Source of the DNA: Takakia lepidozioides
Taxonomy: Eukaryota > Plantae > Bryophyta
Direction: 5' to 3'
Assembly (NCBI GenBank): GCA_030704615.1
Contig: CM060731.1
Span: forward strand, 8,432,001-8,496,000
Length of the DNA stretch: 64,000 nucleotides
The notes beneath the pieces were generated by a model. It was not told where the DNA came from and did not search any database. It was given only the letters and a program-made list of their open reading frames with translations. Position numbers and translations under genes: made by a program. Position 1 is the first letter of the stretch. Each line of letters begins with the position of its first letter. Positions 1 to 64,000 of the stretch are shown in pieces.

Positions 1-1212
1 CCAAACTTCGCTAGAACTTAGTGTTGTTAGTAGGGTACTAGTAAGCAAAAAAAAATGAAGAACCTAATATTATGGACAAGTATTTAAATGAAAGACTCGT
101 CATTGGAACCTGGACCTAGTATTAAGATGTAACATAGAAAGCAAACTGTAACATGCCTAAATGCATGTCAATCCAAAACAAAGAAAAAAACTAGCGCAAA
201 TGTGAAGGGAAAAGACATTTCAATAACCATAATGGTTATGGTTATGGCTATGGTTATGGTATGAATAGATTTGGAAAGAAAATGGCGTTATATAACGATT
301 TTTGGGAAGCGCCTGGATCTCATGGGAGAAAATGGATCTGAAGAAAACATGAGAGAGGATAAAAAGTCAAACCACCAAATAAAAACAATGAGAAATAAAA
401 ATTGCTTAAAATTTGAACAACGGAAAAGGACATGTGAAATTCCCTCTTAAACCAGGGGCAAAGATGAGAAGTATGAAAATCAAATGAAATGAAAGTTTGG
501 TGCAGAAAAGTCGTAGAGCTTAGAGGGAAAATGGAGGAAAACCTCATAGAAAAACTTGAGGACTGGCAAATTGAAAAATTGTATGTCAACAACGATTGAA
601 TAAGGCTCCTCCTAGTGGGAGACTTCAGTGGGAGAATTGGTTATGCGAAAAGCAAGTCCAATGTTTCAGAGAAGGACTGGAATTGGGCTATTTTCTTCCA
701 TTGTTAAAAACCTCTTTGACCGAATTTGAAGACTCCAGTGGTCGTGCCTACCCATTTTGTTCTTGTGATCTATATGTTATGTAGGCGAAACTCCCCCACA
801 GGGTCATCTTTGTTGACCAAGACGTACAGCAGGCCAGCATCCAGCAAACCAGAAACAAAGGACGAGAACGTCCACTAGACATTCGAGGTTTAATGCGACA
901 TAAGAAGATAACAAAAAGGATCCCCAAACGCAAACAAGAAGGGCCATATAGAGAAGAAAATTTTATTTCTTAAATCGAAGTACTGGAGTTGACCTCAACA
1001 ATATGTCCTTGGTCTGGAACTCGCTCGCACGACTCGTTTTCTGACTGATGATTAGCCTCCTCCAAATTAACGCGCGCCTTCACTGATTCGGCGGTAGTAA
1101 TTCTCTTAGTGCTATTCCTTGTCGTATTTTTTCGTGGAGGCATTGTCCACACAACATTGGTCACGTGGATCCATTGAGAAGGATCTGACGAGTTATACTC
1201 CCAAAGTTTTGA

Positions 1213-2200
1213 CCAACAGTCCCTGTACCTTTCCAAGTCTGTTGGGTTACCACCTTTTCTCGGTCTCCACCACTCCACCTTCAGCTTCTTAAAATTGGTG
1301 ATGACTCTGTTGTCTTCGAGACAAAAGACTACTCAAATATCTTGGATGCTTTTGTGGCTCGGCAACTCATGTCTAGTGCTTTTGTATTTTTCTCCACACA
1401 AGAATCATCGAGAAATCTTGTGTCATACATCCGGAATGGCCCTGGATCAAAATCGTTTATTATCCGACAGGGTTATTACATTCCTGGCGAGTTTGAATCA
1501 CCTTACAAGAGCTGCACGACTATATTCTCCCGGACGGTCCTTTGCCTCGACTACGTATTTCCGGCAACAGCTGAGGAGATGGTGAATCCGGACGACCACA
1601 TTCAAACTGTTTTGTTATCGCCGGACCCAATTAATCCCGTTATCCAAGGACCAGATGTAGACCCAACCTCGCAGGATATGGAGTGCAGAACTTACAATCA
1701 TGAGCTGAGGCCGGACACCTACGATTACCTGGTTTTTTTTTTTTTGCAGGGACGGGATGTCTTGTGTGAACATTTTCGGAGGACTGGCAATGACATATGT
1801 TCTTCTTGTAAGCGGATTCTGCATCTTGGAATTGTCTGTGTTTTCAGTTTTCCGGATTTAACTCTCGTATTATTGACGTTGTCGGAAAAGCGTGTTTAAC
1901 CTGTGTCTAATTGTTCCATTTTGTTAACCTCCATTGGGCAGTGGAGGTTCATGTTATTGGAGTTGTGGGTGTTTTGGGTGTTTGTTATTCTGCAGATTGG
2001 TGTATTTGGTAGTTGTCTCAAAAGAAAGCCTAACCCTTTCAATCTATCGATGGTAGGTGTTCGTCGGATTTTTTTTGATATCATTGTTTGGTTTCATTGC
2101 AAGAAAGAAATATTCGTGTGCTCGACATAAACTTTGTAACAAAAAAGAAATTTTGTAGAAGCAAGGTGGAGGCCTATTTCAGGACCCTCCAGATTGACAA
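1213..2200 (+). pseudogene. Degenerate beta-class amino-(N4C/N6A) DNA methyltransferase-like segment of a multi-exon gene
   Basis: ORF 1342..1899. Removing one T from the T13 run (1733-1745) gives YNHELRPDTYDYLVFFFCRDGMSCVNIFGGLAMTYVLL, whose spacing matches motif X-I (E/Q-K-P-x2-L-x3-L-I-x3-S-x2-G-D-x-V-L-D-P-F-x-G). A GTAAG donor follows (~1808), then RNIRVLDIN (motif II-like) in ORF 2088. No clear DPPY/SPPY seen. Confidence 0.5.
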
Positions 2201-2219
2201 TCAGACTATCGCAGGAGCC

Positions 2220-2362
2220 GGAGATGACGGAGACTCACTGCAGGATGACGAAGTAGACGAAAAAAATGATGACGAAGGACACGACAAGGATCAGGACGAG
2301 GAAATGGAGGAGAAACAAGAAGAGGATGACGAGGAGGAGAAAGACGAAGATGAGAACATGGA
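2220..2362 (+). other. D/E-rich acidic coding tract
   Basis: ORF 2088..2438: GDDGDSLQDDEVDEKNDDEGHDKDQDEEMEEKQEEDDEEEKDEDE. Confidence 0.7.
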
Positions 2363-3035
2363 AATCGTCAACGGAGTCCAGGGGCAGATCCGGCTAATGT
2401 TGGGAAGGAGAGGGCTAGGAAATTTCACGGTTGGATAATCTAGGTAGTACTCCAAATACCCAAGAACGCGTTGCGCCACAAGATGTACACAATCTGGACA
2501 GCTCTTCCTCCAGTTCCGATAACACCACGAATAAGAATCCGGCTTCTCCAGGGGGACAAGAAGTGACATCAAGGGAGTTAGTTGAAACCCTCGGTCAAGG
2601 GTTCACACCTGTGGAAGGTGACGAGCCATTGATTATGTCACTGGATCCCGTTAACAATCGTCGTGAGCTAGTATCCCAGAATGTCACCCAGAAAGTGGTT
2701 CTGGATATAGGTAACGAATGACAATTAGTGAATGTTTATTCGTACACACTTCTGAATACAATATGATAATATTGTAATTATATATACTTGTGATTGGAAT
2801 AATCCGAATGTTTTTTCCATATGACAATATTGTAATTATATATAATCCCAATGTTTTTCCCATATCCGTCTTTCTGGACTTCCGAATAAAACATATTTCC
2901 ACCCGGATACATATTTCCGTTCGTACACCTTTGTGGACAGCCACTAACCGATTTGGATAATTTTTCTTGTAGATCCAAGAATCCAATACGGAGGAAATGA
3001 CACACACAAGAAAATGATCAAAGGAGACTTAAACG

Positions 3036-3612
3036 GTGAAGAGACACGTGGATCTGACAGTGAGGGCCAGGTCACCTGAGCCGGTTCCGCAAGTAACCTT
3101 CACTGTCCAGTCGACGTTGCCATCAAGGGACGCAAGAATTGAGTCGAAGAATCCTCCTACTTGCGGGGAAGGAGAAGAGACAGAGCACCACAATCGTGTA
3201 ATCCAACAACAGATCCCGATTCGGGTAAAACATTGGCTTTTTTCTTATTACTCTTATTATTGGTCTTTCAGTCTAATTTTCGGTATTGCTCAATTCGGTA
3301 ATTTTGTCAGATCATTTTGGACCACCATAGTCGTCATCCGTGGGATTTTTCATTAATTTCATGTAGATTCGTGAGACGACGCTTGAGGAGATCAAACACA
3401 AGAGGACCGACTCTATCGAAATTGAGACGGTGAAGAGAAGAGTGGATCGAACAATTACTGTCGCTCTATCTGAGCCAGTCATACAAGTTACCTCCACTGG
3501 ACAGTCGAGGTTGCCATCTGCCTCCACAGAGAAGGACGATAACGTTGGACGTAGAGATGGGAAAGAGGAGGAGCAGCCTGCCCAGGGATCTCAACGGCCC
3601 ACTCCAAAAATG
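3036..3612 (+). repeat. Diverged tandemly duplicated exon pair
   Basis: KRHVDLTVRARSPEPVPQVTFTVQSTLPS (3036-) vs KRRVDRTITVALSEPVIQVTSTGQSRLPS (3430-). Each is followed by a GTAA donor and a T-rich intron-like stretch. Confidence 0.7.
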
Positions 3613-3707
3613 GTAATGATTTCAACTCCATTCTTCCGTTTGTCTACTTTGGGATTTTACTCAAATTGAAATTAATAATGAACTTTTCTGTTATTCCATA
3701 GGACAAC

Positions 3708-4512
3708 ATGCATTACCCTCCAGTCAACTATTTCCTTTCTGTCAATCCAAACGATCTGCATTCCCTTCCTTGGGGACCGAACGGATGCCGGCCAGGATAC
3801 TACGTCCTGGTTTTGGACATCGGTTACCTTTGTGAGGTTTTCCTAAAGGATGGAAAGAAAACACCTCCTGCCACCCAGCCTTGTATCTCCGCAGGGAAAT
3901 TCCAAGTTAGCTACGCGAAACAGTCTTGACGAATTCGTTAAGTGGGCCGTCAAAAAGTTTTCCGTTTGGCTTTGGAACACTGGACCTGAAATGAACGTCG
4001 AGACTATCGCCAAGGCCGTGTTCGGGAAGTATTTTTCCCAGGTCAGAACTTACAGCAGTGAGAATTCCGTCATGCATAGATCGACATTCAACGAAAAATG
4101 GCCCAAAGCTTCCAAAAATCCCATCTACTTTAAACGTCTTTACGACATTTTCGCTGAGGAAGACCCGATGGCTTACAAATCCAATACTCTCCTCATCGAC
4201 ACTGTAGACAATATGTACAAGTCCTATTTGAACCCGTTAGGACATACCATCTTCCTTCCAAAATATAAGGCGCGCGTGGACCCTGACAGGGATAAATTTC
4301 TACTGGAAGAGCTCAAGCCTCACCTTAACATGTTCCGGTTATCGGGGATGGATGTCATGCCGTTCAACGACCTACATTCTTTCGGCGTTTCGAAGGATTT
4401 ATTCGAGGACGACCCAACGGTCAAATTTCTTAGAGACTTTGATTATAGGTGGCAGAAGTTTCTTAGCAATCTCGAGTTGCGTGCCGCTGCATTGGGACAT
4501 AAAATATTTTAA
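3708..4512 (+). pseudogene. FCP1/NIF (HAD-like) phosphatase-like domain 1, frameshifted near 3916
   Basis: VLVLDIGYLC (motif I-like) in ORF 3708 joins LDEFVKWAVKKFSVWLWNT...FKRLYDIF...NTLLID...KSYLNP in ORF 3850. Confidence 0.7.
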
Positions 4513-4617
4513 CTGAGTTTGCTGAACCTCGGCTGTCCAGTGGACGTTCTTGTTCACTTTCCTGGTGTCAGTTTTTCCAATGCATTGTATTGTTCCCTTT
4601 TATCATCCTAAGTATGA

Positions 4618-5364
4618 ATGACTCTCTGGCAGATTGGAGCACCTGTTTCTCCTCCTGCGCAAGGGTTGCATTTGATTATTTTTGACTTGAATGGAGTCTT
4701 GTGCAAAATCTTGAAGCACCAGAAGAGCTACAATGTCCCCCGGTTTTTAGAATCGGACTACAAAATTCCAGCTCTTGTCGGATTCCGACTTGTCTTTAGA
4801 CGGGAGAAATATCGTGAAGTGTGGACAGAGTTGCACAAACACTACCGGTTAGGGATTTGGAGCTCTATGATGTACAAGAACTTGCAGCCCATCCTGGATT
4901 TTTTGCTTCGTGGTCTACCTCAACCGGCCTTCGTTATGTCTCAAGAGGATTGTATTTCATGCCCTACTTCGGTTCACCCTCAATTCAAATCAGGATTGGA
5001 CCCTCCTCATTTGTTTTTGAAGCCACTGGTCAAGGTCTGGCAGAGATTTGGTGGGCAATACACCAAGAGTAACACTCTGTTCATTGACAACACCGCCATG
5101 AAGTGTGTATTGAACCCGCCCGACTCATGTCTTGTTCTCAAACCGTTCCAGACCGTTGAGACTGATGGTTGCTATCTTCTCAAGGTTCTTCAGACCTATT
5201 TGCTTGGAATGAGGAAACATCCCACTGTTTCAAGCTATCTTAGGAAAAAAAGGATAGGGTTGAGTCTTTTTCCCATTGTTTCAAACGATCCCAAGTTTAG
5301 CCCATTCTGGGATCTTATTGAGGACAACGGTTTTAACAGTCTCAGATATGATGCTTCAAAATAA
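4618..5364 (+). CDS. FCP1/NIF (HAD-like) phosphatase-like domain 2 (probably an internal exon from 4632)
   Basis: LIIFDLNGVLC, LGIWSS, FLKPLVKVW, NTLFIDNTAMKCVLNP; acceptor tggcag| at 4631. Confidence 0.8.
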   Translation: MTLWQIGAPVSPPAQGLHLIIFDLNGVLCKILKHQKSYNVPRFLESDYKIPALVGFRLVFRREKYREVWTELHKHYRLGIWSSMMYKNLQPILDFLLRGLPQPAFVMSQEDCISCPTSVHPQFKSGLDPPHLFLKPLVKVWQRFGGQYTKSNTLFIDNTAMKCVLNPPDSCLVLKPFQTVETDGCYLLKVLQTYLLGMRKHPTVSSYLRKKRIGLSLFPIVSNDPKFSPFWDLIEDNGFNSLRYDASK

Positions 5365-6843
5365 ATTATTTTTTATCAATCCCATCTCACTCAAGCTATT
5401 GAATATCTTCATGGTTTCTCTTTTTCATTTCCTTGTAATCACACACTTGAAAGATATGGTACTCTCATTTTGACTCATTTTCAGTTGAATTCTTTACGCA
5501 CATTCCGGGCAATCCCAAGACTCTGATACAGGCCTTCATACGGGGACAAAACAGTGGAGGTTCGCATTCGTGCATTCCCGGATTTATGATTATGTCTCTT
5601 TGGCAGGTTCAAGGAGATGCTGAGAACGTCATCGGTTCCTCAAGTCCCCTAAAGGAACCCTCCGGATCAGCTGTGAGTCGGAGTATTGAAGGCTTTCCGA
5701 GGATTCACGATGGTGCTCAAATTGAGGATGGATTCTCTGTCAGACCCTTGTCCTCCCGGGAAGCAGGCGACACTCTTCTCCTCTCGGGGTCCTCCTGGGG
5801 GTAAAATCCAAGGTGCAGGTGAAGAACACAAATATCCTGGAGACTTTATCAACCTTTCCGAACATTCCTCACCCTCCCTGTTCAGTACGCAGGGTCTGGT
5901 CTATCCAACCGTCGGGGACTCGGCTACGGCTCCGCTGCACCTGCTTCCGTCTCTTCCTCGCATATCTCCCCAGCACGAGGGTTGGACAGCCCAAATCCGC
6001 AGGAGTCAGGTGACTTAAACTCATTTCTCGCTCCTTGCTCATTCTCATAGTTTCACTTAGTTTGGGGTCTGATATTCATCTGTCGCTCCAGGTAAGAAAA
6101 TCTGCAGATTATGACCTTCCTGTCAAACGACGTCTGCATTGGAATGCAGTTCCGAGATAAATTATTCCTTCGTTGCGTTTTCATTCCATCCAGGATGTCG
6201 AGTGCTCAAGGGGCAATTTTCTGTGCTTGCCTGTTGTTGCCCCTCCACTTCTCCCATCGTTCAATGGCAAAACATTTCCAACATCGATACAGCATGACCT
6301 TGAACTGCTCGCACAATGTTCTGCACCAAAGAGGCGAAAAACAGCCCCCGAGCCATTTCCTTCCTCTGTAGGGAATCATTACAAAGGACAAAAGGCTGAC
6401 AAGAAAAAAAGAGCGGACTCCAAAGACATGAGGACTCCCTCGGATGTTGTGGCGCCTCGTCAATCCAAGCTCGCGGGAATCCACTGTTCTTCTGCTAGAC
6501 ATTCCAATAAGGCTTCAATGGTACATTTCAAAACAATTTCTCCACTTTCGTTTGCAGTTTTATTTTCTGTCCCAAACTAACTCCGTAATTTCTATACAAG
6601 CGAGTATGGAGCTGCATAACTTCTTGAATGCGCCTCCCGACAAGGTGCGTCCACTAACCTCCACTTGACAGCCGACGTTCATCTTTTCGTGATCTCGAAC
6701 TCTTCGATATATGGTCTACTCTTGGTCATTTACAGTAGTCCATTGTCGGGACACTTATGTCTCCGAAAACGTAGAGGTCACTCTGAAAGTAAGAAACACT
6801 ACATTGTGTTGTTTCTGACGACGGGAACACTTAAATTGCGCAG

Positions 6844-7592
6844 GTTGGTATCGTCCATCAGCCTTCATTTGCAACATTGGGGAAGAGGAAACGGAGGCTA
6901 TTAATATTGAGTGTCAACGGTCTCCTTTGCTACCGGCCACCTCCAACCGGCGGTGAATTGCTTAAGGAGAGATTTCGTTTTAGGAAAGTTACAGTTTATG
7001 TTCCCGAAAGACCTTTTGTGGTTCCCCGGCCCGGAGTCTTGGAGTTTCTCAACCTTGCGTTCATGCATTTTCACGTGGCGATCTGGTCATGTGCTGAAAG
7101 ACATGTTCTTTGTAGGATGCTCGAGTGCTTAGTTCCTACGAAAATTGCGAAGAAGTTTTGCTTCATCTGGTCAGCTGAGGATTGCAAAGACACTACCGGT
7201 TATATCATGCCGGGGATGAAATATCTCGTTAAGGATATTCGCACTGTTCTTGCCAAGTACCCTGGTACACCCTTTGCAACGCAGGGACAAATACTCCTTG
7301 TTGATGATGAGCCATCAAAGGGCCTCCGAAACCCACCAAATACTGGATTCTTCCGTATTTCATACAAGCCATCACCAAAGGGATTGGTTGACCAGGATGA
7401 TATGACAAAAGCTGTGTGACCATATATATTGAAAATGGCTGCAGCTTCAACAGTCGTAGATTACATCAGCGAAAACCCTGCCAAGTGTTCTCGTAAGCCT
7501 ATTGGTCATGACCATGCCTATTGGGCTTGGTATGGAAGATATGTTGATCCTCGTGTTTGGATCCCACAACAAAAGGAACCTGATTACCTTGG
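6844..7592 (+). pseudogene. FCP1/NIF (HAD-like) phosphatase-like domain 3 with in-frame stop at 7417-7419
   Basis: LLILSVNGLLC, RPGVLEFL, VAIWSC, FIWSAEDC, ILLVDDEPSKGLRNP; ORFs 6877 and 7429 share one frame; acceptor at 6843, donor near 7592. Confidence 0.75.
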
Positions 7593-8579
7593 TATGTACT
7601 TATCCCACTGTTTGTTGTTTATGGAGAATTTGATCTTGAAAGTGTCTTCCACTTGCACTTTTACTTTATCATTTTTTCTGCAAATGTTCCACATTTCAGC
7701 TGACATTTGTCATATGAAAAAATTGTTTTGCCCAGTCACATTCAAGGAGCGAATTCGAAAAGAAGAAGAAGAGCTTCGTGATTGGCAAGAATGATGGGCT
7801 TCCCGGCAGGCTTCAAGGGCATCAAGAGATTCAACAAGTAGAGTTCCAAGTAACATTTCGGATGATAATGTTACTACTAGGTTCGAATTCTCCGAAAGTA
7901 TTTCCGTTTTCATCTGGTGCGGAGACCGTTGCAAGTGGTTGTGGTAACCGGAGGCGTCTTCGAACACATGCCTTGACTGCGAGCCGTTTGGGAGGAGGCT
8001 TTGTAATACTAATGGGTTAGTGTAAGCCGTTGTATGGCTTCGAGCCGCTGGATAACATTAAATCCAACGGATGTACAGTTGACGTTACATTAAGTTTGAC
8101 TGTAACACCAAAGTTGCAATCTCTAATAAAATATAAATGTTTATCATCAATGTATGCGGACACATTCTTTCATATCATCCTCTTCATCACATGCCATGAT
8201 TGTTCTATGTTTGGTTTTGTATGTCATCTGATATGACAACCATTTTCTGCAAAAAGTTTTACATATCTGACCTCACATCATGGTGTAATTTATTGCATCC
8301 TCCCATTTTTTTCGTGAACGTCAACTTGGCAGTGGATGTTCTTCTAAAACCACAATACATACTTATATTGTCTCCAAAAATGTTTGGAGGATTATATTGT
8401 GTATAAAATAAACAAAATAATCATATATATCGCTTTATTTCAATAATAAATTTTGATTATTCATATTTCTCATATTATTTCTGGACCAAACAAAAGTCCA
8501 GAATTAGTTAAAATAGTGTTATTAGGGATATCATGACTAGAAATCAGTTTGAGAGCATCACAAGATGCCTACATTTGGT

Positions 8580-9080
8580 GGACAATGACACTGGTTTCAT
8601 ACAAATCAGACCCGAGATTTGATAAGCTTGCTGAGGTGAGGTGGTTGTTGGAGGAATTTGTCCAACGATATGCAAGTCATTTCAATCCCCACCAGTTCTT
8701 GACAGTGGATGAGATGATGGTGCATTGGTCGGGCACGATATGCGGGTTCAAAATGTACATGCCAGATAAGCCAGTGAAGCATGGCATAAAAATATGGGTT
8801 GTTACATGTTCAGTTTCTAAGTATGTTCATAATTTTGAGGTATACTTGGGCAAAGATGATGCTATGGATTTGGGCCATGGTCAAGGGCATGCGGTGGTCA
8901 CGTCGATGTTAAAGGGCTTTGAAAACAATGGACATGTGGTGTGCCCATAATATTTTCACTTCTATTCGTTTGTTACATGATCTACTTGAAAATGGCATTA
9001 TGGCCTGTGGTACAACTCGCATTTGTCGCAAGGGCTTCCCTCCATCGGGCCAAAATGCATGATCGAGGCAAATGGATGTA
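8580..9080 (+). mobile_element. piggyBac-like transposase fragment (DDE_Tnp_1_7)
   Basis: FDKLAEVRWL, LTVDEMMV, KMYMPDKPVKHGIKIW, NFEVYLGK, GHVVC followed by a frameshift. Confidence 0.9.
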
Positions 9081-9327
9081 TATAAGTTGTTTTTTTTTTT
9101 TTGTTTTTTTTTTTTTTTTTTTTTAATAAAATTTTACCGCCCCTCCTTAGCTGCATAGTATGATAAAAGCAAATGGACATATGTAAGAGACACACAAAAA
9201 TTTAAAACAAAATTTAAAAATTAAAAAATTAAAAATAAAAATTGCCTTACATGCATGAGGCCAAATCCACAATTGTTCACGATCAAGGCAAATGAACGTA
9301 GCTAAGACATAATATATATATATATAG

Positions 9328-10157
9328 CCTCTCATTTTAGATTAATTGGGTCTTTAATTCTCACATGTGCGCCAGGCAGACGCACGAACATCGGGTCGCC
9401 TCCGACTTCATCCGCGACCACCTGGTGGGTCTGCTCGCGGGTCCGAGTTTGCTGGCGTCCAATGGCGGGTCTGCCGCCGCAGACAGCCCCGCCCTCGGGA
9501 CTTGGAAACTTTTTCGGGGAAACTCGTCCGTAAAAAAGATCCCGAACCGTAAAAAATATCATTGTTAATGCACTACAGCGCTAGCCATATTTGAACCCAC
9601 AACCTCATGGACACCATCCGAAGCGCCCAACCACCACACTATCCACTATTTACTACTACAATACCAGTTTTTGTATCCCTTATACTAGAAAAGGGGTGCT
9701 GTCAGCCCTCACGTGACCTAGAAGGAGGGTGGACCCTACCAGGGCCAACAGACCCCACCTGAGCAAACCCCCCATGCGGCTGCCGGGTATGGGGCCGGGA
9801 CCGAGGCGACCCCGCATCCGTGCGTGGGGCCCGCGGTGCCTAGACGTGAGCCTTAAACACCCAATTACCGTACCTGCCTACGCTGTCCGATGAAAATTAA
9901 ATGCAAAAATATACTGCCGAATTTTCTTAAAATGAAGTCCTCCCATGAACAAATATCAGAAATTCGACCCCCAGTCATGCCCTTCCGAATTTATTTGCAA
10001 TACCATTGCACTAGCCGCACACATATGTGATATAAGTATCTGTATTTTTTTTATTTATCATGAAAATTTTCGGAACTACAGAAATTAAGAAAAATTAATT
10101 AGTCCGGCGGGGTCATGATGAATAGCATAGGCAAGTACGATATTCAACAATGAGAAG
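9328..10157. mobile_element. Putative non-autonomous element inserted in a (TA)n microsatellite
   Basis: Flanked on both sides by (TA)n; short imperfect inverted ends CCTCTCATT / AATGAGAAG. Confidence 0.4.
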
Positions 10158-10489
10158 TATATATATATATATACCCCTAGTTGCATGAGGCCAAATCCAT
10201 GATCGTTAATGATTGAGGCAATTGGACGTATATAAGGCAAATAAACAATAATAATTAGTCCAACATGTTACAGTATTGCAGGTGCTGCCTGAACCACAAT
10301 CGTTGACGACCTTGACACTACCTTCTGGAGTGCTATGTTTTGTTCATATTCATGTGCACTGTTACTGGAAAAAATGAGGGTCTCCCTATCACAATAGACA
10401 CATGTCTGCGGAAATGGGAGTTTGTTCGATGTAATTTGTGTCAGTCTGCATTTATGGGCCTGAGAAATTACGTGCCGGAACGTAGCCTG

Positions 10490-10728
10490 CGTAGGCTCAC
10501 AGACTCATAGGGCCAGGCTCACGTTCTAGCATTCCCTATTTTGAAGTAGTCCAACTGCGTGTATAGAAGAAACTCGTGTACATTCACTCGTTTATCTTCA
10601 ATGACCAAATTTGTCTGGTGTATGCGATCAATAGATTCTGCTAGCAGTTTACTGCCTTTGTTAGTGGCCTCTACCATGTCCTTGTGCATAGATTATGATT
10701 TTCATTTTACACACATTGTGTTACCAGG
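10490..10728 (-). pseudogene. 3' part of a trihelix/Myb-SANT pseudogene split by the LTR element
   Basis: Minus strand reads PGNT...SMHKDMVEATNKGSKLLAESIDRIH...QLDYFK and joins ...APSKRPG from 15124 across the CCAGG target site. Confidence 0.6.
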
Positions 10729-11720
10729 TGTCACGGACATAGCCCAGAGGAACTTACCAGGAGTAAATACCAAAAGTTATCAAGTTACCATGTTACCGAA
10801 AATAACCATGACTTAACGTGATTTACCATTATTTACCAAATTACTGGGAGTTTACCAAATTACCAAGAGTAACTTGGGAAACTACTCAGGAAGCTTCATT
10901 TTGAAGAAACTTCTCCATCAAGATACCTCCTTTGTTTAAGGAAGCTTCTCCATCAAGAAACCTTTGTTTAATCTTGGAAACTTCTCCAGCAAGAAATCTC
11001 CATAGGGGAAGCTTCTTGGGGAAGCTTCTTAGTAGCCAGTATATATAGGAGGCGAAACTGGACACTCTTCAGTCTCGCCAACACAAGTTCAAGCTACTCT
11101 TGTTCCAAGTGCAGTACTCCAGTCCAGTTTCCAGTATCTGGTATTCCAGTCCAGTTTCCAGCATTCCAGTATCCGAGTCGAGTTCCAGTATTTTGTACTC
11201 TTGTCTATTGTTATAAAGATCATCTTGATTCATGTTCACCTACCATGCATTCGGCCACGCCGACCTTGACTTCTTGTCTAGTCTTGTACTTCTAGTCTGA
11301 TCTCTTGTTTGTATTCTGTCATGTTCTCGTCCTTGACAGATGTAGTTTCCACCATTCCAGTATCCGAGTCGAGTTCCAGTATTTTGTACTCTTGTCCATT
11401 GTTATAAAGATCATCTTGATTCATGTTCACCTACCATGCATTCGGTCACGCCGACCTTGACTTCTTGTCTAGTCTTGTACCTCTAGTCTGATCTCTTGTT
11501 TGTATTCTGTCATGTTCTCGTCCTTGACAGATGTAGTTTCCACCATTCCAGTATCCGAGTCGAGTTCCAGTATTTTGTACTCTTGTCCATTGTTATAAAG
11601 ATCATCTTGATTCATGTTCACCTACCATGCATTCGGTCACGCCGACCTTGACTTCTTGTCTAGTCTTGTACCTCTAGTCTGATCTCTTGTTTGTGTTCTG
11701 TCATATTCTCGTCCTTGACA
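10729..11720 (+). repeat. 5' LTR (10729-11338) plus two extra ~191-bp U5-end copies (11339-11529, 11530-11720)
   Basis: ...CTCGTCCTTGACA occurs three times at 191-bp spacing; TATA (CAGTATATATAG) at ~11037-11048. Confidence 0.9.
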
Positions 11721-11722
11721 GT

Positions 11723-11733
11723 TTGGCGAGACT
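11723..11733 (+). promoter_or_regulatory. Self-priming primer-binding site
   Basis: TTGGCGAGACT is the exact reverse complement of AGTCTCGCCAA (11071-11081), ~30 nt downstream of the LTR TATA box. Confidence 0.8.
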
Positions 11734-11758
11734 AAAGTTTATTCTTTAGTTAGTTAAG

Positions 11759-13292
11759 ATGGAAGGCACATTTACGGAAATGGTCACCACATTGCAGAGT
11801 CTTAAGCTCCAGATGCAAGAACTTCGTACATCTACCGCCCAATTGCAAGCTGATCAGTCTCAAGATCTTGGCAACGCTCTCCACAATTTGCAACAACAAA
11901 TTTCAGAGTTAAGGGAGATTCAAGAAGCACTGAAGATCGACCATTTTGCTACGACACTACGAAGTCAACTAAATCAACCTCGAGACAACCTACATGTTAT
12001 AAACGACTTCGAATTCAAAGATGACTTACTTTACTTCAAGGGACTTCTCTATGTACCTCTAGGACCTACACGACTTCGAATTCTTCAAACATGTCATGAT
12101 CTTCTGGCTTCAACAAAACATTGGAGTTGATATCCAGGGACTATTGGTGGCCGCAGATGTGGAAACTCGTAAATGAATTTATAAAGTCTTGAAACACGTG
12201 TGCTAGAGCGAAGGGACCACGACATCGACCTTACGGCCTTCTTCAACCATTACCCATTCCCAAGGGTCCATGGTCGTCCGTGTCTATGGACTTTATTACG
12301 GACCTTCCAATTTTCAAGACCACCGATTCAATCCTTGTTATTGTAGATCGTTTTACGAAGATGACACATTTCATTCCATGTAATAAGACGGTTACCGGCG
12401 AGGAAACTGCAAGACTCTTCCTCAATAATATCTACCGTATTCATGGACTCCCGAAAGACAATGTATCTGATCGATGACCACAGTTCATATCAAATTTCTG
12501 GAGGGGATTATTTCACATATTGAATACTAAGATCAACCTCTCTACAGCTAATCATCCACAGACTGATGGTCAAACCGAACGTGTAAACCAGATTTTGGAG
12601 CAGTATCTTCGCTGTACGATAAATTATCACCAAGATAATTGGACGGACCTTCTGTCATTGGCTGAGTTTGCCTACAACAACACTATACATTCTTCGACCA
12701 AGCAAACTTCATTTTTCTCCAATTATGGTTATCATCCTCGAGCAAACCCTTTCCACATGAAAACTGTTGGAAGCCTTGCTGCAGAAAACTTTGCTATTCA
12801 TCTTGCTACGATTCACAATGAGCTTACATCCCACCTCGCAGAAACTCAAAACAATACAAGGACTATGTAGATCAACGTCGTCAACTCCAATCCCAGCGAC
12901 CATCAAAGAAGTTGGATTATCAACGCCTGGGACTATTCAAAATTATTTGACAAATATATCTGGTCAGTTTTCGGCTTGAACTCCCACGAAGTATGCGCAT
13001 CCATCCAGTCTTTCATGTTTCACTATTGGAGTTGTATCATCCATCGAATATTCCAAGGAGAATTTCCGTACCACCTCCACCAATCGAAGTCAATCATGAA
13101 ATTGAGTATGAAGTCGACGAAGTCCTAGACTCTCGCATCAAGTATAAACGTCTTGAGTATTTCGTACATTGGAAAGGCTACGACATCAGCGAACGAATGT
13201 GGGAACCTTCATCCAACCTCGTCAATGCCTCTGACAAAGTCCAAGAGTTTCATCAACGATATCCAGCTAAGCCCCAAGCTACACGTCAATGA
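11759..13292 (+). pseudogene. Deleted gag-pol: gag N-terminus fused to integrase (HHCC, rve) and chromodomain
   Basis: LYVP...ILQTCHD; SMDFITDLP...VDRFTKM; [20 protein letters not shown]; IHPVFHVSLL; EYEVDEVLDSR...YFVHWKGY. No PR/RT/RH; several stops and frameshifts. Confidence 0.92.
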
Positions 13293-13438
13293 GACGTCAC
13301 AACGATGATGTCAGCCAAGCTAGCTTCAAGGAGAAGACTCCACATTCAATGTACCTGATACACGCTAAGGAGGAAGGAGCACCACACATCAGTATATATA
13401 GCTACACTTCCAACACTTTTGCATCTTGTATTGGCAGC

Positions 13439-13840
13439 ATGGAGTCACAAGAACCAGATACATTGGAGTTGTTGCTTACCCAACTACCAGATCAGCCGTT
13501 CCGACTCTCACGACCTTCAACATCACGCCGACGCTCTCGAGACGATGGGCCACCAATACGACGCGTACTTCTTCGTCTGGACCCCGTACGACGGCAAGTG
13601 GAGCCTACTCGAAGTCTGATAATTCTGTTGGAGGTTGAGGCTTTGGACCCAGAGGGCAACGAAATCATGTTTGAAGGTAGCTTCGAAAATTAGAATGCTC
13701 AAATTACTGCGTGGTCCCAAGTTCAAGGTGTTCGACACTATCGATGGTTACAAGGACCTATAAATTATTTGAGTCAAGAACGAAGAGTCGAATACTTGAC
13801 AAGTACCATTCGTCGGATTTTGGATTTTCTCCAACTCTAA
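13439..13840 (+). pseudogene. Additional 3' ORF of the retrotransposon (~133 codons, one internal TAG at 13691)
   Basis: MESQEPDTLELLL...FEGSFEN*NAQITAWSQVQGVRHYRWLQGPINYLSQERRVEYLTSTIRRILDFLQL; lies between chromodomain and PPT. Confidence 0.55.
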
Positions 13841-13895
13841 GCAAGTCCAAGATTGTACCGCTCCTCGAGGAACTCGGCGTTAGAGGAAGGGGTGA

Positions 13896-15119
13896 TGTCA
13901 CGGACATAGCCCACATGAACTTATCAGGAGTAAATACCAGAAGTTACCAAATTACCAAGTTACCATGTTACCAAAACTTATCATGACTTACCGTAATTTA
14001 CCATTACTTATCAAGTTACCGGGAGTTTATCAAATTACCAAGAGTAACTTGGGAAACTACTCAGGAAGCTTCTTTTGGAGGAAACTTCTCCATCAAGATA
14101 CCTCCTTTGTTTAAGGAAGCTTCTCCATCAAGAAACCTTTGTTTAATCTTAGAAACTTCTCCAGCAAGAAACCTCCATAGGGGAAGCTTATTGGGGAAGC
14201 TTCTTAGTAGCTAGTATATATAGGAGGTGAGACTGGACACTCTTCAGTCTCGCCAACACAAGTTCAAGATACTCTTGTTCCAAGTGCAGTACTCCTGTCT
14301 AGTTTCCAGTATTTGGTATTCCAGTCCAGTTTCCAGCATTCCAGTATTCGAGTCGAGTTCCAATATTTTGTACTCTTGTCCATTGTTATAAAGATCATCT
14401 TGATTCATGTTCACCTACCATGCATTCGGCCACGCCGACCTTGATTTCTTGTCTAGTCTTGTACCTCTAGTCTGATCTCTTGTTTGTGTTTTGTCATATT
14501 CTCGTCCTTGACATATGTCACGGACATAGCCCAGAGGAACTTACCAGGAGTAAATACCAGAAGTTACCAAAACTTACCATGACTTACCGTGATTTATCAT
14601 GATCTACCATTACTTACCAAGTTACCGGGAATTTACCAAATTATCAAGAGTAACTTGGGAAACTACTCAGAAAGCTTCATTTTGAGGAAACTTCTCCATC
14701 AAGATACTTCCTTTGTTTAAGGAAGCTTCTCGATCAAGAAACTTTTGTTTAATCTTGGAAACTTCTCCAGCAAGAAACCTCCATAGGGGAAGCTTCTTGG
14801 GGAAGCTTCTTAGTAGCCAGTATATATAGGAGGCGAGACTGGACACTCTTCAGTCTCGCCAACACAAGTTCAAGCTACTCTTGTTCCAAGTCCAGTACTT
14901 CAGTCCAGTTTCTAGTATCTGGTATTCTAGTCTAGTTTCCAGCATTCCAGTATCCGAGTCGAGTTCTAGTATTTTGTACTCTTGTCCATTGTTATAAAGA
15001 TCATCTTGATTCATGTTCACCTACCATGCATTCGGCCACGCCGACCTTGATTTCTTGTCTAGTCTTGTACTTCTAGTCTGATCTCTTGTTTGTGTTCTGT
15101 CATGTTCTCGTCCTTGACA
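13896..15119 (+). repeat. Two tandem 3' LTRs (13896-14513 and 14516-15119) separated by TA
   Basis: PPT AGAGGAAGGGGTGA precedes 13896; junction TGACA-TA-TGTCA. Confidence 0.92.
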
Positions 15120-16000
15120 CCAGGCCTCTTGCTTGGTGCAGATGGAGGTGTGGAGGTCAACTGAGAGGTGGTATGAATTGGAGATGTTGCCCGAGGTTGA
15201 TGAGACATATTGGTCGTGCGTCTAGGAGGGATGAACACATGTTTGATTATGGGGGTAAAAAACGGCGATACAGATGTAGGAATGGAGGGAGGAAAGACGT
15301 CGGGTACTTGCTAATTATAACCTTGCAATCCCTGGACGTCTGTGTCAGAATTAGGATTCACAATATCCATCATTGGTGGAGAATTCAGATCCGAGGTCGT
15401 TTGTTCTATCGAAAGTGCATCGTTAGAAAGACCGATATAAGTGCAAACTATATCGTCGTCAACCATGTAATTTCGTGCATGTGGGGGCCTGGAAATTGGT
15501 CTAGTGCCCATAAATGCATCAATAATCTCATACATCTCTTTGTTGAAATGTCTGGGTAGGTTCAACGCAATCTTGTCATGTGGACTCATACCCCAGTATT
15601 CCTGGTTTGAGCCTATGCCATTCATGTAGGGCCAAGATCCGTTTGAAGTCACCGTAGATGGCTCCAATTTATCTTTGCTGCATGCTGACCCATCCCTTGT
15701 GTAGGTAGAGTTCATGCCCTCGGCAATGACAACTGTAGCAAATTTTCTTCCACTTGGTGACAGCTGATTCAAATTGATCTCTTGGATCCACCCTTTCAAT
15801 GGATGTCATATGTTCAATCCTTTTGGCTTTTATTAGAGACATCACTTCCGCGTATTCCCAGCTGGGTTGGCGAGGCCTCTTGCTTGCCTCTTCCCCCAGG
15901 CCGTGGGGCTCTGCCACCTCTCGAAGGCCCAAATGCTTGATTCATTTCTTCGTCTTGAGGCTCCTCACCTTGATGCACCGCACCCTCATTCATGCCATAC
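15120..16000 (-). pseudogene. Trihelix/Myb-SANT DNA-binding protein pseudogene, 5' part (possibly TE-derived)
   Basis: RQPSWEYAEVMSLIKAK...VTKWKKI, YWGMSPHDKIALNLPRHFNKEMYEIIDAFMG; frameshifted. Confidence 0.75.
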
Positions 16001-16554
16001 ATGATGTCACTGATCCTAGCACCCAATATCGACATGGTGACTCTACAAAACATTGAGAAAAAATAGAACTCGAAAGAATTAAAAAACCAATCTGCTTTGT
16101 GTTGGGAGTCGTATGAAATGAGAGCTTTGAACTGAGAGCTTTGTCTTTGAAGTATCTCATAAGTAGGAGAGATTGATGATGCAGATGTAAATGATGTCTT
16201 CATTTGAATTTGAAGCAAGGAAGATGGAGCGCGGGCGCGGTCATTTTTCAAAATGGTGCTAATGTAACATTGAGTTTATATGGGATCGGTTTTTCTAGCA
16301 TTTAAGCTACCATCAAGCTTTGGACATTGAAAATTATGGTCGTGATAGCTTCTGGGGAACAAACGTCACGATAACACTGGCAGCCACGTCGGATGCCAGG
16401 TCAGATCAAATGTTGCATACCATTTTATATGTGAACGCGTAGGTGTTCTGCCATCGCTTACCACCATCGTAACTTTGAGATGCCACCAGGTGTGCACAAA
16501 TCTTTAGTCCATTTTATATTTAGCCAAATTTGGTCTTAGTCAAATTTCGAGATC

Positions 16555-16885
16555 AAGTGTGAGTTTTGTGTAATCCCGAATAGAGCTACACACCCCATTC
16601 TGCAACGTGGTGTAACCCCGACTGGAGTGTACCTCCCACCCTCAGTCACCCCGACTGGAGTTACACTCCCTTGAGTTCTATCACTCTCAAGAGAGGGTGG
16701 TGAAGATTTATAGTCTTAGCCATGTTTTGAGCGGTGCATGAGTTACACCGAGTGGAGTTACACACCCCGTCATGTAATCCGGTGTAACCCCGACTGGAGT
16801 TTACCTCCCACCCGTGTAACCTTCTGTCACCCCAACCGGAGTTGAGTTCTATCACTCTCGAGAGAGGGTGGGGAAGATTTGACAT
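16555..16885. repeat. Cluster of direct and inverted short repeats (GTGTAACCCCGACTGGAGT; GAGTTCTATCACTCTC), MITE-like
   Basis: Motifs recur several times in both orientations. Confidence 0.55.
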
Positions 16886-16920
16886 GCCATAAACTGGCGT
16901 ACCGTTTTGTGTGAATTAAG

Positions 16921-17234
16921 GTTTTTTTTTCTTTTTTTTTGGAGAACCGGGGATCGTAGCCCTGTAAAACTTTATTATAAAATGGTAAAATAGGGCCCAG
17001 CCCAGACAGGGGCAGTAGCCCGCAAGGTGAAGTGGCTCTTAGTTATGCCGGCTTTGGCGGGAGTCTTCTAGTAAGGAAAAAATAACCTTACAAAGAGCCA
17101 TATGGCAGAGAATCCAGCTACCACTCCGAGCCTAGAGGAGGGGGGAGAACAAAAGGAGATAAATGATAATCCTAAAGGAGCATAAGGGACCAAGAGCAGC
17201 AGACTGCAGTGGCCCGTCCACTTCTACTAACTTC
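16921..17234 (-). mobile_element. 5'-truncated poly(A) retroposon (LINE/SINE 3' end)
   Basis: Poly(T) at the left end, AATAAA on the minus strand nearby, 8-bp TSD GAATTAAG (16913-16920, 17235-17242). Confidence 0.7.
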
Positions 17235-18564
17235 GAATTAAGTTCTTACCTCATTCCTCATGTTCATAGATGAAATAAGTTTCTATCATTAATGCTACTT
17301 ACTTAGTAGTCAGATCATTAGCATTATAATATGAGAGAAAGCGCCGGAGAGGACCCAGGATCGAATGTTGATCCTCTGTCATAAAGCAGGGTTTGGCTAA
17401 GTGACCGTTACTGAGGCAGCAGACGTGGGTAGCCAAACCGCCCTCTGCTGTCTGTCTGCGACATTCTGCAAATTATGAGCGGCTGTCATCACACACTATC
17501 GTGCAGCTTGGATGCCATTAATAGCTGCGAAGCACCAGACTAGTGTGTAGAGCCAAGAATTGTGGCAGGAGATGGAGCAGTTTATGGCACGTTTCTCTGA
17601 CAACGTCAGATCTTCTCATAACCGTTTGAATGCATCTCATCACAAGTTCACTTCGAGAATTTTGACCTCAACATCAAGAGATTTACAAATTGCGGAGTCG
17701 GCCCCAGCTTTGAAAGAGGCAGCAAAGGCAGTGATGAGGTGATGGAAGGGGCAAGAAGTAATGCGTCCCCCACGGATGGTGCGTGCACTGTTTGATGGCA
17801 ATAATAAGACCCTCATATTGCGGCCCTCGATTTTGGGGAAGACGCTTACACTGGGAGGTGGGCATGACTTCAAGGTTGCCCAGTATTTTTTGTTTCTTTG
17901 TCTTCGTCTCGCCACTTCGTATCAAGAGCTTAGAGGACGGAGATAGACAAGAAATAACTTCGATACTTGATACACAATGGGAGTAAATGCAACTCCCTGG
18001 AAATTCAATTCTAAGTACATCTTCCAGATACCCCCTAAACAGAGAACATTTAGTAGCAAGAGCAATTTATGGGGCTCAACAGAGCTACATTCATATCATC
18101 AATGCAATCATTTACAGATCAATAAGGTGTCAGGACTCAGGCCAGACGTGACTAGCTCATCCAAAGTTGCTTCGGCCTGTGGAGATTTTCGTGAACATAG
18201 ATAGACGTCTCTGAGCACCGTCTTGTGCTAATCGGAGGCCTTGACATTGAGTTCACCTCAAACTTAAAGGGGACTTTGCCCCATGACTTCTATAGTATAC
18301 AGGGGGGATCGTGAATAACCAAAGGAATGCCATTTTCATCTGGCTGTATCAATGCTCTATCCATGGCCCAGACATATCACTACCAAAACTGCGAAGTATA
18401 TCTCTCCAGAAAGTTAGTAACTTTCCAAGGTTTGAATGCTATATACATGTATGATTCTCAACGACCTCAAAGAATTATTGCTGCTGGTGATCACAGGAAG
18501 CTGAATACAGATTCATCTCTACTTTGAAACTTCAAAATGCACTGCCACCACGAATACTCCCGAG

Positions 18565-20250
18565 TCAGAAGCACATAGGGCACCTGATCAAGCCATTTTC
18601 ATTGCAATCAGAGCAGCGTGAAACCTCATTGGTCTCAGTGATGACCTTGCAGCTCCCGCTGCACTCTGGACAGGGCATAAACCGGACTCCCCCACAACCA
18701 TTACATGGTTCTCGGGATAACTGGATAGGCAGACCTTTCACCAATTCAGCCAGCTTTCCGTCCTCATGCAACTGGAAAACCTCCTCTGCTCCTCCAATGT
18801 ATCGCCCTTTGATGAAAACCCTGGGGACAGGCACTGGTTTTCCCGTAAGGATCTTCAACTCCTGTCGGAACTCAGCATGCATGGATACGTCCCTTTCGTC
18901 GACATACACGTTGAATCCATGGAAAGTCATTCTCAAAAGTTGGCAATCCTCATATGTTTTCCTGATTCCACGCAGGCTAGTCAAATAGAGCACAACTCTT
19001 TCCTCCCCGCCTGGAGGGCATCTTCGCTCATATCTTTCCAATGGCTCCGAAACTATTGGCTTCATCTCCTCAGAATCTACAGGAGCAACCTTACAAAAAG
19101 AGATCTTTCTCGAGCCCCCATCTCGCAATGACTCCTGAAGCCCAGTGCTTTCCACTCCACTTGATAACGTTGTCAATTTCCCACTTGCATCATCACGTCC
19201 ATCAAAATAGTCCCTGTCTGATAGATGCCCGAATGAACCCCCGGGACATTGAATCGAACTATCGGTGTCTGCTATGCTTGCAGAAGTAGAAGTCGTCTCC
19301 TCATCACTGCACCTAGCATTGCACCAGTCATCGGAGGAGGAGGTATGTTCATCATTTGAGTCAGCAAAAAAGGACAGGAAGGCTGGATCAAAGAGATCAG
19401 CGTTCCTATCAGTGTTGTCTTGAAGATCGGAAACTGATGACATAGGATTCGTGCTCCCTAACATGACATGCCCAGTTGATTCCACCGCAGCATCATGGCT
19501 GGCGACAACTGCATCAGCAGGTTCGCAAACACTCTCAGAAATAGAGGCATCCACAGCGTGCACACCTTTGCCATTGTTTGAGGGGAATGGCGTTGCCATT
19601 TCTTTGGGACGACGTACTATGCCACTATCGAACCCCCGCATGGCATCAATAGCTGAAAGAGAGCGAGACCTTTCCAGAGTTCTCTGCCTGCCTGATGGAA
19701 CACTAATCTTCTCAACATTTTGTACTTCATTGTCCTTACTGGATGTAAGCGCATGCAGAACTACGGGAGCCGCACGAGGGGTCAAATCATCAAGTCCCTC
19801 CATAAGCTCCCATGTATTGATGGTTTCTGGTTCTTCCCCCTCATCGTCGACACTAGTCTCCTGCAATGGTCTCTTGACCGCTTCGGATTCTTTGCTAACC
19901 ACACCAAGGTTCAGTTTAGGAAGACCCAAGCCCATCTCAGTCCAAGTTCTGGAAACCGACTTATCCCGAACAGGCGGCATGGAATCGAACTTCCTCAATT
20001 TCTTGTAGGTAGGCCCATCGCTCCGGCCACCACCGATAATAGAAATAAGTGCTTCATCGACATTCCCTGTCTCCACGAGTCTCATGATGCCATACGTGCT
20101 GGATGTGAGCGCCACCACATGGTAGTTGTAATAGTCATGCCTATCTTTCTTCTTTTGAGCGTGGAGTGGAGCCATGGAAGAGCTTCTGGAAAAAAGTTTG
20201 CCTCTCCCCTCTCCCTGCATTGTTAAACTTCTAGATGCTGTGCACCCCAT
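18565..20250 (-). CDS. Glutaredoxin-like (GRX-like + C-terminal CxxC zinc-ribbon) plant protein
   Basis: MGC start, HVVALTSSTYG, PETINTWELMEGL, CPPGGEERVVLYLTSLRGIRKTYEDC, ERDVSMH, VPRVFIKGRYIGG, four CxxC pairs ending CNENGLIRCPMC; intact 561 aa. Confidence 0.95.
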   Translation of the reverse strand: MGCTASRSLTMQGEGRGKLFSRSSSMAPLHAQKKKDRHDYYNYHVVALTSSTYGIMRLVETGNVDEALISIIGGGRSDGPTYKKLRKFDSMPPVRDKSVSRTWTEMGLGLPKLNLGVVSKESEAVKRPLQETSVDDEGEEPETINTWELMEGLDDLTPRAAPVVLHALTSSKDNEVQNVEKISVPSGRQRTLERSRSLSAIDAMRGFDSGIVRRPKEMATPFPSNNGKGVHAVDASISESVCEPADAVVASHDAAVESTGHVMLGSTNPMSSVSDLQDNTDRNADLFDPAFLSFFADSNDEHTSSSDDWCNARCSDEETTSTSASIADTDSSIQCPGGSFGHLSDRDYFDGRDDASGKLTTLSSGVESTGLQESLRDGGSRKISFCKVAPVDSEEMKPIVSEPLERYERRCPPGGEERVVLYLTSLRGIRKTYEDCQLLRMTFHGFNVYVDERDVSMHAEFRQELKILTGKPVPVPRVFIKGRYIGGAEEVFQLHEDGKLAELVKGLPIQLSREPCNGCGGVRFMPCPECSGSCKVITETNEVSRCSDCNENGLIRCPMCF

Positions 20251-22734
20251 CTTGCTTTGTAATTTTAGCTAGTTCGAAAACTACCAGACCGCTCGAGATC
20301 AAACAGCCCTACTCTGCCATTCTTCTCTGTCTGTCTTCTTTGTCTACTTCTCCCCTTCCTGTGCAATTCAAACTCTCAGTGTATCCCTCTCAAATTGTGA
20401 CCATCTCAAGCAGCCTGAAATATCCCTACCTCTTCCTGTCTCAGTCACGACATCGCCCTCGCCCACTGTCGAATTGTCTCTCTTTGCCCTCGCTTTGTTT
20501 TCCTCCCTTAGGCTCTCGAGGTAAGTCAAAAACTTACACCAGCAGTGTCACAGTACAATACTCTTGCACCTGCTGGGTCCTCCTTTCTCTCTTGAATCAT
20601 CCACAGAAACCGAGACTACATGTGCTGGGACCAAGAGCTGACCGTGTCGCCCCTAGATTAATAAGTACCTTTGTCACTCTGCAGCTGTGCAAGCTACCGA
20701 CCTCACTTCCCTCTCCGTGTGGGGCGCTAATAAGCAGGAAAGCTACTGGAAGCTCCCTCCCTTTGCAAGGAAGAGACTTCGTCGCACTCGCACTGGCGAC
20801 GGCGGCTCAACAGCGGCCTCATTATTACTACAGGGATAAATCATCTTACTACCCCCTTGGAATTACCTCCCTGAGACTCCTTCCAATGATAATTGACCTT
20901 GATTTAAAACACCTCATCAGATGACAGAGCCCACAGCGGTCTAACTTCTCATCTCACGGGCAGTAGGCCCCGTGTATGGTCAATGGGAGCGGGTCCCAAG
21001 GGCCAAGACTCCACCACACCAGAAACAAAGTCCACAGTGGGTGTAATAAGTATTCATTTCTTCCCGACCCAATGCACGGAGACCTCTCTCTCCAGAGTCC
21101 AGACGTCCAGACACACGAGAATCGGTCTGCCCATCCAGTTTGAGCCCATCCCAACCGAATGCGGAGGAAGGTAATTGTTTCTGCTTACGGATTGGTGTAA
21201 CTGCCAACTACTGTTCCGATCTTAGTATTGATGAACTTCAATGCACCATTACTAGCCAATAGATTCCCACAAATTCTACTGCATTAATCTGCTCGCTAGT
21301 CTCACTGTCTCACAAACTGGAGGAAAAAATACATCTGGACTCATCATAATGGTAGCACTATCTTCTCCATAAAACCTGAACTTCCATTCATACACAGTTA
21401 AAGAGATTACCGATAGTGGTCAACCACCTAGATCATTGCTAATCTCATCCTGCCTCGTCTGATATCCAATTACTCCCTAACTCCTCGCCCCCACTCTGTC
21501 ATCAAGCACCGCACAAGAATCAACTCGGAACTTGGCAAACTGCAATTCCTTTACAATAACTAAGCTACCGCCGAGAAGATGAGGTCGGACAAGTTTGAAA
21601 CAATGATGAGCACAGTCTCACGTTGACCGCCATGGATCCGAGCAGCGTTTGAACTGAGACGGGCAGGCGGGGCAGAATCAGCGAGGAGGGTGGTTGGAAC
21701 AGTGCCGCATTTCAAACTCCAAAGGCCGTTTGCACGTCCGAACGTGGGCAGTAACAAAACATGTCAGCTCCTTTTCAAAAGATCCATACCTCTGGTTCGG
21801 CAAACTAACTACTTCTGGTTAGGAATACTACCTTCTGGGTTCGGGGTTCGAATCCCCACTGGGCAATGACGGACAGGACGAATGAAGGTGGGGCTCCGGC
21901 TTGGGGACCGTCGTCGCGTCAGGAAAACAGTGATCGTACTGATCGTCGCCTTGTTGTGTCATTGGGGCTGGACATCTCTTTATTTTGTCTTACTGATTTA
22001 AATACGCCTTAACCCGTTTCGGGATTCTAGGAAGTAGATTTTCCTATGTATTTTTTTGCGGATGTTAACATTTTTTAATGATCCCAACTGCACTTAATAT
22101 TCTGACAGCATGGCCCACCCTCTCATGTTCAAAGCAACGAATTATAATATAATATCCGACTTGTAGATTTTCTTAGAAAACCCAGGGGTCGTGAAATTGG
22201 AAGGGCCATGTAGAGTTGACGGTATACGTGGCGAGTCATAATTGGCCCACATTTGGGCCCACTTGCAGTGAGATTACCTGCAGGAAGGTTCATGGAAAGT
22301 ACGAAGCAAATAGTCAAGGTGATCAACAACCAAAAGAACTCTCAAGTGTCTCTGACACAAAGGCAGCTATCTCTTTTGCCTGGGAGCCCTCTTTCACCAT
22401 TGGATTTACAGTTTGTTTCTACCACACTATGTATAGGGTAACGCCCTGAGTGGAGGGCATTCCTGGATTTGAGGGCCTGACGCCCGAGGGCGGTAGAAAT
22501 GCCAAAAAACTTTAAAACAATATAATGGCGGATTCTGCATTTCGGAATGCACTCGAGGGAGCTGCTGGGGTGCATTCCGATGAATTCTGCTTTTTAACGG
22601 CACGGTAATACAAACAAAAGTTTTTGGCAGTGCTTTACTGTAGTGTAATCCACACCCTCACCGCCGGGGTTGAGTGAAACATCTAATTACAAAGGAGTTG
22701 ATTTTTCACCTTGAATTGCTAAGCTATGGAGATC

Positions 22735-22828
22735 TTTTTTTATTTTTTTATTTTTTTTGGGAGAACAGGGGGGATGCCCTGGTCTAATTTTATTATAGGT
22801 TATTTGAGGGGAAAAAAAATTAAAACCC
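22735..22828 (-). mobile_element. Very short poly(A) retroposon related to the 16.9-kb copy
   Basis: T-rich tail followed by GGAGAAC.GGGGAT..GCCCTG...TTTATTATA as at 16941; TSD TGGAGATC (22727-22734, 22829-22836). Confidence 0.6.
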
Positions 22829-23190
22829 TGGAGATCATTTTGACCCCAATAAGCACATACAAAGACCCTAATAATAAAAAAGGCTGTTTGGCTTCAAAGA
22901 GGAGCAGGAAAAATTATCCCGTCGCTCAAAAAGCTTGTGCACAACTCAAGTTTCATACTTTCTTTTTTTTTTACTTGGCTAAATCCAAAAACAAAACCCC
23001 CTCCCCTTGTAAAATACTAAAACTCTCTTTGTCCTGGTGAATTTCTCCACAATTTGCTGGGCAGATATAGATGGTAGGCAACGTGAATATGGCAAGGTTC
23101 AAGTTTTTGGATCTAATATGGTAGGTGTGTAGCCTCAATTAACTCGCCACGGGTTACTTGTCTGGGGGCTGAAATTTGCCCAATGGCGGG

Positions 23191-23680
23191 TTAACTGTGG
23201 CTCAGGTTTCATTCCAAGAAAAGAAAGAAAGAAACATCATTGGGTACTATAACCATTTGATTCATTTTATGTTGCCACAAAACTACCCACTAATCAGCTT
23301 AGCGGAAATGGTATGATGTCACCTAGAATGATGCTAATCTAACTGAAGAATGTTGATCGAAGTTTGAATCCATGAGTGTATGCTCATGAGCTCAGTGAGC
23401 ATACTGAAAACAATTCTCACAATATACCGGAATAATGCCATCATGAAACATGTGAACATGTGAGAATTGTTTTCAGTATGCTCATGAGCATACACTCATT
23501 GATTCAACCATTCTTGAGTTACATTAGCATCAACATTCTAGGTGACATCAGCATAGCATTTCCACTAATGGGTAGTGGGTAGTTTTGTCGCAACATGAAG
23601 TGACTTGAATGGTTATAGGTAGTAATACCCAATGATGTTTCTTTCTTTCTTTTTTCGAATGAAACCTGAGCAACAGTTAA
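23191..23680. repeat. ~490-bp fold-back (long imperfect inverted repeat, MITE-like)
   Basis: TTAACTGTGGCTCAGGTTTCATT... pairs with ...AATGAAACCTGAGCAACAGTTAA, and pairing continues inward to ~23420/23460. Confidence 0.85.
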
Positions 23681-23869
23681 AGGGAAAATTAAGCCCCCTT
23701 TCTGAGCCATGAGGCATAAGAGAAAAGACGGCACTTCTCTAAGTTCTTACAGCGAACATAGCCCCAACCAAAGGCGATGAAACCACTGGGGATTAAACCC
23801 TAGACCCACCCCCGTAAATTTATTTGTATCGCTGACTTTGGCTCCTCCTTTGTGAATAGAGATATATAC

Positions 23870-24607
23870 CACTGGTATTGGGGTTCAACCCGGGTATCAA
23901 TAATGGGTATCAACCTGGTATCGCAGAACCTACCAGTTGAGTAGGTTGTGGCGGTAATACTCGGGTCAACCCCAGTTCACACTAATATCACTCCAGGCTC
24001 TACCATGTTGATGCTCGAAACCGGCTTGCATTCTTCTTGCGATACCGGTATTGAGACACAGATTGGCCCAAAAAAATTGGTGAATCCTGGGTAGGGTTTT
24101 TCACATTATGAGGGATGGTGGTTGCTCCGTAGAAGATCAGATTTAGGCATTTGTACTAATCAGATTAGCATACTCTGGCTTTCTGCAACTACAACTTGGC
24201 ATATTTCTATGAATTCAAATTGTCTCTTTTCGGGACAATTTTCCAGCATTTTCTTGCATTCAAGCTTTGTATGTATGTTTTTGTTTGAATATTCAGGTTG
24301 TATGTTTGTGATTTGGCCAGTCATTCTCTATTGTGCGCTGCATGTTTCTGTTTTGGCTTGGCTTTCAGGTTGTGTATGATGGGTGCAAAAACTATTGATA
24401 CCCGGGTTGATATACCCCTGGTACTGCAAAAAATTACCCCAATCATTGATACCACTCACCCACCACTGCCAAAGCAAATACTTATACCAATATTGTATTT
24501 GAAAAGCCAGACCCTGCAATATTTAGGTTGATACCCTGATTCTAATTTCATAACAATGCAAGACCCAGACCCGACTGGTATATTAAATCAATACCAGTAC
24601 AACACTG
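23870..24607. mobile_element. hAT-like MITE
   Basis: Right end ...ATACCAGTACAACACTG; near-identical 8-bp flanks ATATATAC / ATATATGC; many GGTAT/ATACC subterminal motifs. Confidence 0.55.
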
Positions 24608-26943
24608 ATATATGCCTTTAATTGGAACACACATAAGAGTAGGCACTTATGCCATCCCATAAAAGTAAAGATGGACACTTTGCCGAACCAAGCGTCAATT
24701 ATGGTGTCGCTTGACCCCACAGGGCAACAAAACTCTCAAAGGGTCCAAAACATTTGCAAAAGATAGCACTCTACATATATATATATAACACAACTGGTGA
24801 CAGAGGCCCTAGAAGCTTTGGAATTAGAACCGAACACTATAAGGAACAAGCACACTGCCCAGCAAAGCCCAAGAACCGAGGGTGAGAAGGCAGAGACCGA
24901 AACAAACAACACAGGAACAGCCATGGACAAAACGGAGGAGTGAGCCCACAAGGGCGGCCAACTGCCAAAAGAAACACAGCCTCCACTTCAAAAAGTGACC
25001 AATTTTCCATCACTTTCCATCATTTGTCATTGACCATTTTCATCAATATGATGAACACAGTCAAAGAAATGGATGAAATAATCCTGTAGCGAAGTTTAGA
25101 GATGGAAAGAATTCAGTGCAACGTGGACAATGTCATCTAATGTCATCCAGTGGAAGGGGACCTATAGGCGCTTAATGTTAAACTTGCAAGCAGATCCAAG
25201 GTGGATCTTCCAAGCGCGAGGTAACTTATTTTATGTTTGCCAGGAGTGTCACGAGGGTAAAGTAAACTATTGATTTTGGAAATTTGGAGGGGTCCCCTAT
25301 CAGTGTCATGGTCAGTGACATGTCCACTGAAGTCCAGTGAATTGAACCTGTCCTGTCCCTTGTCACTTAGAGGGGACCCACCTATAATAGTGAAGGACAG
25401 GTTCAATTCACTGACTGGGAAAAGGGGATTTATTTTTGAGGGGTTGCTCTCGCCCACAGTGCCAGTACTATAGCATAGTATTTGAAGAATACAGAGAGCA
25501 CCTCTCTCCAGTGTTGTCTTTGTCAAATAAAGTAAAACTAGGGTAGCCTGTGCCGCTGGCCAAAGTGTCCAGTGTCATCTAAGTAGATTAAAGCACATTA
25601 TTATTGCAAGGCTACTTTTAAGATCTGATAGACATTGTTTTGAACTTCCCTTCTTTTGACATGTCATTTACTATGAATCAATCATTATGATTGGACCGCT
25701 ATTTTTCTTAAAGACAGTTTGATAAACATTTTGCCCTCATTTTGAAAGGCAAAATGGCTCGTGGAGACATCAAGGGCGTCAAATTAAAGTGTGGGAAGGG
25801 CTATAGTTGGGATTGCCCTTCAGACAGTGTCGGTTTCATTAGATGAGTGAATAGTGTTTGCATCTCTTATTTCTCTTCTTTTTGTAAATCAATTATTAGT
25901 CGAACTAGAGTACAAGTGTTGTTTTATTATATGTTGGCAAAGAATATGATTGGCACTTTGTTAGGCACTCTTATTTATGCAAGGCTATTTTTTGCATGTC
26001 CTTTAGTGTAAAAGGTGACCCAATAATGTGATTCTTCTTTTTGAATGGCTCTTTTTGGTCCCTATCAAACTAGATCAACCCCACTACCAATCAAAAGAAA
26101 GGGCTATGACATAGTCTCATAAATTGTTAGAGCAGCGTCACATACATGTGTGGAGCCAATACCCAAGATCATGATTCTTAGCTTATGATGGGAGCTATTC
26201 TTACGCTTCCCCTCCAATTTGAGTAGTTATGGACATGATAACACATTATTTCACCGGCAGAGTGTGTGCCCAAACTTCGGTTGGTAACCTCCTTTAAAAT
26301 GGGCATGACGAGCATATTTTGTTGAAAATTGAAATCAGCTACCCACATAATGATCACGGCTTGATGTAGTACTCTCCACAAAAGGTAGCGCCTCAAAAGG
26401 CTACTGCTTTCCAGTAGAAAGGTGAACACCTTTGTGACACCAATCCGTCGATTGAACCCACCACTTCCGAGGAGGTATGTGCCAATTACCACAAGGTTAG
26501 AATTTGATTGACAAATCAATTAACCCCTAAAGGACGAGAGGTGCTTCTGGGTTTTTGGACAATTCCGGGAATTTCCCAAAAATACCCTAAATTGCATTTG
26601 GGATGTGGGATTTTGTGAAATTTCCGGCCTCCTCCAGGTCAGGCAATCGGTGGCCGGAATTTCGCCTGAATCTAGCGACGTTTTCCGGGCCACGTCAAGG
26701 TTTCCCATTATTTGCCAGGGCCAGCTCATTCGAGCCGTCCCGATGTTCCTCGGCGTTTAGGGGAGGGCCTCACAAGCACCCGACTCTAACTGTCGGGGTT
26801 CCTTCTTTGTGAACTTGTCAACTACCACCAGACATGGGACAAGCCCGACAAGCAAGTTTACACACTGAACTGAGGGGGAGTCGAACCCCCTGATCTACCC
26901 TCATATGTAGAGAGTCCCCCCCCCCACACACACACCCACATGT

Positions 26944-28940
26944 TCATCGACCCCGGAGTTGATGTGCATCACGCAAACAATTGCCAAGACACATGAATGC
27001 ATCCTCGCATTGGGGACAGAAGTAGTGGGTACGCAGCCTGCGGCGGATGCACACACGACGAAGCAGGCTGTGCAAAGAGGAATGCCAGCGGGCAGGCTCT
27101 GTCGCCAACACGGATGCACGAACCGGACGCACATGCAGCCTGCCAGGAGCTGTAAGGGCGTGTGCCAAGGCCAACGAGAACTCCAGATGGGTCAGGGGAC
27201 GCAACCCCCTCGCTCTCATGTGATAGACATGCAAGATGTAAGAATTCACAATCGTGGTGTCCACAAGGAAAAAAAACATCTATGCCACCATTTATGAGTC
27301 TTCAGCTGCATGCTATATGCAGCTCGCATCTGGTCTTGTACATCTACACCACGCATGTAAGTTTGGTATTGAACATGCATTGGAACAGAAGGCACCTGTA
27401 CCCTAGCATTCCCCACAAACCTTCGCACCATCACAGGTGAATTCGGACCAGATGTTGGCCGAGATGCGGATGACACCATGAACACGCCTTTCTTATCCCA
27501 CCACAAACAAGCAACATCTTGTCGGCTGCGGTGCATACGCCACCATGTGTCCCCTTGCTTGGCAGTCTTGGACTTGGACAAGCGCGTCGAGGAAGGAGGC
27601 AATCCCTTTCTATTGACCCTGACAGTGCCAGTGGCCCATGTCCCAAGCAAAGCCATGTCATACAGCAACCTAGGTGATGTGAAGTAATTGTCAGTCACCA
27701 CCACATGGCCAAGTCCATGCAATGGAGACACTAAACTCCAAACCACATCATATCCTTCACCTTTGCTAGACTTCTTCCTGATGCCCTCGGGGCCCCCATT
27801 CTTGCCACAATAGACATCAAAATCATACACATAGCTACTGACTGCGTCTGCAAGGGCCTACACTTTGATGCCCCACTTGCATGGCTTTTTAGGCATATAC
27901 TGCCGTATAGCACAATACTTACCCTTGTACCTTATCATAATCTCGTCAACTGTCAACAATTTGTGCAAGTTCCAATGCCATTTGCAGGCACTGGCAATGT
28001 CTTCACATGCCCATCTCACTTTCCCAATTTTGTCAAACGCAGGACTGCTACGATCAGACACCAACGTCAGGTTATCCACCAAATGCAAGCAACGTAAGAT
28101 TGCTTCATAACGCTCTCTTGTCATGACCTTCCTGATGATAGGGCATGCAAAGAATACCTCACTCTGCTGCCAGTAGCAGCGGCTGTTTGGCAGCCTCTTT
28201 ATCCACATAAACAAACACAAACCAAGTCAGGCGAGTAGCTCTGGCACAACCAATGGCCTCCAAGAAGCACCACCTCGAGTTTCATACGTCATCCTCTCCG
28301 CCGCGTAACGATTGGTCTCTCGACAAATTCGCAGCAGGGTTGCTTGGGTCCAGAACAACTTGAAAAACAATTCCACAAGGGAACAATTCCCAAAAATCCG
28401 CTGCAACATGGGCTCACGTGGGGGACTAGAGAATTTTTCTTTATCACTGCAGAAGGTAGTTTCTCTGCACTCCCAACTTGCAGGAGCGAACAAAACTGCA
28501 AAAGCCTCTTCACTCACCTCGTCAACCTCCTCGGCAGGCCCATCACTCTCCCAGTCCTTTTCCTCACACGAATTGCCCTCATATCCCTCCATAAGCCCCA
28601 TCTCCACATCCCCATTTCCACGATCCAACAAGTCTAAACCACTAGCATCCAAATTGGGCCCCGCATGGGAAGAGCCCTGCAAATTGAAAGACAACACATG
28701 CAGAGGAGACCTGTAGGGGTTAGCGGGAGGCGCACAGTCACTCGCAGTGAATTGCATTTGTGCGCTACCGCCCACTGTGCACCCCGCATCACTCCTTCTT
28801 TTCACAGTTCTTCTCCTCACAGGTGGTCGATGAGGAGGCGAATTCTCCTTGCCTGCAGGCCTTTCCCGCTTCTGGCGCGCTACATCCCTCATTTGTTTGA
28901 CTGTCCTCATCTGGCCAGACATCCTCTCTAAGCACAACAT
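26944..28940 (-). pseudogene. piggyBac transposase
   Basis: ETNRYA, LTVDEIMI, YMPKKPCKWGIKV, VVTDNYFTS, YMRGVDVQDQ, KWWHR, C-terminal Cys-rich domain. Two in-frame stops at likely Trp codons (28227, 27858) and one frameshift in the A-run near 27270. Confidence 0.93.
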
Positions 28941-29255
28941 TCATAGCCTCACTAAAGCCCCTTTTGTCACCTTCCTCCCTTCTCTCTTTCCACCCCAAAA
29001 TCAAATTAACATGCCTTCTAAATGCAAAGTGAAAATTCACAGGACGAGGGTGCTTCGGCCACGCTGCGCGCACGGAGGCAGAGGCAAAGAAAGCAAGTAC
29101 TCCTCACATAGCAAACCCAAAATCTCCCTCAATTGCCCCTCCGTACAGTGCTGCTCAATCAACGCCCACTGAGTGACCACCTCAATAGCCCTCTTATACT
29201 GCAGCGGAGGTGTTGGTGGCTCCAAGGCATCACACACCTTGCGCTTGTGACCCAT
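28900..29255 (-). pseudogene. Conserved ~120-aa accessory/N-terminal domain of the piggyBac family
   Basis: MGHKRKVCDALEPP...EYLLSLPLPP / WPKHPRPVNFHFAFRRHVNLILGWK...RGFSEAMNVVLREDVWPD; homologous peptide at 56412-56765. Confidence 0.75.
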
Positions 29256-29364
29256 AGCATCCTGCGCCCAGACCCTATAAACCCACCTAAGTACGAGCAA
29301 TGCAAATGAGGAGACACAGAATGCAGAAATGACACCAACGGCCGCCAAGGCATAGCGCTGCAAC

Positions 29365-29662
29365 ACCCTAAACGAATGCACTAAAGCTCATTCAACAGAG
29401 GCGACAGTAATATCCCAAGACACAAAGAAGCAACAAGCTAAGGGCACTTAGCATAAATGAGAGAGCCATGTGCACTGCCTCCCCCCAGCCTACGAATTCA
29501 TGAATGCGCATCAGCGCCCTAAACGAACGCACTGAAGGACATTCAACAGAGGCGGCAAAGCATATCAGAGAACACAGACAAGCAACAAGCTAAGGGGACT
29601 TAGCTTCAATGACAGAGCCTGTAGAATGCCTCTCCCCAGCCTGCGAATTCATGAATGCGCAG
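29365..29662. repeat. Two ~150-bp tandem repeats in the piggyBac 5' region
   Basis: CCCTAAACGAA...CATTCAACAGAGGCG...AGCAACAAGCTAAGGG...GAATTCATGAATGCGCA occurs twice. Confidence 0.8.
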
Positions 29663-31632
29663 ACGCGCCACCCGCCTCTAACCCTCAGCAATTGTGGGTT
29701 GGATACCCAGGCAACCAGAAATCAACAAGGCCTTGTGCCAACGCAAAATGCTGTCGAACACAAACACAAGCCACAAAATGCATGCGGGATGGAGTTGGCG
29801 GGGAGCTGTGAAGAAGAAGGTCGAGCTGCCAAAATGCGCGCAAAAGACGGGCCGGGCGGGGGGTGCACAAAGGGCCGGGCGGTGCCATCATGGCGGGTGC
29901 CCATGCACCCCATGCCTCATCACCCCTGCTTGCCCCCCGCCACAAAATCCCACCTGCGTGGCCGCTGCCACCTGCCATGTCGACGGTCAACTGCCGTGGC
30001 CCCCCCCCACCCAAAATCCTGCAATTTCCAAACTTCAAAAAATTCCTGACGACAGAGTTTTTCTCTGTTGGGGGCGCCATAAAGACTTGCATGTGCACCT
30101 CGTTCCGCGCTACATTTTTTGTTCAAGCCGCTTGTTCATCGGACTTCATCTGTGCATGCTACGGATGGATGAAAAATTGGGCCAACCCAATTCGGGTCGG
30201 CTCGTCGTTTAGGGGTTAATACAATCAATGCAACTAAAGCCACTATGGACATGGTGGAATCCATTCTACAAGCAACAACCATCTCAAAACAATATAGAAT
30301 GGTAGCCAACGATTCAAGAGTTCCAAAATACTAATTTGTTCATCCATGACTTGTTAAGATGAGACTACATGGAAACATGTCTACTTATTGGATTGCAAAC
30401 TACAATGTGGAAAAACAAGTGGTTGTAGTTACAAATCAGAGGCTTGCAACCAATAAATAGAGAGATTGAACAATATAAGCAAATATGCGTTGGCGACGTG
30501 ACCTACTTCCTACTAGTACCCCTTTGTTTCGTGATACGTGAAGGGGAATAATAATGGGAGGCACTTACTACTGCATATTCATCAAAAGGTATGTTGTTTG
30601 ATGTTGTTGTATCCTAAATGTTTATATAATTAATGTTAATGTTAATGTTTTGTAGGCTAAAGTGGCCCTTTACAACAAGGGTTCCACAGCTATTTTGCAG
30701 TGTATAATTGTTTTTCCAAACTATCTACCTTACATTGTACAAAGGAACGATCTTGGACATCTTGTCATGTAAATCCTTGCTTATTATGAAGGGTTAATTG
30801 ATTTTTCCTGGCTTAATTGTTATCATTAATGTTGTGTGGATATTCGTGACTTACACGTGTTGATGTAGTGGAGCATCTTGTAGTGGATGTTGGAGAAAGA
30901 ATTACTGAACCAAACCCGCCCAGCTTATTACGGAGAGTCATGTTATCCTCTAGGCATGTGCAACACCAAAAATATTGGTTTGTCAATATTGATGTGTAAA
31001 TGTCTTGGTAGGCGGAAAAGCAATGATGGCCAACCAGCAACGTCAAAGTCAAGGTGAAAGTGTTTGATGTAGGTATCTTGAAAAATATGCAAGATGGAAA
31101 TTACTAGATGACTATTACCCATCTGAAGATTTGGACCATGTATAACAAGAATCCTTTAAAGAAACTTATAGTTGTGTTATTACATTTTAAATACAAGTGC
31201 ACTTGTTTCAATGCCATTTGCATAGAAAAGAGACCGTCAAAATCTAGCTGTATGGCTTGAACATTCTTATAAATAACATGTTGGCCATGTACTACGTCGT
31301 GTAGGCTATCTTGAGGTTTATTTAATTTGAGGAGTAAAATCAGATTATGTCGTGACATTCGTGCCTTAGCTGAGCACATCATCTAAAATACTTTGATCTA
31401 TAATAACAACAACAAATGTAAATTACATTGGGATAGTCAAACAAGAATAATATGTAACTAAATAACTAGGTTTCAAAAACAACAAAACCCAAGTTGGGAG
31501 ATCTTCTTTCTATGCAGGAAAAATAAAAATAAAAAATCTTATTGATGTAGTATCTTTTTGGGTTACTTTTTGAGAATTAATTAGATTTATCATACAGCTT
31601 TGTCATCAACGATGTTGAAAGTATGACATATA

Positions 31633-31890
31633 CTACGGGGCATTTAGAAGTTTTGATCTCAAACACATCTTCCATGTAGGCAAGAGTTTGGGTGATGCGT
31701 GGAAGACTAATACTGTGCAAGCAAGGCCATCGTCAACAAAGAGTGTAAGAAGTAGGGCATGTGCTCGACTACTGAAATAGACACAATGGTCAGCTGTATA
31801 GGCCGGTAAGTGATGATGAATGAGAAAATCATTGAACCGCTGGTTCCACACTCGAGAAGCTTGTTTGAGCCCATAGATAGACTTTTGAAA
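31633..31890 (-). mobile_element. Ty1/copia reverse transcriptase fragment
   Basis: KSIYGLKQASRVWNQRF...DHCVY...LLLTLFVDDGL. Confidence 0.9.
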
Positions 31891-31959
31891 ATGTTGTGAG
31901 GAAACATACTCGGATACCTAAGTGTTATGTTGGTTTGCACATTACATGTAATCGATGTC

Positions 31960-32370
31960 ATCACTTACTTTACATTCACCAACAATAGTATATTAAACAT
32001 ACTCTTAGGAAATTTGGTTATGAAGATGTCAACATTGTGGCAGTGTCTGTTGATCCCAATGTTCGGATCAGTTCTATCATGCCTGATGATGAAGCTGATA
32101 TCCATTTTCCATATTCAATGATTGTTGGCAGTTTGGTATTTGTGAGTCTTGAAATATGACCAGATATCTCATACGTCGTATCTCAAGCTACAAAATTTTC
32201 TGCACAACCTACTCGGACTCATTGTCTTGCAATAAAGCGCATCCTCAAATATTTGAAGGGCATCTCAGATCTCGCTATCTGTTATGGCGACCCAGCTCCT
32301 TCCAATGTTCTCATAGCCTACTATGATGCTGACTACGTAGCATATTTGGATGATCACAAGTCTCGGTTGT
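31960..32370 (+). mobile_element. Ty1/copia RT-RNase H junction fragment, opposite orientation to the preceding piece
   Basis: IHQQ*YI...FPYSMIVGSL...PDISYVVSQ...AIKRILKYLKG...AYYDADY. Confidence 0.85.
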
Positions 32371-33784
32371 CATCATTTTTAGGCTTGACTGGCTTGACTT
32401 GGCACATGAGATTGAGATTGTGAAGATGGCAGAGGAGACGGCACTGGTGTTTCCTTCTTGTCCTCTCCGGGTGACCAATGAGGCGTTTATTGACCTTGGG
32501 GTTAACGAGAGCTTGTCCCCGTATGAGGCAAGGTAGAAACTTCAGTTTTGTGATCATATAAACGAGGGGTTTACCCTCATGAGCTACTGACGGGTAGTAG
32601 ATGATGATACCGGTTCAGGCGGTACAAGTTTGTTTGCAAGGCAAGAGTTAGCCTCCTAGAGGCCTTGATGAAGTAGCATGTGCAAGTGAATAGGGAGTAG
32701 GCAACTAAGATAAAGGAGCATGCGCAAGTGAATAGGGAGCCGGCAACCAAGATGAAGGAGTAGACATGTATCAACAAGGAATTGATGACCAAGGTGGCGG
32801 AGGTCAATGGGTGGGTTGACATCCTTGAAGGTCGACATCCTCCTTCCAACTACCTTCATTCCCTCTCCCTTCTTCCCACTGTTGTAAGGTACTTTGCTAA
32901 AGTGGAGTTTTGATTTTTGCAGGAAATTACATCACCTTTGCTAGCCGCCTATGATACGATCCGTATCATGGTTGAGGGGCTAGACAAAGTGACCCACAAC
33001 CTTCTCACAAAATATGAAAAACACTACAAGACAGTTGTAGCCTTTTGGAAGGTGGAGAACCACTTGGTGAAGCCATGATCGTATGCAACTGTGCACACAT
33101 TCTATGAGACAATTGTTGGGGACGCGAAAGTTGAAGTGAAGGGATTGTTACATGATAATATCCATTTAGAGGTATTTCACAGTTGTTCAATATATATTTT
33201 TGTCACAACCTGTTATTCTATTATGTCCCTCTCTCATTGAAAGTATACATGTATCTCTTGTTATGGCTATGCATTATTTTTGAATAATGGACCTATTGCT
33301 TGCAGGGATAACAGAACACAACAATACACATCTGGTTCATCCCAATGTATTCAGTTTGGACATCAAGGATCCTGGCAATGATACTTATATGCCAATCACG
33401 GTCATTCGGATAGTGTTCCCAGTGGATTTACTTAGTCCATGCGATGAAGCAATGGTTTCCATTACATATAAAAGCATTTGATTGGACATAAATTCCCATT
33501 GCGTGCCTGAAATAGCCTTCTCAAATGCCAGCGTTCATTCCACTCTGTTTGATCTCATCTGTAACTTTCTATTCCTTGGAATTGTCATCCCTCACCACCA
33601 ACATGAACGCTCCCAAGGACTCTATGTATCCATCATAGAAATAGTTTTTTTCAGATAATTGATGCTGATTCTCTAAGGTTCGCGGACTGCTGGTAGAGAC
33701 CGCACCTTACAAAGAGGAACCTAGTCATAATATTCGACACTCACACTCAGTGAACCAGTGAGCATTGTAGCATCTTGCTACAAA

Positions 33785-34130
33785 TCAACAAAACCTCCCA
33801 CTCATGATCACGGGAACTGAAGTAAGTCCCAAAAATCCTCGAAGACGTTGGAATTTCTCGGCAGGTAATCCTTTAGTGAAAATATCGATGATTTGGTCAC
33901 GAGTAGATACGTAGGAGATGTGAATCTCGCATTTTTTCACAAACAGTGTGAAACTGAATGTCAATGTGCTTGGTTCGTTTTGAAAACTCGGGGTCATATA
34001 CGAGCAAGTCTGATACAACTTTGATTGTCAGAAAGAAGCAAAGTCGGCATGGTCTGGGGATAACCAATTCATCCACGAAGACGACGGTGCCAAACAATTT
34101 CCTTAGTTGCAACGAAACTGGCAATGACAA
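33785..34130 (-). mobile_element. Ty1/copia RNase H end with PPT and LTR start
   Basis: KRTKHIDIQFH...YVSTRDQIIDIFTKGL...F..LR..LG, then ATGAGTGGGAGG and TGTTG at 33790 on the minus strand. Confidence 0.85.
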
Positions 34131-37100
34131 CTATGGAGCGTATGAACACATAACATTCTAACCCTACTTAGTTTGGCTTCATCTCTAGCATTCTCATATC
34201 ATTTTAGTTCATTCGAGATGCATTAAGCATCTTTTAGCTTACGAAACAATATCAATGATCTGGATCGGGATAAAAAATGGGATATGTGACCATCTTTCGC
34301 ATATAAAACTCTAACTGAGCATAGTTAAATGCCTCCATTATTTCCACTTAATTTCGGATCATACTAAACTATTGCGTTTAAATGCCCTCCTCATTTGCTG
34401 CAGTGCCATATCATAAGCTCACGTGACCTTGTGCATGAGCTTTATTTTTTCCGGAAAACTGCTCTCACAAATGTTGAAGAGTATGGGTCTGTTTTACTAT
34501 TAAAAGACTACAGGAAAAGTGTAACCAAAGCAAAAGGGTGGAACAACTTGATCCAGAATGCCTTGGCAGAGCCCTTTGGAGCAACATTACTTACAAGGAA
34601 TCTCATCCCACTGATTGTACTTCCTATGCTAAGGATGCCGTGGAAGAAGTTGCAAGGCGTTTGATCTTGAGTAGGGTGGCAAAGATGTCAAGTGTATGCG
34701 ACCCAGCGTTGGGAGGGGGATACACGAACGAAAATTGAACAAGCATTTGAAGCATCAAGAATCATGTCGAAGACTCTATCATAGCTAGAGAAATAAATCA
34801 ATGATGTTGGGCGAGTAATTTTTATGTGTTATACATGATAAAATGGATCTTTTCAATACCACCCTATCAAGACTTGAAGTAACTTAGATTGACTTTAGGA
34901 CTACGAGAGGTGTATTGAGGTACTATGACTTGTGTGGTCCCGCGGGATACTTTGACGATTAATGCAATGATTTTATGGAGATAATGACTACATGTCTTTA
35001 ATCACGTAGTTATATTTGGCTGCTATGACTCTATAAAGCTGAGCTCTCTTATGAATATAAGGTAGATGGCTTCTAACAAAAATAAAATAATGTTATTAGT
35101 AGTAGCTTGAAGAATGTAATCATGGCATGAAAAGTGCTAAGTGGTCTTAAGTGGTCTCTTGATTTTTGCCTAACTATCATTTTACCAACTTACTAGGGTG
35201 GGGCTTAAGTTTGTCTTCTCTTGTGTATGATGTATTTGACATGCTTGAAGATTTATACATTCAAACATGAGTAGACAAAAAAACTTGTCTTTTAAAATAT
35301 ACATGAATATCAATTGAATAGCACAATGCTTGGGTGTAAGCTTGGCGTCCCAGTTTTGATTGCAGGGAAGTCATGTTTTTGCTAGAATGAAGTATATCTT
35401 TAGATATCAATGATAGTAATATGTTTGGAGAAATTATGATCAAAGAAAAATTAGATTGTACAAACCTTTATATTTTGCACTAATAATCTCAGAGATGAGA
35501 CTCAAACAAGATTTATGAAATACTAAATTCGCAGCGGCACACGAAGCTTAAATTTGGATACTTGAAATTAAGTGGTGTTGTGCATGTGCACATTGTTGGC
35601 ACTATTTGAATCTGAGGGGGAAAATTTAAATGTGGTGAGAGGCTTGAATGACTAGTGTACCCAAAGGTGGAACATTTTAGGGTAGTCCAAATGAGTTTGT
35701 GCATGAAAATATTGGTGAATGAATTGATGAGATATATCCTCATGTAGCTCATTTCGACCTCCAATTAAGGACCACAAACCACCATATGGAGCATCCTGAC
35801 CTCAACCACTTCCACCTTCTTAGGGATGTTCTCCCTTGACTTCTTTGAGATCCCAAGAGATCCACAAAAAAGACGATAACAACAGTGATGGTAAGCCGGA
35901 ACAAATTTGTCAATTTCGAGGGCTTCAAAGCCATCTTCAAATGCACGAAGAACAACAAATAAATCCTAGAGCTAGTTGTCACGAAATTAGGAGAGAAGTC
36001 TTGGAGGATTTTCATGAAGCGCCAAAAGCTTTGCACCCTCGGTCTTGGTGCATGGAGGTTCTACAGTTTATTCACGAATCTATTATGAATGAAATGCCCA
36101 TACATGCCCATGTTCTACATGTCAATGAACTGTTGTTTATTAAAAGTTGGAAAATTCTTAGCATTACTTTTAAACATAATTACTTACAAAATAACTTACA
36201 AAATAATTAGTAGAGATAGACTAATGTATTTGAGAATAACTAATCTTATTGATTATATAATTGTGTATAAGACTCCAAATTGTGACATGATTTGAGATAC
36301 TTAGAGCAAATGTAAAGATCAATTAAACACCATAAAATGCTACAGTCGGAAAGGAAAACAAAAACAAAATAAAAAAGATGACATCCAATGCGATCAACTC
36401 TAAAAGATTTCCAGGGCCTCTATCCACTGTTAAAAACAAAAGGAAAAAAAACGGCAAACGTTTGGTGCCTGCAGGATGCACACTTGAATGGTCGTGCTAG
36501 TTACAGATATAATTTCACATAATGTACTAATTCTAATTTGGTGGCTCTGTAATGGGTATCTTCCCAAATTCAAAACAATTTAAGAAAAAGTGTGAATTGC
36601 AAATAAAATACAGGTTGGGTTGGGGTGACTCTAAAAGTTACTGTGGCAACCAACATGATGATTTGGGCTCTGTCCCCTTTTAGAAAAACAAAACAAGAAA
36701 GACAAAAAAACATAATTGGTCTTCCTAAATTAGTATCTAAATTGGGGACTAACATAAAAAAGTAGTGGTCACTTGAAAACACATTTATTTGCAGGTGAAG
36801 TGAATAAATATCTATACCATAATTATATAGGTCAGATATGATCCTCTACAATTATTGTAATGGGGTTTTGAGGATGTGGGTGCCCCTGGGCCATGGCCAG
36901 CATTTTACTACCAATCGGCATGATGGTAATTGTAATAAGTTAAAAATAACTACCCTAATATAAGATAGAGAATCTAAGATCTTTAAAAAAAAAAAAAATC
37001 TAAGATAGAGATAGGAAATGATAAAATGCCAAAGGGAATGCTTGTTTTTTCAAAAACCACTTGTAGTCAAGTAAGTTGGCATCTTTGATGATGTTTCCAG

Positions 37101-37810
37101 GCATCACTAAAATGGAATAAAACAATACAATAAAACAAAATTTGGTCCTAAAACAGACTCTAAGCATCCCAAGAAAAGACAAAAAAACAATAAAAATAAA
37201 AATTCCGCAATAATCTCAATCAAGCACAGAAGGTGCCCATTTAATTGCATAGGCCCATCAAGAGAATGCCTGGACAATAGAATTGTTTGATGGATGGAGA
37301 GTAAATAACATAAGCCCACTCCATAAGATAGCCACAGTGAAGATGACATCAGACACAGTTATGAACACGCACTCACACAATAATAAAAGCTCGTTTGAAA
37401 TGCGGATGGGAAGGAAGGTGCGAGGCAATGCGAGCAACGTGATGGATTATGCGACAGACATGGAAAGATTACCTGCGAGATAGCAGCGGGATGATGCCGC
37501 TGAGCGTGGCGATGGCCACGATGCTGCGCCTTGATGGTCCCGCTGCGAGCTGCACGGGCAGAGTCTACAGGAATCTGATTGTGGGCAGCATCGCAGTCGG
37601 CAAGCTAGTTACAAGTGGAGGGCCAAAAGTCTACAGGCACCGGGGATGAAATGTGATGATGCTTTGATGCTAAGCTCTTATCAAATCCAACACGCCATGC
37701 GGTGTAAATTCTCAGATCAGCGGAGAACACCATGCAGATGAAGTAGATTTTCAGACCAGTGGGAGAGTGACAGAGAAGAGAGAAAGGGGATTCTGAGGAA
37801 AAAGCGATAC

Positions 37811-40598
37811 ATGACAGAGGGAGAGAGTGATAGAGGGAATTCAGGAGATTGGAAGTGTAGTGGTTCACCGATCTTCGTTCCAGATAGGGGCCAAATGTGT
37901 CCAATCTGTGAGGATGAGCAGTGTATTGGAGCCGAGGAAGTGACACAGCCAGAGGAGGTTATGCAGATCAAGGAAGGTTTGCCTTCGGGATTCAGTTTGT
38001 ATCTGAAAGATATACGGGATTCTCTCCGAAAATGTAAGAGAATGACCCAGCAGTGCACTTGTCAAGCAGATTTATCCAGGACTCTAAGCCTTCGACGGGC
38101 GGCAGTACGAGCTAATGCAGTCAGAGCAGAACCGGCTACACGGCTTTCACGATCTGTCCCGCATTCCGGTGATCTATCTTACACGAGAAAAGAATGTGCG
38201 AGGCCTACATCACAATCCGTGCCAAATTCTGGCGAGTTTCCCACATTGGTTGCCTTGAACAGAGTATGCGAAGTCTTAACGGAGCCCGACTCACAGAAGA
38301 AGAAGAGTCCCACGTTTTCGATATTGAGAAAACTCAAAAACCTCACCTACATGTCCACAAATGGGACAAGGCAGGAGATTGACGTGGGACAGGCATCAGC
38401 TGGAAGGGATGATGAAAGCTTTGAAGCCTGCGGAGCCAAGGTTTTATCTGTCAGCCAAAACCTGGATAGGGAACAAAAATCGAGAGAGCTTAATTCCAAC
38501 TTTCCGACTTCCAATGCAGGGACTTCACTGTGTGTTGTTCCGGAGAGTGATCTGGACACAACGTCCGGGCAGTTGAGCCTTGATCTGTTGTCCGACTTAG
38601 CTGTATCAGAATCTTCCATCTCCGGAATCCTTCTAGATGAAGATGATAATAAGAGCTTTCAAAGAGCGTCCATTACTGAAACTGAAATGTCAAGCGCCGT
38701 TGAGGACGACAGTGATAGTGACAGTGACAGTTCCTCAACTGTTCCCAGAACGAGTGCTTCAAGCCCCGGGCGGGATGATTGGACAAGCCAATCTATGGGG
38801 CCCTCTAATAGGCGAGGAGAGCTCGACATATACACGTTATCGGGGGAGAAGGGTGGCTCTCAAACTGATGTTGAAGACACAGGGTCTCCTAGTCAATCTG
38901 AAGCTGTTCAAACATCGAAATCCAGCTACGACACAGGTAAATAGTTCCGCTGTCACTTCTGATCTATATACTAGATCATATCTCTAATGCGTTGACAAAA
39001 TCTTGTTGTCAAATACTTGGACTAGTGGGAAAAATCAGTCCATATTATGCTGGCCACATAGTTGCTGGAATTTGAAGTCTTTATGGTTAGAGGATCGACA
39101 AGGCTGCAAGATCTCTTATCTGGAAGTCGATTTCCTGATGCTCATGGGGAGGTGACCATCTGACTCCAGCTCAACTAAGAGTGTAATGCCAGGAGTAGTT
39201 AACAATCGCTCAAATGTAAGATTATGTAGAATCATGAAATGATCTCGGGCGAAGTTCAAGGTGCAGTCTACTGATCATCAATTGTTGTCAAGCACAATTT
39301 CCTGTCCGTCCAGTTGCATCTTTCATTGAGCCCAGCGTGAAAAGGCGATAAGACCATTCATGATGCTCGAGCTCACTTACATCCTCCTATCGCGACGTGA
39401 TACTTAGTGCCATACAGACATGAGTAGATCAGGAAGGTTTTATTGAGGTTGTAGCACACGTTTTTCTTTTGTCCTTCCGTCATCCAAACGCCTCCATGAG
39501 CTTTCTACTCCTTTCAGACGCTGTACAATACTGGAGATAACGTACAAGCGATTCTTGGTCCAGAACCACATGTAATTTATTTTAGATCAATTACCTCATT
39601 TGCAATGTCTGGCACGACGTTGTCCATTTTGAATCCAGGTCAAAGCTCCCTTCTTGTACTGGAAGGCTGAGACCAACAAGAAGTCGACCTACACAACGAG
39701 CTCACAATACATGCAAACAGTACTTCATGTTGAGGTTTGAGGGTGTGCACTGGTCGCATGTAGCAGACCCGTGGCAGATCACGATCCTACGAGTTCTACT
39801 AACAATACCGAGTTCACATTTTCTTTCATGTATGCAGATGATGGATCTTCTGAATCGGCAATGCATCAAGACCTGAGTATTGAAGATACAACCTCTGCCG
39901 AAGAGATCAAGAAGAAGGTAGACTCTAGGGACATCGAGTTCAGGGTTCACGAAAGAACAGAAGGCGAGTCCAGCATTTGTACAGCTAACGAAACAATACA
40001 TGCCACTTCCATCTGTACGGCTCAGAAGCCTTCATCAGAAAGCATACACGGCCCAGACCCTTCAGGAATTTTCGAGGGGGAAGAAACTCCGGATGCCGGA
40101 GACATCACAGAACAAGATCATCGGGGCGGTGGCCACACCATGCAGGTGGCCACCAAAGTGGTCGTTTTATTAGGAAAATACGGGAATAGAAGAGGATTAC
40201 GTGTTGCCGGTCTCCCACCCATGCCAAAAGGGTTGCATAAGAGATCTCAGTCACTCAAGAATGAGACTAACAGCTTGTATAACAATATATCTCCAGAAGC
40301 TGCAACCACAGCATTTCAGGACGAGGTCGCGAAAATGATTCTAGAGGAAGGGGCCGATGGACAAGAGCTAATGGATGTCGAAGTCTTTCTGGATGGCTAC
40401 AGACAATTGAAGTCGCCATTCTATTTAGAGATTATGGAGGAATTCTTCAGGGCAGTGTGCTTGGATTGCTTCCAGATAACACCTATGGGCGCCGCGGCTT
40501 TATTGCCACCAGCATATGCTGGTCGAATCTCAAGCGGTATCTCCTTGCGTGCAGATTGTGAGCGAGCTTTCACAAATAAGCGAGGCATTTCTTGGTAG
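37811..40598 (+). CDS. Probable OVATE-family-like protein; exons ~37811-38936 and ~39778-40598 (extra small exons possible)
   Basis: Long Ser/acidic ORF ends at donor CAG|GTAAAT (phase 1), with a compatible acceptor GGCAG| at 39777. C-terminal AFQDEVAKMILEE...DVEVFLDGYRQLKSPFYLEIMEEFFRAVC resembles the OVATE domain. Confidence 0.6.
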
Positions 40599-42607
40599 TA
40601 ACCCGGTCTGAGCATCTCTTGTAAATCTCGCAGTCTGTACAATTACAATCTATCTATACTTTAATTTTCCATTTTCTTATGGGACAGAATTATCAAGTTT
40701 TGGGTATCGAGCTGTTGTCATCACTAGGATTATGCAAAGTAAGAGTTTTCTCCGGGTGTGATCCATAGTCATCTAGCACTTCATAATGAGCATTTGATTA
40801 CGACCCAGCTTCCTTCGCAAAGTTAGTAAGGAATCAACATTTCGGGATATCCAACCTTAAACTATACCCAGTATTGAACTCTTAGATTTCTGAGCTTGTG
40901 ATTAGAGTATTTGTTTGTGCTACGGAGGCAATCCATCGTTACTTCGAATGGCTGGAGAAAACCTTAAGATTAGTATGCCGACAATGCTTACTCTGCTACT
41001 GCCATTTCACATTACTATGATGATGAGATCCTGATGCTATGTCACCACATTGATAAATAGAGTTGTGCTTGATCAATGTTGGCAGTGTGCGAGTACAGTT
41101 ATTAGTGCCCGAGAATTTTTTTGTCATGTGAGATTGATATTCATCATCAGTGGTTATTTGTTAGAGTACCTTAAACCTGCCCTTATGTCAGATGCCAAGT
41201 TGTAACGGCAGAATGGACAGTGAAGTACATAAGAGACCGACATAAGAGGGACTAAGAATCAGGACTGCTAACATCAAATTTATTTAGTATCACTAATTAT
41301 ATGATGAGCTTCACTGATGGACGGAGGCCCAAGCTCAGTATCCTGCGGCAGCCATGGGGGGTTGCAGAGAGCGGGATCAGAACTCAGAACCCACAACACA
41401 CAGTAACAGCGTAAGAGTGAAGAGTGGGCCACGCGTGTACAAGTTGGCGAAGGAATGACGCCATTGCCCAAGTCAGCTTGTTTTTAAAAGCCTTTTTAAT
41501 CTCGCTGTGATGACCCCACCACGAGCGTCTTCTGGACCGGCAGGTCGGCACGAGGAAGTCGCGCTTATCACCTTGGGCTGACAGGCATCCAGCCATTCTG
41601 AGGGGGACTCTGCAGTGTTCTGTGCATTGACGACGACGACGGTGACGGGCAGACAGTTTAGTCTTACTGCAGCTCAACGTGTGCTGCTGTGACTGGTTGT
41701 TGGCCCAATTGCTGTCAGCTGAGACTAAAAAGAGGCAGATTCTTCCTGGTTTTTTCTATTCAGGTGATTGTATATAGACTTGTGTGTGTCCTCTGGAGCT
41801 GTTCAAAGCAGATTCTGTGCACTGGAGTGCTACGATACAAACTGCACCCAGATATTCTCTCCACGTCTCCGATGGTATTCCTCACCATCCGTCTGTGTTT
41901 CTCAATTTATTGTTGCAGCTACCAGTCGCCACACACAGCTGCTGGGATGCCAACTAAGGGAATGACGACAACCAGTGTAGTTGTCCTTACTATTTCTAGA
42001 GGGCTTGTGCATGTCTCCTCAACAAACTTCATATTCCTAAATCAGAAATACGGTTCACAAAGTCCTCAAATCTCCACGTAACCAGCTCTGTTTGACATTG
42101 CTCTCGCTCCATACAGGTGCATGATAAAGAGAAAGTCGACTTGGCAGCCTTACAATTTTTCTAGAGATGGGAAAGAGCAACAGAGACTCACAAGCCTTCA
42201 ATGTATGGCGGTGTTTTCGAGCTAGAGAGCTCGTAAAATTCCCAAGTCCTCGCTTGTACGATGACATCTTTCTCACCCACATTCATGTAGATGATTGCAA
42301 TACCAGTACATTTGCACACAAACTTCCTTTCAGTGAGCCAAAACTTGCATTAACCACACCTGCACATCTCACACCTACCTGCAACATACAGCTGCTGGCT
42401 TATGACTAATAAAAGTTATGCTTGCAAAGACTGGAGAGAAGCGTCACAGCACTTATCTGACATATCATCCTGGGCCCAGCTAGTGAGCTGAAGACATGAC
42501 AGCACAGAAAAACTGGCGAGCACTCCCATATGAGATATGGCTAGATCGTGGTCAAAACGATGCAGGTCGCGCTCCCCACTTTTGTACGTGACAATTGCAC
42601 GCTCAGA

Positions 42608-44491
42608 TTATACCGGTGTCCCTAATCGCCTAGAAAATTCAGAAACTATCTCCTTCACCGAGGCATAACTGCCAGTGCCTGCAGACATGCTTCTTCTGTG
42701 GTACTTACCTTCTTCACCCAACCCAACTTTCACAAGATCACTTGCAGAAGGCGACAGATTGTGTGCAACGTCCCTTATGGGGTCTGCATTATTCCGGCTG
42801 TCCGACTCCAATGCCACCCTACTCTCCCTCTCCAATTCTTCCCCCAGACTATGCCCTGGCATTGGCAGCTCTTTGAGCAGTACCTCATCTTCGATATCAC
42901 GAGGACTGGCTTTGACAGCTGCAGGTTCTTCAAAATTCTCGCCGCAAATCATTGCAACTTGGACAGCACTACTCTTGACATTGGACATTACCTCTTTAAC
43001 CGATGCCTTTCTACCATCTGCATTTCTAGTAGCAGCTATGGTATTGTCATCAAGGGCACTGTCGGCGCTCCACCGTCGCCCACCGTTGCGCTTCTGCTCT
43101 GATGAGCAGCAGCCCCGAGATGGGGCCACTCCTGCTCCAGAACAGCTTCTTCGCCTTGCAGGTGTGAAGTTAGGGGACTTAGCTCGTGTTGGCGGAGTTT
43201 TCTTTAACTCGACCTTTGGTGGTGGAGGTTCTTGGTAGAAGCTTGGAACAGGGTTCGCTTTATAAGACAGTCTCCGGCGCATCTCTTTAAACTGTGCATC
43301 CTTTTCTTCCTGTAACTTTGCCTCCATCCGTTTTTTCTCTGCTTCCTTTGCCTTGAGTCTTTCTTCCAGCTGTAAGTAGAACTCTCTCCGTTTCTCCGCG
43401 CGTTCATCACATTTGAATTTGAAGGTGATTGTGGTGGTTGCGGTTGTGGCAGGCAAGTTGGCCTTAACCTTGAGTGCTGGATATGACGACACTGGCTTAT
43501 TATCCTCCTTGACGACCTTTCGATTTGCTTCCTTAGTACTTTGCGTCCTGACAGCATATTTACCATTCCTCGCGCTTTCAGCTGGTATGGGCTTCATAGA
43601 TTGCTTGAATGGAAGCTTATCTGAGTCCCGTCCAAACTTCCGTGAAGCTGCAAAATATGAACCATCACTATAGGTGGGAGAGTCACGATCTGGAAAACGA
43701 CCCGCCTGTCTCTCTGTTGTCAGTGCAGTTGGGTCTGGCAAAGGATAAGCTGCGATGGGCCTTGGTTTTGATATTGCTCTTGGGCTGTATAGACCGCGAG
43801 CTGCATTCTCATCAACTGTCGACTCTCCTTTCCCAGGGGACTTGACTTTAATATGGGAAAGTCCATCTGTATGTACTTTTGAGTGAATCTTCAACGCAGC
43901 ATGCTGCAGCTGTCCGTCCGGATCAGCAGATGCGCGCAGATTGGATACCCGGGGACCAGCATGTGAATTTTTCTTTGTCACATTCGATTCCATCTTCACT
44001 AACTTCCCCTGGGGATTCCCCACATTCATCCCAACCAAATTGCCATTTTCCTTCGAGCCTAAACTGTCCTTGGAATTCCTTCTAAGCAACTCAGTATTGA
44101 TCTTACCAGTCTCAGTCTTACCACCTTCTGCTATGACAATTTTCCCTGCATCTTCCTGCTTAGAGTCCTGGGCCAAGACAGGAAATCTAACCTCACCTCC
44201 TCTTGCCCCCACAACAACAACATGCTTTCTGACCTCCACGGGGTCCGCTGTTTGATCACCGCATTGTAACTCGATGTCGTCTTTCTGTCGTTTCTGTCCC
44301 CCACCAGCTGTAGCGGAGTTGTTCAAAATCTTGCCTATAGGGTCCTTGTGGGACGAGAGTAACCGATCACCATTTCGTCGACCCAGGCCTAGATCTGAAA
44401 ACAGCGCTCCTGCTGTTAATGAGGACTCGACATTCACGGTATCAAAGGAAGGAATATCAAACCGGAAATCATCGTCCCCTGCGTCACCCAT
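42608..44491 (-). CDS. TPX2-domain / WVD2-like (WDL) microtubule-associated protein, intronless
   Basis: FKCDERAEKRREFYLQLEER...RRRLSYKANPVPSFYQEPPPPKVELKKTPPTRAKSPNF; one ORF from the ATG at 44491. Confidence 0.92.
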   Translation of the reverse strand: MGDAGDDDFRFDIPSFDTVNVESSLTAGALFSDLGLGRRNGDRLLSSHKDPIGKILNNSATAGGGQKRQKDDIELQCGDQTADPVEVRKHVVVVGARGGEVRFPVLAQDSKQEDAGKIVIAEGGKTETGKINTELLRRNSKDSLGSKENGNLVGMNVGNPQGKLVKMESNVTKKNSHAGPRVSNLRASADPDGQLQHAALKIHSKVHTDGLSHIKVKSPGKGESTVDENAARGLYSPRAISKPRPIAAYPLPDPTALTTERQAGRFPDRDSPTYSDGSYFAASRKFGRDSDKLPFKQSMKPIPAESARNGKYAVRTQSTKEANRKVVKEDNKPVSSYPALKVKANLPATTATTTITFKFKCDERAEKRREFYLQLEERLKAKEAEKKRMEAKLQEEKDAQFKEMRRRLSYKANPVPSFYQEPPPPKVELKKTPPTRAKSPNFTPARRRSCSGAGVAPSRGCCSSEQKRNGGRRWSADSALDDNTIAATRNADGRKASVKEVMSNVKSSAVQVAMICGENFEEPAAVKASPRDIEDEVLLKELPMPGHSLGEELERESRVALESDSRNNADPIRDVAHNLSPSASDLVKVGLGEEGKYHRRSMSAGTGSYASVKEIVSEFSRRLGTPV

Positions 44492-44796
44492 TTCTGAAAC
44501 AGTCTTCACTTTTCTTCCTTGCAGGCTGAAGCTAGGTTTCTACTCAAACAGGAACAAGCTGTTCATCATGCGAATATCAACAAAACTTACTCAGATCTGC
44601 GCAGCAAGCTTAAACCCATCTTTCTCAGCTTGTCTAGAACTGCTAAATTTCTTGTGTATGTCTAAAACACAGCACCGTCCGTCGTCTGACTCATTGCCAC
44701 CCTCTTCAAAATGTATTGGGTGAGTCAAACCCACCACCAACGCGCTCCGGATCAGCTGTATAAATCGATCCTACCCATATCTTTACCTCCTGCTTA

Positions 44797-44799
<3 letters not shown>

Positions 44800-44830
<31 letters not shown>
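44800..44830. repeat. (CT)n microsatellite upstream of the WDL gene
   Basis: Direct observation. Confidence 0.9.
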
Positions 44831-44833
<3 letters not shown>

Positions 44834-45214
44834 ATTCCCGGCTTGTCACACGTCTTTCCCACACAGACCTGCCTCCTGCAGGTTATTTTTGCAACTTGTT
44901 GGAGAGGCCAACGAATCCGAGTCTTCACAAGCAGCCCGACTGTCCGGAGCGATTCTGTTGCACAGTGAGAGCAATGACGGTAGGTCGAAGCACAGAGCAC
45001 TGGGTATATTGAAATAGAAGAATGGTTTATGGAAGCTTTAAAAAGACTCGCCAAGCTGGTCTCAGGGTCCACCATAAAAAATGTTGATCCTACCTGATCT
45101 TCCACCTGCTGCTACAGCCCAGCACAGGACACTACATCATGAAACACCCACAAGCTCACAAGCAATGCCCTCCTGCTTCTCCTCCTAAGCGAGTGGGATT
45201 CTCATTACACTGTG

Positions 45215-45348
45215 TTTCACAGGGGGTAATAAGATGACTGTGAACTGACACTCTGCCTGACGCTCTGCATGCAAAACTAGGATGCAGGTAGGATGCAGAG
45301 CGTCAGGCAGAGTGTCAGTTCACAGTCATCTTATTACCCCCTGTGAAA
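45215..45348. repeat. Perfect 56-bp inverted repeat with 22-nt loop
   Basis: 45215-45270 is the exact reverse complement of 45293-45348. Confidence 0.95.
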
Positions 45349-45785
45349 GACTTGATAGGGATAGATTCCGAATACGTATGTATAATTTCCAGATACGTAT
45401 TTAGAATCGAAATTACGCCATATTCTTAGAAATATTCCACCTCTAGTTACTGAAGGAATAAACCAGTGCCATCCTATAAAGAAATTCAACACACCCTCAA
45501 TGAGCCTTGTGCTAAAAGTAGTTGCTAACTGTGCTAAAAGTAGTTGCGGACTTTAGTAGTTGCTAACAATACCTTCCCATTAGGGCACTGAGTTGCAGTA
45601 GTGCTCTATCCAATTGAGCTAACCACTGAGCAAGTTCTTCTATGGACACCTAAACATCCCCATCTGTAGACTGTCTTTAACACACAAGCCGCAAGGCGTT
45701 ATGGCTCCACCGTTATAAATAAAACAATTGGAGAATATATATTATGACTAGCTAACATTTTGCACTGGTATAAAACTGTATATAC

Positions 45786-46833
45786 CAGTGTTGGACTGGT
45801 ATCGTATTTTGAACACACCAGGCTGGTACTGGTATATAGGCCTCCGGCCCATTGTGATAGCAGGGAGGTACTGGTATTGGCAAAAATGTGAGGTTTGGAT
45901 ACCGTGGTGGCATCAATAATACCTTTATTGGTGTAGTGTTTTACGGTATCAATAGCAAGAGTTTTTAGAAATCGATACCAGGGTATTATTGATATGATAC
46001 TGGTCTGGTGTAAAAAATACTCATGATATGTTAAATATTGAAAGGCCCACTTCTCATATAAATGTAAGCATGCTTCTCATTGATTTTATTCCTCAAGTAT
46101 TCCTCAAGTTTCTCACCTAGGTTTTCCTCACAAATATGGATATGGTACTGGTATCAGGTACCAGATTTTCAACCACCTACCAGACTGGTAGGGTATCGTC
46201 CACAATATTAGGAAGCAGATACCAGGCCAATACGGGTATATGCTAGGTAGTGGCCTGAGGTGATACCAGACTGGTTTGGTACTTCATACCAATATACATA
46301 CTAGTATTATACCAGTTTCATATCGGTACACCAGTCCAACACTGTTATTCACCAGTGTTGTTCTGGTATCAGGTTTAGGACATACCAGTCTGGTCCTGGT
46401 ACCGTACGTATCACAAAACTTTCATACCAGTCAGGTCTATATAATGGTGGATATATATTTTTTCCAGATACTAGTATGAGTATGAGTATCATGACCACTT
46501 TCCAGCTGGTATGAGATATCAATTCTGGTATGTCATTTCAAAGCCATCTTTGAATTGCAAGTTTATCAAATATCAAGTATCAGGTGAAAACAAATAAAAT
46601 ACACAATGAAATAAATATACATAAGTACGAGTATGTAGGCCTATGTACAGATAGCAGAGTAAATGAGGAAGACGGGGGGGGGGGAGCATTGGTATTGTGG
46701 CTAGTATGAAAAAACTGATACCAGCCTGGTTTGGTATATGACCAAGTATTCTCTCCCAAATGATACAAGATTGGTCTGGTGTCTAATACCAGTACATATA
46801 CCAGTCCTTCACCTATATACTAGTCCAACACTG
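45786..46833. mobile_element. hAT-like MITE
   Basis: TIRs CAGTGTTGGACT / AGTCCAACACTG; 8-bp flanks GTATATAC / GTATATAA; dense CTGGTAT/ATACCAG subterminal repeats. Confidence 0.8.
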
Positions 46834-46946
46834 GTATATAATCTTTTCCTTCCAGTAACAGTCCAATATGTCAAATTTGGACCCAAATTCAACCAGGTCG
46901 GTTGAATTAATATCAGTAAAAGTGCAGCAAACAAACTAGGTACTTA

Positions 46947-47272
46947 GGGCGGATATACAGTCATTAGGATATCAACAGCAGGATATCAATGTATCCGGAC
47001 CCGGAACAGGCACTTTTTAGTATCCGGTTTAGATGCATAACCGGCGGATATAAAAATACGAAACAAAATCCTGTACCCACTGTAATACCCGGCGGATATC
47101 CGGCCAATACCCGGCGGAACTCAGCCCTAAACTTAATAACCGGATGCATACCTGCATCCCTTGTTTGCAATGTTGGTAATACCTGGTCCAACCGACAAAT
47201 ATCTAAAACCAAAAGTTTTTAATATCCGGAACCGGCGTATATGAAAAAAAGGTGTAGATCCGCCCAACACTG
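46947..47272. mobile_element. Second hAT-like MITE (left TIR eroded)
   Basis: GGGCGGATATAC ... GTAGATCCGCCCAACACTG|GTATATAC; ATCCGG/CCGGAT motifs. Confidence 0.55.
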
Positions 47273-47714
47273 GTATATACCCTGACCTAGAGGTATCTTC
47301 CTAACCCCATCCATCCACATGGATGAACCTTACAATCTCATCCCTACCAACAAGGAGAACACCGTCACAGTCACATTTGACGTCAAGGGGAGATTATAAC
47401 TTCTACATATGACATACATTGGAGCCAAAGTGAAAATTGCATTAGAAAATTGATTTGACTGTGGTAATTCACCAATTTTCACATTTTTCTTGGGTGAATG
47501 GCCTACACATTCGGGATGAGGAGCACATAGTAGGTCCTCTCTGAAGATTTCCGACTGAAAGTTCAAATGTAAAGCGGGTGCTTTGTATGTGTAGGAGGCT
47601 TAATTGCCCCAATTTACACTAATCAGCCCAAAGCTCCTAAGCTGTTTGGAATCCAAATTCCAATGGTGAGTATGCAAAGCTACAATGCAAAGTACACAAA
47701 AAACATTTCAAGTT

Positions 47715-49445
47715 CAAAATTTGGATAGGGATTTTCTGAATTTCCGGCCATTGCCAAGTTAGGCATTTAGGTGCCGGACCGGTGCCTCTTTGGACACTAT
47801 CCGGGCGGGGGTAACCCATGATTTCATCAGGGTTGTGAATCAAATCATACATTTGGCCGGAAACCACCCCTGACCACGCCGTCTACCCAACCCGCCTAAC
47901 TATTATCTCTCAACCATCGTATCTCTTCACTTCAGCATGATGAAACGCAACCAAAACTGAGGGGGACTCAAACCCCCCTAATCTGCCCCTTTGTGCAGAC
48001 AGCTCCTGCCCGCTCCCCACCCACCAAGCAGCCGCCAAACAGCCCCCACACCCCACCAATGCCACAAACCATGTCATGCTTCAAAAAATGGCAATCGCTC
48101 AACCAAAAGGAACAACCCACTCCGCAATGTACCGTACGGTCAGCCACCAAAGCAACCAAAACAAAACACTTACAGCCTAGCAATGCATACCCGACCTCAA
48201 CAACAAACAGCTAAGGGAATTACGAAGAGCCCAACTCATCAAATCTCGGAATCCCAATGTTCATTGAAACACTCAAGGTAGGACCAACTCTAACACAGGC
48301 ACACTCTACATAAAAACCCCTACAAAGCCTCCAGCCAGCATGCACCAAAAACACATATAAAATGAACTATGGCACTGACAATGATGTTTCTGACGGTGGA
48401 AAACCATGCATAAATGACGAAGAGTGGAATGTGACAAGTGGTGCACATCTGAAGCCCCCGGCACCAAGACAGTTGTCGTTTTCAATGCTGCCCAAGTGCC
48501 TATTGTAAGTGAATGAGCCGTGGCCAAGCAAAACTCTAGGTGAGACACAGCTCGCACGCCCATGCCCTTTGGCGGATACAAACAATATATGTGAATTCAC
48601 CGTTGTGGTGTCCACAAAAATTAAATAAATAAATATGCCACCACTTGCAGGTTTAAAGCGGCATACTATAAGCTCCTCGGAGCTGGTCTTGCACGTCCAC
48701 ACCACGCATGCAAGCCTGATACTCCACATGCATTGGCACAGACGGCATTGAGACCCTGGCATTCTCCACAAATCGTTTAACATTCACAGGTGAATTCGGG
48801 CCCAATGCTAGCCAAGCTGATGATGACACCATGAACATTCTCTTCTTGTCCCACCAGAGACATGTAGCAATCTATCAGGTGCTATGCATTTTGAACCAAG
48901 TATATCCTAAGTGTTTAGCATTCTTGCTTTTTTTCAAGCATGTCAAGGAAGGAGGCAACCTCTTTCAATTCAACCTTATTGTCCCAGTGGCCCAGGTCCC
49001 TTGCAAAGCCAAGTCATACAACAATTGGGGAAAAGTGAAGTAATTGACACTGACCACTATGTGCTCCCTGCATGAAATCCAAAGTCCAGGCACTAGGCGG
49101 GTTACTACATCATATCCCTCTCATTTAGTCCGACTTTCATCTTATGCCAAGGGGACCCCATTTTTCTCACAATACATACCAAAATGGCTAACTTAGCTAG
49201 CACTAGACAAAATTGGCAAGTGCCCACACCTTTATGCCCCACTTGATAGGTTTGTTTGGCGTATATTGGCGGATCGCACAATATTTCGGAATCCCCTTGT
49301 ACTTGATCATGATCTCATTCCCGTCAATAGTTGGCCAAATTCCAGTGTGACCTACACTTCATAGCTATTTCCTTACACAACCATCGCACCTTGCCCAACT
49401 TGTCAAATTGGTCATTGCTTCGATCAGAGACCAATGTCACATTAC
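47715..49445 (-). mobile_element. Degenerate piggyBac copy (3' half), same family as 26524-30215
   Basis: TLVSDRSNDQFDKLGKVRWLC, VPMHVEYQACMRGVDVQDQLRGAY, VDTTTVNSHI, HLEFCLA; 3' non-coding similarity (GGGATTTT.TGAA.TTTCCGGCC; TGAGGGGGA.TC.AACCCCC). Confidence 0.88.
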
Positions 49446-50379
49446 ACAACAACCACATTGGCAAAAAGTCACCAGCCATTTCACTGAAATTATGGTGATT
49501 TTGGACATAATCACTCAGAAAAAATTTGGTCACAAAAGACAAGTTGTTTTAGACATCGGGTTGTTTCATACATTAGTTATTTGTGACTAGTAAGGAGAAT
49601 CACCATGATGTGGCACGCAATATGGTGATTTAAAGAACTATGGATAAATTATTCAAATCATTATTCTTACAAAATATAATATATAGTTAAAGTTTGTATT
49701 ACTTTTACTAGATTTAAATGTTAATACTTTGGTCATAAATCACTCTAAGAATACCACATGGCGACATTTGTGCACCAAGTGTTTGTAATTTGTACCAAGA
49801 TGGTGTGGAGAAGAATCATTTGGTGCTTTGAGTCACTACAAATGATTGGAGCATTCTTGACCACGATTGTGCCATGTATTTTGTCAGAGCATATATACAT
49901 ATATATAATTTAAATATATTATATATTACATATAAGAATAATATCGTAATATTGGCACGTAATATTACATCAATACATGAAGCGAGACGTTTGTTTTGTT
50001 TTGTAGCGTCGTTGAGATCTCCCAAACCGCGGGCCCAGCGCGGGTGCTTGGTGCCGTTGGAAAGCCCTTGGTGAGGAGGGGTGCACCGGCTTGGTCTCAT
50101 GATTTTTGGACCAGCGGTGTGGGAGATCTGGAATTTCAAGTGCTTTGGGTCATTGGAAATTCGAGAAAAAATAGCAAAGTGGGCTTTCCTGGAGCAATGA
50201 TTGGCCCTTCATGTGGGAGATTTGGAATTTCCAATACTTTTGGTCGCTGGAAATTCGCAAAAAATAGCAAAGTGGATATATCAATATATGAAGCCTTGAG
50301 AGGGGAGATTGCAAAAATAGCAAAGTGGGCAATGACATAGAGATCTCACAAATTGTAGGTCTTTGGATACATTGGGGGT

Positions 50380-50940
50380 TGCAGTGGACACTTGGGCCTC
50401 TATATGGGAGATGCACTTGGATACATGAATAGAAGATTGCACTTGGGCTTAGATTTAAATTTTTCACACATGGGCCAACGGCATAGGCTACATTAGAGGT
50501 CGCACTTCCTCAACATAAGAGATGCACTGGGATACATAAGAAATTGCACTTGGTCTTAAATGACAGTGGACACTTAGGCATCTACATGGGAGATGCACTT
50601 GGATAAAAGATTGCACATTGGGCTTAGATGGGCCTCGACATAGGAGACGCACTTGGATACATAGGAGATTGCACTTGGGTTTAAATGACAGTGGACACTT
50701 CTACACAGGAGATGCACTTGGATACATAAAAGATTGCACTTGGGCTTAGATGGGTCTCGACAAAGGAGACGCACTATGATACATAGGAAATTGCACTTGG
50801 TCTTAGATTTCGATTATTCACACATCGGCCAGCGGCACAAGCTACCGTAGAGGTCAACTTGGGCCTCGACATAGGAGACGCATTTGGATACATAAGAGAT
50901 TGCACATAGGCTTAGATGACCCTGGATACTTGTGCCAATT
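50380..50940. repeat. Minisatellite-like tandem array (~7 units of 55-70 bp, core GGAGATGCACTTGGATACAT...GATTGCACTTGGGCTTAGAT)
   Basis: Direct observation. Confidence 0.85.
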
Positions 50941-53133
50941 GCACAGGCTACCTTAGTAATAATAATGAATCCTTATTTATATATATATGTATATTACCAA
51001 GGACAACAGGTACAATAGCAAACCCAACTTAGACAACTATATGTCGCGAAAATGACCTTTGGTGTGAAAGAAGGTTCCTTTAAACATGACCACAACTTTA
51101 GTTTTTGTACGATCATAGTCACAATGTATTGACCCTACATCTATACTACACCTAAGATAAAGCATAAAAGTGTTTCGATCTGTTCTAATATTTCTCCTCA
51201 ACTTCATAGCTCACGGTTGTACATGCCAACCGATACTTTTGTGCTCATCAACATACACATCACAAATCCAGCGGTTTATGCAGCATGGGGTGCCACTTTC
51301 TAGTTTCTTTTATCGCACCCATATACACATGACTACAATCACAAATTAGCAATGGTTGTCTCTTAATAACCAAATATTATGTTATCTTAACAAGTGTACA
51401 CCATTGTGAGCTCAGACCATGACCCTAGAAAGACCTTTGATGTTGACAGTGACTTAGAGAAAATCCATCAGTATCGTTGCCGCTCAAATGGTTAGTGGCA
51501 ACTATGACTATGTTCTACCAATGATAAACCATGCATAGCTATAGATACTCCAATCACTGCAAAAAGCTTTGTACTGCTTGCAGCTTGCACTATCAGGCCA
51601 ACCTTCAAAACCTCTATCAATAAAAAGGTACGCGGTTGAAAATACATGCAGCAAATGTGAAGAAACCACCCTAGAGAATAAATTAAGCCTTATCTCAATG
51701 AGAGACATATCCTCAGGGAAAATGTAGGGTGTGGGGTTGACAAATGGCTACAGATGACGGATGTTCATTCCATTGCCAGACAAAAACAAATACAAATGTT
51801 ACCTAAATGTAATGCGTCCCTAGTATCACAGGGAATGGGACTAGGTAATACTAAAACTAGAAAGGCAATACTATGCCTTTGCTTATAAAACACCAATACA
51901 TAGCTAAACTGGCCAAGGTCACACGTGTTTCAACCAATCTAATTGCATACTACTCGTGTATACTTTAGAACCCAAGTTATCATACCAGCTCAGTTTAACT
52001 CCTCAAACTCAATCACATTCTACATGAAGAAAGCTCACATTGCCAACGTTGCAGCCCCACCATTATGAATGATTTGTAAATTAGTACCTTTGCCAGTGTT
52101 GTTCCAAACTCCAGCCTTCAAGACCTACGTTCCCGATACATACGCTCTCCATTGCCACAAAATATAGACTCCTTGCACTCCCACGTTTTTGGGGTAAATA
52201 GATTTGCAAAATAGGAATCGACGGGCTCCTCTACCTCCTCACTCTCATCATCTACGTCATCTAGTCAATGTCCTCTGCCGAATCTCCCTCCTACAGGGCA
52301 TTTGCACGAATGGTTGGACCAAAAACGACAGATGTTGAGTCCTTGGAAGTCCATGGATTTTTTATTTTTTTTTGAGCCAATTTTGTTAGTTTATTTTTAG
52401 AAACTAGATAGTAGTATACCAAACATTTTTAGTAAAGAATCCCCTACCACCTTACCATTGTAGATTATAGGTTTGTATGTCGGGTAGTTGCAGCCTACGG
52501 TGGATCAAAATGAGACACACCATAAAAGTACATAAAGGGGGATGTGGCGAATCCTCAACCATTGGATTCACTTCAATTTACGATCTCAACCGTCGACTAT
52601 TATTCACCATTAAAGACTTTATTTTCAAATCGCGATAGTTTCATATCACTATAGTTTTTTTAAAATTTGACCTTGATCCATCCCGGGGGTCTACCCTTGG
52701 TCTATGTATTTAATGAGGTAGTGTTGATATTTCAAAGAATTCTATATGTAAAGGACTTTACGAAAATAGTTATTTTGAAGGCTCAAAATAGTATATAAAA
52801 TTTATTTTACTTAATATTTTTGAGTGGAAGTTTTCATTCTAGATTCTTTATCCCTCGAAGCACATTTGGTCAAGTCCCTTTTTCTAATTTTCTATTAATC
52901 ATGCTTTAAAAGAACTCCATAACGGTCTTTTATATGGACTATAACAAATCCTTATGGACTTGTTCAAAAGTTTTGCCATTTAGGAGTATGATAATTTACA
53001 ATTAATCAAGGTCCCAAAAAAACAGTGATGTGACAGCATTTTTGATCCACCATAAGCTACAACTGCCCTGTCTTTTGGTAAAAGATGACACCCCAAAAAC
53101 CCAAAACATAATATGTTGTGGACAATTTGTTTC

Positions 53134-53406
53134 ATTGATTACACTAAGACCCCCAACTGTGAAAGTGACAGCACATGCGCCCACACCACAAGAACGGGCA
53201 TATCCATTAGCTACATAGCCTGCATTGATCTCATTGCAACAACCAACATTATTGAGATTAGGTTCAGCAATCAAATGGTCCAACAGGATTAGATTGAAGT
53301 CTCCTGGCACAGAAAATATATCAGTCACCCCCACTTCAACCAATCGTCGTGCAATGTGTCGGCCTAGACAGGAGGAAGATTCGACAGTAGTGGCTCCACC
53401 CGTCAT
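53134..53406 (-). pseudogene. PDC: Pyruvate decarboxylase, N-terminal fragment
   Basis: LGRHIARRLVEVGVTDIFSVPGDFNLILLDHLI...GCCNEINAGY.ANGYAR..GVGACAVTFTVGGLSVIN, then an abrupt break. Confidence 0.93.
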
Positions 53407-54174
53407 AGGACCACCGTGGCTTGTGGTAGCTGGTCTGCTACTTTGTCTATAGTACTCAGCTTCCGGTGGAGGCTATGGACCTGTCAAGGCTTGGGTGCTG
53501 GGTCGATGTCCAAGCTGGTTGAAGTATTATGTTGGTGGTGGAGCTGATGTACTTGTAACTATATTACTGGATTCGCAGGAGATGCAGGCTCTTTAGCAAC
53601 TTCTGCACATGCCACACGAAATCTTTCAACAACATGGGCAAATTTTTTAGGGAGATTTCTGGACAATGGGCTCGCCGTTGCATACGTATGTATAAAAGAC
53701 ATCTTTTGTGAACTTTGGGGTACTGACTGTAGCGATTTCAACAGCACTGCCAATCCTTGACTCCCTCTTGGATCGTCAAGAGGCCGTGTTTACTAGCTAC
53801 TACATCAAAAAGACAACTCACATTTGTTTCTACATGAGAATCGAGAGGAGAGAGAGATGAGTATAACCACCCACCTTCTGAATCTTGAGAATTTGGGCCT
53901 TTCATATCCTTATTGACTCTTGGAATTTAAATATTTGAAATTCAAACGACCCACTAAATGAACGTTAGAGTGAATTTGAATAAATTTAGACCCCCAAAAA
54001 AATATGGACCTATGGATGGGTTGTATAGGCCATCTGATAACTTGTATATTTTCCTTGGTTGTTATGTGGATTTCTAGATTTGAAGAGACAGTGCGAGTAG
54101 TGGATTTGAAGAGGTAAGTAAGAGAGTGTGGACAGGTATTAGTGAGTATACAGCACAAAGAGGTGCGGTATTCT

Positions 54175-54352
54175 AACAAGCCTAAAATGGCGATGGGCTC
54201 TCTTGCTTCGGCAAAACATAAGAGAAAGGTCAGCGTGAGGGGCATAACCCAGCATACCACACCAATCGGAGCCTTGACACGGTTTAAGGTCCTTTGACCA
54301 TATTGTCTCCGTTGCCTTCAACATGTTGCAAAGTCTTTCTCAATAAGAGAGC
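54175..54352 (-). repeat. Inverted paralog of 58995-59172
   Basis: Translations WSKDLKPCQGSDWC...MFCRSKRAHRHFRLV vs WSKDLTQCQGSDWC...MFCQSKRAHRRFRLV reflect nucleotide similarity. Confidence 0.85.
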
Positions 54353-55299
54353 CACAAACATTCATGTCCAGCTGATCCATTGCAAAGAAAACTATTTTGA
54401 TGGAAAGCCGCATTTAACAATACATAATATCTCTCTAATTGTAAATAACTACCATTACTAAGCTCGAAAATATTAGATTTACTCTGTAATCATTTGATCT
54501 GGTTCTTATGGTGCTAGATGAAATCTCTCTTGTTGGAAATAGAATACCCGTCTTTGCATATCAATGGTTGAAGTAAGCAAAACGAATTCATAATCATTCA
54601 TTTTGGAATTTGATATTATTATTAGTGATGATTCCCTCAAACACCATCTGTACGTTACACTTGGGTTTGAAAAAAAAATCAAATATAGGTCCAAATGCTA
54701 CCTCATGACTGCATAAAATGTTAGGAATTGCATCAAGTAATTATGCATCAATCAAGCAACCAATTCATTGAATACTAAATAGAGTATGGACAACAACTCA
54801 CACCTAATATGATCTTAATTTTATAAGTCAACAATGTTATCGATGGCCTCATCATGATGATATGACATTTTCACATTTATATTATATAGAAAGATAGAAG
54901 ACTTTAGTTACAAACCATTGGACGTATATTATACAGTTTTAAAACAATTGATAAATATCGTGATACATGTCCATCTATTTTTAAATTACTTGATAATGGA
55001 TCTAACACTGCAAGATTACACACCACAATTTCTTTAAAAATGAGATGTTAGTAGAATTAGGTGTTGAAAAGTATGCAATACACAATGGACTTACAAACAA
55101 AGTAGATGGTATTCAACACTTTTGATATGGATGTAATTTGACAACACGAAAATAAGCTTAGCAATATGCAAAGAAATGTACGCTTGTACAACGATGAGAT
55201 AGAGATATTGTGGACTCCCCAATTCACCCAATTCATCGCATCTAATACAATAACTATCAAAGGTTTACAATCGGCTCTTCGTTCCACCGACTTTGGCCG

Positions 55300-55464
55300 G
55301 AGCCATTTAAAAAATATATATGGCATACCCCTGAAAGATATTAGTAGTCGCAAGTGATAGTTATGTCAGCTTCGGCCGGAGTCCTCTCTCTCTGGTTCAC
55401 AACTTGATCATATTTGGACAAATGTCTTAAACAGGTTGATTCTGGTTGCCTCGTCCTTTAGGGG
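55300..55464. mobile_element. Isolated piggyBac terminus (left boundary uncertain)
   Basis: CTCGTCCTTTAGGGG|TTAA, the reverse complement of the 26524 TIR. Confidence 0.75.
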
Positions 55465-55599
55465 TTAAATTACTTAGTCATGTGCCTAGATATCATCACA
55501 TTTCAGCTAATGGCTGACATACAAAACATTCACTGTTTATATGTTGATATAAAAACTTTATTTTATTCTAAAATAAATATAACAAAAGCAATCTATTAA

Positions 55600-56960
55600 C
55601 CCCTAAAGAACGACGAGACCCGAAATGGGTCGCGTCCATTTTCATCCAAGGTGCAACTTCCGTGGATGAAAGTTATGTCTAAATGAAAAACCTTCCTCTC
55701 GTCTACCTCTACACGCTCTAACAAGTGGTGCATTGAAATACTAAATCTCCTCCACGTTGGAATTTTTCAAGTGTGAGTGGTCTAGGAAATCTGTGGTTTT
55801 GGGGGTATCCACACACTTTGGCCGCAAAGTGCCATGGGCCGGGCACTGGCGGCACTGGCCAACTGCAGGTGTGTGGATTTGCCCCGCATGTCTGCCCACC
55901 ATTATGTGGAAATCCACCCGCCCTGGAAGCGAAGGTGGCAGTGTGGGTGGCGGGTTACAAGAGACTTTACGTGCAAATGACATAGCCTCCTTCTCTTTCC
56001 TGCACTCCCCCGAAGCTCGACTTCGAGCTTTCGCTCGACACACATTAGGGATGTCGTGATGACATTTACAGGTTGTGCATGAAAGGCAATTCCCCCGGCA
56101 CAAGCATATGCTCTGTTTGTAACCCGGATTAGCCCAAAGAAGGGCTAGTTTCTATTTGCAGCAGCAATGATTGCAGTCACTTTGCATTTTGTCTCGTCCT
56201 TGCTTTCATGGTATGGTTTGTTTTATGTTTCATGTCGTGTTAGGCGTGACTGCTACAAATGTGTTGCGGTGGCTGCCTTCACTAACGCTGCACTGTTGCA
56301 TCCTTGGTCGACATTGTATGTAATGAGTCTACGGTGTCCTTCAACGGTGTCTTAGCCCCATGCACATTGATTGAAAAGATACGGGTTGCATAAGTTTGGG
56401 CGTAGGTGCTCATGGCTCCCAAGTGCAAACTGATTAAAACACTGGAGCCGCCACCTTCTTTACTGCAGCATATTCACATGGTGGATATCATTACAACTTA
56501 GGCTTTGGAACAACACTGCAAATAGCGTCAATTCAGAGAGATTTTCGGTTGTTTGACTATAGAGTACTTGTTGAGTTTGCTGACGCCTCCTCGCGCGTAG
56601 TGCTGGCCTAAATATCATGCAACCCATAACTTTCGTTTTCTATTTAGGAGACATGTAGTCGAATCTTGGGTTGGAAGAGAGGAGGAAATGGGGGATCTAG
56701 AGGGTTTTCTGACAATCTGCATTTTGTTTTGAGGGAAGAGGCGTGGTCGGATGCCAACTCTCAAGTAATTAAAATTTACATTAGCTCGGACCAAGAGTCT
56801 CAAGTAGCCAATGTCATGTCGCCTCCTCCTTGGGCACCTACATGTCGGAAAGCAAACTTGCACCTTACTGATGTTGGTCTGCATTGTGCCATTGCACATC
56901 ATATTTGCTCTCTATTGCGTGCAATCTCGGCTAATGCAACCAATTGGTGTAATGTATGAA
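55600..56960 (+). mobile_element. piggyBac 5' half including the accessory domain (56412-56765)
   Basis: TTAA|CCCCTAAAGAACGACGAGACCCGAAATGGGT matches the 30215 end; MAPKCKLIKTLEPPP...EYLLSLLTPPRA*CWPKYHATHNFRFLFRRHV..LGWKR...RGFSDNLHFVLREEAWSD. Confidence 0.85.
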
Positions 56961-57338
56961 TGTGCGATGTAAGATTGTTCACCATTTTGCTGAGGTTTGG
57001 AAAATTCAATGCCTCAAGAGGGAAACACTGCCAGCATGGGTGTGTAGGGTAAATACATAGATGGGTGGACAAAAAACTGCGTAACACGTAGTTTCTGCAG
57101 TGATCTCCGTCCATGGTTTTATGGTTTAAACTATTAGATTGCAAAAACAATCATGTACCGGAGAGCTATGGACTTTTAAAGTTGATTATTATGGACTGCA
57201 GATGTTACAAGACTAAAAAAACATCATCTACACTCATATAATGGCACAAAGAAAAACATATTAGGGGTGTCATTTCTAAAACCAACCCAAATCCACTTTT
57301 ATATGGAGTTGTTACCTGAGAGCTATGGACTATTTTAC

Positions 57339-58784
57339 ACTGCTAGAGCTTACAACGAAAATTTGCCAGTCATCTGCCTTGTAGGGGGCCCAAATTCGAA
57401 TGATTTTGGCACAAACCGTATTTTGCACCACACCATTGGTATCGCTGACTTTAGCCAGAAGTTTCGATGCTTCCAGCAAGTAACATGTTTTCAGGCGGTG
57501 ATTATGTGCTTGGATGATGCACACGAGCTAATTGACCGTGCCATCTCCACAGCCCTCAGAGAGAGCAAACCTGTGTATATCAGCGTGAGCTGCAACCTTG
57601 CTGGCATCCCACATCCTTCCTTCACCCGTGACCCTGTCCCTTATGCTCTGACTAAAAGGGTAAGCAACCAACTCAGCTTGGAAGCAGCAATTGAAGCAAC
57701 AGTCAAGTTTCTAGATAATGCAGTGAAGCCAGTTTTGATTGGAGGACCCAAATTACGGGTAGCGAAAGCTGGGAAGGCATTTGTAGAGTTGGCCGAGGCA
57801 TCTGGGTATGCAGTGGCCACCATGCCATCAGCCAAGGGGCAAGTCCCAGAGACACTTCCCTATTTTATAGGCACCTATTGGGGCGCCGTAAGCTCCCCTT
57901 TTTTCCTCGAGATAGTAGAGTCAGACGATGCATACATTTTTGCGGGGCCTATTTTCAATTACTATAGCTCAGTGGGGTACTCACTACTGCTCAAGAAGGG
58001 AAATATAATTCTGTTACAGCCTGATCGGGTCATCGTTTCGGGCGCTTCCGAATTTGGGTGTATTCTTATGAAAGACTTCATGGAAGCACTGGCCAAAAGA
58101 GTGAAGAAGAATACAAGCGCTTATGACAACTATAAGCGCATTTTTATTCCCAGTGGCGAGGTCCCCAAATCTGAAACAGGAGAAGCATTGCGTGTCAATA
58201 TCCTTTTCAAGCACATCCAGGACTTGCTTTCCCATGACACGGCAGTGCTAGCAGAGACCGGAGACTCGTGGTTCAACTGTCAAAAGTTGAAACTCCCTGA
58301 GGGTTGTGGGTATGAGTTTCAGATGCAATATGGCTTGATTGGATGGTTTGTGGGGGCATTGTTGGGCTACGCACAAGCAGCCACAGACAAACGCGTAATT
58401 GCTTGCATTGGTGATGGCAGTTTTCAAGTGACGACACAAGATGTTTCCACCATGATCCGGTACGGCCAGAAGAGCATCATTTTCCTCATCAACAATGGGG
58501 GGTACACAATTGAGGTCGAGATTCACGACGGGCCCTACAATGTCATCAAGAATTGGAGCTATACAAGAGTTGTAGAAGCTTACCACAATGGTGAGGGAGC
58601 CCTATGGACCACCAAGGTCAACAATGAGACTGAACTAGTGGCTGCCATCAAAACTGCACAAGACAAGAAGGATTGTTTGTGTTTCATAGAAGTGATATGC
58701 CACAAGGATGATACTAGCAGGGAGTTGTTGGAATGGGGGTCTCGTGTGTCAGCTGCAAACGGCAGGGGTCCCAGCCTTGGGTAG
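57339..58784 (+). pseudogene. PDC: Pyruvate decarboxylase, remaining C-terminal ~480 aa (intronless, open frame)
   Basis: [19 protein letters not shown]...[29 protein letters not shown]...[33 protein letters not shown]; the first ~24 aa of ORF 57267 are non-PDC. Confidence 0.95.
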
Positions 58785-59502
58785 ATACAACATGCCTTAC
58801 ATGTCATATGAACACTTTCCAAAGCAGAACATCACAACCTTGTGTTGATTCCTTCCTTGACGTTTTTTTTAGCTTCTCCCCCTCTCTCCCTCTCCCTCCC
58901 CCTCCCCTTCTGTGAAGCACACCAGCGCAGGATGCTAAGGATTGTCTTCCTTTGGTTTGCAATTGGGCTTGGTCGCTACATTTTATTTTATTGGCTCTCT
59001 TGTAGAGAGAGACTTTGCAACATGTTCAAGTCAATGGAGAAAATGTGGTCAAAGGACCTTACACAGTGTCAAGGCTCCGATTGGTGTGTTGTGATGCGTC
59101 ATGCCCCTTACTCTCACCTTCCTCTTATGTTTTGCCAAAGCAAGAGAGCCCATCGCCGTTTTAGGCTTGTTTAACATAGAGTTGAATCAAACCTTGGATG
59201 ATAAGAGTAAAGTAAAGTTTTTTCAGTGTCTACTCATTTGATCCACCCATTAAGAATAAATGGAGACAAATATTTGGATGTGTAGGTTTTCATACATGCA
59301 ATCATAAAAAATAGCTCATTGTTCTGAATTACGATTTTGTAAATCTTGTTTATAAAATTTTGAAGAAGACAATATATTGTCTAGTTTTTTGTGTACATTA
59401 ACATCTGATATTGTTGAAATGCGAACTTTGGGGGCTTGAATGAAACTGAGGTACACTTATATTCCATCACAACTAGTTAGAGATTGAGAGATAAAATTAT
59501 CA

Positions 59503-59526
59503 TCTCTCTCTCTCTCTCTCTCTCTC
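59503..59526. repeat. (CT)n microsatellite
   Basis: Direct observation. Confidence 0.9.
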
Positions 59527-60279
59527 AATTTTTTTTCAGTATTATTATGTTGAGCACATGTTATCTTGTATCTATATTAGCCCAATTAGAAAAAATTCAT
59601 AATAAATAATTATAAATTATATGTATTTTTTTTTTATAGATTGATAGTATAGGTGACATATGAGTATGAAAAATGCATCATGCCAAGTTATATTGCCATT
59701 TCGTAGATAATCTTCAATATCAATAAATGGATGGTAAAGCAATAATTTGTTCTCCATAATATTAGCTTTCAAGGTCTTTATGCTTATTATAATATACGTA
59801 TTGAACCGTGGTCTGTGGCGTAGTGTAATGGTTTTTAATAAAATATAATTTGCTACAACTACATTTTCAGATCTGTCAATGTAGTTGTCAATAACCAACA
59901 GAAATTTGATGTCAATAGATTTAAGAGAGACTCATTCTTAAACAATGTAACTAGTTCATTTCCAATGACTACTCCCTTCCATTTGAAAGCTAGTTCAAGG
60001 CGACACCTTCTAACGTTTGGCCGGAATGGGGTAATGCCTTGGGTTGACTATAATGAGTGATATTGTCCATTTTATATGCACCTACGTGACTTTGAACCCA
60101 CGACGAGAGAGAAAGAAAAGACTTCACACCAATGCCGGGCTACTTTATTCCTCATTGATGAATGATCATGTTATTGGTAGGATGAAGACAATAGTTGCTA
60201 GTTGGCATGCGGGTATGGATCCATGGCTGTGGGAAAGATCAGTGAAGGAGGGTTAGTGGGTCTCCCACAAGTTGAGAAC

Positions 60280-63112
60280 TCAAAATTGCCAACCTACTAA
60301 TGTCGACTGACTAGCTGTATGAGATGGCGGTCCTCCACAACTCGAGGAATTCCAACTTAGGGTGCACCCACCAGAGTGGCCTTCACTGATCTCAATGCAG
60401 TCTGAGCTCCATTCGCAGCTGCTGTTGGGTGTGCCTGGTGTCCCTGCCTCCCCGCCATGGCTGCTGTTCCATGGGGTCTCTGGCCCCCTGCCAGTACTAC
60501 TGCCGCTTATGCTCAGATTTTCCATCCTTTCATAAACCACAGAATCTGTAGGCATCATCATCCCGTGCTCATCATGAGGCACTTTCGTGGCGGGCTAGAT
60601 AATTATAATTTGTTAATTACACCCTATTGACTATCTTCAATGTGTGCGGCAGCTTACCTACTAGTGTACGAGCTTGCAGCACGTAGTTTCTTATGAAGCT
60701 GCATTGACCAACGAGAGTATTGGCACATACAACTCTAGTTACTTGTCCTGTGATATATATTTCTTAAGTGACAAATATATCTCTATTCAGGAGTACCTAC
60801 GGAAGACGACTTCAATTCAACAATCCATGTATGTGTGTACACGGTACTAACCTAGGGCCGAAGAGTCGAAGCTTCCTTTGGAGGATGAGGCACCTGACAA
60901 AGCTACAGAGTTGCTTAGACTATTAGGTACGGTCCAAAGTGATTTTTTGGGCGACTGTTCTGCCTCAGAGATGACCTTCTCAGGCCCGATTTCATTCTGC
61001 ATGTGAAGATGCATTGAACAATTTACTAGCAAGAAAACAAACATGCAGACATTCTAAGGTTGATTTTCAATGCACACAGATTGAGTATGCTTCAAATTAA
61101 TTATACATGTGTACCAAAATATAATTTTTTCAGGTCGTCCCCCTGAGGTACTTCACTTTTTGAATTTAAGGTGGTCGAATAGACTTCTTTGAGTTCACAC
61201 CTAGGCCGGAAAAGAAGTATCTTAGGTTAGGCTACGATGACTACGCAGATGCAGAGCAAAGTGAATCTATCCGTGATACATGTAGTAGACAACTTTCTTC
61301 CGCCCCAAACTGATTCCAGAATGTGTGCGTGCAGATTACACAGCCCTAGTGCAATAGATAAAATCTCAAGACAAGAGCTGCTAGTACTGAATGTGGCTCC
61401 ACTAACACCTAACTGCCACAGATGAAGAAGACTCCATGGACAACGACATGCAATATTGATTTTTTTTCGTGAACCCTTTTTCCCTTGATGCGCGATGATC
61501 AAGATCCATGAGAGATTACTCCGGCCATAAAGACCAGTGTAACTAAGAGCCGTTTCGCCTTGCAGCTACTGCTCCCTTCGGGGGTGGGCCCTATCAAGAT
61601 CCATGAATCATATTTCATTTGGTATTTAATAGTACGCTAATAGAGAGTACATGCCACCCTCATGACTTCTAGAATGTTTCATATGAGGTGCACTATCTCC
61701 AAGTTCAGAAGTTAGTGTGTAACAACATGTGACTTGCATAATATCTTCTCAATATCATGAGGATATTAGATTAGATAGATTTTGATTGCATCGAAGTTTA
61801 AACTTACAATCCGGTCCTCGAAATCGAGAGACACCAAGGCGGCATTGTCACGTGCTGCTTGCTCGATAAGCCTAGCCCCGCGGCAGAACTCACATGACCA
61901 GCTTCTCAGCACATTTTCATCACCTTCTGGAAAATGCTTACATCCAAAAGTTGGAGAGTTTTGCATACTTGGTTTAGGCAATTTAGCGTTCACCTCTGCT
62001 AATTTTAGTGACATCAGATCCTCTGTAGATGGGCAATAAGAGACTGCATTGTTGCGGCCAACTTTGCGCAGCACTATATAGGTTGCATAATTAGGGTGCT
62101 TCCCTGACGTTCTTGGACTCGACGACTGTGTCCCTGTCATGTCCTTGCTCTCTCCCTTGTATTGATTTCCACCCACTAATTTGCATGTACATTCAGCAGG
62201 TGGTCTTCGGTAAAAAAAAAAAAACCCCACCGATACTTATAATAATCAAGATAGAAGAAGGTTGCTCTTACAAGTATCGCCCCTGCATGGATGGCACAAC
62301 ACAATTAATTATTTTTTCTCTGAATTCTACCACAACGAGTCCTCGACGAAGATCATCCAACATCCCAAACCTTTTGAGCTCGCACTTCATATCCTAGATG
62401 AGCTCCCTCGCTGCTCCATGATGCATAGAGTTAGCACCAAACTCAATTAATCCTCACTGAAACTTCACTGCGCAACATCAGCCAAAAAAGGAAAGCAGAA
62501 GAGAGTCAGAGGGAGAGGGTTGATAGGGGTATTCAATACTAAGTGCAAAAGAAATGTATTGGCCTACATAAATATATTCCAATTCCACACTACAAAGACA
62601 ATATTAATACAAATGAAAAAGAGGTTAATGAAATGGATTTTGTTTTTTGTTGTCTGCATTAAGTTGAATGAGCTTGAAGGACAAAATAAAAGAAGAAAGA
62701 TGAAAAAAGATATCCGGAGCCAGAAATGGTCTATCATTAGCAGCTACTACTCAACAAAATGCTTACATGAGTCAATGCCTCATGCACAGAAAAAGAAATT
62801 GGAGTGCAAATGACAAAGCATAGACACCTAATAACTTGGGAAAACAATACCTGTAAAAACTAGAGACAGTATAAAACACTTGTCTGTCATATATATATAA
62901 CGACACCATTGTTCCAAAATCTGATTATCCAAAAAACAGCTTTTCAATGGGGGGCAACATAACATGCATATTTGTCCTCGTAATCTGTACATTTTCATGC
63001 TTTGTTTTGGTAGCCATGAGAAACGGCCTTGTGTTAGCTTTGTCATAAATCCAAAAAGAATATTTCCACGGAATTGTCAAGATAGTTTACAGATTACTCA
63101 CTCCATGCTCCA
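60280..63112 (-). pseudogene. Multi-exon gene or pseudogene of unknown family (weak ankyrin-like stretch)
   Basis: Phase-compatible splice from ...DFEDRI|gtaag (~61808) to cag|NEIGPEK (~60996). Upstream exon-like pieces (RPFLMATKTKHEN; LIEFGAN...ELI*DMKCELKR) contain stops. Confidence 0.4.
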
Positions 63113-64000
63113 CTGCATTTACACCACATTGACCACAAACACAAGAATCAATGCCATACGTACTTGAAAAGAATAGCAACAGAGGGCAGAGATGAAGAGT
63201 GGAGCGTTACCAAACAGTTTGACACATTTGCAGCTATATGTAGACCACAATATACTTGCATATACAACCGTTATGTCACGTTTTTAAATAGTAGAACTCC
63301 CAATAGATACCAAAGGGGCAGCATGACATATTCTACAAGCAAAATTTAACAACAAGACAATATGTGCGAGAAAGAATACAAACATGATCTGAATTGGTAG
63401 TGACACAAGAGTGCACGATGGCTAGGTCACTTTTTGACCACCTTGACCAAAACTAGTACCAAAGAGTGATGCTATCTAGAGCATGCTTTAATTTAGTTTG
63501 GGGTGATCATATCATCGTATAATCAAAATAAAACTAAATAGATCCAAGATGTGTTTATTCAAATAGTCATAAAACATGTTCTTTGAAAATTCAATAAAAC
63601 CTTAGTTACACCTTCCTTTATTGTGATCTAAGTTCCCTTGTGCTCATTCAGGATAACTCTATCACCCCATCTAGGATTTCAGAAGGAACACCATTACTTT
63701 AAAAAAGCCTAATTACTTGAAAGTTTATAAATTTTGGTCAATCATTGGCAAATATCACGTCATTGCCGTCTTATATTGAACCCGGATTACTGAAAAAAAC
63801 CTAATCATTTCAGAAAATAGTTTTTTCAAATATACGTTTTTTTTAACTATATTTATTCATATACTAATAAAATAGAATAGTAGAGCAAGTTTGATTTTAA
63901 ATGCTCAAGGTATAATGTTAATGATGTATAGTTATTGTTTTGTAATATATTCAGTGTTAATCGTAAATATTCTTTTAAGTTTTATTCTATTTTGTGGTGA

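Follow-up and report, generated by a model that had tools for sequence, protein, structure and literature searches.

The segment 867-8340 of the 64-kb Takakia window (the window being the whole stretch of DNA analysed here) is most likely a decayed, transposase-less piece of the helper gene of a large DNA transposon. We put at roughly two in three the probability that it is the dead remnant of such an element, whose interior is taken up on the + strand by a single long multi-exon helper gene (or by two lying close together), with three NIF/FCP1-type HAD domains at the 3′ end. ParB-MTase helper genes are already known from algal Sola1 elements; what is new here is the spacing of a private palindrome, together with a firm negative for the methyltransferase.

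Structure and decay of the unit

The three NIF/FCP1-type domains, an acidic tract and a duplicated exon are all situated on the + strand, in agreement with the first-pass annotation, which had described all recognisable pieces as co-oriented and had also listed the tract and the duplication. The pieces of the unit and its right-hand neighbour are as follows:

1213-1896, +: open frame of 228 codons with no family assigned, the region earlier called MTase-like
1733-1745, +: T13 run followed by GCAG, either a polypyrimidine tract with acceptor or a frameshift site
1808-1995, +: putative 188-nt GT-AG intron (GTAAGC ... CTGCAG), containing palindrome copy 2
2079-2435, +: open frame containing the acidic tract (Asp/Glu-rich, ~2220-2370), the frame shifting to the next piece at ~2420-2436
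2419-2718, +: Ser-rich open frame 3′ of the acidic tract, ending on donor-like GGTAAC
2973-3366, +: decayed first copy of the duplicated exon+intron unit (394 nt), with in-frame stops at 3015 and 3030 and palindrome copy 3
3367-3612, +: second copy of the duplicated exon, 82 codons open, with palindrome copy 4 inside
3613-3701, +: 89-nt GT-AG intron (GTAATG ... CCATAG), frame kept into the NIF1 exon
3702-4509, +: NIF-like domain 1 (NIF1), motif I VLVLDIGY at 3810-3827 and the remainder in another frame, stop at 4510
4618-5364, +: NIF-like domain 2 (NIF2), an ORF of 248 aa, motif I FDLNGV, acceptor CAG/ATT at 4632/4633
5485-5672, +: putative linker exon (acceptor TTTTCAG, donor GTGAGT), containing the right half-site CAGTGGAGGTT
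5673-6605, +: Ser/Pro/Lys-rich low-complexity linker, with open stretches in all three frames and no family match
6645-6843, +: 199-nt GT-AG intron (AAG/GTGCGT ... GCGCAG/G), frame kept into NIF3, containing palindrome copy 6
6844-7591, +: exon of NIF-like domain 3 (NIF3), motif I LSVNGL, in-frame TGA at 7417-7419
7592-7699, +: 108-nt GT-AG intron (GTATGT ... TTTCAG), consensus sites, frame kept
7700-7794, +: last exon, Lys/Glu-rich, stop TGA at 7792-7794, AATAAA at 8126
8518-9047, +: fragment of a piggyBac transposase, truncated at either side, outside the unit

Consensus GT-AG introns that keep the reading frame are present at 3613-3701, 6645-6843 and 7592-7699, with a weaker one at 5330-5484, and to this extent the GT-AG-like boundaries of the first-pass annotation are borne out. 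The exception is the passage from NIF1 to NIF2, which is not clean, as its sole good donor (4449) is one base out of frame. The same junction, lacking a clean frame-keeping splice, qualifies the earlier proposal of one giant decayed gene, which otherwise agrees with the co-orientation, the several frame-keeping introns, the presence of a last exon with AATAAA and the accumulated lesions. At the 3′ end, the gene closes with a short last exon whose stop codon is at 7792, and AATAAA is found downstream, at 8126. Upstream, the duplicated exon belongs to a 394-nt stretch repeated in tandem (2973-3366 and 3367-3760), the two copies being 53% identical across 51 aa (E 3.5e-8).

At least four disabling lesions were found, namely the in-frame TGA in NIF3, a frame break in NIF1 (between 3837 and 3894, or alternatively a 58-nt mini-intron), the frame change at ~2430 and the stops in the first exon duplicate. 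No function is possible in the 867-8340 copy, because its reading frame is broken at several places. A codon-usage score failed to tell coding frames from those that are merely open, and Rfam gave no match anywhere in the 64-kb window. In the searches, exons were compared singly.

Three NIF/FCP1-type domains

All three NIF domains exceed the curated Pfam cut-off for NIF (PF03031, 21.8 bits), with matches in the + frames 3850-4512 (23.7 bits, E 4e-5), 4618-5364 (38.0 bits, E 1.7e-9) and 6877-7419 (37.7 bits, E 2.2e-9). A profile of the three domains run on the six frames of the window revealed no fourth copy, so that the number of three given in the first-pass annotation is exact for this window. 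The domains are the products of an ancient duplication. NIF2 is the best preserved of them and is placed among NIF clusters at 0.95 by ESM Atlas features. The nearest solved relative is the NIF phosphatase UBLCP1 (3shq), matched by the three-NIF profile at E 2e-5. Word-index protein searches with NIF2 and with the three-NIF alignment returned no relatives, NIF1 or NIF3 alone gave no NIF match among PDB sequences, and the AlphaFold2 model of NIF2, built on a 3-sequence alignment, was too poor for a fold search (pLDDT 44).

The domains resemble the NIF/FCP1-homology HAD phosphatases (PF03031: SCP1, FCP1, UBLCP1, Dullard, TIM50) in these three profile matches and in retaining motifs II and IV. 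The Ser/Thr of HAD motif II, which follows a hydrophobic strand, is present as WSS, WSC and WNT, and motif IV (hhhD[ND]) as LFIDN, LLVDD and LLIDT, with an Asp column that is invariant in the three-way alignment. They differ from these phosphatases in numbering three per gene and in motif I, where the catalytic DxDx(T/V) reads, in translations of a decayed copy, as degenerate DIGY (NIF1, 3816-3827), DLNG-V (NIF2) and SVNG-L (NIF3). One domain has lost the nucleophile Asp, and none of the three retains the acid/base Asp. The earlier term pseudo-phosphatase draws only on motif I of a dead copy, and the degeneracy of this motif could be a matter of decay rather than design.

The front open frame

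The most substantial revision concerns the 5′ part of the unit, where the first-pass annotation had recognised a segment resembling motifs X, I and II of a methyltransferase. In the region 784-2200 no such signal was obtained by any of the approaches used. Pfam gave no methyltransferase match on its segments at E<=10, the PDB sequence search of the front region was empty, and the front ORF had no match in the ESM Atlas or in the word-index protein search, and only two spurious repeat proteins among 1.84 billion representative proteins. Our own beta-class MTase HMM (PF01555-type, built from 9 verified members and run with filters off) placed no segment of 784-2200 within E 100, and random segments elsewhere ranked above them. 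Profile searches of this copy therefore yielded no MTase hit, the very outcome that had been named beforehand as speaking against an MTase fusion. A motif IV of the (D/N/S)PP(Y/F/W/H) type is absent from the + strand of 1-3000, as judged by regular expression on six-frame segments, and AlphaFold2 modelling of the front ORF (pLDDT 31) was too poor for a fold search.

It is possible, though in our view doubtful, that the open frame at the front (1213-1896 together with 1750-1807) derives from a dead beta-class N6/N4 DNA-methyltransferase-like domain, of which it would be a remnant diverged and frame-broken past profile detection. Such an origin would suit the algal Sola1 elements, which have ParB-MTase helper genes (PMC12477816), and an open frame of 228 codons is improbable by chance. 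Motif-level look-alikes, RPDTYDYLVFFF and then VNIFGGLAMT, do occur upstream of the acidic tract. However, the second candidate for motif I, FFFAGTG, is made by the T13 run and sits in another frame than VNIFGGLAMT, the two flanking T13 without profile support; two candidates in two frames around such a run are as expected by chance. The lack of a DPPY-type motif and the empty Pfam, PDB and ESM Atlas searches, together with the spurious hits and the HMM ranking described above, argue against this origin as well.

Palindromes, element context and origin of the unit

A 24-nt palindrome occurs in eight copies (one a half-site only) within 867-8340 and in none in the other 56 kb of the window:

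867-890: copy 1, 3 mismatches to AACCTCCACTGGACAGTCGAGGTT
1926-1949: copy 2, inside the putative intron 1808-1995
3095-3118: copy 3, inside the decayed first duplicate 2973-3366
3489-3512: copy 4, inside the open second exon duplicate 3367-3612
4525-4548: copy 5, in the 120-nt gap separating NIF1 and NIF2
5552-5562: decayed eighth palindrome, an intact right half-site CAGTGGAGGTT in the linker exon 5485-5672
6656-6679: copy 6, inside the intron 6645-6843
8317-8340: copy 7, degenerate (6 mismatches), beyond the poly(A) signal

Five sites have at most 3 mismatches, against 0.00 expected, and all seven full sites at up to 6 mismatches fall within 867-8340; half-sites number 12 inside the unit and 4 in the remaining 56 kb, compared with a chance expectation of 1.6 per 64 kb. 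They are located mainly in introns and spacers, and copy 7, being downstream of the poly(A) signal, is outside the gene. The spacing is ~1.0-1.2 kb (CV 0.19, P about 6e-4, for a regularity noticed post hoc), and the sequence flanking the sites is not conserved. Such even spacing could simply follow from an old duplication of a module consisting of one site and one NIF exon.

The first-pass annotation had regarded the segment as cargo of a large mobile element. This is plausible in view of the private palindrome confined to 867-8340, the decay and the truncated piggyBac fragment adjoining at ~8518, while the transposase and the element ends are missing from the window. The anti-silencing role also suggested there for such cargo is speculative. 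The right limit of the unit is placed within 8340-8518, as the piggyBac fragment starts at 8518. Insertion of the unit into piggyBac was also considered and found no support, as the piggyBac fragment is not continued to the left of the unit. No unexplained transposase other than piggyBac was detected in the 64-kb window, and of the termini, TSDs and linked transposase suggested earlier as things to look for, none was found within it. When terminal inverted repeats, direct repeats of the flanks and CACTA ends were looked for, just one marginal AT-rich match came up, and no left end was located. Sola1 elements are characterised by terminal inverted repeats and a 4-bp AWWT target duplication (PMC3845634); no terminal repeat pair was found in the window, and the right end falls somewhere in 8340-8518. 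The Sola1 DDD transposase is either lost from this copy or off the window. Open segments of 1-1900 on both strands gave no Pfam match, to a ParB/Srx-type domain or otherwise, and the 5′ part of the gene may be off the window or deleted.

An improbable alternative is that the unit is a decayed host gene or cluster of NIF-family proteins and not transposon cargo, the palindromes being an unrelated small repeat. It draws on the window being without transposase or termini and holding ordinary host-like genes elsewhere, and on the gene having introns of an ordinary plant type as well as a poly(A) signal. A small unrelated repeat, however, would hardly be limited to the unit, evenly spaced and extended past the 3′ end of the gene; the multiple disabling lesions, the nesting among TE fragments and the absence of a similar annotated protein in the word search also speak against a host gene. 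We likewise give little credence to the palindromes being intronic RNA hairpins (e.g. small-RNA or splicing elements) instead of DNA-binding sites. At least three sites are within predicted introns on the transcribed strand, but their arms vary independently and without compensatory changes (pairing in 79% of cells, compared with 82% after shuffling), pairing is mostly absent at positions 4/21 and 7/18, one site is past the poly(A) signal and one is within an open exon. Finally, it is very unlikely that the unit falls among this genome's CACTA/EnSpm elements, with a NIF-bearing TnpA-like accessory gene, since beyond a TAGTG at 8514-8518, close to the right limit, no segment matches a TnpA-like or transposase family and the left side has no matching CACTA end or terminal repeat.

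If the unit is the remnant of a transposon helper gene, as we prefer, each palindrome could be a pair of half-sites bound by a dimeric protein that the element encodes, and the sites would mark the element's own DNA. By analogy with algal transposons, this binder might have been of ParB type, a domain absent from the present copy. The NIF-like modules would not be phosphatases but would bind, without catalysis, partners rich in phospho-Ser/Pro, e.g. the Pol II CTD, a role that has a precedent since TIM50 is a known non-catalytic member of the NIF family. A far more speculative extension, to which we attach a low probability, is that the spacing of 1.0-1.2 kb was selected. The sites would then load a spreading, element-encoded ParB-type clamp that coats the transposon, and the triple dead NIF array would hold the phosphorylated Pol II CTD (or a partner resembling it) there, providing a device for self-recognition and for transcription or anti-silencing in land plants.

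Plant DNA transposons are known to capture host domains, such as the ULP1-protease domains in MULEs. Such capture is comparable in that a host-type enzyme fold is retained by a DNA transposon as a conserved accessory module, with a different fold and transposon type; to our knowledge, no silencing-escape function has been established for either MULE ULP1 or NIF cargo. If the reading holds at the level of the family, a land-plant transposon helper gene joins recognition of its own DNA, through private palindromes, to three disabled CTD-phosphatase-type modules, which would offer a testable explanation of how a transposon could label its own copies and make contact with the transcription machinery. 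Even a dead and incomplete copy is of value in this respect, providing an annotated member, a clean MTase negative, and palindromes whose spacing is even and whose hairpin pairing is not maintained.

It would also extend the ParB-MTase accessory genes lately reported in algal giant transposons. The closest of these is the ParB+N4/N6-MTase accessory gene in the 21.5-kb Sola1-1_Ec32, an algal Sola1 element published in 2025 (PMC12477816). On the preferred reading, both are large helper genes in a giant cut-and-paste transposon, that of the alga being proposed to bind and mark the element's DNA. In contrast, the Takakia copy is dead, resides in a land-plant host, has no detectable ParB or MTase, and has three NIF/FCP1-like domains plus an acidic tract, features unmentioned in that paper. 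Element-encoded DNA-binding cargo paired with the element's own inverted-repeat sites is also represented by PAG3 (ParB-like + 2OG oxygenase) of Plavaka in the red alga Bostrychia, with tandem inverted repeats adjacent (10.1101/2025.02.11.637652). The superfamily and the effector domain differ, and the PAG3 repeats form tandem arrays beside the gene, whereas the 24-nt palindromes described here occur singly, at intervals of about 1.1 kb, across introns and spacers.

A decayed gene with three NIF domains

The decayed multi-exon gene region on the + strand (about 867-8340) is a dead fragment of a helper gene, probably one borne by a transposon. On retest, its three NIF/FCP1-type HAD phosphatase-like domains, the palindromes dispersed through it and their placement in introns and spacers were confirmed. 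All three domains are real, lying in open frames that match the Pfam NIF family (PF03031) above its curated cut-off:

3850-4512, +, NIF1, 23.7 bits
4618-5364, +, NIF2, 38.0 bits
6877-7419, +, NIF3, 37.7 bits

Language-model features placed NIF2 among NIF clusters (0.95), and the solved phosphatase UBLCP1 (3shq) was matched by NIF2 singly at E 0.0012 and by a joint profile of NIF1-NIF3 at E 2e-5. An unfiltered search of the window with the joint three-domain profile found no fourth copy. Since the domains are only 22-27% identical to one another in pairwise comparison, the triplication is old. Two HAD motifs are retained, II as WSS/WSC/WNT and IV as LFIDN/LLVDD/LLIDT. A reading of the domains as pseudo-phosphatases would be fair, because motif I, as it can be read from this dead copy, is DIGY in NIF1, DLNG in NIF2 and SVNG in NIF3, and not the canonical DxDx(T/V).

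Among the other parts described by the first-pass annotation, the acidic tract (about 2220-2370) and the duplicated exon, a 394-nt tandem duplication, are likewise real, and its proposal of one giant decayed gene agrees with a decayed multi-exon gene containing frame-keeping introns and several lesions. Splice candidates were checked by script, with the exons taken unjoined.

Exon and intron features of the unit (+ strand)
1808-1995, candidate intron with good splice sites, flanking exons uncertain
From 2973, first exon duplicate, 53% identical to the second over 51 aa (E 3.5e-8), with two in-frame stops
3367-3612, second exon duplicate, open over 82 codons
3613-3701, consensus GT-AG intron, frame-keeping, duplicated exon to NIF1
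5330-5484, candidate intron with a weaker donor
6645-6843, consensus GT-AG intron, frame-keeping, short exon to NIF3
7592-7699, consensus GT-AG intron, frame-keeping, NIF3 to last exon
7792, stop of the last exon, with AATAAA downstream at 8126

The junction between NIF1 and NIF2 is not clean, as the sole good donor, AG/GTGGCA (4449), misses the frame of the acceptor at 4632 by one base, and the donors that keep the frame are poor. Besides the stop codons in the first exon duplicate, the lesions comprise a change of reading frame at about 2420-2436, a frame break in NIF1 somewhere in 3837-3894 and an in-frame TGA in NIF3 (7417-7419), while a run of 13 T (1733-1745) may be a further frame-change site. 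The candidate exon starts at 1996, 2193 and 4633 have a common acceptor context, CAG/ATTG(G/A), which may have been left by the duplication of a module.

The front region

The annotation had also assigned a methyltransferase-like domain to the front of the gene. This METHYLTRANSFERASE claim fails in this copy, as all tests on the front ORF, an open frame of 228 codons (1213-1896), were negative. At E<=10, Pfam matched neither this ORF nor any other open segment in 1-2718 on either strand, PDB sequences gave no match to it, a word search found no relatives, and an exhaustive HMMER search of 1.84 billion representatives returned just two repeat-protein artefacts. The ORF was also without signal in the Atlas, and its single-sequence fold reached a pLDDT of 31. 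Because the speed filters of HMMER can hide weak matches, we built our own profile from nine beta-class N6/N4 methyltransferases, namely YhdJ of E. coli and eight from phages (five of the nine verified as PF01555, the others by annotation), and, with filters disabled, compared it with each of the 2,703 segments from the six-frame translation of the window. Nothing in 784-2200 reached E 100, and random segments from other parts of the window scored better. The profile search, named beforehand as a refuting check, gave no methyltransferase match in this copy.

Furthermore, the (D/N/S)PP(Y/F/W/H) motif is absent from the + strand of the front region. Two rival look-alikes of motif I lie around the T run in different frames, FFFAGTG, which is the product of the run itself, and VNIFGGLAMT, a pattern that is what chance resemblance would look like. 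That the front ORF is an unrecognisable remnant of the family's methyltransferase-like domain seems rather unlikely. The first-pass description and its interpretation stand in part, for a decayed, probably transposon-borne multi-exon gene with three NIF domains, acidic tract and duplicated exon, but not for the methyltransferase. On the minus strand, an open frame of 120 codons (973-1332) without a family match overlaps the sequence 5' of the front ORF and may be merely an open antisense frame.

Dispersed palindromes

A 24-nt imperfect palindrome, AACCTCCACTGGACAGTCGAGGTT, recurs through the unit:

867, 1926, 3095, 3489, 4525 and 6656, palindrome
5552, intact half-site (one arm)
8317, degenerate palindrome

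Matches with at most three mismatches numbered 5 against 0.00 expected, and 12 half-sites lie within 880-8340 compared with 4 in the remaining 56 kb, the expectation being 1.6 per 64 kb. The flanks are conserved only inside the tandem duplication; conservation therefore applies to the 24-mer itself. Predicted introns contain three of the palindromes; of the others, one occupies the NIF1-NIF2 gap, another an open exon, and a further one lies past the poly(A) signal, and because of this placement, including the last site, they belong to the element and not to the gene. With the 394-nt duplication collapsed, the intervals are 1059, 1169, 1036, 1014, 1117 and 1661 nt, a spacing much evener than random (CV 0.19, the random median being 0.78; post hoc P of about 6e-4).

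Such palindromes could act as RNA or DNA hairpins, or as paired half-sites for a protein. Across the seven sites, paired cells amount to 79% compared with 82% in shuffles, and free mixing of the half-site variants AACCTC and AACGTC leaves positions 4/21 and 7/18 mostly without a partner. Since the arms vary without compensation, the comparison, drawn from seven sites of one dead copy, tentatively favours putative half-site pairs for a dimeric DNA-binding protein over a hairpin.

Relation to algal transposons and surroundings of the unit

In the 21.5 kb Sola1 family of Ectocarpus, an accessory gene encodes a 1104-aa ParB-like and N4/N6-methyltransferase protein; such proteins were proposed to act on the transposon that encodes them, by binding and modifying it, and similar ones were cited from green and red algae (PMC12477816). 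In Bostrychia, PAG3 of Plavaka combines a ParB-like domain with a 2OG oxygenase, with inverted-repeat arrays adjacent (10.1101/2025.02.11.637652). At the family level, the unit would represent the algal ParB-methyltransferase type of transposon helper, to which a land plant element has added three disabled NIF modules. ParB, methyltransferase and Sola membership were not confirmed for the unit itself. NIF/FCP1 domains, present here, are not mentioned for Ectocarpus Sola1 (PMC12477816) or Bostrychia Plavaka (10.1101/2025.02.11.637652), and our literature searches found no transposon carrying them. New from this copy are the firm negative on the methyltransferase, the exon-level lesion map, the even palindrome spacing and the absence of hairpin covariation.

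The right end of the unit lies between 8340 and 8518, because piggyBac-like coding similarity, truncated on both sides, starts at 8518. On the left, no palindrome, ORF, family match or terminal repeat was found in 1-866, and the element either lost its 5' part near 800 or extends beyond the window, which holds no transposase of the palindrome-bearing element. The window DNA is eukaryotic, with abundant transposon debris (piggyBac transposase fragments, a gypsy-type integrase ORF, tandem repeats) and a few ordinary-looking genes.

Neighbouring features in the window
8518-9047, +, piggyBac transposase remnant, abutting the unit
11153-11725, three 191-nt tandem repeats, 95-98% identical, each with a 50-aa minus-strand ORF
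11759-12130, +, gypsy-type integrase-like ORF, after the repeats
18565-20250, -, single-exon ORF of 561 aa with glutaredoxin and GRXCR1/2 C-terminal domains
26400-30400, -, second, longer piggyBac transposase remnant
37811-38944 and 39771-40598, +, long ORFs of 377 and 275 aa, without a Pfam family at E<=0.001
42608-44509, -, long ORF with TPX2 domain (E 4e-20)
57267-58784, +, long ORF with TPP-enzyme central and C-terminal domains (E 1e-17)

The two piggyBac remnants show 42-64% protein identity and no similarity at the DNA level. The glutaredoxin/GRXCR ORF is probably a host gene, and the TPX2 and TPP-enzyme ORFs are probably host genes or pieces thereof.

Follow-up and report, generated by a model that had tools for sequence, protein, structure and literature searches.

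A conserved second reading frame ahead of the transposase in a plant piggyBac element

Among gene-delivery tools piggyBac is one of the main ones, and it is taken to be an element with a single gene. In the window analysed here (the whole 64-kb stretch of Takakia lepidozioides DNA), an initial annotation had pointed to a conserved domain of about 120 amino acids upstream of, or fused to, a piggyBac transposase. The locus raises the question of whether this element encodes a second protein beside its transposase and, if so, of what kind.

A piggyBac element and its upstream reading frame

The following features were delineated (coordinates are those of the window).

26520..30219, minus strand: complete piggyBac-like DNA transposon of 3.7 kb (copy 1), with TTAA target duplications at 26520-26523 and 30216-30219
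30201..30215, minus strand: 5' terminal inverted repeat, 15 bp, starting CCC, 14/15 bases as in the 3' repeat
26524..26538, plus strand: 3' terminal inverted repeat of copy 1
29355..29669, minus strand: tandem duplication of ~151 bp in the 5' leader of copy 1
28789..29255, minus strand: ORF1, from its ATG at 29255 to a stop at 28791-28789; about 155 codons once the frame is restored
28808..28841, minus strand: SPP..RRR stretch of the transposase frame; the ORF1 tail runs across it, at +1 phase in copy 1
26944..28940, minus strand: frame of the piggyBac transposase, with a provisional start (Pfam DDE_Tnp_1_7 at E 9e-22 and 3e-27)
55596..56855, plus strand: copy 2, with TTAA and 5' terminal inverted repeat at 55596-55616 and decayed ORF1 from 56412, reaching to the SPP stretch at 56819
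47680..52300, minus strand: decayed transposase and 3' part (52300-52130, 49450-48350, 48030-47680)

Judged by its sequence, the element that hosts copy 1 is a piggyBac rather than a Kolobok, because it has CCC termini and a DDE_Tnp_1_7 transposase; the rule for Kolobok termini is RR..YY (PMC9587614). The piggyBac hallmarks found in copy 1 are the TTAA duplication, short terminal inverted repeats with CC 5' ends and DDE_Tnp_1_7 with a DDD triad, the Asp motifs being VDE (~27950), TDNY (~27695) and GVDVQD (~27350). The C-terminal end of this transposase is Cys/His-rich, and the frame is broken by stops at 28227 and 27858 and by a frameshift at ~27278. In public DNA runs, contigs were found for each of the 30 bins, among them short forms that fuse both element ends across internal deletions, indicating that copy 1 belongs to a multicopy family; many contigs also have loose ends at 30219. 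An Rfam search returned no match inside the element. PiggyBac has already been annotated in a land plant, in a fern repeat table (PMC6890710). The contigs of set X1, guessed to derive from RNA, lack cover at the element ends, where the DNA runs peak; one of them, of 2143 nt, spans 27461-29604, although contigs cannot show a transcript.

A profile search found exactly two copies of the domain in the 64-kb window. The peptide motifs listed in the initial annotation are present in both, and the N-half of copy 1 is 49% identical to copy 2 over 63 aa (E 4e-11, within-window search). The whole ORF, with about 155 codons, is longer than the ~120 aa first proposed; its conserved core (29255-28905) has ~115 codons. 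The two copies are broken at different places, as had been noticed: copy 1 lacks one base at ~29061, while the frameshift of copy 2 falls just after FRRHV, in a sequence that also carries three TAG stops and several indels. The presumed open consensus was borne out, since contigs of DNA runs, which represent other genomic copies, carry one extra base behind 29061, the base missing from copy 1; an intact database homologue, P0001, reads through the site of the same frameshift. Diverged contigs (loose ends in sets X1, X2 and X5) cease aligning exactly at the ATG at 29255.

Over 93 codons, copy 1 and copy 2 gave a dN/dS of 0.23 (bootstrap 0-0.50), near the 0.17 of the transposase control; a value near 1, which the initial annotation had named as refuting its suspicion of selection, was not obtained. 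The underlying pS and pN were 0.68 and 0.32 (pN/pS 0.46, 0.33-0.66), compared with pN/pS of 0.84 and 1.77 in shifted frames of the same comparison, and mismatches by codon position were 37/25/50 of 95. Among genomic copies, 10/27 core variants were synonymous vs 21-29% expected, a mild bias (40 of 124 rows), and variants in the overlapping tail favoured neither frame (4/13 synonymous in each). It is very improbable that the region is non-coding and owes its likeness to shared ancestry or DNA-level constraint. Such a reading would accommodate the fact that both window copies are broken and that DNA identity upstream of the ATG is 52-62% vs 59-65% in the ORF (gapped alignment), but it is contradicted by 25 invariant columns kept by homologues at about 40% identity and is largely refuted by the codon-position and dN/dS test. 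We conclude that the coding region ahead of the transposase is real and under purifying selection.

A HMMER search of 1.84 billion representatives gave 7 matches, of which 4 were kept as true homologues; the other three (P0002, P0003 and P0006) were set aside as tandem-repeat proteins. A fifth homologue came from a profile search. All five are unnamed proteins of 97-224 aa with neither a transposase nor a credible Pfam domain; they are gene calls on contigs, so that their ends and their link to piggyBac are putative. P0001 (148 aa, intact) is 63% identical to ORF1 over 70 aa. No candidate came from a word-index search with copy 2, no usable match from an ESM Atlas search, and no real relative from a plasmid scan or from the viral and metagenome contigs covered by locus scans; three prokaryote-genome loci were rejected as chance, their match spans being 11-15 residues. 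No publication describing the family was found in the literature searched, most subscription journals and Repbase lying outside its scope.

Immediately upstream of the ATG of ORF1, a short motif (29256-29285; 56390-56411) is common to both copies and to diverged contigs. In the contigs it holds TGGGC and the telo-box-like sequence TAGGGTTT, so a function as a promoter or leader element in plants is possible.

The setting of copy 2 is more complicated. Pieces of a decayed transposase at 52300-48350 match copy 1 above shuffled controls, and a pyruvate decarboxylase gene without introns lies in two parts: the minus strand carries its N-half (Pfam TPP_enzyme_N positions 4-81) at about 53400-53130, and the plus strand carries the remainder, beginning at about 57340. 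Both this gene and a piggyBac have likely been split by an inversion spanning about 53130-57340; turning that segment back would rejoin pyruvate decarboxylase and would set the terminal repeat and ORF1 of copy 2 upstream of the decayed transposase, as in one element. Copy 2 thus probably represents the 5' half of the element located at 47.7-52.3 kb and, if so joined, would provide another instance in which ORF1 sits 5' of a piggyBac transposase. In the same region, a 180-bp piece downstream of pyruvate decarboxylase (58992-59171) recurs inverted at 54175-54354, and two piggyBac-type TTAA ends stand head to head, 128 bp apart (55450-55468 and 55596-55616); a non-autonomous element close to the decarboxylase gene may have the left one as its boundary.

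Elsewhere the window contains a TPX2-domain gene, a glutaredoxin-GRXCR gene, and chromodomain and Copia-type retroelement remnants besides pyruvate decarboxylase, a gene content suggestive of a land plant. At 3847-7419 and 8515-9050, three NIF/FCP1 phosphatase-like ORFs lie on the same strand as, and just upstream of, a further, more distant piggyBac transposase fragment, beside which the window profile search found no ORF1. A Ty3-type LTR retroelement remnant at 10729-15124 encodes a chromodomain, and its LTR-like ends contain 191-bp repeats; near-perfect long inverted repeats at 23191-23680 (nested arms over ~490 bp) and 45212-45351 (a hairpin with a 59-bp arm) are possibly foldback elements or small-RNA precursors.

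Separate product or transposase N-terminus

Reading frames and spacing suggest that the ORF1 product is probably separate from the transposase. In copy 1 the restored ORF1 ends at its own stop (28789), and the transposase frame, shifted by +1, overlaps the ORF1 tail; the distance from the conserved W to SPP is 76 nt in copy 1 vs 75 nt in copy 2. The end of P0001 coincides with the end of the ORF1 tail of copy 1, in the same (ORF1) frame. The out-of-frame phase of copy 1 is kept in 3/7 of the distinct non-allelic contigs listed across the W-to-SPP interval, and among 12 of 13 indel rows there was no indel from DNA runs in this interval. Diverged contigs align down to 28808-28809; by hand reading in copy 1 phase, an ORF1-frame stop follows within two codons at two of the three loose ends there, and the transposase frame is open at all three.

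The alternative, in which the domain forms the N-terminal end of a fused transposase, whether in a lineage that lacks one base (as copy 2 does) or by way of splicing or a +1 ribosomal shift, strikes us as unlikely, though it has evidence of its own. The initial annotation had copy 2 running in frame into the transposase N-terminus, and its 75-nt spacing is indeed in frame with SPP; however, this frame runs into a stop at 56959 and the plus strand carries no transposase beyond it, so that no fusion is shown in copy 2, a copy whose three stops and several indels further weaken the argument. One of the 7 listed contigs, from set X1, has one base fewer across 28860-28946 (86 vs 87 letters), and three others have indels of unplaced position across the W-to-SPP interval, two of these (set X6) being net -1 and -4; because of these unplaced indels a fused lineage is conceivable. 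The transposase frame has no clearly conserved ATG of its own, those at 28940 and 28892 varying in relatives, and sites resembling an acceptor (28677) and donors (29237 and 29180) would be available for splicing, but among the joints listed none is intron-like. Against a fusion also stand the termination of P0001 in the region of the ORF1 stop and the outcome of a weak search, in which no homologue of 393-2000 aa appeared among 7983 candidates scored. Of the two arrangements envisaged at the outset, the upstream position of the domain is thus the better supported. We note that a diverged contig from the DNA runs skips 114 bases and realigns at the acceptor-like AG at 28677 (28661-28693), a point that could be an intron end, although the run is one of DNA.

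Kinship of the ORF1 protein

The initial annotation had suggested a resemblance to the P2X7 C-terminal domain and Kolobok accessory proteins. This link is a possible one: there is a loose likeness in motif order, with compatible predicted helices. Searches with single sequences or profiles of 5-9 rows (HMMER filters on) gave no match to PF20478 at E<=10, and P2X7 chains were absent from the PDB-sequence matches of such profiles at the same threshold. The zinc motifs PxWCxCxxC and LCCRxxxGxCITT occur in 0/5 homologues. The same is true of the strict IRxx[FYW]P and of Y.G, both drawn from the KolX motif (L/I/V)PSC x3-4 IR xx (F/Y)P x5 Y(S/T)G; a variant of IRxx[FYW]P that is one residue longer occurs in 3/5, and one [LIV]P.C match among the homologues sits after the IR segment, not before it. 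A loose KolX pattern matched 3/5 homologues and at most 2 of 20000 shuffles, but it was written after both families had been seen and carries no weight. AlphaFold models of the ORF1 family (mean pLDDT 49 and 52) place helices over the two conserved C-half segments; with these low-confidence models, Foldseek gave no match at E<=0.001, and a VIA fold search gave best Z scores of 5.2 and 4.4 with no P2X7 chain among the matches listed, outcomes that weigh neither for nor against the link. Descent of ORF1 from a Cys-less C-half of KolX or ballast is a tentative proposal to which we give somewhat less than even weight; what this and the Sm reading below leave over goes to a new family related to neither.

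Rather less probable is that ORF1 is a captured host gene fragment, possibly Sm/LSm, retained either as mere cargo or to regulate the element RNA, a reading we regard as improbable. The Sm fold consists of strands, with the Sm1 and Sm2 motifs on a five-stranded barrel. Sm/LSm chains appeared in 4/8 rows of one PDB-sequence profile search (best Sm E 0.18) and in 5/6 rows of a second (best E 0.24), the likeness lying in an Sm1-like N..FRFL...R.EG...GF...N.V (E 0.18-1.5), but none of these E-values reaches significance, and some sequences are common to both searches. Moreover, there was no LSM Pfam match at E<=10, both low-confidence models give helices where Sm has strands, and the hydrophobic moment of the last segment is 1.46 and 1.18 at 90-100 degrees vs 0.16-1.02 at 160-180.

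Proposed role and comparison with known systems

The explanation we favour, with moderate confidence, is a two-gene piggyBac in which ORF1 and the transposase occupy overlapping frames and ORF1 encodes a separate small helical accessory protein acting on the element. In this model, ORF1 (about 155 codons), situated ahead of the transposase and overlapping its frame, would yield a small helical protein whose conserved core is basic and aromatic and which, through its conserved Arg/aromatic helices, would act on the DNA of the element itself or on the transposase complex; the downstream transposase might be expressed by splicing, reinitiation or a second promoter, all candidate routes. That ORF1 serves as a helper for the element, as MURB or KolX do, is by analogy slightly better than an even proposition, and putative binding of nucleic acid by its protein falls a little short of even. 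A complex prediction of ORF1 with the transposase's N-terminal part gave an uninformative score of 0.02. We consider it rather unlikely that land-plant piggyBacs of this lineage are two-gene elements in which ORF1 is a new helical family, unrelated to KolX and needed to move or to escape silencing in plants, with the overlap giving both a free helper and a fused transposase.

ORF1, a small additional gene that selection maintains as it does the transposase, is a candidate co-factor for transposition. Should it be a relative of KolX, the ballast-like accessory domain would extend to land-plant piggyBacs, and ORF1 would offer a short cysteine-free version for probing the role of this domain in transposition.

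Copy 1 resembles the canonical piggyBac of Trichoplusia ni (PMC5381638) in its TTAA target, short terminal inverted repeats, DDD triad and C-terminal Cys-rich part, and differs from this type element, which has one ORF, in its second conserved ORF upstream. The statement that canonical piggyBacs encode only a transposase accordingly fits the type element but does not extend to two non-land-plant piggyBac families in which KolX-like second proteins are on record (PMC9587614), so that a two-gene piggyBac is not unprecedented. Accessory genes beside the transposase in MuDR (MURA/MURB), PIF/Harbinger and CACTA provide a working analogy, and transposase-accessory binding is described in MuDR (PMC12973397); these are other superfamilies, with no sequence relation seen.

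With KolX of Kolobok0 and the P2X7 ballast-Nanor domain (PF20478), ORF1 shares its setting as a small accessory gene in a DDE transposon that targets TTAA (PMC9587614, PMC7016195) and two Arg-bearing predicted helices ending in an aromatic-Pro pair. It differs in having none of the three zinc-binding motifs in place and no terminal Y(S/T)G (motifs as in PMC7016195), and its conserved N-half has no visible counterpart in KolX/ballast or Sm. Closer in setting are piggyBac-2_GrCh and piggyBac-14_PI (PMC9587614 Data S6), which likewise have a small second ORF in a piggyBac with few ballast cysteines, the KolX-like proteins of piggyBac lacking most of these (PMC9587614). By eye, the GrCh protein has the same motif order as ORF1 (N..R..K/R, G, R, IR..WPD). 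In contrast, the GrCh and PI second proteins keep C..C...PC.W and [IL]P.C, which are absent in place from ORF1, their R-to-R spacing is 32 vs 34-35 in ORF1, and the conserved N-half (W-A...Q...IL..L...YL..LP.PP..WP) is particular to ORF1. Two-gene piggyBacs with KolX-like helpers are thus already known (PMC9587614), and what is new here is a conserved, selected and so far unnamed second ORF in this plant piggyBac.
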